Program-made: the position numbers and the translations under genes
Notes under the pieces: model-generated
The model's input: the letters and a program-made list of their open reading frames with translations, nothing else
Databases searched by the model: none
Told to the model about the DNA's origin: nothing
Origin: Lytechinus pictus
Lineage: Eukaryota
DNA: 64,000 nt
Assembly (NCBI RefSeq): GCF_037042905.1
Contig: NC_087260.1
Coordinates: 24,738,001 to 24,802,000 of the forward strand
Reading direction: 5' to 3'
Shown: positions 1 through 64,000 of the stretch, piece by piece
How positions within the stretch are numbered: the stretch's first letter is position 1
Layout of the letters: every line of letters starts with the position of its first letter

Positions 1-1930
1 AAGTTAGTAGAGGAGTAAGGCTGGAGGATCCACTCCATATTTATTTATCATAGCGATTGAATTATTAGCTCATTATATTAGGAGAAATGTTAATATAAAA
101 AGGGATAGGATTTGGGAAACGGGAAATAAAACAAGTTCTGTATGCAGACGACATTACATTGTTTTTAAAAGATATGAACTCGATTCAGAGAGTAAAGAAA
201 GTATTCTCAGATTTTGAAAATTTAACTGGATTGAAGATTAATATGGATAAACTTTTTATGGTTGGGAGAAGAAAGAGATAGACCTGGTTTACCACTTCTT
301 GGACATTGGTTTCAACATATTAAAATCTTAGGGGTACATTTCGCATGGGATTGTAAAGTCAAAGATGACTTGAACTATAAGGAAATCTTGAGTAAAATTA
401 AAAGACTTATTGGTTGGTGGAAACAAAGAGATCTCACGACGTATGGTAAAATAAAACTTTTGAAAATGTATGCATTTTCAAAATTAAATTATGTTTCTTC
501 CCTGATGACAGTCCCAAAAGACGTTTATTTAAGGAAATAGAAAAAAATATTTTAATTTTATTTGGGGAGGAAGAGCTAGAATAAAACGCAAGGTTCTATA
601 TCAAGACTATTCTATTGGAGGACTGAGAGCTCAAAATTTTGAGGTCTTTGTTAAGACCCAACGAATAATGTGGATTAAACGTTTGCTAGATGGAGGGAAA
701 CGTTCGTGTTGGAAAGCAACCTTCGAATATTTTTTTAGCTTTTTAGGTGGTCGAATCATATTTCTGTGTGATTATGATACGAGTAGAATGAATTTGAAAG
801 GTATACCATTATTTTACATAGATATGCTGAAGGCATGGCACGAATTAGATAAGTGTAGACATTTTGGATGGAAAAGTAATCTCATTATTTTTAATAACAA
901 GCGTATATGCCTCAATAATAAGACCTTTTTTTATATTGAATTATTTCAGAAAGGTATAGTAAAGGTCTCGGATATAATAGTTGGAGGTCAATTAAGACCA
1001 GTTTCATACTGGTATAATCTGAAATTTTCATCTGAAAACTTGCTCAAAATTCAAAAGATATTTTCAGTAATAACAAAAGAGTGGATACAAGGTGATTTTA
1101 TGGAAATAGATACAGACAACTTTGAAATTCAATTGATGATATGTGGGCATGTTCAGAAACTACGTGATATAAAATCTAAATGAATATATGACCACTTCAT
1201 TGAAAATTTTCAAATTGATTATGTATTTCATGTTACAGATGGGCAATCCGAATATGATTTGGGAATGGGGGAACTGAAAGAATTATTTCTGAGACTGAAA
1301 TGTGCAATGCTATGCAATAAACACAGAGAATTTCAATACAATTTAGAAGGGGCTGTGTACACGAAAAGGGAACTTTCTAAATTTGGTTTTGAGACAGATA
1401 ATTTGTGTTCCTTTTGTAAAAAAAGATTTTTTTTGTTGTCCTGAAGTTAAGCGATTATGGAGATGAGTAAAAAATTTCAACTGAATGAACTTGGCAGAAA
1501 ATGACAGTTGGAAAACAATTTTCATGGGGATATCTGGAAATACTACAAGAGTAGCTTTAATAAACTGTATTATATAATTAAGTAAATTGTTTTTAGTTCA
1601 AGAAAACAGGGAATATTGCCAACCGTACAGAAAGTGACACATTTGGTTAAAGAGTAGATAGTGTGTGTGTATGTGTCTGGATGCGGGGTGAGTGTTGGTG
1701 TGAGTGCGTGCTTGGGTATATGATTGTTTAATGAGTGTGTCCTTGTGAATAATTTTGTATTTTCTTTTAAATTATTTTTTGTGATAATTAATATTCCTTC
1801 AAATAATATACAATGTACACTTTTATTGTTAATTAATGGCGCAATTTAGTTTTTAAACTACCAGGCCTGTGTGTATTTTTATGTGATTTTCTTATTAATA
1901 AAACCATTTATCTATGTATCTATCTATCTA
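1..1930 (+). mobile_element. Decayed L1/Tx1-type non-LTR retrotransposon, 3' part (RT to C-terminal Cys motif, 3' UTR)
   Basis: SRGVRLEDP and LYADDIT near 6-160; ORF pieces IKILGVHF / DLTTYGKIKLLK / CSFCK with frameshifts; AATAAA near 1897 then a (TATC)n tail. Confidence 0.8.
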
Positions 1931-2207
1931 TACGGAATATCAAATAGCGTTTAAAAAGGGGAAGCTGGGGGTGCACTTAAGGAAATGGGAACAAATCAAT
2001 GCATACCTTTCTTAATACTATGGATGTATGGTTGCTTCATTTTGTTTCTGTTTTGATTTGTTTATTTGTTCAAATACAGATAGCTGTACGAGAGCAGGAT
2101 GCATCGTGTGTGGGTGTACGTGTGTAAATGGATGTGTGAATTTCGTGACGGGGAAGAGGGGGGGGGGAGCTGTGGGTGGTGATGAGTTGAAGTGAGCTTG
2201 TGTGACT

Positions 2208-3444
2208 CAGGGGCGGATCCAGCTTTCGCCAATAGGGGGGGCCGAAAAATATTTTCATCAACATTTTTCCCGATTGGCCGCTACAATCTAATTTTTTATT
2301 GGTTTTTCAGGGGGTAGTCCTAACAATAGACTGAAGTTTTAAGTATATGTTAGTTTTTATTGTTATAAACAAGATAAGGTATTTCATGTGGTCTTAATAT
2401 ATAATGCGAGCGCGATGTGCGAGCTAAAATTCTTTGATATTTTATGTCTTTAAAACTGAAGATTCTGAGCATTTTTTATAATCATGAACAAAGATAAGTA
2501 TCAAACTAAACAATGCGAGCGCGAAGCGCGAGCCGAAATTTTATTATAGTAACATGACAAGGAACTCAATTAGGACTGTTTTTAGTGATTAATGAAGAGG
2601 ATACAAGTATCACCAATTAAATAATGAGAGTGCGAAGCGCGAGCTCAAAATTTTTGATATTCCGACCTGAAAACTGGACAGTCTAAGCGCGTTTTTATTT
2701 AAATAAAGAACAAGTTGTGTGTCTCAAACAATTAAATGCGAGCGCGAAGCACGAGCTTAATTTTTTGATATATAGTACTCACATGATAAAGGAGCATTTT
2801 GACAAATATTGGAAAGAATTTCCAAAGAGGATAGGTATCTCACAAATTAAACAATGCGAGCACTGGCGTACCTAGGATTTTCCAGGATTTTCGTCAGGGG
2901 GGGGGGGGGGGGCAAAAAGGTATTTCAAGCTCGTCAGGGGGGCAGGGATACATGCATGGGTGATGGCTCGTCAGGGGGGGCAGACTGCCCCTCTGCCCCC
3001 CCCCCCGTAGGTACGCTAGTGAATGCGAGCGCGCAGCGCGAGCTGAAAATTTTTATATAACAATTTGTGTAAATCAAACAAAATAATGAAAGCTTGATGT
3101 GCGAGCTAAGATTGTGTGGAAATCGATTTCAGAACTGGATATATTAAGTGTCATTTAATCCTCTTGGATGGGTGTACACAGGCAATGCGAGCGCGAAGCG
3201 CGAGCGAAATTTTTTATATAAAGTATATTTTCCAATTCTTCCCCTCACCTTTTTCTTGTTTCCTTTCGGGGTCGGGCCGGCCGTTACGAGGCTGTAAATT
3301 ACACATCATGGGTATAATACCTCTTTCCTACTTTTCTTTCTATTTTTCGTATTTTCTATCAAGTCTAAGAGTACACTTTTTCTGCAAGTTGTCAAAAAAT
3401 AGGGGGGCCGGGGCCGGCTCGGCCCCCTCCTGGATCCGCGCCTG
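2208..3444. mobile_element. Non-autonomous TIR DNA transposon (MITE) with internal GCGAGCGCGAAGCGCGAGC repeats
   Basis: TIR CAGGGGCGGATCCAG / CTGGATCCGCGCCTG; direct repeat TGACT at 2203-2207 and 3445-3449. Confidence 0.8.
2861..3021. mobile_element. hAT-type MITE nested in the 2208-3444 element
   Basis: TIR CACTGGCGTACCTA / TAGGTACGCTAGTG; 8-bp TSD AATGCGAG at 2853-2860 and 3022-3029. Confidence 0.85.
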
Positions 3445-4092
3445 TGACTGTCTATGGAGAGAGATGAGGGGGGAGGGGTATGGGGGGGGGGGGGTAAGGT
3501 GAGTGTGTAGGGACGTTTTAGGATAATAACCTTCCTCTAATTAACCTTTGAAATAATCTTTTATCCTTTTTTTTATTCTTTTACAATTAATATGTGCAAA
3601 AGAGATTATTCCTATTCTAGTCAGGGAAAAAAGTCATCTTTTACAAAGTATGTTTGTTTTAAATTTTGTCGATTGATATGGGTTTTTCCCCTCTGCTTTC
3701 ATATTGTTAAAGAAGAGAAATTTGGCAGTTTAATTTGATTTGTAATCATTTTAAAAATATTTGTAATCTCATTGATATTGATATATTAATTTGTTTGATT
3801 GTTTATTGATTGTATACATGCAAAGAATATTTATTTATATGAATTGTGATTGTAAACTTATTGATTTGAAAGAGGAAGAAAATACAATATTATTTTTTAA
3901 AAAGTATAATAATATATCTCTATGTTGTAAATCCACCGATATAAATTAAATTGATCATTAGATGAAAAGATATCAATTGAATAAGCGATGCGGATCATAT
4001 TTAGGTAAAGGCATTTAAAAGAATTCAAATTAGCCATAATTTGTATTAATAATTCAACTTGCTCGATTTTCATTTTCGTTTATTTTGAAAAG

Positions 4093-4240
4093 TGGGAATG
4101 TAGCAGTTGTGAATTATCTACTGGATCAGAAAGACCTATTGTGCTCAAGACGTTCAAGAAGAGGCCATTCACCTTTAGATGTTGCATTGCGATCAGGAAA
4201 AACTGGAACTGCACGGATTCTCCTTGATAAGATAAAACAT
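4093..4240 (+). CDS. Exon, ankyrin repeat
   Basis: GNVAVVNYLL...GHSPLDVALRSGKTGTARILL; AG acceptor, GTAAAT donor, phase 0 exit. Confidence 0.8.
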
Positions 4241-7200
4241 GTAAATTCTGTAACGATTTCGGTAACTCTATAAAAATAGCGCCTCTAGATTTTCGCCGTG
4301 GTACACATAAAGGAAATTCACTCATTATAATTCAAAGGTATGCGTCAAACTTTTGGAAAACCGCATGCCCTGGCAAAATGCGAATTTACAAAGAGGGCGA
4401 AAGTTTTCTGAATACATCAAAGACATGGTGAAATGTCCTTTTAAAGAGTCCATTAGCTTTGTCACAACTATTGTTTGGACATATAAGAATTTCATCCTGA
4501 TGATTTCAAGGTGCCCTGTATCCTATATCACTAATCGTGATAATATAAATTATGCCCTAAATAAGTTTAGTTTGATATTCGTTGTATATGATCTGTGAGC
4601 ATATGAGTTTTGTTTTATGTTCTACTTGCAATATTTCTTCAGGGCGATGAGATGCGCCAGGATTCTATATTTTCAGACACAGGAAGTGTTATTGTGACAG
4701 GGTTCTTAACACGATTTTAAGTTCATGATAAAATGATATGGCATAGTAATAAAACGGTCATTATACTCCTTCAATTACTTTTGGAGTTTTCTTCTGCTGT
4801 TTAACAGGACACATCGGTAATACACCAGAGCGATCGTGAAGGATTTACACCTCTTCACATTGCTATTGAAACTGGATTAACATCAATCGTTGAAGAGTTG
4901 ATTTCTCTCGGTGCTGATTTAAACCAGGCATCAAACGATGGCAAGACACCATTACATACTGCTATCAAACTATGTAACTGTAAGAAGAGACAAGTTGAAA
5001 TGACACCAGCTTTAGACCAGGTATAGCATACCTAATTAAATTAGGACTAGTGTGGCCCATGGGGAGGCGAAGGGCCTTGCCCCCTTCGACCTGATTATAT
5101 ACAGTATTTCATTTATTTTTATTTTGTTTGCATGGTAGACAACTTGTACACCACTGGATGGTTCCCGGTCAATTCATGCTATTAATCATTAAACCCCTTA
5201 GCTATGGCCGTAGTTTTTTTTTTATAATTATGTTTCTTTATGTATTCTGTTTTTTTTTAATGTAAAAAAATAAAGCATATTTTTTGGCACGTAATCCTCA
5301 TGTTTTTTTTTTATCGCAATCCGAATTTTGATTTAAAAAAAATCATTCAGATTTTCAGAGTGCGATTTTAAATGCAATCATTTTTTCCAAACCTGCTATT
5401 TTCCTATTTTTTTTCAATTTTTTATTATCAAAATAGATACAGCAAGAGAGTGATGACACCCTATCACCGCCAGAAGCTTTGATACAACTCCTAGTAAATC
5501 AAGGATCTAAGAAAGGCATCAAGGATAAAGGCGGGTATTTTCCAGTGCAGTACGCCAAGGATGAGCACATTAAGCAAATGGCATTCTATAGGTGAGAGAA
5601 ATAATACGTTATCCATGCTCCAACTTTGTGCAATAAAAACATATAGAGTCTTTATCAGAATAATCATCTACAAATTAATTACCATCGTCGCCTTAAATAA
5701 TTCATTTATTTTTTTTTTTTTATTATTTTTTTTTTAATTTTTTTTTTTTGGGGGGGGGGGGGGCTGGGTCGCACACCAGCCTTTGTCTCCTTTTACAGCC
5801 AGATTTACCTTGAATTTGTCCAAAATAATTATATGAACAAAGGGGGAATCATTTTATTTTATCCAAGTACAATTCTGAATAAACTGGCGTTGCCTTATAT
5901 TGAAATCAAATTGATTTTCTTTACAAAACCTTAATATTCATGAAAAAGCCCTGTGAAATCCAAAAAGATCTTGCAGACATGATTGCTCCTATATACTTGA
6001 ACAGTCAATCCTACCTAAGTAATCTTCCAGAGACCTTTTTCGTTGAGTATATCTTATAGTTCAATTTCAGTCCTTATACAAATGAATGTATGAAAATAGG
6101 ATACTGTTGCATACATTTGCTGATACCTACAAGTTATTTTACTCTATTTTTCCTTCTTCCTTTTCCAGGTCATCGGAAGAAGATTTTGATACCCCACGTG
6201 GCAAGTAGTTCTCTTGAGTCTTAAATGTCAATTTAACATTGAATTTTAACAGTCATCAATACAGAATTTTCCAAGGGTGCAGATATACATCGTTTGGATA
6301 TTTTTATGGGGGGGGGGGGTGGGGTGGGGTGGGGGTGCTTTGCAGAAATCTCAGTAATCCCTCCATTGACGATAAAACTCCTTAAAATAAGGAATCTAAA
6401 AAAATGATTATTTTCCTTGGTTCTACTAGTAATTTAATTTACACCTTTAAATCAAAAGATCGACCGTTTCCAAGATCAAAGACTCACCGCAGTATTGGTA
6501 ACGAAGGTGGAATCCTATACTTGGATAGTTGTGACGTCACAATGGCTATTCTACCAGGACCATTGGAGCCTGGCTCTTGTCACGATGTATCTATATCTCT
6601 GATTACTGAGGATCCACCATCAATCAAAGAGGATGAGTTTCTTACAGGTCATGGCATAGAAATCGATATCCCTCCTCAGTGGTACTACAACAAATACCGA
6701 CGCATAACTCTATGTCTCCCCCATGCGGCAGCACCCGGGAAGTCAAATAGACAGTCTACTGACGTCATTTGGAAACATAAAGAATTGACTTCAGGTGAGC
6801 TATCAACAAACGCAAAGTTTACTCATAACTGGTAATGCAGTGAAAATAGTCGACGTAAAAATGCCTTTTTAAGAAAGGCATAGATTTTTACTATTCAGTA
6901 TTTCAGTCAATAATTTGCTTGCATCATTCCCATCATTCGTAATGGTGTAAGGCTATATGCCTATAGTGTTATGCGTTTTTTGGAAATGTATAGTAATGAA
7001 TCAGATTGGTATCCTCTCTGCGCACTTTTTTTATTTTCATTAAATCATTGTGTGCGCTATGAACGCCTAGCTTAGCCGGGTAGTATAGGAGCGCCTTGAG
7101 CACCTAACAAGGTGGATATGTGCGCAATATAAATACCCTATATTATTATTATTATTATTATTATTGGCTCGTATGCATAGCAGAGCGAGACTATATGCAC

Positions 7201-10200
7201 TGCTTTTCTGTACAATTGTTTGGGGCATCCATTAACCGAACCGAAATGCTAATTTTGAGGACCATTTATTTGTCGATACCAGTTGGCAAGATTCTGAGTT
7301 TTAAAGTTGCGCACTCTTTTATTGTAAAACTCTTTCTTAGCAACCCTAATCGATTTTATTACTTTATTTCTTAAATTGGGCAATTTTGCTAATTTGCATA
7401 AATACAAAATGGCGGCCAGATGCCATCTTAAAAAACCTAACTTTTGAACCCCTTGCCCCGAAATGATGGGTAATTACTCTTTTTAGGGGTTTTGGGGTGT
7501 GTAGAATCACGTTCTGCTATCTATTTTGCAATTGAAATGTCATCTTCAGGTCAAATCCAAGATGGCCGCCAGATGATGCCATTTTGAAAAATTAACTTCA
7601 GAACGTTCTGTCACAGAATCATGAAAAATACCTCTTTTAGTGAGTACATTGTATTTGGTATGTTGATTCCATTTCTGTTAATAATTTTGCAATATAGGAT
7701 CATTCAGATAAAAAAGATTGTCGCTAAATACCATTATACAAAAAAAAATTCCCGAGACTATTGAACCTTGACCTTGAAGAAGTACTCTCCCCAAAACGTA
7801 CACGCTTCCCCAAAGAGGTATACTATTATGTGTAGGATCTCATGTAAGGCTATTTTAGTAAGAATGATTAATTTCTTTTAATCTCTCCATTATTAGTGGT
7901 CAAGTCAGGTCTCAGATGGTCAGATGATTGATATATTTCGTCCCTAACCGATCACCTTAGAATGAAACCATTCATTTCTGGAGTTCTCATCATTTGTTTA
8001 TGTCTATCCATTCTTTTTTAGTGGAAGTATTGTTTTTTCAATTAAAAAGTGATTTCTCCGTAACTTCAGAAAATTGGTTAACCTTCCTTTATAATTATCA
8101 TTGGACTTTTCGTGCTGACAAAAGGTCAGCATGAGTGCACTTTTTAGTCTCTTGTAGAAGATATGCTCCCAAAGACTGATCCATGGTCATATCATTCCAT
8201 AAGCACAGTTTGCTACAACGCTGGAACATCTTATAGCTTCCCTCAGTTCCTGTGAGCAGTGGCGTGAAGCAATTAGGCTGCGCCTGGCCCTTACTCTCGT
8301 TGGGATCTTCTCCATGCTTCTCCAGTATGTATTTGGCGAATGCACAGAAGGCATCTACATGTGGGCGCGTCGTGGTCTAGTGGTTCTAACTCTTGCCTTT
8401 CAAACAGAAGGTCGTGGGTACGAATCCTAGCCATGGCGGGTTTTCCTTCAGCAAGAAATTCATCCACACTGTGCTGCACTCGACCCAGGTGAGGTGAAAG
8501 GGTACCCGGCATGATTAATTCCTTGAATGCTTGAGCGCCTAGGCAGCCCAGCTAAAGCCGGGGTAATAATAGCAGGGCCCGCTGTGAGAACAGTTTTCGG
8601 AACTGAAGTGGCTACCCTGGGTAAATATACCGTTATCATTATCATTAGTATTATTGCATGTCCCTACCAAGCAGATGGGAAAATATTCTACATCAACCGG
8701 CTATGTGTAAAAACAATGGTCAAGACAGTTCTCATTCGTGAGATGTTGTACGGCATCGACGTCGCCCCTGCCTTTCATAAAGAAGCGGGAGTAGGTCTAC
8801 AAGACCTATTCATACAGCCGCCTGTCCTGTGAATGTAAGGAGTTTGGATCACCCATCAGCCTGTAAGACATCCCGATCCTGATCGACTCAAGAAACTGAC
8901 TGTGTTCCAGATATCTCTATCAACAGCACTCACTCGTCTGGTTGTAGTGGACTTCTCACCTACCTTGGATTGACTATCTGTCTCTAGTTCCCTTTCACTG
9001 GACAAGGAGATAAGCACCAGGATAGAAAAAAAATCTGTCACAGTCATGGCCTAGCTCCTGAACGGAAATAAGTCCTGGAAAACGTACGCCGATCAATAAA
9101 AGCGGCTAAACACCTCCCATGTCAGCTGCCTTGGATGTATCCTGCACATTAAATGGCAGGACAGAATGAAAAATATAAGGCCCTTCAGCGTACATGTACG
9201 TGCATGCTGGCATTCCCAGCTTATTCTCGCTCCTTAGTCAAAGGTGCCTCAAGTGGTTGGGGCAGGTTCGCCGTATGAAACTTTGGCAAATCCTAGAAGG
9301 GAAACGCCAATGTAAGGTGAGATGTGTAATTGGTCTCCATATAGATCACACCTCCGTTATAAACACACCTGCAAACGTGACATAAAACTTGCCGGCATAA
9401 ACACTTGTGCAGATGTAGATGATATTGGCCATCTATGGATTGCTACTAAGTACAGGGGTCAAGACGTCAGAAAATGATCGGAATGCTATACCTTGGCAGA
9501 CGAAAGACTAAGGAGGAAGGCTAGGGCAGCATCTCTGTCTGAACCTGTCTCAGCGCCATCCTCCTTCATCTATACAAATTTGCTTTTTTTGAGACAGCCA
9601 CTCTACATCGGAGCTCTACAGCCATACTCGAAAATGTAATACCTAGCGCGCTACACCATCGTCTTTTGAGACAAACTGATGCCTACTTATTATTGGGCAT
9701 TTCGATTTAGGAAAAATATGGAGAGAACACTTTCAAATTCAAATAAGACTTTAGTGCCTCTTCAGTACAAAAGTATGAATGGACATTAAAAAAAATAAAA
9801 AATACACGCGAAATTGATCGTAGCCCAAATTCTAAGGTGAGCGGTTAATGTCGAACGTCTGACAACATCTTAGATATGACTTCACCTTGAACTAAAAATT
9901 GAGAATTAAGAAAAGTGAAAGTGAAAAGTAAGAAGTGAAATACATAAGCTCTTTGACTATATGCCTCGGAAAGTAATTTTTCAAGATGGGGTTTGGCGGC
10001 CATCTTGAATTTGATCTGAAAATTATTCTTTATTGCAAAATTACATTAGAACTTGAATCAAACTACCAAATGACTAACGAATAGAGTTATTATTCATGAT
10101 TCTGGGGCAAAGGGTTAAAAAACTAATTATTTCAAGATGGCGTCATCTGGCGGCCATCTTGGATTTGACCTGAAGATGACCTTGTACTGCAAAATAGATA

Positions 10201-13200
10201 GCAGAAAGAGATTCTACACACCCAAAACCCCTATACAAAGGTATTACTCATCATTCTAGGGCAAGGCGTTTAAATTCAATTTTTCAAGATGGCATCTGGC
10301 GGCCATCTTGGATTTGACATGAAGATGACCTTATATTGCAAAAATAATAGAAATCGATTCTACACACCCCTAAATCCATAAAGGAGCTATTCCTCATCAT
10401 TATGGGGCATGGGGTTCAGAAGTTAGGTTTTTAAGATGGCATGTGGCGGCCATTTTGGATTTATGCAAATTAGCAAAATTGCCCGAAAGGGCAACTTTGG
10501 ACAACCAAGCTGAATTTGTTCTAGGACCCCATAAAACACGAATCAAGAAAAAAAAACCTCATCGGAAAAAAACATTTCTAGGTTCGAAAATGTCAAATCG
10601 ACTAAAAGGACATGAAGATGGCCTTATATTGCAAAAATAATAGAAATCGATTCTACACACCCCTAAATCCATAAAGGAGCTTTTCCTCATCATTATGGGG
10701 CATGGGGTTCAGAAGTTAGGTTTATAAGATGGCATGTGGCGGCCATTTTGGATTTATGCAAATTAGCAAAATTGCCCAAAAGGGCAACTTTGGGCAACCA
10801 AGCTGAATTTGTTCTAGGACCCCATAAAACACGAATCAAGAAAAAAACCTCATCGAAAAAAAACCATTTCTAGGTTCGAAAATGTCAAATCGACTAAAAG
10901 GACTTGGTCACGAGCATGCAAAGCTTTTTGCCTTTGCAAAATTAATGACTTGATATTACATTTCATTCATGGTTTGTCATTTATATGCATAGATATGGAT
11001 TTTACCGGTAAGCATCGATCAAGATTGGTTTGAAGAAATAAATCACATTTTGAAGAAGGATCTTCTGTAATATATACATCCTCCCATGAATGATCAATTA
11101 ACCAAGACCCAAATTCACGAATTCCGCTATCACGTAAAGAACGCACAAATTTCTTTTTAATCTTATTTTGCAAAGACAAATTTTCTGAAGAAGGACACCA
11201 CAAAACACAATTATGATTACTCATACGTATTGATGCAAGGATATGTGGATCTCTAAAGTGATTATAACAGTTGGAAATGATTTTGTTTAAAATATTGTTT
11301 CCTCTAGTTTTATTTACAATTCAGAAAATAAGCAGATCTACAATGCCATCACCATACAAAAAGTATCTCTTTGCAAAAAGTGATTAACACTTGTAGCTAT
11401 AAGCAATTAATAAGCAACGATACAAAAGAGGGACGTAGGCTATAAAATAGTTTTAAAGGACACTTGTATTAAGATACTCTAAACCACTATTTTCTGCAAT
11501 ATGCAATAATTGCTTTTACAGCTCATCGCCTCAAAGCATATGCCAATGAAGACGAAATGCAATCTACAATAAAAGAGAAACACGTCGAGGTCACCATCTA
11601 TGCTGATTTAGTGATTAAGGGCAAGATACAACTTTGGGTACCATTCGATATTCACCGTCACGCCACGGGGAAACTGATGGCTTGCACCCCTTTCCTTCCC
11701 GTTGATATGGTACAGGGCAATGATGTAACACTACGGATGTACATACACGAGGACATACCTTACATTGCTGAGGTAAACAGAAAATCTCGACTGTGAACTG
11801 TTTCTAAAAATCATTTAAGCAAAATATTCATATCTAATTGAGATCATATTGATGAATAATTGCTGATGATTGGTCAATTATGTTATGAAGTTCCAGAATG
11901 CTGTGTTCTAACCGTTCTAACCATAGACTTATAACGTATGAGGCGCCGAATGTACCAATATTATATAGAACAATTATTTGTTATATAATCATTATTTATT
12001 AAATAATAACTATTATTTATATATAATTTACATTTATTTGTAAATAACTATTATTATATAAAATATCATTTCTAATTATTTATATATAATTCCAAGTAAT
12101 ACTTCATTATTTGTAAATAATAATAGTTCGACATTCCATTATTTATAAATAATGATTATTTGTTTTTCATTATTTATAAATAATGATTATTTGTTTTTCA
12201 TTATTTATAAATAATGATTATTTGTTTTTCATTATTTACAAATAATGATTATTTGTTTTTCATTATTTATAAATAATGATTATTTGTTTTTCATTATTTA
12301 TAAATAATGATTATTTGTTTTTCATTATTTATAAATAATGATTATTTGTTTTTATATTATTTATAAATAATGACACTACATACTTCATTATTTATAAATA
12401 ATTGCAATTCGTTTTTCCGTTATTAATAAATAAGTTTTCTATTATTTATAAATAATAATTATTTATTATCAATGCCAGTGCACATTTCTTTATTTATAAA
12501 TAATTTGTTGAGTTTTCCATTATTTATAAATAATGATTATTTGTTAAATAATGAAAACGTCTACTTCATTATTTATAAATAATTTTTTCGAGTGCACCAT
12601 TATTCTCATTATTTATAAATAATCATTATTTAATGTTCGGGTTTTCCATTATTTATAAATAATTTTTTCGAGTGCACCATTATTCTCATTATTTATAAAT
12701 AATCATTATTTAATGTTCGAGTTTTCCATTATTTATAAATAAAGATTATTTGTTAAATAATGAAATATCTACTTCATTATTTATAAATAATAATTTAGTT
12801 TCAATATCCCATTATTTATAAATAATCATTATTTATAAACAATTTTTACAGTTTGCCATTATATACAAATAATCATTATTTATATACAAATAACCATTAT
12901 TTATTAAATAATGCCATTATTTATTATATAATGCCATTATTTATTAAATAATGGAAAACTCGCTATAACATGCAAATGTGGGACCGCCCATGATATGAAT
13001 ATTCATGATGCGATTTCCTTTTTCGTGATTTTTCTTCACAAATTTTTGTCCATTTCCTCTTCATAATGACATTTCTTAAAGCAATTTTCTAGGGATATGG
13101 TCTGATTTTAATATTCTTCATTTTCTATATAACTTCGTCTTCGTAGAAATATCAAAAAGTGTAATTTTATACGATTTTTCCTACAGTTCACAATCCCCAT

Positions 13201-16200
13201 AGGGCCCCATAGGCGCGCGTGTATCGTAGGGACAACCGGTGAATCGACGGAGTGCTCTTCATCGAAATACTACGTTGGTTGGTCCCCGGAAGTGGCGGGC
13301 GGAATTTAGCCCGAATCCTCGATGGAAGTAGATCAAGTGCATATGAGCTGAGAGAGTGAAATATCAGTGTACAGGCCCTTCTACTTTTTATAAATATTTC
13401 TTGTTGCTTTTTTTGTTAAGTTAATTTTTCCTGGTGTAGAGATAAGTTTCAGTTCTAATAATGCACTTCAAATACATTTTGGAGTGTCTGTTTGAGGCGT
13501 TTGGGGCGATTTCACCCTGGCCCCAAAATGCTCGCAATTAACGACAATACGGGGGCATATGATGACCCCTAAATTTTTAAAAACTTATTTTTCTATTGAA
13601 AATTATCACAAAATTCACCAAAAGTGTGCACGAAAGCCTTCGTATTTCACTTTTAAAACTCCAAAAAGTGCCCAAATGACAAGCTTGGTCGCTTCGCTGT
13701 GTCGCTTTCAACTTGAGAAAGTTTACGCGTCTGCTTCCCCCCCCCCGAAAGAAATTCTGTGAACGGGATACGGCCATGCTCTAAAGAGCCTGGCACATTG
13801 ATTTATGTATACTTTCATTTTCATTATTTTTATCTCATTATCATCATGGCCTTACGCAGAATTTTTTCCAGGGGGGCCGGGGCGCGAAATTATTTTTCCC
13901 ACCGAGTTCTGGACCAACATATGAATATTCATGACTTGCGTCTTTGGATTGAGAGTACGCATGCGCGTGGACTTTGCCTCGACCAGTGCCGATCGTAAGC
14001 ATTCACGTTGCTCAGAATGAATTAGCATCACCAAATTACCGGTTCCCTTTCATAGTTACATAGGCCTTATAGGCTTAGATCTATAAATATATATATCCAA
14101 TTCTTAAACACTTATTAAACTAGCTGCCATTAATGGCAAGACATGTGCAAGGGTAGGGCTAGCTTTGGTTAGCGCATTAACTTTACCTCAAATCTGGACC
14201 TGTCTAATGAATCAGTGTTGTAGTGCCTTGATGCTCGGCCTTGGCCTTATGGCGCCTTAATGCCTACTTTTTCAAAGCCTTGGCCTTGAGGATTTTGAGC
14301 CTTGAAATTTTAAGGCTTTAAGGCATTTTCAAGGCTTTTTCAAGGCATTTTGTATTTTGTACTTTCATTTGTTTTAAATAAGTAACTATAAATGTTTCAA
14401 TTGTTTTTTTAATATATTTAGTGACACTTATGCTCGATACTACCAATTACCATTAACAGTAGCAGAAGCAGTAGTAAGTGTATAGCAGTGTCATCAATTG
14501 TAATTGTCACCATTATCAAGAAATTCAAACAAATAATACATCAGTTATGAAAAATATCATTATGTGTTGGTAATGTGTTGTAATCATATGTTGATAATGA
14601 CAGTAAATAATAATGGTCATGATCAAGATAATAGTGCTTTGATGACAAGAATAATTTTTACATCTGACTGCAATTTTGACAACAATTTTCATACTTTTAA
14701 CATAGCTAACTCTAAAGAACGATAACAAGGTTGATTTCTATTCCATTAGGATTTTCCTTGTATTATTTTCTTTGGCCAACAAGAATGTTTTAAGTCTTAA
14801 TGATATTCTGAAAAGATTTGGTAAACTTGAACACAGTCTCAAATTTTATCATATCCAAATGGGTTATGTCAATGGCATGATGAGCCAGAAACTTTGAGGG
14901 GCCAAGCATGGCATATAGAGCAAAATTTCTGTCAAAAAAAGAAGAAAGCGATTGAAGCGAGCGAGTGAACAAAATTTGTACCCTTCTTTCTATAAAAAAA
15001 GCTAATTTTGCAATAGATTATTTAAAAAATAATATCACATTTACTCCATCTTTTCCTTTCCCTCCCCTCCCCCTTGTCTAAGTTTATTCTAAGTGGTGGG
15101 ACTTCTTCTTCTCTCTATCTCTCTTCTAAATTTTATTATTTGTTTTGGGTCAGATTGACAAAACAAAGGGGGAAAAAATGTTAACTTCTTTTTAATCATA
15201 TATCGTCCAACACTGAATCTCATTTCTCTACAGTGTCAAGAAAATAAACAACGTATTTGTTTTTGTGTCAATATGGTTTCAAGAAATAATAATTAACAAA
15301 AAATAATTAATATTATCAATAAATATTAATAATTAATGATTAATTAACTGTTTAATAAAAGTGGTTGTAAGCAGAAAAAAATATGAAAACTGACAAGAGT
15401 CCTAAAAATGACTCATTTTCAGTTTAAGCATTTGAAAATTTTAACTTGCGCTTTGTGCTTTCTTGCTCCCCCCAAAAGAAAAAATCCCCGTAGGATTTTT
15501 TTTTCCAAATGAAATATGCCCTTTTTAAAAAAGAAATACCCTCTTTGATAATAAAACATAATACATTTTAGGTTCGAAAATCACAGATTTTGAATCGTGC
15601 TTGCATCAATTATTGTTTAGTACAAAGTACTAATGGTTACAAAAATGTATAGAATGTTGCTTTATGGTTGAAATATCACAAATTTTTGGCTCGCTTCCTG
15701 CACTCGCATCATATTGTACTCGTTCTCTTCCCGTTCACAAAAAAATGCTTAGAATGTCCAGTTTTCAGGTTGGAATGTCATAAATTTTTGAGCTCGCGCT
15801 TTGCGCTCGCACTAGTTTTATTGGTGAGTTATGTATCTTATTTAAAATGCAGTAATTAACTGCTTCATTTACTGGTCAGTATATAAAAAAACAAGCGAGC
15901 GCAAAGTTATTTTTTAGTTAGATACACATCTTTTTCATGATTATAAAACCAGTTCAGAATAAAATAATTTCCATGTCTTATTACACGACATGTCAAGAAG
16001 TTTGAGCTGGCGATTCGCGCTGGCAACATTGCGCAAGGCAATAGCCCCATAATTGACCATAAATCAAGTTTTACAACTTCAGAATTGATTTTTTTTTCAA
16101 AACCGCTTGCTCGCTATGCTTTCTCGCTGAAAAGTAAAACCTAAATCACTTTAGAAAGCCTTTGCTCAACTTAATTTCTACAAAACACACAATTACTTCA

Positions 16201-19200
16201 CGCAGTTCATAATCTCATTTTGAAAATACATGTATCTGTTTGCACAAAAAAACTCATTTTGAAAATGGGTGCATTTTTGTTCTCTTCCCGTTCACAAAAA
16301 AAAATGCTTAGAATGTCCAGTTTTCAGGTTGGATTGTCACACATTTTTGCAATGTAAATCGCCTAAAGACAAATTATGGATTATGTGTACACAGGTAACT
16401 ATATCATTATTTTAATATTTCTCTATAATGAAATTATTTTTGTTTTAAATGTACAAAGGTTAAATTTTTTTCTCGCTCAGTCCCCTCGCTCACATACATT
16501 TTACCATGTGTGATGTCTGCCGCCTAAGTATTGTTAGATCATTGTTCTGTATATCGTAAGTTTGAAATGCCTTGGCCTTGAGGTTTTCAGGCCTTGGCCT
16601 TGGGTCTCCATGCATTGGCCTTGACCTTTGGTATTGAAGCCTTGGCGTTGGGTATTAAAGCGTTGGCCTTAGAGATTTGAGCCTTCACTACAACACTGAA
16701 TAGCCGACTAATGCAATGGTTAACTTCGAACTGGTTAATTCCGAACTTCACGTTTAATTAGGTTTAGACAAATTAGCTTATTTGCCCTGGTTTGATATGT
16801 CTAGTCCGTATACAAAACCAGTCCTAGATCTAAAAAAAATTATCTTAGTTCTAGTCTATTCTCTAGATCAAGACTCTGATCTATACGCTGTATCAGCATG
16901 GAACCACTAGTGTACCAAGGGGGGGGGGGCAGACTGCCCCTCTGACGAGTCACAACTGATTCAGGGGACGTGCCCCCTTTGAGAAGCCAAATTAATAATT
17001 TGTAATGTAAAAGTGCAATGAAAAAGACGTATATATCCCCTTTTTTGAACGTGAAGATTTTTCTTTGCTTGTCAATTTTTTTTTCAGCTAAGAAATCCAT
17101 AATTTGGGGTGAAGACCCTTTTTTTTTGGGGGGGGGGGCTTGTCACATTTTTTCGCGGACGAAATATCCTCTAAAAAATTTGCCCCCTTTTGGAAAATCC
17201 TAGGTACACCAGTGCGTGCATGGAACGTATTCTAACATCAGACACAAATTAACGTCAGTGATCTTGATCCCCGTCTTCACCCAAAATTAAGGATTTCGTA
17301 GCTGAAAAAAATTTGACAAGCAAAAAAAAAGATCTTCACGTTCAAAAGAGGGGACATACGTCTTTTTTCGTTGCATTTTGACATTAGAAATTATTAATTT
17401 GGCTTCTCAAAGGGGGGGGGGTACGTCCCCTGGATGAGTTGTGACTCCTCGGGGGGCAGTCTGCCCCCCCCCCCTTTGGTACATTAGTGGTTCCATGTTG
17501 ATAGCGCCTAGATCACAGTCTAGATCTAGAGACTAGACTAGAACTAAGATATTTTTTTTAGATCTAGGACTGGTTCTGTATACGGACTAGACATATTAAA
17601 CCATGGTAAATAAGCTAATATTGGTCCAAACCTAATCAAACGTAAAGTTCGTAATTAACCAGTTCGAAGTTAACCATGGCATTAGTCGGCTATTCCTATT
17701 AGTATTAGGCATTAAACAGGTCCAGATTTGAGGTAAAGTTAATGCGCAAAACTAAGCTAGCCCTACCCTAGCACATGTCTTGCCATTAATGGCAGCTAGT
17801 TTGATAAGTGTTTAAGAATTGGATGTATATATAGATCTAAGCCTATAAGGCCTATGTAACTATGTAAGGGTACCGGTAATTTGACGATGCTATTCTGAGC
17901 AACGTGAATGCTTACGATCGGCACTGGTCGAGGCCAAGTCCACGCGCATGCGTACTCTCAATCCGAAGACGCAATCATGAATATTCATATGTCGGTCCAG
18001 AACTCGGTGGGAAAAATAATTTCGCGGCCGGGGCCGGAGCATGACGCGCGTAAACTTTCTCAAAAAAATCTTGAAAGCGAGACAGCCACGGGACCAAGCC
18101 CAAATGACAAGCTTGGTCGCTTCGCTGTCTCGCTTTCATTCAACTTGAGAACGTTTACGCGCGTCTGCCCCCACCCCCGAAAGAAATTTTGTGAACGGCC
18201 ATGCTCAAAAGAGCATATGGCACATTGATTTATATGTACTTTTCATTTTCATAATTTTTATCACATTATCATCATGGCCTTACACAGAATTTTTACCGGG
18301 GGGGGGGGTTAGCAGCTAGGACGCGCGTAAAGTTTCTCAAAAAAATCTTGAAAGCGAGACAGCGACGCGACCAAGCTCAAATGACAAGCTTGGTCGCTTC
18401 GCTTTTTCAAGATTTTTATGAGAAAGTTTACGCGCGTCCTGCTCCCCCCCCCAGAAAAAAATATGCGTAAGGCCATGATGATAATGTGATAAAAATTATG
18501 AAAATGAAAAGTACATATAAATCAATGTGCCATATGCTCTTTTGAGCATGGCCGTTCACAGAATTTCTTTCGGGGGGTGGGGGCAGACGCGCGTAAACGT
18601 TCTCAAGTTGAAAGCGAGACAGCGAAGCGACCAAGCTTGTCATTTGGGCTTGGTCCCGTGGCTGTCTCGCTTTCAAGATTTTTTTGAGAAAGTTTACGCG
18701 CGTCATGCTCCGGCCCCGGCCCCCCTGGAAAAAATTCTGCGTAAGGCCATGATGATAATGAGATAAAAATAATGAAAATGAAAGTATACATAAATCAATG
18801 TGCCAGGCTCTTTAGAGCATGGCCGTATGCAGAATTTCTTTCGGAGGAGGGGGGGGGAGGGAAGCTAGCAGACGCGTAAACTTTCTCAAGTTGAAAGCGA
18901 CACAGCGAAGCGACCAAGCTTGTCATTTGGGCACTTTTTGGAGTTTTAAAAGTGAAATACGACGGCTTTCGTGCACACTTTTGGTGAATTTTGTGATAAT
19001 TTTCAATAGAAAAATAAGTTTTTAAAAATTTAGGGGTCATCATGCCCCCGTATTGTCGTTAATTGCGAGCATTTTGGGGCCAGGGTGAAATCGCCCCAAA
19101 CGCCTCAAACAGACACTCCAAAATGAATTTGAAGTGCATTATTAGAACTGAAACTTATCTCTACACCAGGAAAAATTAACTTAACAAAAAAAGCAACAAG

Positions 19201-22200
19201 AAATATTTATAAAAAGTAGAAGGGCCTGTACACTGATATTTCACTCTCTCAGCTCATATGCACTTGATCTACTTCCATCGAGGATTCGGGCTAAATTCCG
19301 CCCGCCACTTCCGGGGACCAACTAGCCTCTTGTCGAGGCCCTGTCGGCTGCTTTCCGAGCGAACATGGCAAAGCAAGGGAGAGAGCGAAGCAGAGCGCCG
19401 CGAGACAGGGCCTCTGGACATCTGACCCGAATTTCACCGACTTTCTTTTGTTTTTTATTGTTTTTACCAATTCACCGACCAAAAACTGGTCGGTGAAAAT
19501 CATCCAATGAGAGCGCGAGCTGCTATGACGTCATATTAAATATTCATGAGCTCATCTTGAATGGCGACCCTTGGATTCCGGCGAAGATCGAGTGACGACG
19601 AAATATCAAAGAGCGCTGAATATGACTCTAAAATGCTGAATATTGACCGATTTAAGGATTTGCAGGTCGATGAAATTAACTCTGCACTGAAAGGACGAGA
19701 TGTCTTTGTAAATCTACCCACAGGATATGGAAAAATGTAATATTTCATGCGATTCCACCGGTCGAACCGGGGCGTCGATTATCGATCTCCGCTGTGCAGT
19801 GCAGTGAGTGAGGGAAGCTGGGGTGGAGTTGTTGGGAGTTGACTGGTTGACTCGTGTCTGACCAGCGGCTGAGCAGTATCTCCCGGGAAGTTTCGGGGCG
19901 GTGATGGGTCTGTTACGGCCAGTAGTAGTAGTAGTAGTAGTAGTACCACTATTTGTAGCATTTTGCTGGTTATATCCCCTTTAGTGTCCCGCAATTAAAT
20001 GAATCCCCTGCAGAATAATGGACTACTATACTATATAGTATTCCGAACCCAAAACGAAACAGCTCTGACATTTCATTGGTTTACTCGGTGACCGGTAATA
20101 TCATGACTCATGTATATTCATTAGGAAGACGTTCCTCATGAATATATAATTCAGTTCAGATGTCAAGAGGCCTCGCGCCAGGCCTAATTCGCTTCGCGAA
20201 TTAGGGAATCCCTCGCTTCGCTCGGGAAGCAGCCGCCAGGGCCTCGACAAGAGGCTAGGGACCAACCAACGTAGTATTTCGATGAAGAGCACTCCGTCGA
20301 TTCACCGGTTGTCCCTACGATACACGCGCGCCTATGGGGCCCTATGGGGATTGTGAACTGTAGGAAAAATCGTATAAAATTACACTTTTTGATATTTCTA
20401 CGAAGACGAAGTTATATAGAAAATGAAGAATATTAAAATCAGACCATATCCCTAGAAAATTGCTTCAAGAAATGTCATTATGAAGAGGAAATGGACAAAA
20501 ATTTGTGAAGAAAAATCACGAAAAAGGAAATCGCATCATGAATATTCATATCATGGGCGGTCCCACATTTGCATGTTATAGCGAGTTTTCCATTATTTAA
20601 TAAATAATGGCATTATATAATAAATAATGGCATTATTTAATAAATAATGGTTATTTGTATATAAATAATGATTATTTGTATATAATGGCAAACTGTAAAA
20701 ATTGTTTATAAATAATGATTATTTATAAATAATGGGATATTGAAACTAAATTATTATTTATAAATAATGAAGTAGATATTTCATTATTTAACAAATAATC
20801 TTTATTTATAAATAATGGAAAACTCGAACATTAAATAATGATTATTTATAAATAATGAGAATAATGGTGCACTCGAAAAAATTATTTATAAATAATGAAG
20901 TAGACGTTTTCATTATTTAACAAATAATCATTATTTATAAATAATGGAAAACTCAACAAATTATTTATAAATAAAGAAATGTGCACTGGCATTGATAATA
21001 AATAATTATTATTTATAAATAATAGAAAACTTATTTATAAATAACGGAAAAACGAATTGCAATTATTTATAAATAATGAAGTATGTAGTGTCATTATTTA
21101 TAGATAATATAAAAACAAATAATCATTATTTATAAATAATGAAAAACAAATAATCATTATTTATAAATAATGAAAAACAAATAATCATTATTTATAAATA
21201 ATGAAAAACAAATAATCATTATTTGTAAATAATGAAAAACAAATAATCATTATTTATAAATAATGAAAAACAAATAATCATTATTTATAAATAATGAAAA
21301 ACAAATAATCATTATTTATAAATAATGGAATGTCGAACTATTATTATTTACAAATAATGAAGTATTACTTGGAATTATATATAAATAATTAGAAATGATA
21401 TTCTATATAATAGTAGTTATTTACAAATAAATGTAAATTATATATAAATAACAGTTATTATTTAATAAATAATGATTATATAACAAATAATTGTTCTATA
21501 TAATATTGGTACATTCGGCGCCTCATAATAACGGCGGGTTTTTGTGACATAAAAACACAATGAGACGCATTATCAGTGATCAGTGGCGTACCCAGGATTT
21601 TCCAAAGAAGGGGCAAATTAGTCCGCTAAAATAATTGACAAGCCAAAACAAAAAATAAAGAGGTCTCCAACCACAAATAAAGGACATTCCGTACCAGAAT
21701 AAAACAATTGACAAGCAAAAAGAAACAAAGGTCTTCAACCGCAAATAAGGGACATCTGGGATCAGTTGTGACTCGTCAGGGGGGGGGGGCAGGGTTACGT
21801 CCCTTGCATTAGTTGTGACTCGTCAGGGGGTGGGGCAGTCTGCCCCCCCTTAGGTTCGCTAGTGTCAGTGATTTAGAGAAAATCGCACCCTGTAGAGCAT
21901 TTCAAGTCAACAATTTTAACTGATAATTGTTAGAAGCTTGCATCTGACTGGTCGGAGTAAATTTCCATTAGTATAAATCACTACATGAAACACGCCCCTA
22001 TCTACCTTTCCTTCCGAATAAAGATAGACATCTTTGCTTATCATCATGTATTGCTACTTTAGATCAACGCATTAACCAAACACTGTATAATCAGGTATAA
22101 TCACAGTTCAATAAACAATACAGTAATATGCCCCTTCCATGCCTCAATCCTGCCACAGCAAATCACACAATTAGTTTTTTAATTTTGACTTGCACTTATC

Positions 22201-25200
22201 CTGACTAGTAAACGATTTGATTATTATTATTGTAATCATTAAAATTATTTTGATTATCATATACGATTACTGTTAATATTATCATAGATATGATTCTATC
22301 ATCATGATTTTTATAATTATACTTATTTAATATCATTCTATTTTTGTTTTCGTTGCTTTTTTCCCCTTTTACTTTTCCGTTTTCATTATTATTCAAAAAG
22401 AAAATCAAGGAAGAAGAGGGACATCTGTTAAACCGTCAGGTACATCCTAGAAGATGTTTTGCCCTTGAACCTGAATCAAGCGACCTACAGATAGAATGCA
22501 ATGGAAGAAAGATGGTAATTTATATTCAGGATTTCATTTTTTTTTCCTCGTTCAGAGGTACTTTATTCTTCATATTCCTTTCTCATTTTAACAATTCCTT
22601 CCGAGGCACATTGAGTTACAAAACAGGTTACATATAAACATGTAATATACATCAGCTGTTTAATCTAAAATGGAATAAAGATGAAATTTCTCTGTAACGT
22701 TTTAGCTCTTCGAACATTTGAATTAAATGAACATTGGATTTAAATCGCCATTTTACATAAAAAAGTATCTCTTTCTTGAACTCATACCAAATTGAATGTA
22801 TATTAAAAGCTTTTCCTTGCATATTATACATGACATATGATTTGTATATTGCATACTGTGCAAATATCATAAACAAATTCGCATACATTCGTAATTTTGA
22901 AGCTTCGTTATTCCGAAGGTTCGGATATTCCGAAGGTTCGTTATTCTGAAGGTTCGTATTTCTGAAGGTTCGTAATTCCGAAGTTTCGTAAGTCCGAAAA
23001 CGAAATGAGGTTCGTCATTCCGAGGTTTCGTTAGTCAGAAAACAAAGTAAGGTTCGTAATTCCGAAGGTTCGTTAGTCCGAAATTGTAATGATTAACGAA
23101 CTTTATTTCGTTTTCGGATTAACGAACCTTCGGAACAACGAACCTTATTTCGTTTTCGGACTAACGAACCTTCGGAACATCGAACCTTATTTCTTTTTCG
23201 GATTATCGAACCTTCGGAATAACGCCACAAATGTTCGGATTAACGAACCCTTTGACGTTTTCGGATTAACGAACATCGAGGTATAGGCAATTTACGTGTT
23301 TCGGAATTACGGACCTTCGGAATAAAGAACCTTCGGAATTACGAACCTTCGGAATTACGAAGTGTAACCAACAAATTAACCAACGTAAACTTGTGATCTT
23401 GAATTTTGTATCCAATGAACAACGTCGTTTCGGTAATAGGAATTGTCATTTTAAACATAAATTGCAGAGAATTCTTTATCTTTATCCAAAAATTGGCAAC
23501 AGGATTACATTCTAACATAATATGAACAAAAGTTTCGTCTGCTTCACAGAACACACAATATGTGTCATTAGCTAATTTCCAACGACATTAATTGATTTCA
23601 TTATTCATTATCTGCATCTTATTTTTCATTCTCTAAAAAGAAAACTCCAACTATGTTTAAGTTGATGCAATACATGTTTTATTATATATAAGAGAAAAAG
23701 GGTACACAACAAACCATTTCTTTTCGCTGTTTAGTTCCTTTTATTTATTGTTTATTTCGTTTTATTTAGTATTAATTTTATTCATACGCCTTAGGAATCA
23801 TACAATGTCGCAAGATGAAATTTATATCAAAATTCAGTTAAATTCCTTGATTTATATTATCTTTATTTTGTTAAAAGTTGAGTCCGGTATATTTTGAAGA
23901 GATAACAATGGTTAACAAACTTTTTATAATATTTCATACAGTTTGCTTGTCTTAAAGTTCTCTGTAGATCTGCATTACATACAGTGTATATATGATTAAG
24001 ATTTAAACGATAAAATACGAGTTAAGTATCGTTAATATTTAGCACAATTTGAGCACAAATTCAAACGGATATTGTCTATACCCGTTGATTTTAAACATGT
24101 GTTTTCCAGATCATATCTGCCAAAGAGCTATTCAACCGACAGGAGACTCTTGTTTCGATGCCCATTACGACTGAACCCAATACCAGAATGCAAATGATTA
24201 ACATCTCAATCTCAACAAAAGAAAATGAAGATCCAATGACGAGCATGGCGTTTATGGCGATACGAACAGGTTTCAAACATTCTCTTTTCCTCTTTCTGTA
24301 CCCACAGTACTTATTCCTTACGATTAATTGTTTTCCAAACCTTAGACAGGTTTTAAAGAAATTTCATAAGGCTTTAAAGAATAAAAATAAGCCTTTTATT
24401 ATGAACCCAGTCCTGCGTTCCTTTTTTTCTCTTTACTCTCGTCAGTAGCGGACTGTGATCCGGAGGAAACAAAGCATTGGGGGGGGGGGGGGCACTGCAT
24501 TGTCTGTGAACAATGCTGTGCCCCCCCCCCCAATGCTTTGTCTCCTCCGGGTCACGGTCTGCCACTGACTCTCGTTCTCATGTTAACAAAGAAATTCACT
24601 ATTGTAGGATCACTAATGCCAAGGTAGTTTGGATAAACCCTGTTATGAAAGGTAGACACTTTTTACCTTAAGAATCCCCCCCCTCTTGCTTTACCTCTAT
24701 GTTATTAAGATATTAACCTTTCTGATGAATTTGTTCTTCCTTTAGATTTCTCTACTGACAGGCACTCATCACTTGATGAGATAATCAGCGCTACAGATTC
24801 TGAGAGCAGGTAAAAATAGAAATAGTTGTAGACATTTTAGCAGATCATTATAAATCATATACCAACATATGTAAAATGAATGAGACAATTGATATTTTTA
24901 CGGAGAAAAATAAACTTTGCATACAAATTAAAATTGTTAGCCTGAAGCATACTTAGTAATAACAACATATACAACCATATAACCTATTGCATTATGATCA
25001 GGAAAGAATGAAATAATGTAGAGCCTAGGCGATCGATATATTTAAAGTTTAATATGATTAGAAAAGCAATATCAGTAAAAATATTAACTTATTTGATATT
25101 TTCTTCAATCGCTGACCCATTCACTGCTGTATGCCGCATTGTATCTAGGTAAATAAGTGTGCGTAATGTTTCACGCCTGTAAATTATAATTTTACTCGAT

Positions 25201-28200
25201 AGCCCTCTATGGATAAAACATTTTGGGGATGATGTCATCAACCCCCTTCTTTTGTTCATGGTTGATATTATATGTTTAAAGTGGTACTTGTACTGGAATT
25301 TGTGTTCGTAATTTAAACTTCAAACTTACATTTATTTAATTTTAGGGAGGGGGCTACTCACCGGTTCTGTGTAAAATGACTTTAAGCGCGAGATTTCCCG
25401 GGCAAAACTGATTTAATCTGAAGACTCGGGATATGAGAATTTCAAGGGCTGAAAACTTGTCTTCACCAATGTTTAAAGCATAAATAATATAAACTTAAAC
25501 TTACTTTGCATTTTCTTTTTACATGTCTTTATTATCATAAGCATTTCAATGGTAGCTGATTATTCACAGCTGTGTAGGTCTACAGGCCAGAACGGACAAC
25601 AGAGAAACATTGTCAGCGCGAACGTCCAAAACTTGAACAGAAGGCCATGTCAGATCTCTCATACTGTCAAATGTTGGTCAAAAATTTAAATAACGCGTTG
25701 TTGCATTATTAGTCACCCCGTGACATTACCGGTTGTAACAGGGGATTGCTAATGCAGAGCGTTAACATGGTAAAAAAAAAATTGTGCGATCGGAATAGAG
25801 AAATGACACAAGGTAAATCCATGTATATCTTTTAACGCAGAGAAAAGGACACCGGGGTTGAGGATGTCATCCAGAAGGATATGAACACAGATAAGTACTA
25901 CCATCTAGGAATAGCACTTGGTCTGTCCTACGAAACACTTGACAGCATCCAAGCAAGAATCAGAGGACAAAAAGTAGAAGCTGGAGTTTATACTTCAAAA
26001 AAACGAGCTGCTATTATCATGATCCGCTACTGGAAACACTTACAGCATCCTGACTCCCAAGCAGATCATCATCTGAGAGAGGTGTGGACATCTGTGACCA
26101 ATACAAGAAAGTCAATCCCTCCTGTTGAGCAGGCTCGTAGCTTAGGTAGGCCTATGTCATGGATGTGCATTTATTGTATGGACGCTGTATCGCTTTATGG
26201 CTTAAAGCCGATTCTTGAACAGTTAAAAGGTTATAAAGACACACATAGATAAAAAAAAAAACAATATGATAATATAAGTGATTCGCTGAACTTAGGGCAG
26301 GCAAGGGCCTTTTAATCGACGAGAAAAAAAAAAATTAAGAGAAAATATACTGCCCAAATATAATTTTATATAATATAATATTTTATGTTTGTATATTGTG
26401 AACATTTCAATTTGTTTTGTGATCACTCAAGGGGATAATTGACTTCCTGATGGGGCTAGTGTCCTCATTGCTGGAGCTCCTGTGAGTAATAAGCTGACCC
26501 AGATTTTCATTAAATGGATGGTGAACGGAGGGGCAGGTGGGAGAGCACCGGGGCCCATTAGATGTAGGCCTATATATTAATTCCGATAAGTGATGCAAAG
26601 TTTATATACTGGCAGAAGATTTGCAGCTTTTCCACAATGTAACTATAGCTTTTTGGTTATTATTATTATTTTTTTTTAGATCTGTTTATATTCTAGCTTG
26701 TTTATACAGAATAACAGTTTTGGAGCTACTGTCATGAGCGTATCTGGACGGTTTGTACGCTTTACAAATCTACATCATTATATTCCCTTTAATAGTGGGG
26801 GGAAAGCGAGGGCTAACATCACTTGTTACTCTACAACTATAGAGCTCTTTCGTGATCATCATCAATAGATAATTGATTTTTGATGGAGCAGACCCTTCTT
26901 ACTGTTCTTGGCTGAATTCCCCCTATTTGTCGTCGGGTGCCTGTTATTTTCTGCGTCTCAGTGTGTACACTGCCTATTGCTAGGCTTCAGAAGATGTTGA
27001 AATTAATTATAGACACGATATCAATATTTTATCTTTTCTGTAAAGACGAGAATGTTGGTTCTACTGTGGAAGAAAACTTTGGAGACAAGCTATCTTACGC
27101 ACGATCGATACCTGTTCCGAAAGAAAGCTTCTATGAGATAGAGGTGAGTTATATTAATAATGGTTGTTAAAAACGGATTATTTTGAGCCAAAGATTTAAA
27201 GTATAAATCTCTACACTATAAAGCGAAAAGGGGTTATTAATCGTCAAGGTTGATGACCATTCTCTCTGATTTCCTGTTGTTGGTGTCCGGATAATTGTAT
27301 GATGACATCATAGCTACCTCAACACTAGCCATGAACAATCTAGCAGTATATTACTTTCACAGCTAGAGGAAAACAAAAATAAAGGCCCGGCTACATTATT
27401 ACATTTGACCAACCAAGGAGACCATGTGGATAGCCAATTGGAAAGAAGACAAAGTGAGTGTATAGTTAAAGTGTTAGTTTTCCTTTATTTATCTGAGGAA
27501 AATACACTTACACCACCGACACGTGTGCATCTTAGACCACACCATTCGTAGAAGAACAAATAAACACCACCGGCACGCATATCACACCTCTCCGTGGAAG
27601 ACCACATACACATCGCTCACATAAATTACACATCTTAGATCAAACCACTCGTAGAAGAACGCACACACACTACCACACATAGACATCCGAGACATATTCG
27701 ACCGTAGGACCCATACACACCGCCCACCAGTGGCGTACCGTGGGTCACAGCATGGGGGGGGGGGGGGGGAGAAATTTAGTTCACTTTGTGGGTGCGCGAA
27801 GCGGGCTCAATAGCCAGGAATACTGATCTAATAGAGACATTTTAAGGACTGACATTAAAAGGATATGTATCTGACTCTAGCGCGAAGCACGAGCTGATTT
27901 TTTTTTCGATATTAGGACCTAAAGAAAATGGAGATTATAAGCAAATTTCTGTAATCATGGAATACCTGTCTCACCAAATAAACAATGCGAGCTGAAATTT
28001 TTGTATATATTGACTCCAAAGGGGCGTTTGTGGATTTTTTTGGAATTCTTGAGAAGTATAGGCCTATATATCTCACCAGAGTCATCCAAGCGGGAGCTGA
28101 TTTTTTTTTCTAGAATTACACCTAAACACATGAAGCAATATTGTAGTAATTGTAATCATGAACATGATACCTATTTCACTAATTTTATATTCCGAGCGCG

Positions 28201-31200
28201 AAGCGCGAGCTGAAAAGTTTTGATATTCAGACCTGAAGAAGGGCATTCTAAGGCTAGTTTGTAGGAATGCATTAATAATAATAATAATATTCCGCATTTA
28301 TATAGCGCTTAACACATCAGAACGACGTCTCTAAGCGCTTTACAGATATATTATTACCCCGGTCATCGGATCCTTGCTTGCCCGCATACAATGTATGCAC
28401 TATCTCCATTCCCTGGAGAGCATTCCAACAAGAGTTCCAAGACTCAATTGCTAGGCATACTACATAGGCTTTCGCATCCTACTGGGTACCCATTTAACAC
28501 CTGGGTGGAGAGTGGCAAATTGTGGATTGACGCCTTGCCAAAGGACGCTAGGCCATGGTGGGATTCGAACACACGACCCTCTGATTACAAGGCGAGAGTC
28601 AGAACCGCTACACCACGGCGCTTCCACTATTAATACCATGATGGAGGCTTATTTCACTAACCAAATATATTCAGGCCAGAAAAACAGATCAGAACAGATA
28701 TCAGCTACAGATATCAGATCACTCGTAGAAAAATGCACACACACCGCTCACACGTTCACATCTTCATTATATCAGATCACTCGTAAAAAAATGCACACAC
28801 CAACAATATGTAGTGCGATATGTCTAAGATATGATATGACCTATAAACACCATCTTTTTTTTTTTTAGACATACACACCCCAAGGCCTCCCACACAACAA
28901 ACGCAATGGCATATTGAATCTCTCTAACATTTTGAAGGGGACAACGTGGCATATATGGGGTGGACATTTCTGGAAATGGAAAGTCGTGAGCGAGCGATGC
29001 GAGCAAGCAAATCTTTTGCTCTAAACTTGAATATGCAATTATGCGTTAGATCTTGGATCTTGACAATATAAACAATGATTTATTTAACCTTTTCTTTCCC
29101 TTTCTCTCATTTACTCCTTTAAACTCAGCTACACCGATCATCGACAGGCACACACACATCGACCTCGAACATGCAGTCCCACGCTTATACACGAACAATA
29201 ACAGATATGTACATATTGGATAAAGTTTTTACCACCACGAGGGTAACTACGTGTCCAACCAATTTTTGGCAGTATTTTACCCAATTACCGTCCTGTAAAG
29301 TTAAAAAAATAAGCAGCAATTACTTTTAAAAGGGGCAAAATTTTCATCACACTGGATAAATAAAAATGTCCAATGTTGGTTTGACACATAATTACCCTCA
29401 TGGAGCACGGTTTTTAGAGTGTATCTGGAACATCCACACACGGATACGCATACTCGCACCCTCACCAGAATAGACACCCACTCGCACACTCACCAACTTT
29501 CTCTTTCCCTCTCTCATTACGTTAACTAGTAAATTATATTGACTAATTTGTGTGTTCACTTTTTGTATGGCTGAGACTGATTTTGTATTTTTAATTTCAA
29601 AAGTACTGATTTATTGCTATTATAATTTAAGATATCAAACATACAATGACAAATTTTTATGACATCTTCCTTTTTTCAAGATCCCTGCCAACCCGAGCAT
29701 ACTTGAAACGAGAGGTCCTTGGGAGGGAAGATTTCAGTCTCGGCGAAGTAGAACTCCAAGTATCAGAAGCGATTCTTTGAGCAGGTAGCGAGGAATACAC
29801 ATTTGTTTTTGTTTTTACTTTCTAAGCAAATATTTGTAAACAGATAACACTGATGAGTAAATGATTTAATGTATTAAAATAAGTTCGTACAAAAATCTGA
29901 AAATATATTGTAAATTATGAGAAACAGTGTCGTTGAGAAGGAAATCTCTTACGATTTACAGCAGCAAAGATTTGATTTTTTTTAATCCTTCTCATTTAGT
30001 ATCAGCAAGTTGCAAGAGGACCAGGAAATAGGATTTCCAAGAACTCGTAAGTTGTTTTGTCTATACTGTAGTCATATTATCACTTGTGAAATAATCAAAA
30101 GTGTATTACCCATCTAAAAAGTAAATCTTTGATATTTTACTTCCCAAAAATAGGGGGTGAACAATTATCTTCAAGATCAATTCTAAGGTGAAAAAAAGAG
30201 CAGGTCTGATAGAATGACTCTACCTCGGATATTCTTCGTTTGTTTAAGAGTGATTTTTAGAACCACGAACCAATGTCATTTTACTGATTTTGTATACCTA
30301 CCTTTATTTCAGCTGATGCTTATTCCAGTAAACGCGGCATGATATCATACCCGAGTCTTATACGTCTACGTGCCAGGAGGCCAAGGTATTCCTTGTTCTG
30401 AACCAAGATGTTTGATTACATTTTGTTTGCTTTCTTTTATAAGTGCTGTATGCGTTCTTTAATCATGCTAATGTGACGTATTGCATATTATCGTGACTGT
30501 GTTGGTTTAATCTATTTTTGAATTAGGATATTACCGTATTATATACGATGACATAATGAGGATAAAGACGTGATTAACAGATTGAGAATAAATTTATTTG
30601 AAAAATAATTATAGACCTTTACGAGTGATTTTGATTTATCTTTGGGATTATAGTTGAAATCGCGAGAGCCTCTCAGAAAAAAATGTTCAACATAATAACA
30701 CATTTATCAATGCCACATGAGAGCACCTCTTACTGGTATGCTTACCTTTGTAGTCTGCAGCCGGCAGATTCCCACATATAAAGCTCCTCTCCGTCCAGAA
30801 TGGTGTGGAATTGGTCCCATTTAGCGCTTCTACCAATGTGTGTGTGGGGTGCATGTGCGAGCACATGCGGGTGTGCGTGCTCGTGTGTACCTGTGTGTCA
30901 TGTTGGTCGCACATTTCAAAGGGTTAAAAGTTGAAACTTTTGTAATGTAGGGTTACAGTTACTTATTAATTTTGTATCTTTTTCAGAGTTCCGAGTGTTC
31001 GGAGATACCATGAACGTGATGACGGAGAAGGTAGATACCGTTTTATATTTCACGCTCAGCAGTAGAAACTCTGCCTACTATACGAGGGTGAACATGTCGA
31101 AAAACTTGTAGCAAGCATTCATGTTATGCATTTTCGAAACAATCTTTATTGTATTGTTTTTTTTTCCTTTAGCATAAGTGATTATCATTTCATTTTCCTA

Positions 31201-34200
31201 GCTGACAAGATAATCTAAGGAATGAAATGACAAATGGTTGACTTTGAATCATATACGCAATTCATTCGTATACCTAATACAAGTAAGATTATTTAAGAAT
31301 GATTAATGAATCACAAAAAGAAAAGTATGGAATCATACAACTCTAAGAACACACCTTAAAAGTTCTATCCTTGATCAAACAGTAGGCCTACATTGGCATT
31401 TAATCGTTATCAATATATGATAATATCAAGCAGGAGGATACTCCAAGCAAGACATAGTTGAATGGATGGAATCTGGGGAAGTAAAACCAGCGGATTCAGA
31501 ACCTGACCGGTCAGCCGCAACGCCTTTAGATGACCAGAAAGGGGGAACAGAACCTGTTCATCGTATCTCGTCAATGAGCGGTCATCATGATGAAGTCCCA
31601 GTTCAAGGCTTTGATATTCAGATGAATGTCACTGATGATATCGGCATTATTCGGCTTGAGGAATATGGTATTGAAGTTCACGTTCCATCGGGTGAAGCTT
31701 ACAGCGCAAAAGACATTGCTGTGGATGTTATCGATGAGGTTCCACCTGATTTGCTCACAGTACTGAAGGAAACTGGAGCTATCATAACCGTTGGTTTGAA
31801 GATGTCGCCTTCTGATGCATCATTTGAGAGACCAGTTAAAGTGACAATGCCACACTGTGGTGTGTTCCAAAAAACAGAATCTGCCCAAATCGTCACCTAT
31901 TATCGCAAGAATGGTAAGGTCTGAACAAATTTTCATTTTTTTTCACTTTCAAATTTCAAAGCAAAGTCATTACTGTTTCATGTCAAATGACATACTGAAT
32001 ATACTGTATGTCTACCTACAAAACCTGATGGTTCTTATTAATATCCCATCATGATTTATGTTGTGTTGTATCTGATTTATGTTTCTTTGTATTATCTTTA
32101 AATGGAAATCAAACAAAGAATCAAATTTTATTGAACTGAATTGCAATTTTGGATTTTTTTTAGGGGGTTTATATAGATATAAATATAATCAATCAGTAGG
32201 CAAATCATAATAGAGAGACTAAAATATGTGAAATGAAATGTCAGTTTACATTTCAATCTTTATCAAGCTTTAACATGCATTGTCATGATTACTTTAGTTA
32301 GTGATGAGAGTTGTTATTCACTCAATATCAGGGCCCTGGCCCCGAGAACGATTTTTGTCTCGCCTGCGACTAGAGATGATATGATATTTGATGTGGAGTG
32401 CCACATAGTTCGATTTTGCGACCACTTCTGTTTTTAATTTATATCAAAGATATAGTAAATTCTTCCCCAATTCCTTCTTTTATTGTACATGCTAATGACA
32501 AACCTCAGGCTTTGTAAATTCTTTCGTTCCGGTTTCAGTTCGTGCATTTAATAGCCATACTTGAAATTATGTTACCCCCTGCCTATATCTTACTTTCTCT
32601 TATCTTTGCTTGTTGATTTGTATAATGTTTAATATATGTATCGTGTAATCTTCTGTGTGTATCATGTAATTTTCTAAATTATTTTGTGCGAACAGATTGA
32701 ATTTCCATTTGTACTCGATTGCAATTGGACAATAAAAATATCTGAATCTGAATCTGACACCAACATTTTACTATCCCACAGAAAGGTAGATGAATTAATA
32801 GATAGAATGAATTTGGAATTGAAAAATGTTTCGTCGTGGTTTAAATGTAAGAAGTTATCTGTACACATAAGTAAACTCATTTTGTTTATTTTTTTACTTC
32901 TCATAGGAATGACAAATTTCCCCCAAGACATTTCGAATACTGATGAGCCCATGATAACAAATATGTATACGTATAAGATATATGATATGAATACTATACA
33001 AATAGCTATTTTTATGTATAAATATCTTTACAAACTGCTTCCTCTTATATTCACCGATTTATTTTCGTATTTAACACAAACCTGTCGAAATATTTACTTA
33101 GAAAATCCCAGAACACGATTAAGTTTTTGAAATGACATCATAACTTAGAAAGTATATAGGTGTAGTTCATGAAACCTATAAAAAAAGGTGATCAAGTAAT
33201 ACTGGAGATTCTGCCTGAGTTTCAGATCACATGACCAAGGTCAAAGGTCATTCAGGGTCAATGAACGTAGACTATGTTTGGGGGATAAATATCGAAATCA
33301 TAACCAAACGATTAAGTTTTTGAAATTTCATCATAACTTATAGAGTATGTAAACCTAGTGCATGAAACTTGGACATAAATATGATGAAGCATGATTAAAC
33401 ATCCTGCTTGCGTTTCAGGTCACATGAACAAGGTCAAAGGTCATTTAGGGTCAATAAACTTTGGCCATGTCGGTGGTGTTTTTTGAATTATCATTGTAAC
33501 TTTGAAACTTTATGGAGCTAGTTCACAGACGTCTCTGAAATTCGATAAAGTGTCATTCCAGTGGGCATATAAGGGCTTCTATTTTCACAGTAAGTATATT
33601 GATTCGTAAATTTGCTTCATATTTTTTTCTCATTTATTGACTTTGATTTTATCATCGTATTTCGACGAATAGTTTCAGACAGTTTTACGGCAATCCCTTC
33701 AACCAAAAGAAGCCTGCAATGCATTGTTAGACAACGAGACCTAGATATCTACCTAAACCATTTTTCGGAATTCTGGATTGTAGCCCTCTTCACATGGGTA
33801 TTCATTGGAAAACGAGTTATTTGCACTCCTTATATTCCGGTGTCAACTCCAAAGAATGCAAAGCATGTCTTGCGTCTGCATGTACGAGACGAAAACTTCC
33901 CAGAAAGAAAGGTAGGCCTCTTCTATTTTCCTTTTCCTATTGCATTCATCATAACTGTTTTCCAACATGCAGTGTGCTTTTTCCATTAAAACTATAGTTC
34001 AATCGCACTTTTTGCTTATCAAATAGCTAGCACTGTACTTTCCCCTTTTTTGTCTCGCGTGAACAAAGTTTGGCAGAGACCAGTGATCCGCATTTTCCTG
34101 TTGGTCTCTAAGTCCGTTGGTCTGCAACAAAACTATTTTTTGTCCAACTTGCTCTCATTTCTTCATTTCTACATCAGTTATGTTCATACTTGGTACGTGT

Positions 34201-37200
34201 TCATTGGGTAGTACCACATGAAAGCTCGAGAGAATGATGGGGTCAAAGGTCATCTAGCTAGGAGTCAAAAGCTAGAAAGATATGGGATCATGTTCATCCT
34301 TTTTCGATGTTTTTATTCAACTTTCTCTAATTTCTCTATTTCTCTACATCGATTTTGATCACATTTGCTTCAATTAGGATCCTTGGATAACACAGCAAGG
34401 GTTCATTTAAGGATGATGGGATCAAAGGTCATATAGGGGTAAAAAAGTAACGCTTTTGTGTCTTCAACTTGCTCTCATTTCTTTATTTCTGCATCAATAA
34501 TGTTCATACTTGGTACATAATTATGATTGGTCCCACGTGAGTCAATGAGGATTATGAAGACAATTGTCATTTATGGGTAAAAATTTCAAATGATATGAGG
34601 TCATGTACTTCCATGTTTGAAGTTTTTATGCTACTTGTTCTCATTTCATTTTTCTGCATCAATCTTAAATACACGTAGTCCGAATGATCACAGGGTAATA
34701 TTGCGTGTGTATTGTTAAGGATGAAGCTGTCAAAGATCATCTAGTTGTCAAAAGGTTATAATTTTTTGTTCACCTTATTGCTCTCATTTTTATTTTTCTG
34801 CATCAATTTTGTTCACACTTAGTACAAATCATCATTGAGTAATGTGTAGTTGAGGATGATGGGGTCAAAGATCATCTAGGGGCAAAAGGTCAAGTTTTTG
34901 TTCAAACCTCTCTCATTTCTTTATTTCTGCATCAATCATACCCATATATGGTACATATGATCCTTGGGTAATACCACATGTGTGTTTATAAAGAAAGGAA
35001 AGCACGCAGTGTGTATTTACATAAAATGGGTTAAAATTTAACTACAGAAAACAGGAAGTCCTGCTGGAAATTCATAAAGAGCTTAAGACAGTGTTCCTAC
35101 TGGAGTAGTCTCTCTGAACACTTCAAGAAGTATTGCCGTTACTCCGCAGGACAAGGCAAATGTCCTCAACTGCCAGTTCGAGTCTGTATTCACTCAAGAG
35201 GACTGTCACATCCTACCTACACATATAACTTCTTGTCCATCCGCATGTATAAAAAATTGTGATAACAAGCCAGGGAATTGTAAAACTCTTGAAAGAACTA
35301 AAACCACAAAAGGCACCAGGCCCAGATGGAATCCTACCATCAGTTCTAAAGGAATGTGCATTGCTCCAATTTTACAACAGTTCTACCAAAAGTCAATAGA
35401 TACTTGAGAACTTCCCGAGGACTGGTAAAGGGCAAAGATCTCTCTCATATTAAAAAAGGGGGATCGCTACGAAGCAAGCAATTATATAATTGTGGAGTTG
35501 CCGTGGTCGAGTGGTCTAAGGCGCCTGGCTATACATAGAAAGTCCGGGGTTCAATTACTTGGCTGTCGAGATAAATAGCAATTTATCCTGGTCGGACCAT
35601 GTCAATACTACCATATTCAAAGCGAACAGGATTTAAGGCCTTCTTTGAAGAAACTTGTATAGCTGCCCCCGAAATGTAAAAAGAAATAGCCTATAAAGTG
35701 TTAGTACGTCCAAAGTTGGAGTACTGTGCTTCTGTGTGGGACCCATACACGAAATACCAGATCAATAGACTAGAAGCAGTTCAACGAAGAGCAGCTAGAT
35801 TCGTCTGTAAAGAACACAGGAGAACCAGTAGTGTTTCCCAGATGCTGAAGACATTTGAATGGAAATCTCTTGAAGATGGAAGAGGTATCTCAATACATAC
35901 ACTTTCATATAAATCTGTAGATCACACTCCTTCAATCAGCGAAGGTCGATACCTAGCAACTCCCTCTCAAAATTGTGTCAGGACACGGAAATCATCGTCA
36001 ATCTCTTTCTCCCGACCAACAACAACAACAAAAAAGACTGCTTCCAGTACCCCGGTACTCTTTCCTTCTATATGACAGAAATTAATCTGCTACCAGTAGA
36101 CATACGTGAAGCGTTATCGGTCGATGGTTTTAAGACAATGCTTAACAAAATTCAAATGTCTCCTTTCATCCGGGGGGGGGGGGGGGGCACATCATTAATT
36201 CAAATTCATCACTAGCCACACACGCCTGCAGCAATTATACCCAATTGAGGAGTTTGCTTGTAGTAACAGGAAGAAGACGAAGACAGATGATGGGGTCAAA
36301 AGATCATATTGCATATTTCGATGATGGCGAAATCAGGGAATACTCGCGAACCACCTTGCTTATAATATTACTTGCATCATCACTACAAAAATTTAACGTT
36401 CGTGTAAATGTCTACTATCCACACTACCTGTTAAAGTCACAAATTAGTGTAGGCCGATTTGATAGATACTTTAATAATAAATTTATTTGGTTTCAAATTC
36501 AAATTTATTTTTTTTCACTTCCATCAAACAAAAACAAATTGTATACCATTATATAAACATAAATATTTGTATCCGTTGCAAAAAAAATTAATAATACATA
36601 TGTTGTGAAAAAAACACTTAGACAAATTGGGAAACACATTGTAGGTTTTAAATATGTATACTATTTTACAATAGAAATTAAATTAAGATGGAAATGGAGG
36701 GACCCACTAAAAAGCAATGCTTGTAAAATGTGGGCCCCTCAAAAAATAGATAACACAACAAATAACAAAATAACAAAGTATAAATACAGATAATCAAATG
36801 AGAAAAAAAATGAGAGGGAAATACTCACAAAATAAATACGAAGTTATCAAAAATATATTTATTTATTTATTCATTTATTTCACATATTTAAAAAAGGTGG
36901 CCCAATCAGTACAAACACTCGTTTTCGTTGGGGCCCTTTAATTACAAAGTAGATATAATGTACATAATATATACAGATACATGTATAACAAATTCATAGA
37001 TACAAACTTATGTATACATACAATAGACCAGCCATTCTCAATTACTTTTTTTGAAGCGCCACATTTCTTGTTGAGAATCTGTAATGCTCCACTATCCATT
37101 ACGCAAACCAGCAATGTATCAGCAGAGGGGTCCAAAGGCCCCTGGTGGGGTCGAGGGGGCAGAGCCCCCATAAGTTTTTTAATATAATGCCTTTTAAATT

Positions 37201-40200
37201 GCCCAGAGGGGCTCTAATTAATATCAACAGAAGAAATACAAATGCCAACAAACTATATTACACAATATTAATATTAAAATAAAAATGACCAGTGACTTTT
37301 TCACAACATACCAATGATACCACTAGTTCAGACTGTTCTGCACCAGATCTATTGGCTTAAGCAAGTGGCGTAATGAGTAAAAAAAAATGAGGGGGCTAGA
37401 TATGGCAGCTGAAGCAAAAATATTGAACTTTTCAATACAAAAACCTATATTTTGACATAATATTAAGAAAATAATATTCCACTCTTTCCCTTTCCTTTTT
37501 TCTTTCCTTTTTTTTTTTTTTTTTCTTGGCCGTGAACCACTTGGGGGCCCCCAATTCCCACCCCCATCTGTACGCCAGTGGCTGAATAAGTTACGTTCCC
37601 AGATTTTGCAAGGGCTGAGATTTAGGCGTTTCATTGCACTAACGCCCCAAACTGCCCCTCTTTCTCTACAACTCACGTGCAGTATCATTCATTCAATTCG
37701 TATTAAGCAAGAGTGCATGCAGGCAATCACGGCAGGCAATACATCTGAGCATAATGTATTTCACTTTTACAACTTCGGATTTTAATCGGCTCCGGAATCA
37801 AAGCTTGTTATGTCCCATATTCATAATCTTTTATGATCAGGATGTTCTTTGAATATCATACTATTTGATGTTTAACTCTTAACCAAAACGTATGCTCTGG
37901 AAATGCAAAATTTCTCGCCGTTGAAATAGAAATCCTACAAACGGAGTTTTCAGATCACTTGTGTGGGACATAAACTTTGTACAGCATAGAATAAATAAAA
38001 AAGGAGAACACCATCGATCCTCCATAACAGGGGTTATCGAGTGCTAAATTGGACAAAATCTGAGGAAATCAATTAGCAATTAAGTGTCAAGTAAAGAGTT
38101 TTTGTTTTCTCTTTGTATTAAAATGATCACCTAATCCTTATTTCCAGGTTACTAATAGATACATTTTTTTCTCCCCAATTTTTCCTTATTTTTACTTTAT
38201 TTTATACCGGCTCCCGAGCGCCACTCCGCAAGGCTCGGTGCGCCACAAGTGGCGCGCGCGCCACCATTTGAGAATCCCTGCAATAGACTAATTTAAAATG
38301 TTACACGTTTACAGAATAAGGTACAAATTATACTATATATATATATATAGTTTGATAAAGGACAAAACAACCCGTCCTAAAATATATCCACCCTTCCCAA
38401 CCCCCCCCCCCAGAATAGAGAAGAAAAGGGGGAGAATGCCCTGAGAAGATGGATGGGTGCTGCTGTACGTAGATAGAACACATGCCGTCGTGGACTCAAG
38501 CAAACTGGATTCAATGATTCATATACCGAACAAAAGTACGAATATGAATAGGAGCAAAAATTGTGGAGATTAAATTGGTGCGTCAATGATATTTTCTTAA
38601 TATTGATACTGACCAGACTCTTGACAAACATGTGCACATTGAATGCTAGGTCAGTAAGAAATAAGGCTACCGATATCGTTGAATTTATAACTGATAATAA
38701 TTTTGACATTGTTGAACTGACTGAGACCTTGTTGAAGGATTATGGTGATGTTATTACAGGAAACTGTACACCTGAAGGATACACCTTCTATCATACGAGT
38801 CGACAAGGAAAAGGTGGAGGTGGTGTGGGACTGGTGTACAAATCTGCACTGTCAGTCAAGTCAGAAGCTGTACCACATTTCAAGTCTTTTGAAGTTTATC
38901 GAGCTCGTGTGTCATGCCAGTTGCGTTCCCTTGTTCTCCTTGTCATCTATCGTCCAGAAGTAGTGGAAGAGCAAGGACAACGAATACCTTACAGTCTATT
39001 CCTTGAGGAATTTGCGGCCCTACTTGACTCACTTGTTCTTGAGTCATCTGAGGTTATCCTGACAGGAGACTTCAATATATGGGTCGATGTTTGGAACGAT
39101 GTACGGGCTAAGCAGTTTATAAACATACTTTCTTCATATGGAATGAAGCAGCTTGTACAAGAAGCGACTCATTTTCATGGCCATACACTGGACTTGCTTA
39201 TTACCCGGGAGTCATCCACCATATTTTCCCATGTATATGTTATCCTGGGACTGTCTGACCATCATGCTGTCCACTGTAAGCTTGATTTAAAGAAACCGTC
39301 TCCTTCTCGTAGGACTGTTATAACTCGCCCTCTACGATCGATGAACAGAGAAAAATTCCGATCTGGAGTCCATGAATATCTGTCGCAGATTGATATTGAG
39401 AATAACAACCTCTCTTTGTCTATCGACAGTTATAATCTTTCTCTAAACAGTCTTCTTGACAAGCTAGCACCTAAAAAGACTAGGAGTGTTATCATCAAAC
39501 CCTCAAGTCCATGGATGACTGAGGAAATTCATGCAGCTTAGTGTCGTAGGAGACACCGAGAGCGTAAGTGGAGAAACACAAGAAGTGAAGAGGACCGCAA
39601 ATTTTATAAGAAACAACGGCAGGGTGTTTCTCAGGAAATTGGGCAGGCAAAAACAAAATACTACTCAGAGTGTGTTGAAGAATGTGAAGGCAATCAAAGA
39701 CGTCTTTTCACTGTAGTAGATACTTTGGTTCATCGTGAGAATGAGTCCGTTCTTCCAGTTTCCTCTTCTGACCAGATACTGGCTGAGGATTTTTGCCAGT
39801 TTTTCTTTAACAAGGTCACCAAGATACGTGATGACATTGACGCTGAGTTGCAGTTAGAACAACGTGTGCAGCAATATGAATCATTGCCTGTTCCATTGAT
39901 GACTGACTTTCCTCCGGCTTCTGTAAGTGAGATCAGGAGGGTTGTTGTGGATTCTCCAGCATCGTCATGTGAGCTAGATCCAGTTCCTGCTACAGCATCT
40001 ATATAACAGGCTCTCGTTAAGCCTCTCCTGAAGAAAGCAAATCTTGACAGGCAAGAATTTTCAAGTTATCGACCTGTGGCAAATCTAAGCTTCTTATCCA
40101 AGGTTATTGAACGTATTTTTGCAATACGTATTAGGTCCTTCCTTACTGAAAATGACCTTCAGAACAACTTCCAATCAGCTTACCGAGAGAAACACAGTGT

Positions 40201-41696
40201 TGAGACTGCCCTTTTACGCGTGCAAAATGATCACTGGAATGGATCATGGAAAAGTTACAGGGTTGATCCTGCTCGATTTCAGTAGTGCATTCGATACAGT
40301 TGACCATGCCATACTGCTGGAGAGATTTCAGTCTATCGGCATTGGTGGACGGGCTCACCAGTGGTTGATGTCTTTCAAACAGATCACAGATGGTGTGTGT
40401 ACGTGGAGCTGTCTCGGGCAAAGTTCATCTTCTCTTCTCTGTGCCCCAGGGGTCGGTCCTTGGGCCACAACTCTTCAACAACTACACTCTTCCTCTTCAT
40501 GATATCATCAAAAGGCATAATCTCAATCACCATATGTATGTTGAAGACACGCAAATATTTTTTCGCGCTCTCCTACACAAGAGGAAGTTGATGCCTGGAT
40601 TTCTCGTGTTGAAGCCTGTTTAAGTAAAATTAGGAACTGGATGATGGAGAATTATTTAAAGCTTAATGATGATGACAAAACTCCGTTTCTTATGCTGGGT
40701 TCTAAGCTGCAACTCGCCAAGCTGACAATTCCAAATTTGCATATTGGTTCCTTATCGATTATTCTAGTGGATAAAGTTCGAAATCTAGGAGTAATTTTTT
40801 ACTCTAATATGACAATGGAATCGCAAGTATCATCGAGTGTTTAAACTTGCGATCTACAGTCTCCGCAATCTCCATATTGTTCGCAAATATCTCACTAAAA
40901 AAGCCGCTGAGCAGCTTGTTCGTGCATTTGTTACTTCTCGCGTTGAGTGTTGTAACTCTTTGTTGTACGGCATTCCCTTGTCTCAAGTAAAGAGGCTCCA
41001 ACTTGTTCAGAATGCCGCTGCACGTCTAGTTACCTATACGCGGAGGTCTTCCCATATCACAACAATCCTTAAGTCCCTTCATTGGCTTACTGTTCAACAT
41101 CGTCTCACCTATAAAATTCTTCTGATAGCATATCGTGCGCTGACCTTCTCCTCACCAGAATACATCTCATCTCTCCTTGATTTTCGCAAACCTGGTCGCT
41201 CTGGTCTTCGTTCTTCTAAGACTTCTCTCGATCTCTCTATTCCAAAAACCAGACTGTCCTGGGGAGATCGTGCATTTGCATCAGCAGCTCCCCGTCTATG
41301 GAAAAATCTTCCAACTAAATTAAAAGACTGTATATCAGTAGAACATTTCAAGGCCAGTTTGAAAACTTATCTAATGGCCAAATTGTAAGTTGTACCAGTA
41401 ATGAGTTAAGTTTATAGTAAGCGCCTTGAGCACCCCTAATAGGGTGGATATGTTTTGCGCATTATAAATTTCTTATTATTATTATTATTGATAATTTGTC
41501 TTAGATTGAGGAGGGATACAAGGCGGCTACCACGGGGTACTATTTCTTCGTAAGATGGCGCTCTGGAGGATTACACATTACTTGCTCAGAAAGCACCATG
41601 AATGGCCAGGCTAAGGTAATCTAACGAAAGAGTATTGAAAGTCGAATTGAACTCGATAATATCAACAAAACAGCAACAATACCAATAATAATGATG

Positions 41697-41747
<51 letters not shown>

Positions 41748-44700
41748 GTAATAACAATAAAAATAAACAGTTTGTATATCACCAATCATAATGCGTCTCT
41801 ATGCCCCTCCAAATGACTTGGATATTATTAACCCGGATTTAGTCTCCAGATTTTTACAACGCACAAGCATTTAATTGATTGATTCCTGCCAGGTACCCAT
41901 TTACCTCACTTGGGTTGAGTGCAGCACGAATGTGGATCTGCAGACCATTATAACTAATTAATTGGTGGACTTCAGTCATTCTTAGGAGTATATGGACTTC
42001 GGTCGTTCTCTACTTATTTGGAGGATGGATAGGACAGCCTCCCCGGGTGGAAGTCCTATACAAGGTGGGGATGGGGGGGGGGGGCACTCGAATTTGGAAA
42101 GGGTAGGGATGTGCGACATCAGAATCTGAAACCATACCCTTGGGAGCCGCAGTTACTGTGAAAACATGGGCTTAAAGACGAGATGGCCCTCTACAAAATA
42201 ATGATCATTTGTCATGATTACCAAAGTGCTTAGAATATCAAAATTTTAGGTCAGATCCAATAGGAAAATTTTCATCTATCGCGCTTCGCTCTTCCATCAA
42301 TAATATTGTTAAGATAGATATTCATCCTGTCAGTGGCGTAGCTAGGATTTTTTTTTCCTGGGTGGGGGGCACTGGGGGTCCTTGCTTTTTTCATGGGGGC
42401 AAGATTTTTTTCTGTGTGTGTATGTGTCACAAGAGCGGATCCGACTTTCGCCAATAGGGGGTGGGGCCTGACATTATCTTCACCTATATTTTCCCCGATC
42501 AGTCACTTCTTAGCTTTATTCTTATAAAACAACATTAATATGAAATAATCTCATAAGCCCTATATAAAAAGTGCGAGCGCAAAGCCCGAGCGATTTTTTT
42601 TTTATCTTACATGTATTTTGTCCTGAAAATTTAAAATTCTGGGCAATGTTTGTGATCCTGAACAAGATGCGTATGTAACTAAATAATTACTGCGAACGCC
42701 AAGCGCGAGCAGAATTTTTTAATAAATGTTCTGACATGATCGGAAAGAAACCTATAAATGACTGTTTACAGCTACTCACGAATACGGTACATATTTCAAA
42801 AATGGGAGCGCGAAAGCACGAGCTAAAACTTTTTGACATCCCGACCCAAAAAAAATTGACATTCTAAGCACTTTTTGTAATCATAAATGGGATAGGTATG
42901 TTACTAAGCAATTGATGCGAGCGCGAAGCGTGAGATTTTAGGCCTAAAAGCGGGACACTCTATTCATAGTTTCTACAAATTATGAATATATGGTTAATTG
43001 GGTATCATCGATAATGCGAGTGTGAAGCGCGAGCAGACAATTATTGATATTCTGATCTGAAACTGGATAATTTAAGTATATTTGAACAAAGAACATACAG
43101 GCTATCTCAAAGGTGCGTGCGCATGTTTTAGATTTAAACCTAGAATCTGGGCATTCTGAATACATTTTTTTAATCATGAAGATCACTAATGCAAGCGAGC
43201 TGAAAACATTTGATATTACGATCTGAAAAACACTATTTCAAGTAGTGTGTAGGAAAATTGTGAATTGGATGTGGATCACACCATGGACCTACTAGCTCCA
43301 TGATCACACTTAATGAATGATGCGAGCGCGAGCTGATATTTTTTTGCCTATTATTTCAACAAAGGACCGGGACATTTTGTCATCCTTATGAAAATGATGA
43401 CTATCTTCCTATTATCCATAAGCTTATCGATATTCCATTCTGAAAAGACCCAATTTACTTATTAGCAATTCATGAAAATTTTATTTTTTATTTGTTAATC
43501 TAATATGCGTAATGACAGCGTGGAAGTTGTTGTTTTTAAGGCTTGAAAACTAGACATCTTAAGCATTTTGTAATTATGAATACGCATTACAATGGTAAAA
43601 TATATTTCAAACAATTAATGCGTGCGCAAATCGCGAGCTGAATTTTTAAAATAAAATGTAATGAAAAGGCCTGGGTTTTTTGTTTGCCTCTAAACAGAAT
43701 TGATATACAGTACTCACCAATCAAAATGCGAGCGTGCAGCGGTAGCTTTAATCTTGATATTTTGAGAAATTTCAGGCGCCTATGGAATACACGAAGACAA
43801 TAGGAACTTGGCAAATCAAATAATGCGATCACGCAGCGTGAGCTTGAAATGTTGATATGTAGACCATATTAACGGACATTTTACAGAGTGCATTTAATTT
43901 GTAAATGGATAAAAAAAATAATGAAGGCTCGATGTCCGAGCTGAAATATGTTTTGTATATTGACTTCAAAACTTGATATTTAAAGCTCCATATCTGCCTA
44001 TTGAGCAAGATACGAATCTCATCGAACATGAACTTCGAGCGCGAAGCGCGAGCGAAAATTTTATTTAGTAACATTTTTTGTTGTTGCAAGACTTCCCCCA
44101 ACATTATTTTATTCGCTCGTCTTCCTCCTCTTATTTCCCTCTTTTTTCATTATGTCTTTCCCCTTCTTTCTCTTTTTCTTTTCTTTTCTTCTTTCTCCCT
44201 TTTTGCTTCGCCAATTTTTTTTTAGAGGGAGGGGGGGCAGCTGGGGGGCACACCAAATCTCAGGGGGCACGTGCCCCCCCCCCGAAGCTACGCCACTGCA
44301 TCCTGTTCATGGTCACAAAAAGTGCTTATATAGAATGTCCAGTTTTTGGTCGAAATATCAAAATTGTTTAGCTCACACTTTAATCGTGCTTGCATTGAAT
44401 GATTAGTTAGACGCCCATCCTGTTCATGAATTGATTACCAATAATGCTCATAATTTCCGAATTTCGGTCAAAATATAAAAAAAAAATTCAGCTCGTGGTT
44501 CTTGCTCGCATCAATATTGTTTAGATAGATACCAATCCAGCTCATGCTTAAAAAAAAAACTGCTCCGAATGTTCAGTTTTCGGGTTTAAGTACATACCCT
44601 AAAATATCTCTCGCTTCGTATTCGCATTATTTTATTTGGGCGCGTCGTGGTATAGTGGTTCTGACTCTCGCCTTTCAAACAGATGATCGTGGGTTCGAAT

Positions 44701-46910
44701 CCTAGTCATGTTGTGTTTTCCTTCAGGGAGAAATTTATCAACACTGTGCTGCACTCGACCCAGGTGAGACAAATGGGTACCGGAAGCAACTAATTCCTCA
44801 AAAAGCTGTGCGCACCAGAATCGGTAGACTAGCTTAGCCGGGGTAATATAGAAGCGCCTTGAGCACCTAGCAAGGTGGATACGTGCGCTATACAAATCCT
44901 ATATTATTTATCATTATTTATTTGGACTTGTGAAATAAATCTTCTTGAACTTACTTGTATGAATAAATCTTAGATGTAAATAAACTCGTTAGTGTTTAAT
45001 AAGGACTAAACCTTGAAAAACAACAAAAATCAGCATTTAACTCCCGATTGAGAAATTATGGATGAAAATATCCCCCCCCCCTACTCTGCTGAGATGTTAA
45101 ACTGAATTGAAAGTTCAAAGTGCTTAAAATTCTATGCTTTCTGGTCGCATTTATTCTTTTAAAATGTGGTATTACATCATATTCATAGATATATTTTTGT
45201 CTAGCATGCATAGCAGGCCGAGACTATAGGCGCCGCTTTTCCGACGGTGGCGGCGTAGACAGCAACATTGAAATCTTAACCTATAAGGTTAAGTTATTGA
45301 AATGACATCATTTACCGAAAAGAGTATACAGACCTAGTTCATGAAACTTGGACAAAAGTTTCAAGTCACATGACGACGGTCAAGTCAAATGTCATTTAGG
45401 GTCTCTGAACTAGACCATGATGGGGGAATCAACATCGAATCTTCACCGAAGGTTAAATTTTTGAAATGAAACCATAACTTAGCAAATATAAAAACCTAGT
45501 TCATGAAACTTGGGCAATATGGTACCCAAGTATCACTAAACATCTTTTTTGAGTTTCAGGTCACATGTCGAAAGTCAAAGGTCATTTAGGGTCAATGAAC
45601 TTTTACAATCTTGTGGGTATTTTTTGAATTTCCATCGTTACTCTGAAAGTTTTTAGAGCTAGTTCATAATACTCAGACAGAAGAGTTATCAAGTATCACT
45701 GAACATCCTGTGCGATTTCTAGGTCACTTGACAGGTTAAAGGTGATATAGGTACAATAAACTTTGACCATGTTGGGGGTATTTGTTGAATTACCATCACA
45801 ACTTTGAATGTTTATGGAGCAAGTCATAAAATTTGGACGTAAGAGTAATCAAGTATTACTGAACATCCTGTGCGAATCTCAGGTCACAGAAACAAGTCCA
45901 AGGTCAATGAACTTTGGCTATGTTGGGGTATTTGTTGAATTACCATCGTTACTTTGAAAGTGTATAGAGCTAGTTCATAAAACTTGGACATAAGAATGAT
46001 CGCGTATCACTTAAGATCCCGTTCCAGGTCACACGGCCAAGGTCAAATGTCATTTAAGGTCGATGAACTTTATCTGTGTTGGGGGAAAATTGTTGAATTG
46101 CCATCATAACTTTGAAAGTTTATTAATATAGTTCATGAAATGTGGACATAGGGGTAATCAAGTACCATTGCTCATCTCGCACAAATCTTGGGTCACTTGA
46201 TCAAGATCAAATGTCATTTAGGATCAATGAACGTCCAGAGGCGCTCCACTTGTTTTATCAACACATATTAAAAAAGTTGTCTTCAATTGCCCTTTTTTGT
46301 GATTATGAAATAAGATAAATCATCATGCATCTAAAGCACCTTTTTGCCTGACGGGGAGGGGGTGGGCGCCATTTTTCGAAAAGTACACAGGGAAGCCAAA
46401 TTAGGTCGGGGCCCCTGGTGCAAAATGCTTGATTATGGATACATGCCTGCTTATGATCAAGGTCAAATGTCATTTAGGGTCAATGAATATAATATTTTAT
46501 TACTATATGAATGTTGTTTTTTGTGAATGATTCTATAGTTTTCAAAAAGTCAGCACTGCTATATTTAATCGCGTAAAGCATGCGAGACTGCCAGAGGCGC
46601 TCCACTTTTTTATTCTTGCATTTGATTTTTGCATTTAAAGAGGGTGGCAAATTGTGAATTTCCTAATTCGTAGTTATTAGTAACACCTCCAAATTCCAGA
46701 TATTTTCTACACAGAATCAATATGTTTTATTAGGTAATTTTTTTTTTCTTTCATTCCAGACCATAGATGAAAGTAAGATTACCCATCTACCTGAGAACAA
46801 AGTGTCGTTCATTGTTGATACTCGAAACTCTGAAGGTGCTGACATGATATTACAGTTCATCATAGAACAGTGCACAATAGAGGAGATCTTAGTGAAAATG
46901 TGCCTGCAAG
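4093..46910 (+). CDS. Partial multi-exon gene: ankyrin repeat-ZU5-UPA-death domain-ZU5-UPA protein (UNC5CL/PIDD/ankyrin-like domain set); both ends outside the recognised region
   Basis: About 18 exons assembled by hand with AG acceptors and GT (one GC) donors. Reading phases match at every junction except 27453-29681. Recognisable ankyrin, ZU5 and death-domain motifs. Confidence 0.8.
4808..5020 (+). CDS. Exon, ankyrin repeats
   Basis: DREGFTPLHIAIETGLTSIVEELISLGADLNQASNDGKTPLHTAI; AACAG acceptor, CAG|GTATAG donor; 71 codons. Confidence 0.9.
5437..5591 (+). CDS. Exon, terminal ankyrin-like repeat
   Basis: IQQESDD...LIQLLVNQGSKKGIKDKGGYFPVQYAKD; AG|GTGAG donor, phase 2 exit. Confidence 0.8.
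6169..6200 (+). CDS. 32-nt micro-exon with GC donor
   Basis: Pyrimidine tract then CCAG acceptor; encodes SSEEDFDTPR; G|GCAAGT donor; phases 2 and 1 bridge the flanking exons. Confidence 0.65.
6459..6794 (+). CDS. Exon, ZU5 domain 1
   Basis: IGNEGGILYLDSCDVTMAILPGPL...ITLCLPHAA; CAG|GTGAG donor. Confidence 0.85.
7050..7165 (+). mobile_element. SINE 3' fragment with (ATT)n tail
   Basis: GAGCGCCTTGAGCACCTAACAAGGTGGATATGTGCGC then (ATT)n; same end as the SINEs at 44638 and 47050. Confidence 0.75.
8363..8654 (+). mobile_element. tRNA-derived SINE
   Basis: A-box TGGTCTAGTGG, B-box-like GGTACGAATCC, conserved GCACTCGACCCAGGTG core, ATC/ATT tail. Confidence 0.85.
8660..9692 (+). mobile_element. 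Decayed RTE-clade LINE, 3' part
   Basis: TVLIREMLY, CLGCILHIKWQDR and SQRCLKWLGQVRRM motifs typical of RTE RT/C-terminus; many frameshifts. Confidence 0.65.
10316..10900. repeat. Tandem duplication, 2 copies of about 293 bp
   Basis: GACATGAAGATG...TCGACTAAAAG occurs starting near 10316 and again near 10609, near-identical. Confidence 0.85.
10967..11300 (-). mobile_element. LINE fragment (CR1 group, post-endonuclease region)
   Basis: SNHNCVLW...FGSWLIDHSWEDVY...HINDKP resembles the APE-RT linker. Confidence 0.5.
11522..11772 (+). CDS. Exon, end of ZU5-1 / UPA-like domain 1
   Basis: TACAG acceptor phase 1; ...KLMACTPFLP...LRMYIHEDIPYIAE; GAG|GTAAAC donor. Confidence 0.8.
12137..12960. repeat. 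AT-rich 31-bp minisatellite with an 18-bp palindromic core; mirrored at about 20585-21330
   Basis: Unit CATTATTTATAAATAATGATTATTTGTTTTT, period 31 (12168, 12199, ...). Confidence 0.9.
14213..16698. mobile_element. hAT-like non-autonomous element inserted in the left arm
   Basis: TIR CAGTGTTGTAGTG / CACTACAACACTG; subterminal GGCCTTG repeats; absent from the right arm; no clean 8-bp TSD. Confidence 0.75.
16905..17214. mobile_element. hAT-type MITE at the palindrome centre; truncated inverted copy at about 17273-17489
   Basis: CACTAGTGTACC...GGTACACCAGTG; same family as the MITEs at 2861 and 21581. Confidence 0.7.
18026..18722. repeat. About 700-bp local palindrome inside the right arm
   Basis: GGCCGGGGCCGGAGCATGACG...CGTCATGCTCCGGCCCCGGCC, centre near 18378-18386. 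Confidence 0.85.
19323..20257 (+). mobile_element. AcademH-like internally deleted DNA transposon
   Basis: About 40-bp TIR TAGCCTCTTGTCGAGGCCCTG.. / ..CAGGGCCTCGACAAGAGGCTA; 9-bp TSD GGGACCAAC; empty site visible in the left arm near 13275-13290. Confidence 0.85.
19561..19760 (+). pseudogene. RecQ-type SF2 helicase N-terminal fragment (motif 0 and Walker A)
   Basis: ATG at 19561 gives 59 aa ...FKDLQVDEINSALKGRDVFVNLPTGYGK then a stop; a 1-nt shift continues VIFHAIP. Confidence 0.8.
21581..21864. mobile_element. hAT-type MITE
   Basis: CAGTGGCGTACC / GGTTCGCTAGTG; 8-bp TSD TCAGTGAT. Confidence 0.85.
22401..22514 (+). CDS. Exon, UPA-like domain 1
   Basis: KIKEEEGHLLNRQVHPRRCFALEPESSDLQIECNGRKM; 38 codons, phase 0/0, GTAATT donor. 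Confidence 0.7.
22888..23362. repeat. Inverted minisatellite / MITE of TTCCGAAGGTTCG units
   Basis: Tandem TTCCGAAGGTTCG units switch to CGAACCTTCGGAA after about 23090. Confidence 0.75.
23363..23620 (-). mobile_element. L1/Tx1 C-terminal zinc-knuckle fragment
   Basis: C.FCEADETFVHIMLECNPVANFW motif. Confidence 0.6.
24110..24269 (+). CDS. Exon, UPA-like domain 1, C-terminal part
   Basis: TTCCAG acceptor; IISAKELFNRQETLVSMPITT...; phase 0 in, phase 1 out. Confidence 0.7.
24443..24567. mobile_element. 125-bp palindromic hAT-type MITE
   Basis: CAGTAGCGGACTGTGA / TCACGGTCTGCCACTG; 8-bp TSD ACTCTCGT. Confidence 0.85.
24746..24809 (+). CDS. Linker exon
   Basis: TTTAG acceptor, CAG|GTAAAA donor; phases 1 and 2 fit the neighbours. 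Confidence 0.7.
25841..26145 (+). CDS. Exon, death domain
   Basis: YYHLGIALGLSYETLDSIQ...AAIIMIRYWKH...HLREVW; GCAG acceptor, TAG|GTAGG donor. Confidence 0.8.
27046..27143 (+). CDS. Linker exon
   Basis: Phase 1 entry (D)ENVGSTVEE...; GAG|GTGAGT donor. Confidence 0.65.
27363..27453 (+). CDS. Possible linker exon
   Basis: CACAG acceptor, GTGAGT donor, open in phase 0; exit phase does not match the exon at 29681, so an exon may be missing. Confidence 0.45.
28273..28626 (-). mobile_element. tRNA-derived SINE
   Basis: Minus strand TGGTGTAGCGG (A box), GTTCGAATCCC (B box), CCACCCAGGTG..AAATGGGTACC core, (ATT)n tail. Confidence 0.85.
29681..29784 (+). CDS. Ser/Arg-rich linker exon
   Basis: IPANPSILETRGPWEGRFQSRRSRTPSIRSDSLS; CAG|GTAG donor. 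Confidence 0.6.
30000..30046 (+). CDS. Small linker exon
   Basis: TTTAG acceptor, GTAAGT donor; phases 2/1 consistent. Confidence 0.65.
30313..30385 (+). CDS. Small linker exon
   Basis: TTTCAG acceptor, AAG|GTATT donor; phases 1/2 consistent. Confidence 0.65.
30987..31030 (+). CDS. Small linker exon
   Basis: TTTCAG acceptor, AAG|GTAGA donor; phases 2/1 consistent. Confidence 0.65.
31431..31913 (+). CDS. Exon, ZU5 domain 2
   Basis: GIIRLEEYGIEVHVPSG...GLKMSPSDASFERPVKVTMPHC; tandem AAGCAG acceptor (31431 or 31434); G|GTAAG donor. Confidence 0.9.
32755..33110 (+). mobile_element. CR1/Crack-like RT fragment
   Basis: DTNILLSH...NLELKNVSSWFKCKKLSV and IAIFMYK...LP..F motifs. Confidence 0.5.
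33115..33530 (+). repeat. Helentron/HINE-like repeat with CATGAAACTTGG and CAAGGTCAAAGGTCA units
   Basis: Same unit as 45199-46606. Confidence 0.6.
33673..33911 (+). CDS. Exon, end of ZU5-2 with HFS motif / UPA-like domain 2
   Basis: DLDIYLNHFSEFWIV...GKRVICTPYIP...LRLHVRDE parallels exon 11522; AAG|GTAGG donor. Confidence 0.85.
34050..34990 (+). repeat. Diverged tandem repeat with GGGGTCAAAGGTCA units (Helentron-like)
   Basis: Starts TTTTTTGTCTCGC; recurrent TGCTCTCATTTC...GCATCAAT...GGTCAAAGGTCATC units. Confidence 0.55.
35090..36285 (+). mobile_element. Decayed LINE (CR1/Jockey group), with a SINE-head fragment at about 35493-35555
   Basis: KA.VLNCQFESVFT, KAPGPDGI and LVRPKLEYCASVWDPY...LEAVQRRAARFV; GAAGAAGAC tail. 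Confidence 0.7.
38615..41490 (+). mobile_element. L2-clade LINE ORF2 (APE endonuclease + RT), degenerate, with 3' tail
   Basis: LNARSV, GDFN and SDH (APE); LLDFSSAFDTVDH and VPQGSVLGP (RT); SLHWL...GDRAFASAAPRLWKNLP (L2 C-terminus); stops and frameshifts; (ATT)n tail. Confidence 0.9.
41676..41935 (-). mobile_element. 5'-truncated SINE with long (ATT)n tail
   Basis: Reverse complement of the GCTGCACTCAACCCAAGTGAGGTAAATGGGTACC core; (AAT)n at about 41680-41760. Confidence 0.65.
42331..44298. mobile_element. hAT-type non-autonomous element with GCGAAGC-motif repeats
   Basis: TIR CAGTGGCGTAGCT / AGCTACGCCACTG; 8-bp TSD CATCCTGT. Confidence 0.9.
44638..44921 (+). mobile_element. Full-length tRNA-derived SINE with L2-like tail
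   Basis: TGGTATAGTGG A box, GGTTCGAATCC B box, 3' AGCGCCTTGAGCACCTAGCAAGGTGGATA. Confidence 0.9.
45199..46606 (+). mobile_element. Helentron-associated (HINE-like) element with tandem array
   Basis: Flanked by T runs; GTCTAGCATGC at start and GCATGCGAGAC near end; tandem units of about 140 bp with CATGAAACTTGG and GGTCAAAGGTCA. Confidence 0.6.
46760..46910 (+). CDS. Exon, probable C-terminal part of UPA-like domain 2
   Basis: Strong pyrimidine tract + CCAG; open 50 codons TIDESKITHLPENKVSFIV...; AAG|GTAAAA donor. Confidence 0.65.
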
Positions 46911-47049
46911 GTAAAAAAAAAACTAAATAATTTGTTATTTAATTAATCTTACTGTTTGATAGCGGATACTGATAAGACATTATTTTATTCTAAAACTTCA
47001 CAGTTTGTAGTTATTCATGTAGTTATTAATCAGCACATGATTTATAATA

Positions 47050-47256
47050 TTTTTTCCTTCAGCAAGAAACTGATCCACAATGTGCTGCACTCAACCCAGG
47101 TGAGGTAAATGGGTACCGATAGGAAGTAATTCCTTTAAAAAAATGTGTGTGCTATGAACGCCTAGCTTAGCCGGGTAATATAGGAGCGCTTTGAGGACCT
47201 AACAAGGTGGATATGTGCGCAATATAATACCCGATATTATTATTATTATTATTATT
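47050..47256 (+). mobile_element. 5'-truncated SINE whose (ATT)n tail abuts the retrotransposon stack
   Basis: Same core and 3' end as the SINE at 44638. Confidence 0.85.
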
Positions 47257-50200
47257 TCCATTGTCCACAACTTGATGTTCTGTTAGTATATTAAACAGCA
47301 ACCGGACTTCTTCCAGAAATCTAGGGTTATTGTTCTATATTCTATCAAATGGGTCCTCTTCTCATTGTCACTTCTCTTTCTAATTCAAGACCTTCCGTAA
47401 GATATGAGCTGTTCCAAGCAAGCTTGCCTTCTGTATCGTTTCAAAGGACACCTCGACTCCTAGAACAGCCAGAAAGCTTATGTGTCTTGTTGTCACTGTT
47501 CCTAGGGCTCCGATGACTATTGGTACCACCTTCGTCTTCACCTTCCATTTCCTTCTCAGCTCCCATGCCAGATCGTTATACTTCTGTATCTTTTCCTCCT
47601 CTTTACGCCAAGCTCTGCAGTCTCCCGGAATCGCAATATCTATGATGATACATTCCTTATCCTTCTTCTTCAAGAGAACGATGTCTGGTCGTCTAGCTTC
47701 AATGACCTTGTCTGTCTGGATATTAAAATCCCATAAAAGTTTTACATCGTCGTTCTCTACTACAGGCTCTGCCCGATGTTCGTACCATTTTTCCGCATGG
47801 GGTAAGTGGTACTTCTTGGCCAGACCCCAATGAACTGCAGCTGCTACTCAGTCGTGCCTTCCTTTGTACTCAGTCTGTGCCATTTTGCTGCATTCACTCA
47901 CCAGATGAGACACCGTTTCGTCTTTGTCATGACACATTCTACATGAGGGAGATGTATGCTCCTTTTCAACTTTGGCTCTTCGGTAATTTGTTCTAATTGC
48001 TTGGTCCTGAGCAGCAACTAGCATACTTTCCGTCTCCTTCTTTAAACTTCCTCGTTTCAGCCACTGCCAACTCTCTGGTCCAGCAAACTCCTCTGTCTGT
48101 CTTTGACTGCCGTCATGATGGTATCCATCTGGCCTTCAATATAGCAGTATAGGCTTTGTTCCTCATATCTTACAGTCTCCTCTATTCCAGCCAGACCACG
48201 TCCTCCCTTCTCTCTTGACACATAAAGTCTATCTACATCAGACTTTGGGTGAAACATCCCATGCATAGTTGGCAACTTCCTTGTCTTCCTGTCCAGGGTT
48301 TCGAGTTCAAGCTTGATCCATTTAACTATGCCAGCAGCATATCTCACTAGGGCTACTGCCCAAGTGTTAACAGCCTTCACCATGTTTCCAGCATTTAGTT
48401 TGGATTTGAGCACCTGTCGAATTCTCCTGATATACTCTGTCTCAATCTTCTTCTTCATTTCTTGATGTTTCAACTGATCTGCCTCTAATATTCCGAGATA
48501 TTTATAGCTACCACCGTCTTCGATTGATCTGATCTCTTCTCCGTTCAGCATCTGGAAGTTGTTGTCATTGGCTGGCTTACTTCTCATGAGAGTAATCATT
48601 GCACATTTATCCAACCCAAACTGCATACCGATGTCTTCGCTGAAGATCCGCACAGTGTTGATGAGAGACTCCAAGTCACTTCGTGTCTTACCAAACAGCT
48701 TCAAATCGTCCATGTATAATAGATGGTTGATTTTTGCCTTGCTCTTGAACTCATATCCTAGCCTGGATCTTCCGAGTACCTTAGTTAGTGGTGTCATTGC
48801 TATCACAAACAGCAATGGAGATAGACTATCTCCCTGAAAGATTCATCTCTTGATACCAACCTCTCCAAGTACTTCACCATTACTTTCCAACTTAGTTCTC
48901 CATCTCGTCATACTTGTAATGAGGAACCTTCTGATATTGTCTGCTACCCCTAACATTTCCATAGACTCGATGATCCAAGAGTGCGGAACCATGTCGTATG
49001 CTTTCTTGTAGTCAATTCATGCCATTGCGAGGTTCGTTTTTTCTTTTCTTGCTGTCTTTCATAATTCCTTTGTCGATGCATAGTTGTTCTTTTGTTCCTC
49101 TACTTCCTTTTCTACATCCCTTCTGTTCCCATGGTAGTATGTCTTGATGGTCCAGGTGTTGATATATTTCTTCTGATATTAGGCCAGTCAGTAACTTCCA
49201 GAGAATCGGCAAGCAGGTAATTGGACGGTAGTTTGACGGAATGTTGCCTTTGGTAGGATCCTTTGGGATGAGAACCGTTCTTCCTTTTGTCATCCAATCA
49301 GGGGGGTTACCATTCATGACAATCTCGTTCATCTGCATGCTCAGCCTTTCATGAAGATTTGTGAACCTTTTAACCCAGAAAGCTTGCACACCGTCTGGAC
49401 CGGCAGCTTTCCATGGCGCCATTTTCCGAATGATCTTTTCTAGCTTGCTTTTGTTGATCGTCAGATCATCCTGTGCAACTATAGTTGCACATTCCTCTTT
49501 CGTTGTTTTCAACCACATAGCTTCTTGGTTGTGATTGTGTGGTTGGCTCCAAATGTTGCTCCAGAAGGCAAGTGCTGCAGCTGGATCTGGTGGTGGAACT
49601 TCGTCTTTAATCTTTCCATTTATTTCTTGGTAGAACCTCTTCTGGTTGTTCTCAAACAAGGAATTCTGTCTATACTGTGACACTCGATCGGTGTACCTCT
49701 TTACTTTTGCTGTAGTGCTTGCTATTCTTTGTTTTAGTTCCTCCACGACGATCTTCCTTCCTTTCCTTCTAATACTGTACTTCTCCTCAAGGTACTTAAA
49801 ATCATTGATATCTGCTTTGCCAAGGTTTATCTCTGTCAGTCTTGATAGGTCTGTCCTCCATCCCTTTATCTGATTATCAAGTCTCCTTTTCCATGGTGGT
49901 AGGCAGTGCTTCCTTGTGTTCTCCTGTTTTCTTACACCTAAGCTCTCTGTTACCAGAACTGCTCCAGCATATATGAGATTATTGGTATCCTCAATACTGT
50001 CTGAGCTGATAAACTTCATAACATCGTTGACTTTCTGAGTTTCTATCAGCAGTTTCTCTCTTGGTATTCTCTTCAGATTAGGAGGGGTGGGGCGCTATCC
50101 TTGTGTTAACCCCTCTTTTATCTCCAATAATATCATCTTTATCTCTTCTTGCTCTTCATCCAATCTGTTAGTGGTTGGATCCAATTCTGTTTGAAATTGA

Positions 50201-51101
50201 GCTGTTGCGTCTGTCTGCTCTTCTCTTCCCGGTCTGAGTACTTCCTCCTGCTCATCTCTCACAGGCTCATACACATTTCGTCTGATCCCTTCCCTCTCAA
50301 CTTCAGTCAGTAACTCATTCCTTTTGATCACACGTACCTGATCTGCAAGTATTTGCTCTGATGTTGGGAAAAGACCCTTCTCTTGCCAGATCTTGTACAT
50401 TCTCTTGATGTAGCCTCTTTCCTGGTCAGGTCTGCTCTCATAATAACATTTCATGACATTCATATTGTCTCTTCTGCTCCATTCTCTTCTTGTTGAAGTT
50501 TTTGGTCCAGTAGTAGATTGACGACTGGATCCTGCCTGAGCCTCCACACAATCCATACCGGGCGCGAGCGAACTATGCAGGCTAGTTCTCTCGTTTTCGC
50601 CGTTAACGTTTGTATTCAAATCTGTATTCATCATTTGCATGAGTGATTGTGCCGTATCCCTGGCTCGGGGAAAAGAGTTGGCGTTACCCTGGAACTTTAC
50701 AATTAAAGTGTAAAAAAATTTTGTTCAGCTAGGCCGTTTATCTCCCAAAGTATCTCAGTTCTCCACCATCATAATCGTCTCCTTTCATCGTTCTACGTCA
50801 CTCAAAGTAGCGCGTAACAATGGTTGCCATCAAGCCAGCGTAGTATCATCTACTTGTTATCGTGCGCGCTTCTCGAATAACAACTTTCTATGAAATTTCG
50901 ATAAAAAACATCATGAAACTCACTGATATATGTCCTAATTATTCTCCAAATGCTAATCACGGTACTCCATCGGGTTCCTGGTGTTGTATTGCATCTGCTG
51001 ATATAGATTTCCTTCCAGAAATCGTAAGATAAACAGTAAAATGATGGCAAAATACGGGAGCAACTTTTTAACACGTCCGTTCAGTAAGGATTTGCGCCCT
51101 C
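47257..51101 (-). mobile_element. R4/Dong-clade non-LTR retrotransposon A (degenerate single ORF 50640-47380: N-terminal helical domain, RT, CCHC, restriction-like endonuclease)
   Basis: WKAAGPDG, YRPITCL, FQGDSLSPLLF, YMDD, CRMC..ET..H...C, RHD, RPDI, IDIAIP, KY; in-frame TAG at 50095, other stops and frameshifts; (ATT)n on both sides. The 5' boundary is inferred. Confidence 0.9.
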
Positions 51102-51220
51102 TATTATTATTATTATTATTATTCCTCTAAACAGGATCAAGTCCGTATTTTTTTCTTGAATAACTTTGCTCTAACAAAAAGCACCAAGTAATTTCAAGTG
51201 CAACTAGGAACTTTGCACTA

Positions 51221-54200
51221 CTAATGTCCGAGAGTCTTTCTTATCAATCTGGTTGTACCCAAGATAGCTGCCTTCTGAATGTCGTACATCCGAAGGTGAG
51301 GAGAGATCTTGGTTATGCAGGCTTCCATTCCCTTCTTCACCATTCCTGAGTGACCAATGATGACTGGTGTGACCTCTGCTTTCACGTTCCACATCCTCTC
51401 GATCTCAATCCTTAGGTCTTGATACTTGAGCCGTTTGTCTCTTTCCTTTACAGCAATGTTGATATCATGGGGAACAGAGACCTCAATGATATTTACTACG
51501 TTGTTGTCTCTGACGATGATGTCCGGCTTGTTGCAGTTGATGGTTCTATCCGTTAGTATGCCACAGTTCCAATATATGGTGCTGTTATTGATCGTGGTGA
51601 TCGTTTGTGGCTGATGTTCCCAAGCGTGATCACAAGTCATTTCACCGCGATCCTTCAGTAGTTGCAATTGGATAAGTTTGGCAATATTGTCATGTCTTGT
51701 GATGTACTCAGTTCCAGCAAGAGTCGAACATGCTGATACCAAATGCATGATTGTTTCGGTCTCTTTTCCACACATCCTGCAAGTGTCGTCTGTGTCTGTT
51801 CTGAGGATAGATTTTTCGTAGGCACGGGTCCTCACCACCTGGTCCTGAATAGCATAGACGAACCCTTCAGTTTCACCTCTTAGTCCCGCCGACTTAAGCC
51901 ATTGATGTGTGTCTTTCTGGTCTACAAACTCCCGATGCGTCTGTTTTTCATGGTGGCCATGAAGTCGCTTGGATTTAAGTTGCTCTTGAAGTTTCTTGTG
52001 AAAGGAGCATTTAAGTCTTGCCTTCTCTTTTTCACCGTAGGGTAGTGTCAGTCGATGTTGTGCCAATAAGATAGATGCTTGCTTGTTAATGGAGTATATT
52101 GCTTGACATTTATCATAATCGAGGGATATACTCGTCAGTATATCAGGTGGATTGGATAGGTAGTTGGCGAGGTTCGTTGCTTCCATATTCCAGACCATCT
52201 CAATTTGTTGTAGACCTCTTCCTCCAAGATCACGGGGAAGGTACAACCTTTCGATTGCGGCCTTTGGGTGATGTAATCTGTGCATCGTTAATTGCTTTCT
52301 GGTCATAACATCTAGGCCACATATATCAGCTAGTCTCCAGTTAACAATACCAAAACTGTATCTAAGCACAGGAATGGCTAGAGTGTTGATCGCTTCAATC
52401 TTATTTTTGGCATTCAGTTCGGATTTGAGGATCAGCCTGAGTCTTCTTTTGTATTCTGATGTTGCCTTCTCCTTCATTGTGTTATGGCTAATGACATCGT
52501 TCTCAGCTATGCCTAGATATTTATATGTCGAATCATTAGTCAGTTCCTTGATTGATGTTTCCTCATCTTGCACAAACATGTCGCCTGTATTTACCCTCCG
52601 TCCTCGTACAAGTGTAACTTTGGCACACTTGTCTATACCAAACGACATCTTGATGTCATCGCTGAAATGTTTAACTACTGCTATCATCTTGTGAAGTTCA
52701 TCGTCATTTTTTGCAAAGAGTTTGATATCATCCATATATATCAGATGGTTTATTGTCGTAGATACATCTTGCCCTTTGTATCTGTAGCCATAACTCGTAG
52801 CGTGTAAGAGATAGCATACTGGATTGAGAGCTAAGCAGAATAAAAGAGGAGATAAGGAATCTCCTTGAAATATTCCTCTCTTGATTCGGACCCCCTCCAC
52901 TGTCATCGAACGGGTGCCTATTGTAAGCGAAAGAGTAGTGCTCCATTGTTTCATACCTGCTGATATGCACTTGACTATTTGTGGATTGATGTGATACATC
53001 TCTAGAACTTTGATGATCCAACTATGTGGTACGCTGTCAAATGCCTTCCTGTAGTCTATCCAAGCCATGGATAGATTGGTCTGTCTTTGGCGAGCATTAC
53101 CGATTATTGCTTTGTTTGTCATTAGGTGATCTTTACAACCCTTCTTTCCTTTCCGACAACCTTTCTGAGTGACCTCCATTATGTCATGATCATCGATGTG
53201 TCGTTCGATGTGCATGGCAAGCGTTGATGTCAGCAGCTTATACATAGTATTAAGGCAAGTGATTGGACGATAGTTCTTAGGTTGTTTTGGGTCTTTGCCT
53301 TTGTACAGTAGATATGTCCTTCCAATTGGCAGCCATTTCTCAATAGTCCTGTTCCCTTTGATAATGTCATTGATGATTTTCAGTAGATTGGTATGGGTGC
53401 TACCAAACCTCTTTATCCAGAAGTTTTGTACACCATCTGGTCCAGGGCTTTTCCAGTTCTGAGTGTTCCTTATGATATTGTGTAGTTCAGGTAAGGTCAG
53501 GTCTACTAGCTGCTGCGCTGGCACATTGGACCATTTGTCTGCTTCCGACTGAATCCAGGGAGTTTCTTCGTGAGTGATATCATTATCCCAAAGTTCTTTC
53601 CAGTAGTTCTTCATATCATCTGCCGATGGAACATCTTTCGTCTCAGTCATCTTTGAATCCAGCTCACGAAATAATTTCTTTCTGTTTCCATGGAAGAGTT
53701 TATTCTGCCGTTTGAAATTGTTACTCTTTGTGTATCTCTTAACACGGTGTTTGAGAGCATTTATCTTCATTTTGAGCGTTTCTATAACAGTTGTCCTAGT
53801 ACGGGTCTTATCGTCAATGCGATATTTCTTCTGAAGTCTTTTGGTATTGCTCTTCATCCGATTGGATTTGATGTTTCCCTTATCTACTTCTCCGAGTTGA
53901 GCCACGTCTTTATATAGTTCTGCTATCTTAGTTTGTAGCCTTTTCTTCCATTCAGGAGCCTTCTTCTTATGATTGGTAGAGTGGTTTGATGAATGAAGCT
54001 TGAGTCCCATATGTTCTGTTACAGTTTTTGCTCCTGCCCAGATAAGACAGTTTATCTCCAACAAACTGGAAGGACTAGATTGCACCTTTTCAAGCATTTT
54101 ATCTACTTTGTCGATCACGCTCCTAGTAGTACAGCACCTTGTGTCGATCTTGGGAATTTGTGGTCTATCTGATATTGATATTCCCTTCACATATTCAAAG

Positions 54201-54925
54201 TTGCTCCTCAGTGCTGATAACAGCCGTTGATCGGAATCTCTGTCTTCATTTGTCGAGTCTTGTGATACAATCGCATCTCTCTCGGGTACAGATGATATGA
54301 TATTACCCGATACGTTCCTTTCACATTCGTTATCTTGTTGAATGTGAGGCTCTCCGCCGCATAGAAAATGGGCAACATCGTCCCCATGTTCAGTATCAGT
54401 AATTTCTTGTCTTTTCTTAGCCTTTTCTATTGCTGTAACCCGAAGAGTACGATATTTCACTTTAGGTTGTTGCAAGTGCTGGTGTATGTCTACATGTGAA
54501 GAGAATCCAGTCTTATAGGAGCTGTTTTTTCTTCTGTTCATCGTTGATCCCTTTCCCTCTCCACCAGCGGGCTTGTTGTCAGATGTGTCACAGTACTGAA
54601 AGAAATGTGCACCTCTTTGGTATTCGGCCTCAATCTGTGTGTCTACCGTTTCGATTTCATCTAGTTTTTGTAGAAGAGACAAGGAACACGCCCCAAATTG
54701 AGCGATGTAGTCATCTTTCTTTTTTTTCTTCTGAGCACTGTCCATATCAAGACGATTCATACGTTGTTCTTGTGATATTCTTTGGTTGTGTTCTCCATCT
54801 CGTAAGCCCCTATCACTCTGCGTCCGAACATCCTGTTGATTGTTGAATATAATCCCCTCGTCAAGAAATATATTCACTGTATTTCCAGAAACTGTACTTC
54901 CTTCATCATGGATAGAATTTCTCAC
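51221..54925 (-). CDS. Reverse transcriptase + CCHC + restriction-like endonuclease (1234 aa, uninterrupted; track start is GTG)
   Basis: WKSPGPDG, MAWIDYRKAFDSVPH, QGDSLSPLLF, YMDD, YKYLG, CRMC-H-C, RHD, KPDII, IEVSVP, K..KY. Confidence 0.95.
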   Translation of the reverse strand: MRNSIHDEGSTVSGNTVNIFLDEGIIFNNQQDVRTQSDRGLRDGEHNQRISQEQRMNRLDMDSAQKKKKKDDYIAQFGACSLSLLQKLDEIETVDTQIEAEYQRGAHFFQYCDTSDNKPAGGEGKGSTMNRRKNSSYKTGFSSHVDIHQHLQQPKVKYRTLRVTAIEKAKKRQEITDTEHGDDVAHFLCGGEPHIQQDNECERNVSGNIISSVPERDAIVSQDSTNEDRDSDQRLLSALRSNFEYVKGISISDRPQIPKIDTRCCTTRSVIDKVDKMLEKVQSSPSSLLEINCLIWAGAKTVTEHMGLKLHSSNHSTNHKKKAPEWKKRLQTKIAELYKDVAQLGEVDKGNIKSNRMKSNTKRLQKKYRIDDKTRTRTTVIETLKMKINALKHRVKRYTKSNNFKRQNKLFHGNRKKLFRELDSKMTETKDVPSADDMKNYWKELWDNDITHEETPWIQSEADKWSNVPAQQLVDLTLPELHNIIRNTQNWKSPGPDGVQNFWIKRFGSTHTNLLKIINDIIKGNRTIEKWLPIGRTYLLYKGKDPKQPKNYRPITCLNTMYKLLTSTLAMHIERHIDDHDIMEVTQKGCRKGKKGCKDHLMTNKAIIGNARQRQTNLSMAWIDYRKAFDSVPHSWIIKVLEMYHINPQIVKCISAGMKQWSTTLSLTIGTRSMTVEGVRIKRGIFQGDSLSPLLFCLALNPVCYLLHATSYGYRYKGQDVSTTINHLIYMDDIKLFAKNDDELHKMIAVVKHFSDDIKMSFGIDKCAKVTLVRGRRVNTGDMFVQDEETSIKELTNDSTYKYLGIAENDVISHNTMKEKATSEYKRRLRLILKSELNAKNKIEAINTLAIPVLRYSFGIVNWRLADICGLDVMTRKQLTMHRLHHPKAAIERLYLPRDLGGRGLQQIEMVWNMEATNLANYLSNPPDILTSISLDYDKCQAIYSINKQASILLAQHRLTLPYGEKEKARLKCSFHKKLQEQLKSKRLHGHHEKQTHREFVDQKDTHQWLKSAGLRGETEGFVYAIQDQVVRTRAYEKSILRTDTDDTCRMCGKETETIMHLVSACSTLAGTEYITRHDNIAKLIQLQLLKDRGEMTCDHAWEHQPQTITTINNSTIYWNCGILTDRTINCNKPDIIVRDNNVVNIIEVSVPHDINIAVKERDKRLKYQDLRIEIERMWNVKAEVTPVIIGHSGMVKKGMEACITKISPHLRMYDIQKAAILGTTRLIRKTLGH

Positions 54926-54942
54926 CTTCTCAGTGTTGGTGA

Positions 54943-57900
54943 TTACCGAGTTTTTCCTTTTCCCGATCTCTCTCTATCATTGTTGGTGTCGTGCAATTTG
55001 TCTACTTTATCTGTTATTCGTTTTCCCCTGTCATCTTGATTCTTTGTTGCATTACGCTTTCGTTCTCTACAAAGACTTTGGGCATTTTCCTTTATTCTCT
55101 CTAATTCAATGTCGCTGAAGTATTGAGTACTAATGATACTTTGTTTCATGTCCACTAGACCTTCTTCTCCAACGGATGGGTCACCATTATTTACAAGCCA
55201 CGTTTCTCTCATTCTCTTCCTGTAATATCTAGTTTTATGAGATACATCAGTCGCAAAGTAGAAGCAAGTCATAAGATTTTCCTTCTCTTTATTTGACCAT
55301 AATTTCTTTTCTCCTTTTCTTCTCACTTTGTTGTGTAGTGATTGTGTGTCTAGAATCATCGATGTTCCTACTTTGGCTTCGTCACCATTGGCACTATTGT
55401 AGTCAGAATGGCCATAGATCTCGTAGGCATCATCATCACCGGTATTTTTGTCATCAGCATCATTATGGTCCTCGATGTCATCATCATCGGCTTTTTTGTC
55501 ATCACTATCACCATGGCCATCGTTGGCATCAACAACATCGGCATTATCATCAGGGCCATTATTGGTATCACCAGTGCCGGCATTGTCATGATCACTGTCC
55601 TTAGCATCCCCATGGTCATCGATGGTATCGTCATTACCGGCATTATTGACTTCTCTACAAAGTATGTGTGCCTCTTGCTTTATTCTCTCTAATTCAATCT
55701 CGCTGAAATATTGAGTACGAAGAATACTTTGTTTCATTTCTGCCAGAGCTTGCTCTCCAACGGATGGATCACCATTATTTTTAAGCCACGTTTCTTTCAT
55801 TCTCTTCCTGTAATGTCTAGTTTTATGAGATACATCAGTCGCAAAGTAGAAGCAAGTCATAAGATTTTCCTTCTCTTTATTTGACCATAATTTCTTTTCT
55901 CTTTTCCTCCTCACTTTGCTGTGTAGTGATTGTGTATCAGTGATCTTCGAATTTTCATTATAATTGGCTGGCCATGTCGTATCATTGGCCTTGGGTGGAT
56001 GTCTTGATAATCTCTTGTCACACGTTTCTACTCTCCCGTCTTTATTTGGTTGGCCTCCTTCGTTCCTGCCTTTATGATACACATTCTCACCATCAATATC
56101 GGCATCATAGTCATCATCAGCTGTGTCATTGTTCACAACATCGCCATGGTTATCGTTTATAGCAACATTGTCATTATCTGCTTCATCGTTATTAGCTTCA
56201 GCATGGTCGTCGTTGGCATCATCATTAGGCTTGCCAGCATTATTGACTTCAGCATCACCGAGATCATCATTGGTATCGTCATCACCGGTATCATTGTTGT
56301 CAGCATCATCATGGCCATCGTTGAAATTATCAACACCGACATTATTGTCATCACCATCATGGTTTTCGTTGTCATCTTCATTACCATGGTCGCCGTTGGC
56401 ATCGCCATAGACGGCATTCTTGTCATCAGCATATCTATGGCCATCGTTGGCATTGTCAGCACCGGCATTTTTGTCATCACCATCCCCATGATCGTCGCTG
56501 GTTTCGTCATTACCGGCATTATCGATTTTTCTACAAAGTATATGTGCCTTTTGTTTTATTCTCTCTAATTCAATCTCGCTGAAATATTGAGTACGAAGGA
56601 TACTTTGTTTCATGTCTGCCAGAGCTTGCTCTCCAACGGATGGATCACCATTATTTTTAAGCCACGTTTCTCTCATTCTCTGCCTGTAATGTCTAGTTTT
56701 ATGAGATACATCAGTCGCAAAGTAGAAGCAAGTCATAAGATTTTCCTTCTCTTTATTTGACCATAATTTCTTTTCTCTTTTCCTCCTCACTTTGCTGTGT
56801 AGCGATTGTGTATCTGTGATCTTCGAATTTTCATTATAATTGGCTAGCCATGTCGTATCATTGGCCTTGGGTGGATGTCTTGATAATCTCTTGTCACACG
56901 TTTCTACTCTCCCGTCTTTATTTGGTTGGCCTCCTTCGTTCTTGCCTTTATGATACAAATTCTCACCATCAGTATCGGCATCATCGTCGTCATCAGCTTT
57001 ATGATTTTTCACAACATCGCCATGGTTATCGATTATAGCAACATTGTCATTATCTGCTTCATCGTTATTAGCTTCAGCACGGTCGTCGTTGGCATCGTCT
57101 TTACCAATATTATTGACTTCAGCATCGCCGAGAACATCGTTGGTATCGTCATCACTGGTAATATTGTTGTCAGCATCATCATGGTCATCGTTGGTATCGC
57201 CATCACCGGTATTGTTGTTGTCACCATCACCGAGATCATCATTGGTATCGTCATCACCGGTATCATTGTTGTCAGCATCATCATTGCCATTGTTGAAATC
57301 ATCAACACCGACATTATTGTCATCACCATCATGGTTTTCGTTGTCATCTTCATTATCATGGTCGCCGTTGGCATCGCCATCGCCGGCATTCTTGTCATCA
57401 GCATATCTATGGCCATCGTTTGCATCGTCAGGGCCGGCATTTTTGTCATCACCATCCCCATGATCATCGCTGGTTTCGTCATTACCGGCATTATCGACTT
57501 CTCTACAAAGTATGTGTGCCTTTTGTTTTATTCTCTCTAATTCAATCTCGCTGAAATATTGAGTACGAAGGATACTTTGTTTCATGTCTGCCAGAGCTTG
57601 CTCTCCAACGGATGGATCACCATTATTTTCAAGCCACGTTTCTCTCATTCTCTTCCTGTAATGTCTAGTTTTATGAGATACATCAGTCGCAAAGTAGAAG
57701 CAAGTCATAAGATTTTCCTTCTCTTTATTTGACCATAATTTCCTTTCTCTTTTTCTCTTCACTTTGCTGTGTAGCGATTGAGTATGTAGAATCTTCGACT
57801 TTCCAACTTTTGTTTCATTAACATTGGCATTATTGTCATCAGCCTCTCTATGGTCATCGTAGGCAACATCATCACCGGCGTTCTTGTAATCCGCATCAAT

Positions 57901-58617
57901 ATAAACATCGTTGGCGTCGTCAGGGCCGGCATTTTTGTCATCACCATCCCCATGATCATCTTTGGTTTCGTCATTACCGGCATCATTGTCAACACCATCA
58001 TCGTGGCCATCGTTGATATCTTTATTCCTTGCATTATTGTCATCAGCAACACCATTATCATCGTTGACAGCTTCAGTAAGGTCTACGTTGTCATCATCAT
58101 TATCATTATCATCATCACTTGCACCACCTACTTTCCGGTTCGAAATATTCACTTGGTTCCCTTGCTCAGTAAGATATATTTTAGCTCGCAATTTGATATG
58201 ATGTAATTGTGAGTCCGTGAAATATTTCGAACGGAAGATACTATGTTTCATATCCGCGAGTGCTTGTTCACTGACATTTGGGTCTTCGTTATTCAGAAGC
58301 CATAAATTCCTCATTGACCGTCTATAGTTTCTCGTCTTAGTGGTGTTTAATTTAGTTGCTACATAAAAGCAGAAAATAAGTTCTTCTTTTTCTACTCTCG
58401 ACCACCTTTTCTTTGTCTCTTTATCAGTTCTAGATCTAGTGGTTCTGCATTTGGGCTCATCTTGCGAAATACGGTTTGAAACAGATTCCATTCCTAGTAT
58501 TTCACGCCCGGTTTCTTTCCAATGAGGTATTGATTTTGATTTCCGAGTCCTACAAATGTGATCATTCATAGTTACTTCTTTATAATTGTCACTGGGACTC
58601 TTCTTTCGTGATTCCAT
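54943..58617 (-). CDS. 1224-aa protein with five Dong N-terminal (Myb-like) domains separated by Asp/Asn-rich spacers
   Basis: W(S)xxExxxLxxCFY..YRxxMRxxW..SVxEQALADMK.SI....F unit occurs 5 times and aligns by eye to the single N-terminal domain of element A. Confidence 0.8.
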   Translation of the reverse strand: MESRKKSPSDNYKEVTMNDHICRTRKSKSIPHWKETGREILGMESVSNRISQDEPKCRTTRSRTDKETKKRWSRVEKEELIFCFYVATKLNTTKTRNYRRSMRNLWLLNNEDPNVSEQALADMKHSIFRSKYFTDSQLHHIKLRAKIYLTEQGNQVNISNRKVGGASDDDNDNDDDNVDLTEAVNDDNGVADDNNARNKDINDGHDDGVDNDAGNDETKDDHGDGDDKNAGPDDANDVYIDADYKNAGDDVAYDDHREADDNNANVNETKVGKSKILHTQSLHSKVKRKRERKLWSNKEKENLMTCFYFATDVSHKTRHYRKRMRETWLENNGDPSVGEQALADMKQSILRTQYFSEIELERIKQKAHILCREVDNAGNDETSDDHGDGDDKNAGPDDANDGHRYADDKNAGDGDANGDHDNEDDNENHDGDDNNVGVDDFNNGNDDADNNDTGDDDTNDDLGDGDNNNTGDGDTNDDHDDADNNITSDDDTNDVLGDAEVNNIGKDDANDDRAEANNDEADNDNVAIIDNHGDVVKNHKADDDDDADTDGENLYHKGKNEGGQPNKDGRVETCDKRLSRHPPKANDTTWLANYNENSKITDTQSLHSKVRRKREKKLWSNKEKENLMTCFYFATDVSHKTRHYRQRMRETWLKNNGDPSVGEQALADMKQSILRTQYFSEIELERIKQKAHILCRKIDNAGNDETSDDHGDGDDKNAGADNANDGHRYADDKNAVYGDANGDHGNEDDNENHDGDDNNVGVDNFNDGHDDADNNDTGDDDTNDDLGDAEVNNAGKPNDDANDDHAEANNDEADNDNVAINDNHGDVVNNDTADDDYDADIDGENVYHKGRNEGGQPNKDGRVETCDKRLSRHPPKANDTTWPANYNENSKITDTQSLHSKVRRKREKKLWSNKEKENLMTCFYFATDVSHKTRHYRKRMKETWLKNNGDPSVGEQALAEMKQSILRTQYFSEIELERIKQEAHILCREVNNAGNDDTIDDHGDAKDSDHDNAGTGDTNNGPDDNADVVDANDGHGDSDDKKADDDDIEDHNDADDKNTGDDDAYEIYGHSDYNSANGDEAKVGTSMILDTQSLHNKVRRKGEKKLWSNKEKENLMTCFYFATDVSHKTRYYRKRMRETWLVNNGDPSVGEEGLVDMKQSIISTQYFSDIELERIKENAQSLCRERKRNATKNQDDRGKRITDKVDKLHDTNNDRERSGKGKTR

Positions 58618-58645
58618 ATTTATCTTTTAGTCGATTGGTGGACTC

Positions 58646-58794
58646 NNNNNNNNNNNNNNNNNNNNNNNNNNNNNNNNNNNNNNNNNNNNNNNNNNNNNNN
58701 NNNNNNNNNNNNNNNNNNNNNNNNNNNNNNNNNNNNNNNNNNNNNNNNNNNNNNNNNNNNNNNNNNNNNNNNNNNNNNNNNNNNNNNNNNNNNN
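58646..58794. other. Assembly gap (149 N)
   Basis: Run of N. Confidence 1.
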
Positions 58795-60731
58795 TTCCGT
58801 ATTTTTTTCTTGAATAACTTTGCTCTAACAAAAAGCACCAAGTAATTTCAAGTGCAACTAGGAACTTTACACTACTAATGTCCGAGAGTCTTTCTTATCA
58901 ATCTGGTTGTACCCAAGATAGCTGCCTTCTGAATGTCGTACATCCGAAGGTGAGGAGAGATCTTGGTTATGCAGGCTTCCATTCCCTTCTTCACCATTCC
59001 TGAGTGACCAATGATGACTGGTGTGACCTCTGCTTTCACGTTCCACATTCTCTCGATCTCAATCCTTAGGTCTTGATACTTGAGCCGTTTGTCTCTTTCC
59101 TTTACAGCAATGTTGATATCATGGGGAACAGAGACCTCAATGATATTTACTACGTTGTTGTCTCTGACGATGATGTCCGGCTTGTTGCAGTTGATGGTTC
59201 TATCCGTTAGTATGCCACAGTTCCAATATATGGTGCTGTTATTGATCGTGTTGATCGTTTGTGGCTGATGTTCCCAAGCGTGATCACAAGTCATTTTACC
59301 GCGATCCTTCAGTAGTTGCCAATGGATAAGTTTGGCAATATTGTCATGTCTTGTGATGTACTCAGTTCCAGCAAGAGTCGAACATGCTGATACCAAATGC
59401 ATGATTGTTTCGGTCTCTTTTCCACACATCCTGCAAGTGTCGTCTGTGTCTGTTCTGAGGATAGATTTTTCGTAGGCACGGGTCCTCACCACCTGGTCCT
59501 GAATAGCATAGACGAACCCTTCAGTTTCACCTCTTAGTCCCGCCGACTTAAGCCATTGATGTGTGTCTTTCTGGTCTACGAACTCCCGATGCGTCTGTTT
59601 TTCATGGTGGCCATGAAGTCGCTTGGATTTAAGTTGCTCTTGAAGTTTCTTGTGAAAGGAGCATTTAAGTCTTGCCTTCTCTTTTTCACCGTAGGGTAGT
59701 GTCAGTCGATGTTGTGCCAATAAGATAGATGCTTGCTTGTTAATGGAGTATATTGCTTGACATTTATCATAATCGAGGGATATACTCGTCAGTATATCAG
59801 GTGGATTGGATAGGTAGTTGGCGAGGTTCGTTGCTTCCATATTCCAGACCATCTCAATTTGTTGTAGACCTCTTCCTCCAAGATCACGGGGAAGGTACAA
59901 CCTTTCGATTGCGGCCTTTGGGTGATGTAATCTGTGCATCGTTAATTGCTTTCTGGTCATAACATCTAGGCCACATATATCAGCTAGTCTCCAGTTAACA
60001 ATACCAAAACTGTATCTAAGCACAGGAATGGCTAGAGTGTTGATCGCTTCAATCTTATTTTTGGCATTCAGTTCGGATTTGAGGATCAGCCTGAGTCTTC
60101 TTTTGTATTCTGATGTTGCCTTCTCCTTCATTGTGTTATGGCTAATGACATCATTCTCAGCTATGCCTAGGTATTTATATGTCGAATCATTAGTCAGTTC
60201 CTTGATTGATGTTTCCTCATCTTGCACAAACATGTCGCCTGTATTTACCCTCCTTCCTCGTACAAGTGTAACTTTGGCACACTTGTCTATACCAAACGAC
60301 ATCTTGATGTCATCGCTGAAATGTTTAACTACTGCTATCATCTTGTGAAGTTCATTGTCATTTTTTGCAAAGAGTTTGATATCATCCATATATATCAGAT
60401 GGTTTATTGTCGTAGATACATCTTGCCCTTTGTATCTGTAGCCATAACTCGTAGCGTGTAAGAGAGAGCATACTGGATTGAGAGCTAAGCAGAATAAAAG
60501 AGGAGATAAGGAATCTCCTTGAAATATTCCTCTCTTGATTCGGACCCCCTCCACTATCATCGAACGGGTGCCTATCGTAAGCGAAAGAGTAGTGCTCCAT
60601 TGTTTCATGCCTGCTGATATGCACTTGACTATTTGTGGATTGATGTGATACATCTCTAGAACTTTGATGATCCAACTATGTGGTACGCTGTCAAATGCCT
60701 TCCTGTAGTCTATCCAAGCCATGGATAGATT
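58795..60731 (-). mobile_element. 5'-truncated copy C of the element B family (ORF 58875-60722)
   Basis: Near-identical to B positions 51144-53077; ends in (ATT)n at 60729-60761. Confidence 0.95.
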
Positions 60732-60761
60732 ATTATTATTATTATTATTATTATTATCATT

Positions 60762-62714
60762 CCTCTAAACAGGATCAAGTCCGTATTTTTTCTTGAATAA
60801 CTTTGCTCTAACAAAAAGCACCAAGTAATTTCAAGTGCAACTAGGAACTTTACACTACTAATGTCCGAGAGTCTTTCTTATCAATCTGGTTGTACCCAAG
60901 ATAGCTGCCTTCTGAATGTCGTACATCCGAAGGTGAGGAGAGATCTTGGTTATGCAGGCTTCCATTCCCTTCTTCACCATTCCTGAGTGACCAATGATGA
61001 CTGGTGTGACCTCTGCTTTCACGTTCCACATTCTCTCGATCTCAATCCTTAGGTCTTGATACTTGAGCCGTTTGTCTCTTTCCTTTACAGCAATGTTGAT
61101 ATCATGGGGAACAGAGACCTCAATGATATTTACTACGTTGTTGTCTCTGACGATGATGTCCGGCTTGTTGCAGTTGATGGTTCTATCCGTTAGTATGCCA
61201 CAGTTCCAATATATGGTGCTGTTATTGATCGTGTTGATCGTTTGTGGCTGATGTTCCCAAGCGTGATCACAAGTCATTTTACCGCGATCCTTCAGTAGTT
61301 GCCAATGGATAAGTTTGGCAATATTGTCATGTCTTGTGATGTACTCAGTTCCAGCAAGAGTCGAACATGCTGATACCAAATGCATGATTGTTTCGGTCTC
61401 TTTTCCACACATCCTGCAAGTGTCGTCTGTGTCTGTTCTGAGGATAGATTTTTCGTAGGCACGGGTCCTCACCACCTGGTCCTGAATAGCATAGACGAAC
61501 CCTTCAGTTTCACCTCTTAGTCCCGCCGACTTAAGCCATTGATGTGTGTCTTTCTGGTCTACGAACTCCCGATGCGTCTGTTTTTCATGGTGGCCATGAA
61601 GTCGCTTGGATTTAAGTTGCTCTTGAAGTTTCTTGTGAAAGGAGCATTTAAGTCTTGCCTTCTCTTTTTCACCGTAGGGTAGTGTCAGTCGATGTTGTGC
61701 CAATAAGATAGATGCTTGCTTGTTAATGGAGTATATTGCTTGACATTTATCATAATCGAGGGATATACTCGTCAGTATATCAGGTGGATTGGATAGGTAG
61801 TTGGCGAGGTTCGTTGCTTCCATATTCCAGACCATCTCAATTTGTTGTAGACCTCTTCCTCCAAGATCACGGGGAAGGTACAACCTTTCGATTGCGGCCT
61901 TTGGGTGATGTAATCTGTGCATCGTTAATTGCTTTCTGGTCATAACATCTAGGCCACATATATCAGCTAGTCTCCAGTTAACAATACCAAAACTGTATCT
62001 AAGCACAGGAATGGCTAGAGTGTTGATCGCTTCAATCTTATTTTTGGCATTCAGTTCGGATTTGAGGATCAGCCTGAGTCTTCTTTTGTATTCTGATGTT
62101 GCCTTCTCCTTCATTGTGTTATGGCTAATGACATCATTCTCAGCTATGCCTAGGTATTTATATGTCGAATCATTAGTCAGTTCCTTGATTGATGTTTCCT
62201 CATCTTGCACAAACATGTCGCCTGTATTTACCCTCCTTCCTCGTACAAGTGTAACTTTGGCACACTTGTCTATACCAAACGACATCTTGATGTCATCGCT
62301 GAAATGTTTAACTACTGCTATCATCTTGTGAAGTTCATTGTCATTTTTTGCAAAGAGTTTGATATCATCCATATATATCAGATGGTTTATTGTCGTAGAT
62401 ACATCTTGCCCTTTGTATCTGTAGCCATAACTCGTAGCGTGTAAGAGAGAGCATACTGGATTGAGAGCTAAGCAGAATAAAAGAGGAGATAAGGAATCTC
62501 CTTGAAATATTCCTCTCTTGATTCGGACCCCCTCCACTATCATCGAACGGGTGCCTATCGTAAGCGAAAGAGTAGTGCTCCATTGTTTCATGCCTGCTGA
62601 TATGCACTTGACTATTTGTGGATTGATGTGATACATCTCTAGAACTTTGATGATCCAACTATGTGGTACGCTGTCAAATGCCTTCCTGTAGTCTATCCAA
62701 GCCATGGATAGATT
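60762..62714 (-). mobile_element. 5'-truncated copy D, apparently identical to C (period 1983 bp)
   Basis: Same protein, same truncation point, same interrupted (ATT)n tract. Confidence 0.95.
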
Positions 62715-62744
62715 ATTATTATTATTATTATTATTATTATCATT

Positions 62745-64000
62745 CCTCTAAACAGGATCAAGTCCGTATTTTTTCTTGAATAACTTTGCTCTAACAAAAA
62801 GCACCAAGTAATTTCAAGTGCAACTAGGAACTTTACACTACTAATGTCCGAGAGTCTTTCTTATCAATCTGGTTGTACCCAAGATAGCTGCCTTCTGAAT
62901 GTCGTACATCCGAAAGTGAGGAGAGATCTTGGTTATGCAGGCTTCCATTCCCTTCTTCACCATTCCTGAGTGACCAATGATGACTGGTGTGACCTCTGCT
63001 TTCACGTTCCACATCCTCTCGATCTCAATCCTTAGGTCTTGATACTTGAGCCGTTTGTCTCTTTCCTTTACAGCAATGTTGATATCATGGGGAACAGAGA
63101 CCTCAATGATATTTACTACGTTGTTGTCTCTGACGATGATGTCCGGCTTGTTGCAGTTGATGGTTCTATCCGTTAGTATGCCACAGTTCCAATATATGGT
63201 GCTGTTATTGATCGTGGTGATCGTTTGTGGCTGATGTTCCCAAGCGTGATCACAAGTCATTTTACCGCGATCCTTCAGTAGTTGCCAATGGATAAGTTTG
63301 GCAATATTGTCATGTCTTGTGATGTACTCAGTTCCAGCAAGAGTCGAACATGCTGATACCAAATGCATGATTGTTTCGGTCTCTTTTCCACACATCCTGC
63401 AAGTGTCGTCTGTGTCTGTTCTGAGGATAGATTTTTCGTAGGCACGGGTCCTCACCACCTGGTCCTGAATAGCATAGACGAACCCTTCAGTTTCACCTCT
63501 TAGTCCCGCCGACTTAAGCCATTGATGTGTGTCTTTCTGGTCTAAAAACTCCCGATGCGTCTGTTTTTCATGGTGGCCATGAAGTCGCTTGGATTTAAGT
63601 TGCTCTTGAAGTTTCTTGTGAAAGGAGCATTTAAGTCTTGCCTTCTCTTTTTCACCGTAGGGTAGTGTCAGTCGATGTTGTGCCAATAAGATAGATGCTT
63701 GCTTGTTAATGGAGTATATTGCTTGACATTTATCATAATCGAGGGATATACTCGTCAGTATATCAGGTGGATTGGATAGGTAGTTGGCGAGGTTCGTTGC
63801 TTCCATATTCCAGACCATCTCAATTTGTTGTAGACCTCTTCCTCCAAGATCACGGGGAAGGTACAACCTTTCGATTGCGGCCTTTGGGTGATGTAATCTG
63901 TGCATCGTTAATTGCTTTCTGGTCATAACATCTAGGCCACATATATCAGCTAGTCTCCAGTTAACAATACCAAAACTGTATCTAAGCACAGGAATGGCTA
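62745..64000 (-). mobile_element. Copy E of the element B family, runs off the window
   Basis: Same 3' UTR and RLE; private substitutions EFLDQ and PHFR. Confidence 0.95.

What the first reader, a model, noticed from the sequence alone, without database searches (positions are those of the whole stretch)
11937..21527. 9.6-kb whole-element palindrome with TAT..ATA ends and a 6-bp TSD
Seen: after removing nested insertions (14213-16698, 18026-18722, 19323-20257) the two halves are inverted copies right up to a ~155-bp spacer (17117-17272). The TSD ATAACG is perfect, so it moved as a unit, and there is no transposase. The central MITE is complete on the left but truncated on the right, implying the palindrome formed by inverted duplication of one end. 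Knowledge (from memory of the Repbase scheme): TAY..RTA termini with a 6-bp TSD fit IS3EU. The modular AT-rich arms recall Foldback/sea-urchin TU elements. Sitting in an intron, it could form kilobase dsRNA in the pre-mRNA.
Basis: partly seen in the sequence, partly recalled or inferred. Interest (0 to 1): 0.7.

Follow-up and report, generated by a model that had tools for sequence, protein, structure and literature searches.

The report
Nested foldback transposons in sea-urchin intron
The 9.6-kb "palindrome" is an ordinary 4.5-kb copy of a young, roughly 700-copy, protein-less foldback transposon with IS3EU-type ends, and it looks bigger because a second hairpin-shaped transposon and a small one later landed inside it.

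Summary
In detail: inverted arms, TAT..ATA ends and a perfect ATAACG duplication sit exactly where stated. Two paralogous sites on the same contig carry the uninterrupted target with a single ATAACG, so the boundaries and the 6-bp TSD are proven.

The architecture was misread. The 30-bp terminus occurs about 1,400 times in the genome. Twenty fetched sister copies (median about 4 kb, 19 with perfect 6-bp TSDs) cover 11937-13883, 18026-19322 and 20258-21527, and nothing else. A third element sits at 19323-20257.

With 60 bp of host context, the host/passenger junctions are unique in the genome. The composite therefore has no sister copy; the passengers probably arrived after the host element inserted.

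TA..TA ends plus a 6-bp TSD match the published IS3EU/GingerRoot hallmarks. No transposase partner was found in about 53 copies inspected, and none turned up in a search for elements sharing the terminus.

The scan had already met this family on other DNA (s1-324912, s1-294541, s1-306904). This is a new member of a known kind, of modest interest.

The parts
11931..11936 (.). Left copy of the 6-bp target-site duplication ATAACG of the host foldback element
   Evidence: Paralogous empty sites carry a single ATAACG.
11937..13883 (+). Left arm of the host foldback element. Invariant terminal domain 11937-12102; array of 10.6 x 31-bp repeats 12103-12433; further repeats carrying the 16-bp palindrome ATTATTTATAAATAAT to about 12953; non-repetitive inner domain about 12954-13883.
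   Evidence: Covered by 15-20 of 20 sister copies. Tandem repeats. 16 exact copies of the 16-mer in this arm and 0 in the other 54 kb of the window. Terminal 230 bp invariant across 42 arms.
13875..13883 (.). Left copy of the 9-bp duplication GGCCGGGGC made by the nested element (the right copy is 18026-18034)
   Evidence: junction sequences.
13884..18025 (.). Nested, unrelated long-TIR (foldback-shaped) element of 4142 bp. Ends GCGAAATTATTTTTCCC...; arms 13884-14209 plus 16698-17116 against 17273-18025; loop 17117-17272.
   Evidence: No sister copy of the host family covers it. Its terminus occurs 324 times forward and 321 reverse in the genome, 0 in the control, in pairs 1.3-12 kb apart. Arm identities 93% and 88%. 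Junctions with the host are unique in the genome.
14210..16697 (.). 2488-bp module with CAGTGTTGTAGTG...CACTACAACACTG ends inside the left arm of the nested element. It is a passenger that travels with that family.
   Evidence: Terminus found 183 times forward and 204 reverse. In at least 20 listed loci it lies about 300-600 bp (mostly 330-350 bp) inside a terminus of the nested family, as it does here. The right arm has 14 other bases at this point, so it is not a clean empty site.
18035..19322 (.). Centre and inner right arm of the host element. Inner left part 18035-18306, loop about 18307-18443, right arm from 18444.
   Evidence: Covered by 15-20 of 20 sister copies. Inverted pairs 18026-18138 with 18609-18721 (100%) and 18168-18306 with 18444-18582 (94%).
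19323..20257 (.). Second passenger: a 935-bp MITE-like element. Ends TAGCCTCTTGTCGAGG...; flanking duplication GGGACCAAC (19314-19322 and 20258-20266; its length is ambiguous, 7-9 bp).
   Evidence: junctions. Terminus found 522 times forward and 524 reverse in the genome. Its junction with the host is unique in the genome.
20258..21527 (-). Outer right arm of the host foldback element
21528..21533 (.). Right copy of the TSD ATAACG
4805..5023 (+). Ankyrin-repeat exon candidate upstream (context)
   Evidence: Pfam Ank, E = 7e-12.
31424..31921 (+). ZU5-domain exon candidate downstream (context)
   Evidence: Pfam ZU5, E = 2e-8.

Best explanation
The interval is one insertion of a young, non-autonomous foldback DNA transposon family. 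The family has about 700 copies of roughly 4 kb. Each copy is a near-total palindrome with arms of about 2 kb and a loop of about 70-340 bp.

The host element (4.5 kb without passengers) inserted by cut-and-paste into ATAACG and duplicated it. The site lies between an Ank exon and a ZU5 exon of an ankyrin-like gene, so it is probably an intron. Afterwards two unrelated non-autonomous elements inserted into it: a 4.1-kb foldback-shaped element about 340 bp from the host's centre, and a 0.9-kb MITE in the right arm. A palindromic insert near the centre of a palindrome leaves the whole still looking like one large palindrome, which misled the first parsing.

Shown: family membership, boundaries, TSD, nesting order and uniqueness of the composite.

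Inferred: mobilisation in trans by an IS3EU/GingerRoot-type (integrase-like DDE) transposase that makes 6-bp staggered cuts. Also inferred: the iterated 16-bp palindrome ATTATTTATAAATAAT (13-16 per arm) serves as subterminal binding sites.
For: - Terminus found 697 times forward and 717 reverse, 0 in controls.
- 19 of 20 fetched copies, plus three long copies, have perfect and mutually different 6-bp TSDs with identical TATGAGGCGCC ends.
- Empty paralogous sites carry one ATAACG.
- The coverage map separates family DNA from foreign DNA.
- Uninterrupted copies are 94-100% palindromic.
- Inner-arm identity between copies is 98.6%.
- Each passenger has its own TIRs, its own TSD and a family of hundreds of copies.
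- The host/passenger junctions are unique.
- IS3EU: 'always TA..TA termini, TSDs usually 6 bp' (PMC10045372). GingerRoot: TA...TA and mostly 6-bp TSDs, whereas Polinton ends AG..TC and Ginger elements end TG..CA (PMC6839031).
- The 16-mer is confined to the arms.
Against: - No transposase was found in any of about 53 copies inspected. The long copies carry a DIRS-like retroelement, low-complexity DNA or non-coding cargo.
- A genome-wide search for the 20-bp terminus followed by a non-foldback continuation found no recurrent alternative element.
- The IS3 and IS481 profile hits that could be inspected were retroelement integrases.
- The stand-alone candidates could not be fetched.
- GingerRoot TIRs are 100-150 bp, not 2 kb.
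- That the Ank and ZU5 exons belong to one gene is inferred, not shown.
Confidence: 0.85

Rival explanations
1. A single 9.6-kb whole-element palindrome arose by inverted duplication of one end. Its centre is 17117-17272, 18026-18722 is a later MITE insertion, and it transposed as a 9.6-kb unit.
For: 18026-18722 is itself an inverted repeat bordered by GGCCGGGGC. The outer TSD is perfect.
Against: All 20 sister copies contain 18026-18722 and none contains 13884-18025. 13884-18025 has the termini of an independent family of about 320 copies. The junctions are unique in the genome. The TSD proves movement only of whatever lay between the ends at the time of insertion.
Confidence: 0.03
2. The same foldback family, but mobilised by a transposase outside IS3EU/GingerRoot: an undescribed or domesticated enzyme, or another superfamily that makes 6-bp TSDs.
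For: No partner sharing the ends was found. Most described foldback elements belong to Mutator or P (PMC4079207).
Against: The 6-bp TSD in 22 of 23 copies does not fit Mutator-type foldbacks (8-10 bp). From my own knowledge, it also does not fit P (7-8 bp) or hAT (8 bp). Among the 6-bp groups that the two cited papers describe, Polinton and Ginger have different terminal dinucleotides.
Confidence: 0.2
3. It is a member, by descent, of the classic TU foldback elements of sea urchins.
For: The host group is the same. The layout is the same: an outer repetitive domain, an inner non-repetitive domain, a middle segment, and passengers that also occur elsewhere in the genome. From memory, this is how Hoffman-Liebermann et al. 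1985 described TU elements.
Against: From memory and unverified (the papers are not held), TU1 has 8-bp TSDs and 15-bp repeats. Here the TSD is 6 bp and the repeats are 31 bp. Earlier notes describe separate TU-like families with 8-bp TSDs in this genome (s1-320086), which I did not test.
Confidence: 0.08
4. Assembly or read-foldback artefact.
For: Long palindromes are a known artefact class.
Against: There are hundreds of copies at different loci with different TSDs. The passengers are arm-specific. Paralogous empty sites exist.
Confidence: 0.01

Closest known systems
IS3EU/GingerRoot DNA transposons (non-autonomous derivatives)
   Same: 5'-TA...TA-3' termini and a 6-bp TSD. Some copies carry foreign cargo (B1: 15 kb), as GingerRoot does with gene fragments.
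   Different: No transposase link was shown. The arms are about 2 kb and make up about 95% of the element, against 100-150-bp TIRs in GingerRoot. The arms carry arrays of a 16-bp palindromic motif. No paper in the searchable library combines IS3EU with foldback architecture.
Drosophila Foldback (FB), Tetris and Galileo: foldback transposons of the Mutator and P superfamilies
   Same: Very long TIRs with internal tandem repeats of variable number, a short middle, no coding capacity and modular variation between copies.
   Different: The TSD is 6 bp, not 7-10 bp. The ends are TA..TA. The palindrome runs almost to the centre.
Sea-urchin TU elements (Liebermann et al. 1983; Hoffman-Liebermann et al. 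1985; from memory)
   Same: Sea-urchin host. Outer repetitive and inner unique IVR domains, a middle segment, and inserted segments that are themselves dispersed repeats.
   Different: TSD length (8 bp against 6 bp) and repeat unit (15 bp against 31 bp), both recalled from memory. No sequence comparison was possible.
Nested MITE/TE insertions in introns
   Same: Three layers of non-autonomous DNA elements, each with its own TIRs and TSD.
   Different: Nothing unusual, except that a palindrome nested inside a palindrome mimics one larger palindrome.

Membership tests
IS3EU/GingerRoot | Termini 5'-TA...TA-3' | tested here: met
   All 23 paired copies and the window copy read TATGAGG...CCTCATA. 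Criterion from PMC10045372 and PMC6839031.
IS3EU/GingerRoot | Target-site duplication usually 6 bp | tested here: met
   22 of 23 perfect 6-bp TSDs and one matching 5 of 6. Empty sites carry a single ATAACG.
IS3EU/GingerRoot | An autonomous relative with matching termini that encodes an IS3/IS481-like DDE transposase lacking the HHCC domain | tested here: inconclusive
None among about 53 copies inspected. No recurrent non-foldback element shares the 20-bp end. Stand-alone IS481-profile hits exist but their DNA could not be fetched.
IS3EU/GingerRoot | Repbase rule for non-autonomous elements: same TSD length and terminal alignment over positions 1-11 (at most 1 mismatch) with a classified member | not testable with these tools
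   Rule quoted in PMC4455052. No Repbase sequences are on hand.
Foldback transposons (structural class) | Long inverted arms with internal tandem repeats forming most of the element, a short middle and no transposase | tested here: met
   Copies are 94-100% palindromic.
Mutator-type Foldback (FB/Tetris) | 8-10-bp TSD | tested here: not met
   6 bp. Criterion from PMC4079207.
Sea-urchin TU elements | 8-bp TSD and 15-bp outer-domain repeats (from memory); sequence similarity to TU1 | not testable with these tools
   The original papers are not held and no TU1 sequence is available. The 6-bp TSD and 31-bp repeats observed here differ from the remembered values.
Polinton/Maverick | 6-bp TSD with 5'-AG...TC-3' termini and polymerase/integrase genes | tested here: not met
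   The termini are TA..TA and there are no genes. Criterion from PMC6839031.

The most novel reading that the evidence does not exclude
The roughly 700-copy foldback family is the first foldback-type lineage of the IS3EU/GingerRoot superfamily. It is still active in a laboratory sea urchin. Its transposase comes from an element (or a domesticated gene) that does not share its 20-bp ends. In that case recognition would rest on the short TA-terminal motif, on the arrays of the 16-bp palindrome ATTATTTATAAATAAT, or on both.
Probability: 0.15. Interest if true: 0.55.

Novelty: new member of a known kind. Interest (0 to 1): 0.3.

Why it matters
The main value is a correction. A single copy of nested palindromic elements can be parsed in two self-consistent ways, and only sister copies tell which piece is the guest.

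For the biology, the family is abundant (about 0.35% of the genome), very young (98.6% identity between copies) and has clean 6-bp TSDs. Some transposase was therefore active recently. If that enzyme is IS3EU/GingerRoot-type, this would extend foldback architecture to a third superfamily, after Mutator and P. It would also offer many natural substrates for studying a little-known integrase-like transposase.

The locus-specific claims (kilobase dsRNA in a pre-mRNA) remain speculation.

Tried and rejected
1. Arm-to-arm homogenisation. Inner-arm identity within copies (98.8%) is about the same as between copies (98.6%), and only 7 of 44 arms have their own partner as nearest neighbour. There is no strong signal. 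The lower BLAST identities of 85-93% seen earlier were repeat-number gaps.

2. Autonomous partner among long copies.
- B3 carries a DIRS-like retroelement (RT plus tyrosine recombinase).
- B2 has low-complexity frames.
- B1 (15 kb of cargo, perfect TSD) and B4 have no recognisable domains.
- Unpaired termini L005, L022 and L029 have canonical interiors.

3. IS3 (NF033516) and IS481 (NF033577) profile searches of the genome. The top hits are retroelement Pol integrases; L059 was verified as RNase H + H2C2 + rve. I did not try to get that DNA by another route.

4. Exclusion search with IUPAC 'not' codes. It is leaky, because copies shifted by indels pass, but it shows no recurrent alternative continuation.

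5. Reads. They are dominated by dispersed repeats in the flank. There is no usable junction or empty-allele evidence. RNA depth is about 0 in the unique flank, and the low two-strand RNA signal on the terminal domain cannot be assigned to this locus.

6. Rfam miRNA hits in the hairpins are far below gathering scores (59 bits against 195), so I rejected them as generic hairpins. No tRNA was found.

7. The TU-element papers could not be retrieved.

8. The findings search by sequence was blank.
Full report
**1. Observation**

The repeat finder and a self-BLAST confirm collinear inverted blocks that begin at 11937 and end at 21527:
- 11937-12662 pairs with 20802-21527 (99%).
- 12647-13286 pairs with 20258-20897 (100%).
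- 13278-13883 pairs with 18713-19322.
- 13883-14209 pairs with 17710-18026.
- 16698-17116 pairs with 17273-17695.

The blocks are interrupted only at 14210-16697, 18027-18712 and 19323-20257, and there is a 156-bp spacer at 17117-17272. The junctions read ...CTTATAACG|TATGAGGCGCC... and ...GGCGCCTCATA|ATAACGGCGG....

**2. It is a family, not a one-off**

The 30-bp terminus occurs 697 times forward and 717 times reverse in the 812-Mb genome, allowing up to 3 mismatches, with 0 hits in the reversed-pattern control. Most hits come as +/- pairs 3.5-4.3 kb apart.

I fetched 20 complete copies. Nineteen have perfect 6-bp TSDs, all different from each other, and one matches at 5 of 6 positions. All have identical ends. 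Three long copies (10.6, 12.9 and 18.8 kb) also have perfect 6-bp TSDs.

In the non-repetitive inner arm, different copies are 98.6% identical, against 98.8% for the two arms of one copy. The family is therefore very young, and there is no strong arm-to-arm homogenisation. Uninterrupted copies are 94-100% palindromic with loops of roughly 70-340 bp. The first 230 bp of the arm are invariant across 42 arms.

The arm has four parts:
- a 166-bp terminal domain;
- an array of 31-bp repeats (10.6 units here);
- further 40/80/209-bp repeats;
- a non-repetitive inner domain of about 0.9 kb.

The perfect 16-bp palindrome ATTATTTATAAATAAT occurs 16 times in the left arm and 13 times in the right. Sister copies carry 19-30 each. 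It does not occur at all in the other 54 kb of the window.

**3. Correct parsing of this copy**

I mapped the 20 sister copies onto the window. All of them cover 11937-13883, 18026-19322 and 20258-21527. None covers 13884-18025 or 19323-20257.

That element (13884-18025) has its own termini (GCGAAATTATTTTTCCC...), a 9-bp TSD (GGCCGGGGC), and its own arms and loop. Its terminus occurs 324 times forward and 321 times reverse in the genome, in pairs 1.3-12 kb apart.

The 2.5-kb piece at 14210-16697 has CAGTGTTGTAGTG ends. At 20 or more other loci those ends lie at the same offset of roughly 330-350 bp inside that family's terminus. It is therefore a passenger that travels with the nested family, not a fresh insertion here. 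The opposite arm has 14 unrelated bases at that point, so it is not a clean empty site.

The piece at 19323-20257 is a 935-bp MITE-like element with its own TIRs, a GGGACCAAC duplication and a terminus found 522 times forward and 524 times reverse.

Without its passengers the host element is about 4.5 kb, close to the family norm. The nested element sits about 340 bp from the host's centre of symmetry and is itself a palindrome, so the composite still reads as one big palindrome. A single copy allows two self-consistent parsings, and the sister copies decide between them.

**4. Did the composite move as a unit?**

The host/passenger junctions were searched with 60 bp of host context and up to 3 mismatches. 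They occur only at this locus. The 30-bp junction of the second passenger is also unique. With the family 98.6% alike, a sister composite would have been found.

The simplest reading is that the passengers arrived after the host element inserted. A single cut-and-paste move of an already loaded element cannot be excluded.

A 15-bp G-rich flank of the nested family recurs at three other loci but not with longer context. This hints at a target preference of that family.

**5. Empty site**

The reconstructed target (24 bp of left flank ending in ATAACG, then 24 bp of right flank) occurs uninterrupted at C16:24899518 and C16:25020647. These sites are about 150 kb and 271 kb downstream on the same contig, and each matches 46 of 48 bases with a single ATAACG.

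These paralogous empty sites prove the boundaries and the 6-bp duplication. They also show that the host region is segmentally duplicated and that the insertion is specific to this paralogue.

**6. Context**

An ankyrin-repeat exon candidate lies at 4805-5023 (Pfam Ank, E = 7e-12). A ZU5 exon candidate lies at 31424-31921 (E = 2e-8). Both are on the + strand and they flank the element. An intronic position in an ankyrin-like gene is therefore plausible, but it is inferred; no spliced read was seen.

In two RNA-seq runs the unique 1 kb next to the element (10928-11912) had about 0 depth. DNA contigs were short and broke at repeats. Read-through transcription, dsRNA and an empty allele all remain untested.

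**7. What moves it**

[quoted passage not shown] " [quoted passage not shown] Of the other 6-bp groups those papers describe, Polinton ends AG..TC and Ginger elements end TG..CA. Mutator-type foldbacks make 8-10-bp TSDs (PMC4079207). On structure, the family therefore fits IS3EU/GingerRoot and none of the alternatives considered.

The defining feature is a matching transposase, and it was not found:
- None of about 53 inspected copies encodes one.
- The IS3 and IS481 profile hits that could be examined are retroelement integrases.
- A search for the 20-bp terminus followed by a non-foldback continuation returned no recurrent alternative element. It did reveal a second subfamily with a GATTG terminus.

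Several IS481-profile hits cover nearly the whole profile in stand-alone frames of 580-800 aa.

Earlier scan notes report an autonomous IS3EU with an intact transposase in this genome (s1-311670). That note names the species as Lytechinus pictus. I verified neither point.

**8. Comparison and novelty**

Structurally this is a foldback transposon with the same domain logic as Drosophila FB, Tetris and Galileo. From memory, it also shares that logic with the sea-urchin TU elements: an outer repetitive domain, an inner unique domain, a middle segment, and passengers that are dispersed repeats themselves. It differs in TSD length and end sequence.

No paper in the searchable library combines IS3EU with foldback architecture. 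Sea-urchin genome papers only list IS3EU in repeat tables.

The scan has already reported the same kind of element on other DNA (s1-324912, s1-294541, s1-306904). I file it as a new member of known kinds. What is specific to this locus is ordinary nesting.

**9. Verdict**

- The architecture and origin story are corrected.
- The superfamily assignment is supported by two structural hallmarks but lacks the transposase link.
- Interest is modest (0.3).

Noticed in passing
window 13884-18025; genome loci listed: The nested long-TIR family (about 320 copies) is very heterogeneous in size (1.3-12 kb between paired ends). It regularly carries a CAGTGTTGTAGTG-ended module about 330-350 bp inside its terminus, sometimes in both arms (for example C1:19786773-19789301). 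This is a modular, TU-like organisation.
   Followed up: partly
G000 C1:12167857, C17:18448100, C3:12887334: Three other copies of the nested family are flanked by the same 15-bp G-rich sequence (C/T)AGGGGGGCCGGGGC, without the longer host context. This may be a target-site preference of that family. Two of these copies are 4.88 kb long.
   Followed up: partly
genome-wide: A second subfamily of the foldback family has terminus TATGAGGCGCCGATTGTACC and diagnostic changes further in (...GTTACATAATCATTATTCATT...). Several foldback termini are interrupted by an element that begins CAGTGCGTCCC.
   Followed up: no
G000 C1:16954900-16973673 (L051+L055); C2:42535298-42549118 (L054+L058): An 18.8-kb family copy with a perfect TSD (CTCTTC) carries 15.2 kb of internal DNA with no recognisable protein domain. 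A 13.8-kb pair of termini whose flanks match at only 4 of 6 positions shares pieces of that cargo at 76-89% identity.
   Followed up: partly
G000 C16:24899518 and C16:25020647: The flanks of the insertion site recur twice within 271 kb on the same contig (46 of 48 bases identical). The Ank/ZU5 gene region therefore appears to be tandemly or segmentally duplicated.
   Followed up: no
window 6988-7184 and 8367-8760: Very high RNA and DNA read depth, with loose ends reading ...GGTTCGAATCCCAGCC... This is a tRNA-derived SINE-like repeat in the left flank, abundant in transcripts.
   Followed up: no
window 38561-39541 (+): A 326-aa open frame with an Exo_endo_phos endonuclease domain: a non-LTR retrotransposon fragment.
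   Followed up: no
G000 C2:30595703-30608648 (L053): A DIRS-like retroelement (RT, RNase H and a tyrosine recombinase) is inserted 120 bp inside the left end of a foldback copy.
   Followed up: partly
G000 C16:26231133, C17:25538721, C20:7470007, C3:73913818, C14:1133106: Stand-alone 580-800-aa open frames match nearly the whole IS481 transposase profile (positions about 15/50 to 283 of 284), unlike Pol integrases, which match only the core. They are candidate integrase-like DNA-transposon transposases. Their DNA could not be fetched.
   Followed up: no
23 TSDs of the family: There is a weak position bias in the 6-bp target: G at position 1 (9 of 23), A at position 4 (13 of 23) and C at position 6 (12 of 23). 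The sample is too small to call a consensus.
   Followed up: partly

What the first reader, a model, noticed from the sequence alone, without database searches (positions are those of the whole stretch)
47234..64000. Head-to-tail stack of at least five RLE retrotransposons from two families in one SINE (ATT)n tail
Seen: all copies are on the - strand, and each visible 3' end abuts an (ATT)n tract (47234-47256, 51103-51123, 60729-60761, 62712-62744); the 3' end of C is hidden by the gap. The stack starts in a SINE tail, antisense within an intron. Other (ATT)n tracts in the window (7140, 28273, 41474, 41680) are unoccupied. Knowledge: Dong elements target (TAA)n. Inference: each insertion leaves target repeats at its 5' flank, making a self-renewing landing pad; decayed family A came first and young family B later. 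The L2/SINE system appears to supply targets to an unrelated site-specific element.
Basis: partly seen in the sequence, partly recalled or inferred. Interest (0 to 1): 0.7.

Follow-up and report, generated by a model that had tools for sequence, protein, structure and literature searches.

The report
Dong-type retrotransposon pile-up in TAA repeat
One short TAA repeat at the end of a sea-urchin SINE was hit three or four times by TAA-seeking Dong-type jumping genes and then lengthened by local tandem duplication, which is a clear example of a known kind of element and not a new mechanism.

Summary
On the minus strand lie a defective family-A element (47257-51101), a full-length family-B element (51124-58645), an assembly gap, and 5'-truncated B copies C, D and E. 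A sixth copy F lies just past the window. Every visible 3' end abuts an (ATT)n tract. The pile is bracketed by a SINE tail on the left and (ATT)17 plus unique DNA on the right. Both families encode a reverse transcriptase, a CCHC knuckle and an R2-like restriction-like endonuclease (RLE). The best named relative is a louse element, from a species whose elements a published survey files under R4/Dong. Across the genome, 24 of 28 readable 5' junctions also abut TAA repeats, so TAA is a true target and not only a self-made tail. Of 80 listed 3' ends, 25 have a same-strand neighbour within 10 kb. The reading needs one correction. C, D and E share one truncation junction found nowhere else in the genome, C equals D, and the variant pattern is mosaic. 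They are therefore tandem duplicates (probably unequal crossing-over or conversion), not separate insertions. Independent insertions number three or four. The gap separates two copies, and no reading frame crosses it. Copy number next to the gap is unverified. The scan reached the same reading before on another stretch of this genome (s1-317567). The finding is ordinary: a new member of a known kind.

The parts
47053..47233 (+). 5'-truncated copy of a tRNA-derived SINE whose (ATT)n tail is the left edge of the target microsatellite
   Evidence: The genome search gives at least 1778 candidates at 95-96% identity. Other copies extend 5' into a tRNA-like GGTTCGAATCC box and end in (ATT)2-8.
47234..47256 (.). 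(ATT)7 tract: SINE tail on the + strand, which is the (AAT)n tail and target remnant of element A on the - strand
   Evidence: TRF; sequence read.
47257..51101 (-). Family A Dong-like element, probably full length but defective
   Evidence: Pfam RT on a fragment. tblastn against B ORF2 gives 34-43% identity in three pieces across two frames, with internal stops. The copy has a 105-bp deletion relative to other copies. Its 5' region is shared with about 6-10 other partial or full copies, two of which match to the same end. The family has at least 169 3'-end candidates at 97-99% identity.
51102..51123 (.). (ATT)7 tract between the A 5' end and the B1 3' end
   Evidence: TRF; sequence read.
51124..58645 (-). 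Family B Dong-like element B1, full length up to the gap, with two long open frames
   Evidence: ORFs. The 3' end is 99-100% identical to at least 153 candidates. The 5' region is present in only about four copies in the genome.
51221..54925 (-). B1 ORF2: reverse transcriptase, CCHC zinc knuckle and restriction-like endonuclease
   Evidence: Pfam RVT_1, E 7e-29. The best solved relatives are R2 proteins, E 4e-26. CCHC, RHD, PD and K columns are invariant in alignment A1. The model of the last 243 aa (pLDDT 82) matches R2 proteins only at the top, E 1.7e-8, TMq 0.62-0.70.
54943..58617 (-). B1 ORF1: five copies of the N-terminal helical domain that family A carries once
   Evidence: BLASTP of the A N-terminal ORF against this ORF gives five hits, E 1e-10 to 2e-5. 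The same domain is found in the louse homologue.
58646..58794 (.). Assembly gap between the B1 5' leader and the 3' end of copy C
   Evidence: Sequence read. An in-frame stop lies upstream of the ORF1 ATG. The hidden letters were not sought.
58795..60728 (-). Copy C: 5'-truncated B (3' part, about 1950 bases), identical to D apart from a homopolymer length and one base at the gap edge
   Evidence: Alignment.
60729..60761 (.). (ATT)9-ATC-ATT tract between C and D
60762..62711 (-). Copy D: same truncation junction as C and E
   Evidence: The 28-base junction pattern occurs three times in the genome, all in this array.
62712..62744 (.). (ATT)9-ATC-ATT tract between D and E, identical to the C-D tract
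62745..64000 (-). Copy E, which continues to 64694 outside the window. Beyond it lie a tract at 64695-64721, copy F at 64722-66581 with a different truncation point, (ATT)17 at 66582-66632, then unique DNA
   Evidence: L031 read. E matches C and D at the truncation point and one variant, and matches F at the remaining variants.

Best explanation
The region began as one short (TAA)n/(ATT)n microsatellite: the tail of a 5'-truncated tRNA-derived SINE. Two families of RLE-bearing non-LTR retrotransposons, best filed as R4/Dong-like, recognise this repeat. They nick the (TTA)n strand and start target-primed reverse transcription from it. Every copy therefore lies antisense to the SINE, ends in (AAT)n, and is usually 5'-truncated at an AAT microhomology. 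Because the element lands inside the repeat, TAA units remain on both sides and can be hit again.

The older family A landed first, next to the SINE. A full-length family-B element (B1) landed in the repeats upstream of A. One or two 5'-truncated B copies of another B subfamily landed upstream of that. The unit 'truncated B plus TAA tract' (1983 bases) was then multiplied locally by unequal crossing-over or gene conversion, giving C, D and E.

Shown here: the anatomy, the protein domains, the TAA flanks on both sides genome-wide, the clustering, the locus-unique junction and the mosaic variants. Inferred: which strand is nicked, the order of events, and crossing-over as the duplication mechanism.
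For: Protein identity:
- RT domain.
- Invariant CCHC, RHD, PD and K motifs.
- R2-like fold of the C-terminal module.
- Best named homologue is a 1168-aa multicopy louse RT, 39% identity, E 3e-215, against E 1e-24 or weaker for R2-named and other more distant hits. Louse elements are among the R4/Dong set of PMC7998251.

Targeting:
- All sampled B 3' ends abut (ATT)n.
- 24 of 28 readable 5' junctions abut TAA repeats.
- This pile ends in (ATT)17 followed by unique DNA.
- Published Dong elements target (TAA)n (PMC3812793; PMC7998251).

Stacking:
- 25 of 80 listed 3' ends have a neighbour within 10 kb, always on the same strand, against 0.2% expected.
- Other stacks have different truncation points (L005/L006, L024/L030, L037, L038), and mixed A/B stacks also occur (L003, L009, L010, L048-L051).

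Separate events in this pile:
- A and B are different families.
- B1 and copies C-F differ at five sites that are polymorphic across the family, which indicates two subfamilies.

Duplication:
- The C/D/E junction is unique to this locus.
- C and D are identical.
- C and D share three derived bases. E and F share one. C, D and E share one plus the junction.
- D, E and F all carry the same ATC variant in the tail next to the 3' end.
- A second array, on contig 3, repeats a compound A unit with a 2518-2522 base period at 98.7-99.97% identity.
Against: - No read evidence. The public runs found hold under a fifth of the flank's words, are short contigs, and do not bridge the junctions. The array's copy number is therefore unverified, and C sits at a gap edge.
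- The simple D x F crossover model predicts that E carries F's tail length. E instead carries D's tail (11 units against 9), so conversion or later slippage must be added.
- F's different truncation can be read either as a separate insertion or as a later deletion.
- Placement in the R4 clade rather than HERO rests on a best hit and on the target, not on a phylogeny.
- No HDV-like ribozyme was found at the A 5' end, although Dong of Bombyx has one (PMC3774820).
- Four of the 28 5' junctions lack TAA repeats.
Confidence: 0.72

Rival explanations
1. One reading: every copy (A, B1, C, D, E, and F) is a separate retrotransposition into the repeats left by the previous one.
For: Serial insertion does happen elsewhere. 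The stacks in L005/L006, L024/L030, L037 and L038 have different truncation points at each copy. The truncation sites carry AAT microhomology, which could bias where copies end.
Against: Three copies end at exactly the same base, and that 28-base junction exists nowhere else among at least 153 B copies. C and D are identical over 1934 bases, including the tract length. Derived substitutions are shared between neighbours.
Confidence: 0.05
2. One-step concatemer. During a single target-primed reverse transcription, the enzyme repeatedly slipped from an internal AAU of the RNA back to its (UAA)n tail. This wrote several identical truncated units at once, and the last pass ended at another AAU and joined the upstream TAA repeats (copy F).
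For: Both truncation points sit on AAT microhomology with the tail. D, E and F share the same tail variant. All four copies belong to one B subfamily. Regular-period arrays recur on contig 3.
Against: Units written in one event from one RNA should differ only by private errors. Here three derived bases are shared by C and D only, and one by E and F only. That still requires later duplication or conversion, so the extra mechanism explains nothing more. In the contig 3 array the repeated unit is compound (two copies of different length), which fits crossover better.
Confidence: 0.08
3. Part of the array is an assembly artefact. The identical C and D units beside the gap are one unit written twice, or more units collapsed, by the assembler or scaffolder.
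For: C and D are identical, C abuts the gap, and the bases at the gap edge differ from all other copies. No reads could be laid that span the units.
Against: E and F each have private and shared variants and distinct tract lengths, so at least F-E-D is carried by distinguishable sequence. A comparable array exists elsewhere without a gap. This rival changes the copy number only, not the nature of the locus.
Confidence: 0.15

Closest known systems
Dong (Bombyx mori) and Dong-like elements of the R4 clade (DongAg, DongBg, Darwinula Dong1/2)
   Same: RT followed by a CCHC knuckle and an RLE. No AP endonuclease. Insertion into (TAA)n in one orientation. An N-terminal helical domain without zinc fingers. 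Frequent 5' truncation (PMC3812793, PMC7998251).
   Different: The host is a sea urchin. Family B carries the N-terminal domain five times, and as assembled it has two reading frames instead of one. No 5' HDV-like ribozyme was detected at the one complete 5' end I could read. Clade placement was not tested by phylogeny.
R2 (28S rDNA-specific RLE retrotransposon; solved structures 8GH6, 9DOU, 9NL2)
   Same: The same RT and C-terminal zinc-knuckle and RLE fold, so presumably the same target-primed reverse transcription chemistry.
   Different: The target is a microsatellite, not the 28S gene. There are no N-terminal zinc fingers. Sequence similarity is only about E 1e-26, against E 1e-215 to the Dong-like louse element.
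HERO clade RLE elements (some families microsatellite-specific)
   Same: RLE architecture and a microsatellite target; the clade is mostly non-specific with some microsatellite-specific families (PMC4640811). My recollection that HERO elements occur in sea urchins was not checked in any paper here.
   Different: No HERO reference sequence was available, so membership could be neither shown nor excluded. The best named relative instead comes from a species listed in the R4/Dong set.
Arrays of tail- or repeat-targeting non-LTR elements (telomeric TRAS/SART and HeT-A/TART arrays, Zepp of Chlorella inserting into earlier copies' tails); from my own knowledge, not checked in papers here
   Same: Head-to-tail piles arise because each copy recreates the sequence that the next copy targets.
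   Different: Here the seed is an interstitial SINE tail, two unrelated-at-DNA-level families share the pad, and a good part of the length comes from later tandem duplication.

Membership tests
RLE-type non-LTR retrotransposon (R2 group) | Reverse transcriptase domain of the non-LTR type | tested here: met
   Pfam RVT_1, E 7e-29 for B and 5e-7 on an A fragment. The best solved relatives are R2 proteins.
RLE-type non-LTR retrotransposon (R2 group) | C-terminal CCHC knuckle plus PD-(D/E)xK restriction-like endonuclease, and no AP endonuclease | tested here: met
   C, C, H, C, RHD, PD and K are invariant in 9 sequences. The model (pLDDT 82) has its top seven matches all in R2 proteins, E 1.7e-8 to 1.9e-5, followed by other PD-(D/E)xK nucleases. 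No Exo_endo_phos match.
RLE-type non-LTR retrotransposon (R2 group) | Footprints of target-primed reverse transcription: fixed 3' end and variable 5' truncation | tested here: met
   All copies share the 3' terminus. The 5' ends fall at many positions. One copy has a 13-base target duplication (L062).
R4/Dong clade | Insertion specifically into (TAA)n, with repeats on both flanks | tested here: met
   24 of 28 readable 5' junctions and all sampled 3' ends abut TAA repeats. This pile is bracketed by (ATT)7 and (ATT)17.
R4/Dong clade | RT phylogeny groups the element with R4 and Dong and not with R2, NeSL, CRE or HERO | not testable with these tools
   No named R4, Dong or HERO reference sequences could be obtained. 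Indirect evidence: the best named hit is a Pediculus RT (39% identity, E 3e-215), and Pediculus is a species in the R4/Dong alignment of PMC7998251. I could not confirm that it is the same accession.
R4/Dong clade | Divergent Myb/SANT-like N-terminal domain without zinc fingers (PMC7998251) | tested here: inconclusive
   A homologous N-terminal domain is shared by A, B (five copies) and the louse element. The model is a four-helix domain (pLDDT 80) with only weak matches to the Sap1 DNA-binding domain and TRF Myb domains, E 0.5 or worse. No Pfam match.
R4/Dong clade | HDV-like self-cleaving ribozyme at the element's 5' end (shown for Dong and R4, PMC3774820) | tested here: inconclusive
   No Rfam match at E up to 1 over 46900-58645. 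My simple nested-helix descriptor found none in the first 260 bases of A. Both methods are weak for pseudoknotted ribozymes. B1's true 5' end is hidden by the gap.
R4/Dong clade | Single open reading frame | tested here: inconclusive
   B1 has two long open frames in different phases that meet at 54925-54943. A is too damaged to tell.
Tandem repeat made by unequal exchange | Units with identical boundaries, a junction unique to the locus, and variants shared between neighbours in a mosaic | tested here: met
   Period of 1983 bases. The junction occurs three times in the genome, all here. C equals D. The four-gamete pattern fails between alignment columns 910 and 2101.

The most novel reading that the evidence does not exclude
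The regular-period arrays (1983 bases here, about 2520 bases on contig 3) are written in a single retrotransposition event. The reverse transcriptase slips from an internal AAU back onto the (UAA)n tail, so Dong-type elements would directly seed satellite-like tandem repeats from SINE tails, with no need for later recombination.
Probability: 0.08. Interest if true: 0.6.

Novelty: new member of a known kind. Interest (0 to 1): 0.3.

Why it matters
The locus is a well-resolved example of how a target-specific retrotransposon and a SINE interact. SINE tails supply TAA microsatellites, and Dong-type elements land in them in one fixed orientation. Each landing leaves repeats on both sides, so about a third of sampled copies sit in same-strand clusters. 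Ordinary unequal exchange can then turn a cluster into a kilobase-period tandem repeat. This is useful for annotating sea-urchin (Lytechinus) repeats and as a caution for assemblies, because a gap falls inside the array. It adds no new mechanism, and the same conclusion was already reached in this scan for another locus of the same genome.

Tried and rejected
I could not read the flanks of the louse and metagenome homologues to check their own TAA targeting.
The 5' junctions of the other full-length A and B copies could not be read, and no unbiased genome-wide map was made. The sample is the best-scoring 40 hits per query.
- The sequencing-run search found only runs holding under 0.2 of the flank's words, all kept as short contigs. 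Laid on L031:600-6000, they gave multicopy noise over the element and no contig bridging the (ATT)17 junction. There is therefore no verdict on the array or on an empty allele. I did not lay reads over the gap.
- Rfam found nothing relevant at E up to 1, and a hand-made HDV-like descriptor found nothing.
- Pfam found nothing for the N-terminal domain or for the putative upstream exon.
- Element tails are only marginally longer than SINE tails (median 6.5 against 6 pure units, one-sided p 0.046). I therefore do not claim that insertion lengthens the landing pad.
- I could not obtain Xiong and Eickbush 1993, which is not held.
- I built no consensus and no repaired frame.
Full report
**What is there**

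I read 46800-64000 directly and fetched the next 10 kb (L031). The window is contig 16, 24,738,001-24,802,000, of an 812-Mb genome.

On the minus strand, from left to right:
- A 5'-truncated SINE on the + strand, 47053-47233.
- (ATT)7.
- Element A, 47257-51101.
- (ATT)7.
- Element B1, 51124-58645.
- The assembly gap, 58646-58794.
- Copy C, 58795-60728.
- A 33-base ATT tract.
- Copy D, 60762-62711.
- The same 33-base tract again.
- Copy E, 62745-64694.
- A 27-base tract.
- Copy F, 64722-66581.
- (ATT)17.
- Unique AT-rich DNA.

The pile is one copy longer than the window shows, about 19.4 kb in all.

**The gap**

Left of the gap is B1's 5' leader. The ORF1 ATG is at 58617 and an in-frame TAA lies 12 nt upstream of it. 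Right of the gap is the 3' untranslated end of copy C, short of its terminus by about 17 bases. No frame crosses the gap, and the two sides are different copies. Whether further units are hidden cannot be known. I did not look the letters up or lay reads over the gap.

**What the elements are**

B1 has two long open frames.

ORF2 (51221-54925):
- It carries a Pfam reverse transcriptase, E 7e-29.
- Among solved structures it is closest to R2 proteins, E 4e-26.
- Its last 243 residues contain C-x2-C-x8-H-x4-C, RHD, PD and a lysine. All are invariant in an alignment with eight homologues.
- An AlphaFold model of that part (pLDDT 82) has its seven best PDB matches all in R2 retrotransposon proteins (E 1.7e-8 to 1.9e-5, TMq 0.62-0.70). 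Other PD-(D/E)xK nucleases follow.
- The RLE label is therefore tested and met.

Relatives:
- The best named relative is a 1168-residue, multicopy reverse transcriptase of Pediculus humanus (39% identity, E 3e-215). R2-named hits reach only E 1e-24.
- Pediculus is one of the species in the R4/Dong alignment of PMC7998251. I could not confirm that it is the same accession.

Family A:
- It is related to B only at protein level (34-43% identity, no nucleotide match).
- It carries once the N-terminal helical domain that B's ORF1 carries five times. The louse element also has this domain.
- This A copy is defective: three pieces in two frames, internal stops and a 105-bp deletion relative to other copies.
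- It reaches the family's 5' end.

**Is TAA a target or only a tail?**

- Family B has at least 153 candidate 3' ends and family A at least 169.
- All sampled B 3' ends abut (ATT)n, which alone proves nothing.
- The 5' junctions decide it. Among 28 distinct 5'-truncated copies whose junction lies inside the fetched loci, 24 abut TAA repeats on the 5' side as well. The four exceptions are L017, L028, L054 and L059.
- One copy at the edge of a tract shows a 13-base target duplication (L062).
- In this locus the outermost copy F is followed by (ATT)17 and then unique DNA, so the whole pile sits inside one repeat.
- This matches published Dong behaviour: TAA microsatellites in silkworm, mosquito, snail, ostracod and cnidarians (PMC3812793; PMC7998251).

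**The SINE**

- The left flank is a 5'-truncated member of a tRNA-derived family with at least 1778 candidates and tails of two to eight ATT units.
- Elements always lie antisense to it. This is expected because the SINE's sense tail is (ATT)n and the elements' sense tail is (AAT)n.
- About a third of the sampled B loci sit tail-to-tail with a SINE-like 3' end.
- At least three of the four unoccupied tracts elsewhere in the window are also SINE tails.
- I did not test whether the SINE's LINE partner is an L2.

**Stacking**

- Of 80 listed A and B 3' ends, 25 have another within 10 kb. The neighbour is always on the same strand. Random placement predicts 0.2%.
- Other stacks show a different truncation point at each copy (L005/L006, L024/L030, L037, L038).
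- Mixed A/B stacks occur in both orders (L003, L009, L010, L048-L051).
- Repeated insertion into repeats left beside earlier copies is therefore real.
- I do not claim that insertion lengthens the pad. Element tails are barely longer than SINE tails.

**The correction**

C, D and E are not separate insertions.
- They share one truncation junction. The 28-base junction pattern occurs three times in the genome, all here.
- C equals D over 1934 bases apart from a homopolymer length and one base at the gap edge.
- Each B copy in this pile was compared, at the sites where those copies differ, with the commonest base among 22 other B copies, which gives this pattern:
  - C and D share three derived bases.
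  - E and F share one.
  - C, D and E share one, plus the junction.
  - This fails the four-gamete test.
- D, E and F also share an ATC variant in the tail.
- The simplest account is a 1983-base unit (truncated B plus tract) multiplied by unequal exchange or conversion.
- F, with its own truncation point, is either a fourth insertion or a trimmed unit.
- B1 belongs to the other B subfamily at five polymorphic sites, so it is a separate event.
- Independent insertions therefore number three or four.
- A second array on contig 3 repeats a compound A unit every 2518-2522 bases at 98.7-99.97% identity. Amplification after stacking is therefore recurrent.

**Weak points**

- No reads verify the array, and C touches a gap.
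- The simple crossover model mispredicts E's tail length.
- R4 against HERO was not settled by a tree.
- No 5' ribozyme was found, although Bombyx Dong has one (PMC3774820).
- 'Intron, antisense' is only plausible.

**Verdict**

The locus is a Dong-type pile-up in a SINE-tail microsatellite, enlarged by tandem duplication. It is a new member of a known kind. An earlier follow-up in this scan reached the same reading for another 12-kb array in this genome (s1-317567).

Noticed in passing
window 54943-58617 (-): B1's first open frame holds five copies of a roughly 100-residue helical domain separated by acidic, repeat-rich linkers. Family A has the same domain once (50095-50640). The model has four helices, with only weak likeness to the Sap1 and TRF Myb DNA-binding domains.
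   Followed up: partly
window 54925-54943 (-): The two long open frames of B1 are in different phases and nearly touch. I did not test whether this is a programmed frameshift, a termination-reinitiation site, or a single mutation.
   Followed up: no
G000 contig 3, 77,816,176-77,827,684 (L051-L053, L064): A full-length family-A copy is followed by at least three compound units (an 89-base mini-copy plus an A copy truncated at position 1593) with a 2518-2522 base period at 98.7-99.97% identity. A truncated B copy follows the last unit.
   Followed up: partly
G000 contig 6, about 9.79-9.89 Mb (L014-L017, L048-L050): A and B copies with identical flanks recur every 30-35 kb. This looks like a large segmental tandem duplication that carries a mixed A/B stack.
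   Followed up: no
L062 (G000 contig 9, near 22,520,031): A family-A copy at the edge of a TAA tract is flanked by the same 13 bases (AGAGTATCAATAT) on both sides. This is a visible target-site duplication that suggests staggered cuts about 13 bases apart.
   Followed up: no
L017 (G000 contig 6, near 9,794,901): One B copy is joined at its 5' end to a run of about 21 A residues instead of TAA repeats. Its three segmental duplicates run to the edge of the fetched loci at that position, so their 5' ends could not be compared.
   Followed up: no
window 7040-7165, 8442-8506, 41892-41938, 44717-44892: Further copies or fragments of the same tRNA-derived SINE family lie here. The copy at 7040-7138 keeps an unoccupied (TAT)8 tail.
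   Followed up: partly
L031:2953-5124 (window-equivalent 66953-69124): Several stretches of the right flank attract very deep contig coverage in all four public runs, so they are high-copy repeats of unknown kind.
   Followed up: no

What the first reader, a model, noticed from the sequence alone, without database searches (positions are those of the whole stretch)
54943..58617. R4/Dong retrotransposon with a five-fold amplified N-terminal domain on acidic tethers
Seen: element A has one ~70-aa N-terminal domain (WSRRDNMNVMKCYY..GYIKRMYKIW..SEQILADQVRVI). Element B has a 1224-aa ORF with five homologous units: one diverged (~58190-58410) and four near-identical (~57500-57760, 56535-56790, 55655-55915, 55070-55325). 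They are separated by long D/N/G/H-rich spacers, and the frame stays open over 3.7 kb despite many indels between units. Knowledge: RLE-clade elements normally have a single ORF with compact N-terminal DNA-binding domains (Myb/zinc finger in R2). Inference: a multivalent 'beads on an acidic string' reader, possibly matched to a repetitive (TAA)n target, with spacers acting as DNA mimic or chaperone. I do not know this architecture from described R4/Dong families.
Basis: partly seen in the sequence, partly recalled or inferred. Interest (0 to 1): 0.85.

Follow-up and report, generated by a model that had tools for sequence, protein, structure and literature searches.

The report
Dong-type retrotransposon with five DNA-binding units
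A young sea-urchin jumping gene that targets (TAA)n microsatellites carries five copies of its clade's Myb-like DNA-binding domain on long acidic linkers; relatives usually have one, so this is a real but functionally untested variant of a known element type.

Summary
Window 54943-58617(-) is a 1224-aa open frame with five homologous ~97-aa basic units. They are separated by strongly acidic D/N/G-rich spacers built from a 51-nt (17-aa) minisatellite.

It is not an assembly artefact. All four copies in this genome that reach unit 1 lie on different chromosomes, are 98.6-99.3% identical and have five units. 5'-truncated copies keep 3, 2 or 1. All lie in (TAA)n.

The 1224-aa ORF is specific to this copy. 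In two copies the array runs on into RT-CCHC-RLE as one frame of about 2,430 aa. The window copy differs by one base in an A-run near 54,955, so a programmed frameshift is not needed.

The unit is the N-terminal Myb/SANT-like domain already reported for R4/Dong elements (PMC7998251). It has no Pfam model, and fold and language-model matches point weakly but consistently to Myb/trihelix domains.

Among 90 close RT relatives, 77 have one unit and one has two. Arrays of 2-4 units occur in other database proteins, for example from Lepidoptera. An acidic tail after the domain is common across the clade.

The array grew stepwise: unit 1 is ancient and selected, unit 5 is intermediate, and units 2-4 are recent. 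Multivalent (TAA)n reading and DNA mimicry remain untested.

Verdict: a new variant of a known kind, of moderate interest.

The parts
51102..58645 (-). Visible part of element B, a Dong-type RLE LINE. It runs from the edge of the N gap to the 3' (TAA)n. Full-length copies are about 7.9 kb including a ~365-nt 5' UTR.
   Evidence: 98.6-99.3% identical over 7.5 kb to copies on three other chromosomes. 5' UTR and (TAA)n flanks.
58646..58794 (.). Run of 149 N (assembly gap or mask) hiding the 5' UTR and the upstream (TAA)n. Not filled.
58438..58617 (-). N-terminal leader, aa 1-60
58147..58437 (-). Unit 1, the diverged Myb/SANT-like domain with its basic lead-in (aa 61-157)
   Evidence: 66 bits to the outside profile. 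About 50% aa identity to the other units, with synonymous sites saturated (pS ~0.8, pN ~0.33).
57772..58146 (-). Acidic spacer 1 (125 aa, net charge -28)
57478..57771 (-). Unit 2
   Evidence: 79 bits
56800..57477 (-). Acidic spacer 2 (226 aa, net -58). Made of 51-nt minisatellite; its length differs between copies (unit spacing 324, 307 or 282 aa).
56506..56799 (-). Unit 3
55924..56505 (-). Acidic spacer 3 (194 aa, net -45)
55630..55923 (-). Unit 4
55336..55629 (-). Acidic spacer 4 (98 aa, net -28). Similar to the C-terminal half of spacer 1.
55042..55335 (-). Unit 5 (87% nt identity to units 2-4)
54943..54965 (-). Copy-specific frame break: a one-base length difference in a short A-run, followed by the stop codon at 54943-54945
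   Evidence: Alignment with three other copies. A contig of public run X1 carries the other length (table 4).
51221..54925 (-). Remainder of the polyprotein: pre-RT region, reverse transcriptase (about 52508-53290), CCHC knuckle and restriction-like endonuclease (about 51356-51799)
   Evidence: PF00078 at E 7e-29. Best solved-structure relatives are R2 proteins at E 4e-26. CCHC and PD...E motifs read in the translation.
51102..51220 (-). 3' UTR (51124-51220) ending in (TAA)7 (51102-51123)
50095..50640 (-). Start of element A, a second, compact (~3.9 kb) Dong-type family with a single unit (about 50251-50520). It is inserted head-to-tail directly after B's (TAA)7.

Best explanation
Shown: element B is a recently active (TAA)n-specific Dong-type LINE (single ORF, RT plus C-terminal CCHC/restriction-like endonuclease) of a sea urchin, probably Lytechinus pictus. 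Its ~2,430-aa polyprotein begins with five copies of the clade's N-terminal Myb/SANT-like domain. Each copy has a basic lead-in and is followed by a strongly acidic linker encoded by a 51-nt minisatellite. This five-unit form was the template for retrotransposition, because independent insertions with different 5' truncation points all carry the same module order. The array grew stepwise by in-frame tandem duplication of 'unit + acidic tail' modules. Unit 1 split from the rest long ago, and both lineages stayed under purifying selection. Unit 5 split later (dS ~0.27), and units 2-4 split recently (dS 0.04-0.06). Inferred: as with the N-terminal Myb/zinc-finger module of R2, the units bind the target DNA and position the endonuclease. 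Several units on flexible linkers raise avidity for the repetitive (TAA)n target. The acidic tails, a clade-wide feature enlarged here, damp non-specific DNA binding by the basic units. My odds: identity and architecture about 0.95; at least two units functionally required about 0.7; all five contributing to multivalent target capture about 0.35.
For: Architecture. Family trait and mobility: 68 own-genome matches. All four copies that reach unit 1 have five units; two of them reach the 5' UTR, one is cut short just upstream of unit 1 and the window copy's 5' UTR is hidden by the N gap. Copies are 98.6-99.3% identical with unrelated flanks. Truncated copies abut (TAA)n at different points. Single ORF: open frames of 2463 and 2432 aa; the frame break is specific to the window copy. 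Domain identity: the profile finds 1031 proteins, and the long ones carry RT. AF2 gives a four-helix model at pLDDT 83. Top fold matches are GT-1 trihelix Z 7.0, Sap1 DBD, Zeste, TRF1/2, Tbf1, DMAP1 SANT and the R2 Myb region. Language-model neighbours are Myb_Rap1 and Myb clusters. HHpred evidence for a Myb/SANT-like domain in R4/Dong is published (PMC7998251). Selection: unit 1 versus the others has pS ~0.8 against pN ~0.33. Unit 5 versus units 2-4 has omega 0.41-0.45, binomial p 0.02-0.04. All five units score 63-79 bits to an outside profile. Acidic tail across the clade: domains average +3.9 and the next 60 aa average -5.9, against a control of +2.9. An independent two-unit relative has acidic repeat spacers (P0228).
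Against: No binding data exist. All fold matches fall below the tools' noise thresholds (Foldseek E > 0.3, VIA Z <= 7), and there is no Pfam or PDB sequence match. Units 2-4 are too young to show constraint (Sd 2-3, omega 0.5-0.7). Within modules 2 and 3, unit and spacer are equally diverged (94.8% vs 93.0%). The open frame through the array is enforced anyway by the RT downstream in the same ORF, so it does not show that the spacers or extra units are useful. 77 of 90 close RT relatives manage with one unit. Linkers of 100-226 disordered residues cannot impose a register on a 3-bp repeat.
Confidence: 0.5

Rival explanations
1. Tolerated passenger expansion. The minisatellite-rich N-terminal linker is recombination-prone and has repeatedly duplicated 'unit + spacer' modules. 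Only one or two units (such as 1 and 5) matter, and units 2-4 and the long spacers are neutral baggage kept in frame only because RT lies downstream in the same ORF.
For: Units 2-4 differ by only 3-3.5% and show no significant constraint. Unit and spacer are equally diverged in modules 2 and 3. Spacer 2 varies in length between copies. 5' regions of related elements also amplify into obviously non-functional half-unit satellites (P0002, P0155). Single-unit relatives are the norm.
Against: The five-unit form is the only one seen in all four copies that reach unit 1, and it produced the whole recent burst. No unit has decayed. Multi-unit arrays arose independently in several lineages. Older units 1 and 5 were retained under constraint.
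Confidence: 0.35
2. The units bind RNA rather than target DNA, for example the element's own (UAA)n-ending 3' UTR. The array then acts as a cis-RNA clamp or chaperone, a gag-like role.
For: The transcript ends in (UAA)n. Basic helical domains with acidic tails also occur in RNA chaperones (general knowledge).
Against: The nearest folds are double-stranded-DNA binders. In R2 the homologous position holds the DNA-targeting Myb/ZF module (PMC7998251, PMC10499050).
Confidence: 0.1
3. Two-ORF element: the 1224-aa repeat protein is a separate ORF1, joined to RT-RLE by a programmed -1 frameshift.
For: In the window copy the RT frame is -1 relative to the repeat ORF, at an A-rich site.
Against: Three other copies and a contig of run X1 have one more base in that A-run, and two copies read straight through as one frame.
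Confidence: 0.03
4. Assembly artefact: a single unit falsely expanded by mis-assembly of repeats next to the gap.
For: An N gap lies 29 nt upstream of the ORF start. Short-read contigs break inside the array.
Against: The same five-unit order appears at four loci on four chromosomes with unique flanks, with position-specific differences between units.
Confidence: 0.02

Closest known systems
[quoted passage not shown]
   Same: Single ORF with RT and a C-terminal CCHC + restriction-like endonuclease. Inserted in (TAA)n with (TAA)n on both sides. N-terminal Myb/SANT-like domain without zinc fingers (PMC3812793, PMC7998251).
   Different: Described elements, and 77 of 90 database relatives, have one N-terminal unit and an ORF of about 1,100-1,250 aa. 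This family has five units plus about 640 aa of acidic minisatellite linker, and an ORF of about 2,430 aa.
Element A in the same window: a compact (~3.9 kb) Dong-type family of the same genome
   Same: Same target, same domain order, a homologous unit (31% identity) and an acidic stretch after the unit.
   Different: One unit and no minisatellite spacers.
Multi-unit Dong-like proteins in databases (Colias eurytheme CAG4968898.1 with 3 units; Spodoptera frugiperda KAF9820227.1 with 2-3; P0003 with 4; P0228 with 2 units and acidic Pro/Asp/Glu repeat spacers)
   Same: Tandem copies of the same N-terminal domain ahead of RT. P0228 also has acidic repeat spacers.
   Different: Fewer units. Most have short spacers of 10-40 aa. 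None has five units or D/N/G minisatellite linkers. To my knowledge none is described in a paper.
R2 elements (N-terminal zinc fingers + Myb)
   Same: RLE LINE with an N-terminal DNA-binding module that selects the target. The number of N-terminal motifs varies between subclades (one to three zinc fingers; from my knowledge of Kojima and Fujiwara's work). The RT is the nearest solved structure.
   Different: R2 has one Myb plus zinc fingers, an rDNA target and no acidic repeat linkers.
Cellular tandem-Myb and acidic-tail DNA binders (c-Myb R1R2R3; HMGB1 acidic tail)
   Same: Several helical DNA-binding repeats in one chain. An acidic disordered segment next to a basic DNA-binding domain can modulate binding (general knowledge).
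   Different: These are analogies only: no homology was shown, and the linkers here are 10-50 times longer than those between c-Myb repeats.

Membership tests
R4/Dong clade RLE LINE (Dong type) | Reverse transcriptase domain | tested here: met
   PF00078 at E 7e-29. R2 proteins are the best PDB sequence matches.
R4/Dong clade RLE LINE (Dong type) | CCHC motif and PD-(D/E)xK restriction-like endonuclease C-terminal to RT, with no APE domain | tested here: met
   C-x2-C-x8-H-x4-C, then RHD and KPD...IEVS motifs, read in the translation and conserved in the Pediculus homologue. The zf-RVT match is only weak. No APE match.
R4/Dong clade RLE LINE (Dong type) | Single ORF | tested here: met
   Open frames of 2463 and 2432 aa in two copies. 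The window copy is broken at an A-run.
R4/Dong clade RLE LINE (Dong type) | Site-specific insertion in (TAA)n | tested here: met
   (TAA)n at both ends of full-length and truncated copies.
R4/Dong clade RLE LINE (Dong type) | N-terminal Myb/SANT-like domain without zinc fingers (PMC7998251) | tested here: met
   The unit profile recovers the N-termini of 77 of 90 RT homologues. No zinc-finger Pfam match in the N-terminal half.
R4/Dong clade RLE LINE (Dong type) | RT phylogeny groups with reference R4, Dong and Rex6 rather than R2, NeSL, CRE or Hero | not tested
   No reference sequences were available. Indirect only: 41% identity over RT-RLE to a Pediculus protein, and Pediculus is among the species listed as R4/Dong-like in PMC7998251.
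[quoted passage not shown] | Three-helix bundle with a helix-turn-helix | tested here: inconclusive
   AF2 gives four helices at pLDDT 83. The top matches are GT-1, Zeste, TRF1/2, Tbf1, DMAP1 and the R2 Myb region, but at Z 5-7 and Foldseek E > 0.3, below the tools' noise levels. Language-model neighbours are Myb clusters at 0.85.
[quoted passage not shown] | Sequence match to a Myb/SANT profile | tested here: not met
   No Pfam Myb family at E <= 1 for any of 121 domain sequences. No PDB sequence hit. Published HHpred reached 94.9% for nematode R4 only.
[quoted passage not shown] | Binds double-stranded DNA | not testable with these tools
   Needs EMSA or similar.
Two-ORF LINE with programmed frameshift | ORF1/ORF2 frame offset conserved among copies | tested here: not met

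The most novel reading that the evidence does not exclude
The array is an adaptive microsatellite-length reader. Each basic Myb-like unit binds a few TAA repeats weakly, and its acidic minisatellite tail masks it. Only long (TAA)n tracts that engage several units at once are then captured, steering a 7.9-kb element into long, harmless microsatellites. This would be a tunable, modular targeting principle for RLE LINEs.
Probability: 0.2. Interest if true: 0.75.

Novelty: new variant of a known kind. Interest (0 to 1): 0.5.

Why it matters
How microsatellite-specific RLE LINEs recognise their targets is unknown, and their N-terminal domain was recognised only in 2021. This genome holds a natural series that would let unit number and acidic tails be related to (TAA)n binding directly: a one-unit family (A), a five-unit family (B) and truncated copies. 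RLE LINEs are also being developed for site-specific gene insertion, so a modular, multiplied targeting domain is of practical interest. The case also shows how minisatellite instability inside a coding region can double the size of an active retrotransposon's protein without stopping it.

Tried and rejected
1. Pfam on the ORF and on 121 domain sequences gave no meaningful family. A PDB sequence search with the domain profile found nothing.
2. Foldseek and VIA searches gave themed but sub-threshold matches, so I treat the fold assignment as supported by concordance only.
3. Between-copy pN/pS was 0.4-0.8 in units, spacers and RT alike, with too few changes to discriminate.
4. Unit versus spacer divergence within modules 2 and 3 showed no differential constraint.
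5. Residual (TAA)n tract length was compared between B and A insertions. B copies sit in longer tracts (median sum about 100 vs 39 nt, Mann-Whitney p ~0.03, n = 6 vs 7). A copies are older, two A loci look like one duplicated segment and my boundaries were crude, so this is not counted as evidence.
6. Expression: run X1 holds 68% of the words, but its RNA status is only a guess and only contigs were available, so nothing can be said about transcription.
7. Rfam on the 5' UTR found no ribozyme; the CrcZ hit is a (TAA)n artefact.
8. Programmed frameshift and assembly artefact were both rejected.
9. Literature searches found no description of multi-unit R4/Dong N-termini. Repbase could not be consulted.
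Full report
**1. What is in the window**

The ORF listing gives a 1224-aa ORF at 54943..58617 on the minus strand. Aligned to unit 2, the others are 48% (unit 1), 94%, 91% and 74% identical. The single domain of the neighbouring element A is 31% identical.

At the nucleotide level units 2-4 are 96.5-97.2% identical and unit 5 is about 87%. The four spacers are 125, 226, 194 and 98 aa long and 68-73% D/N/G/A/H/T. They carry net charges of -28, -58, -45 and -28, whereas each 97-aa unit is +6 to +9. Tandem Repeats Finder shows that the spacers are arrays of a 51-nt (17-aa) repeat.

A run of 149 N at 58646-58794 lies just upstream of the start codon and hides the 5' UTR. I did not try to fill it.

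**2. Real, and a property of the family**

A six-frame search of the window's own genome (811 Mb) with one unit gave 68 matches. Only four copies reach unit 1. They lie on contigs C14, C3, C16 (the window) and C21, and all have five units in the same order. Unit spacings are 223, 324/307/282, 292 and 196 aa, so only spacer 2 varies in length.

These copies are 98.6-99.3% identical to the window copy over 7.5 kb, but their flanks are unrelated beyond the (TAA)n tracts at both ends. Other copies are 5'-truncated at different points and keep three, two or one unit. Their 5' junctions abut (TAA)n directly.

This is the signature of independent target-primed insertions from a five-unit template. 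It excludes mis-assembly, and it shows that the five-unit RNA was mobilised.

**3. The 1224-aa ORF is a copy-specific fragment**

Downstream in the -1 frame lies a 1234-aa frame with RT (PF00078, E 7e-29), a CCHC motif and restriction-like endonuclease motifs. In the C21 and C14 copies the array and RT-RLE form one uninterrupted frame of 2463 and 2432 aa. The C21 frame includes read-through of upstream microsatellite.

Alignment of the junction shows that the window copy differs from three other copies by one base in the length of a short A-run near 54,955. A 3.9-kb contig of public run X1 carries the other length. The family is therefore a single-ORF element.

**4. What kind of element it is**

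The evidence for the Dong type of the R4/Dong clade is as follows:
- a single ORF;
- RT followed by CCHC and RLE, with R2 proteins as the nearest solved structures (E 4e-26);
- no apurinic-type endonuclease;
- strict association with (TAA)n.

Dong elements of Bombyx, Anopheles and Biomphalaria are the known (TAA)n-specific LINEs (PMC3812793). The RT-RLE half is 40-45% identical to more than a thousand database proteins, including a Pediculus protein at 41%. I could not run an RT phylogeny against reference sequences, so clade placement rests on architecture and target.

Two near-identical gene models are named Lytechinus pictus in NCBI, so the genome is probably that sea urchin or a very close relative.

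**5. What the unit is**

A profile of the units found 1031 proteins at E <= 0.001 among 1.84 billion representatives, and the long ones carry RT. There is no Pfam model for the domain and no sequence match to any solved structure.

AlphaFold2 with a 121-sequence alignment gives a confident four-helix domain (pLDDT 83). Structural searches never reach the tools' significance levels, but the top of every list has the same theme:
- Arabidopsis GT-1 trihelix (Z 7.0);
- fission-yeast Sap1 DNA-binding domain (Z 6.4, Foldseek probability 0.96);
- Zeste;
- TRF1/TRF2, Tbf1 and NgTRF Myb domains;
- DMAP1 SANT;
- the Myb region of R2 itself.

Language-model neighbours are Myb_Rap1 and Myb clusters. Schön et al. 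2021 reported by HHpred a diverged N-terminal Myb/SANT-like domain in R4/Dong elements and proposed that it directs site-specific integration (PMC7998251). I conclude that the unit is that domain.

**6. How unusual five units are**

Among the 90 closest RT homologues of at least 1050 aa, 77 have exactly one unit, one has two and 12 have none detected.

In the domain-based search, 21 of 160 proteins have two or more near-complete units. Most are two closely spaced units. Colias has three, and one protein (P0003, assembly GCA_013332915.1) has four. P0228 is a complete RT-RLE protein with two units separated by acidic Pro/Asp/Glu repeats.

Across 79 domains of relatives, the domain averages +3.9 and the following 60 residues average -5.9. 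71% of these tails are at or below -3, against 19% for a control segment. So 'basic domain plus acidic tail' is the clade's standard module, and multiplication of that module has happened several times. The sea-urchin family is the extreme case, and I found no paper describing any of this.

**7. History and selection**

Self-alignment shows tandem modules of about 880-970 nt. Three layers of duplication can be distinguished:
- Unit 1 versus the others has saturated synonymous sites (pS about 0.8) but pN about 0.33. This duplication is old, and both lineages have been held as protein.
- Unit 5 versus units 2-4 gives dS about 0.27 and omega 0.41-0.45, with an excess of synonymous changes at p = 0.02-0.04.
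- Units 2-4 differ by dS 0.04-0.06, too little to test.

All five units still score 63-79 bits against a profile built without sea-urchin sequences.

Within modules 2 and 3 the unit and spacer are equally diverged (94.8% vs 93.0%), apart from in-frame indels. Because RT lies downstream in the same ORF, the open frame through the spacers is enforced regardless of whether the spacers do anything.

The evidence therefore supports a long-standing requirement for at least two units. It leaves the recent triplication and the giant linkers open to either an adaptive or a neutral reading.

**8. Mechanism**

By analogy with R2, whose N-terminal Myb/zinc-finger module binds the target and positions the endonuclease for target-primed reverse transcription (PMC10499050, PMC7998251), I infer that the units bind (TAA)n duplex. 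On a repetitive target several units can bind at once, which raises avidity. Linkers of 100-226 disordered residues would act as tethers, not rulers. The acidic tails may compete with DNA for the basic units and so suppress non-specific binding.

These steps are inferred and none was tested. The main rival is that the extra units and linkers are tolerated products of minisatellite instability. Related 5' regions can also amplify into clearly non-functional half-unit satellites (P0002, P0155). A crude comparison suggested that B insertions lie in longer (TAA)n tracts than insertions of the single-unit family A (p about 0.03), but age and sampling confound it.

**9. Verdict**

The domain is already known as a single copy. 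The five-fold array on acidic minisatellite linkers is a new variant of a known kind, real and mobilised, with its function untested.

Noticed in passing
window 58795-64000 (-): At least three 5'-truncated copies of family B lie in tandem with a 1983-bp period. All are cut at the same point (their ORFs start MAWIDYRKAF...) and each is followed by (ATT)11 (60729-60761 and 62712-62744). An identical truncation point suggests tandem duplication of one truncated insertion rather than repeated insertions.
   Followed up: partly
window 47234-51101 (-): Element A is a second, compact Dong-type family (about 3.87 kb, one unit). It starts directly after B's 3' (TAA)7. Its frame is interrupted by an in-frame stop at 50095-50097. 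At least seven other copies in the genome (96-98% identical) are also flanked by (TAA)n.
   Followed up: partly
window 54943-54965: The site noted elsewhere in the scan as a candidate programmed -1 frameshift is a one-base A-run length difference specific to this copy.
   Followed up: yes
G000:C12:29731005-29739381 and G000:C6:9789024-9854421: On C12, N-terminal modules of family B recur with a ~3.3-kb period, as a tandem array of an internal fragment. On C6, a two-unit copy recurs three times at ~31.7-kb spacing, consistent with a segmental duplication.
   Followed up: no
P0002 / P0155 (ENA assembly of another organism): Gene models consist of 7 to more than 15 tandem half-units (period about 83-87 aa, first two helices only) of the same domain. 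This looks like a satellite born from the 5' end of a Dong-like element.
   Followed up: no
P0228 (ENA): A complete RT-RLE protein with two units, each followed by acidic Pro/Asp/Glu-rich tandem repeats. This is an independent parallel to the sea-urchin architecture.
   Followed up: partly
L031:8587-8700 region (C21 copy, upstream flank): The degenerate (TAA/TGA/GAC)n microsatellite upstream of this copy reads in frame as a D/N-rich peptide resembling the spacers' composition. The acidic D/N spacers could derive from target-like microsatellite sequence. Untested.
   Followed up: no
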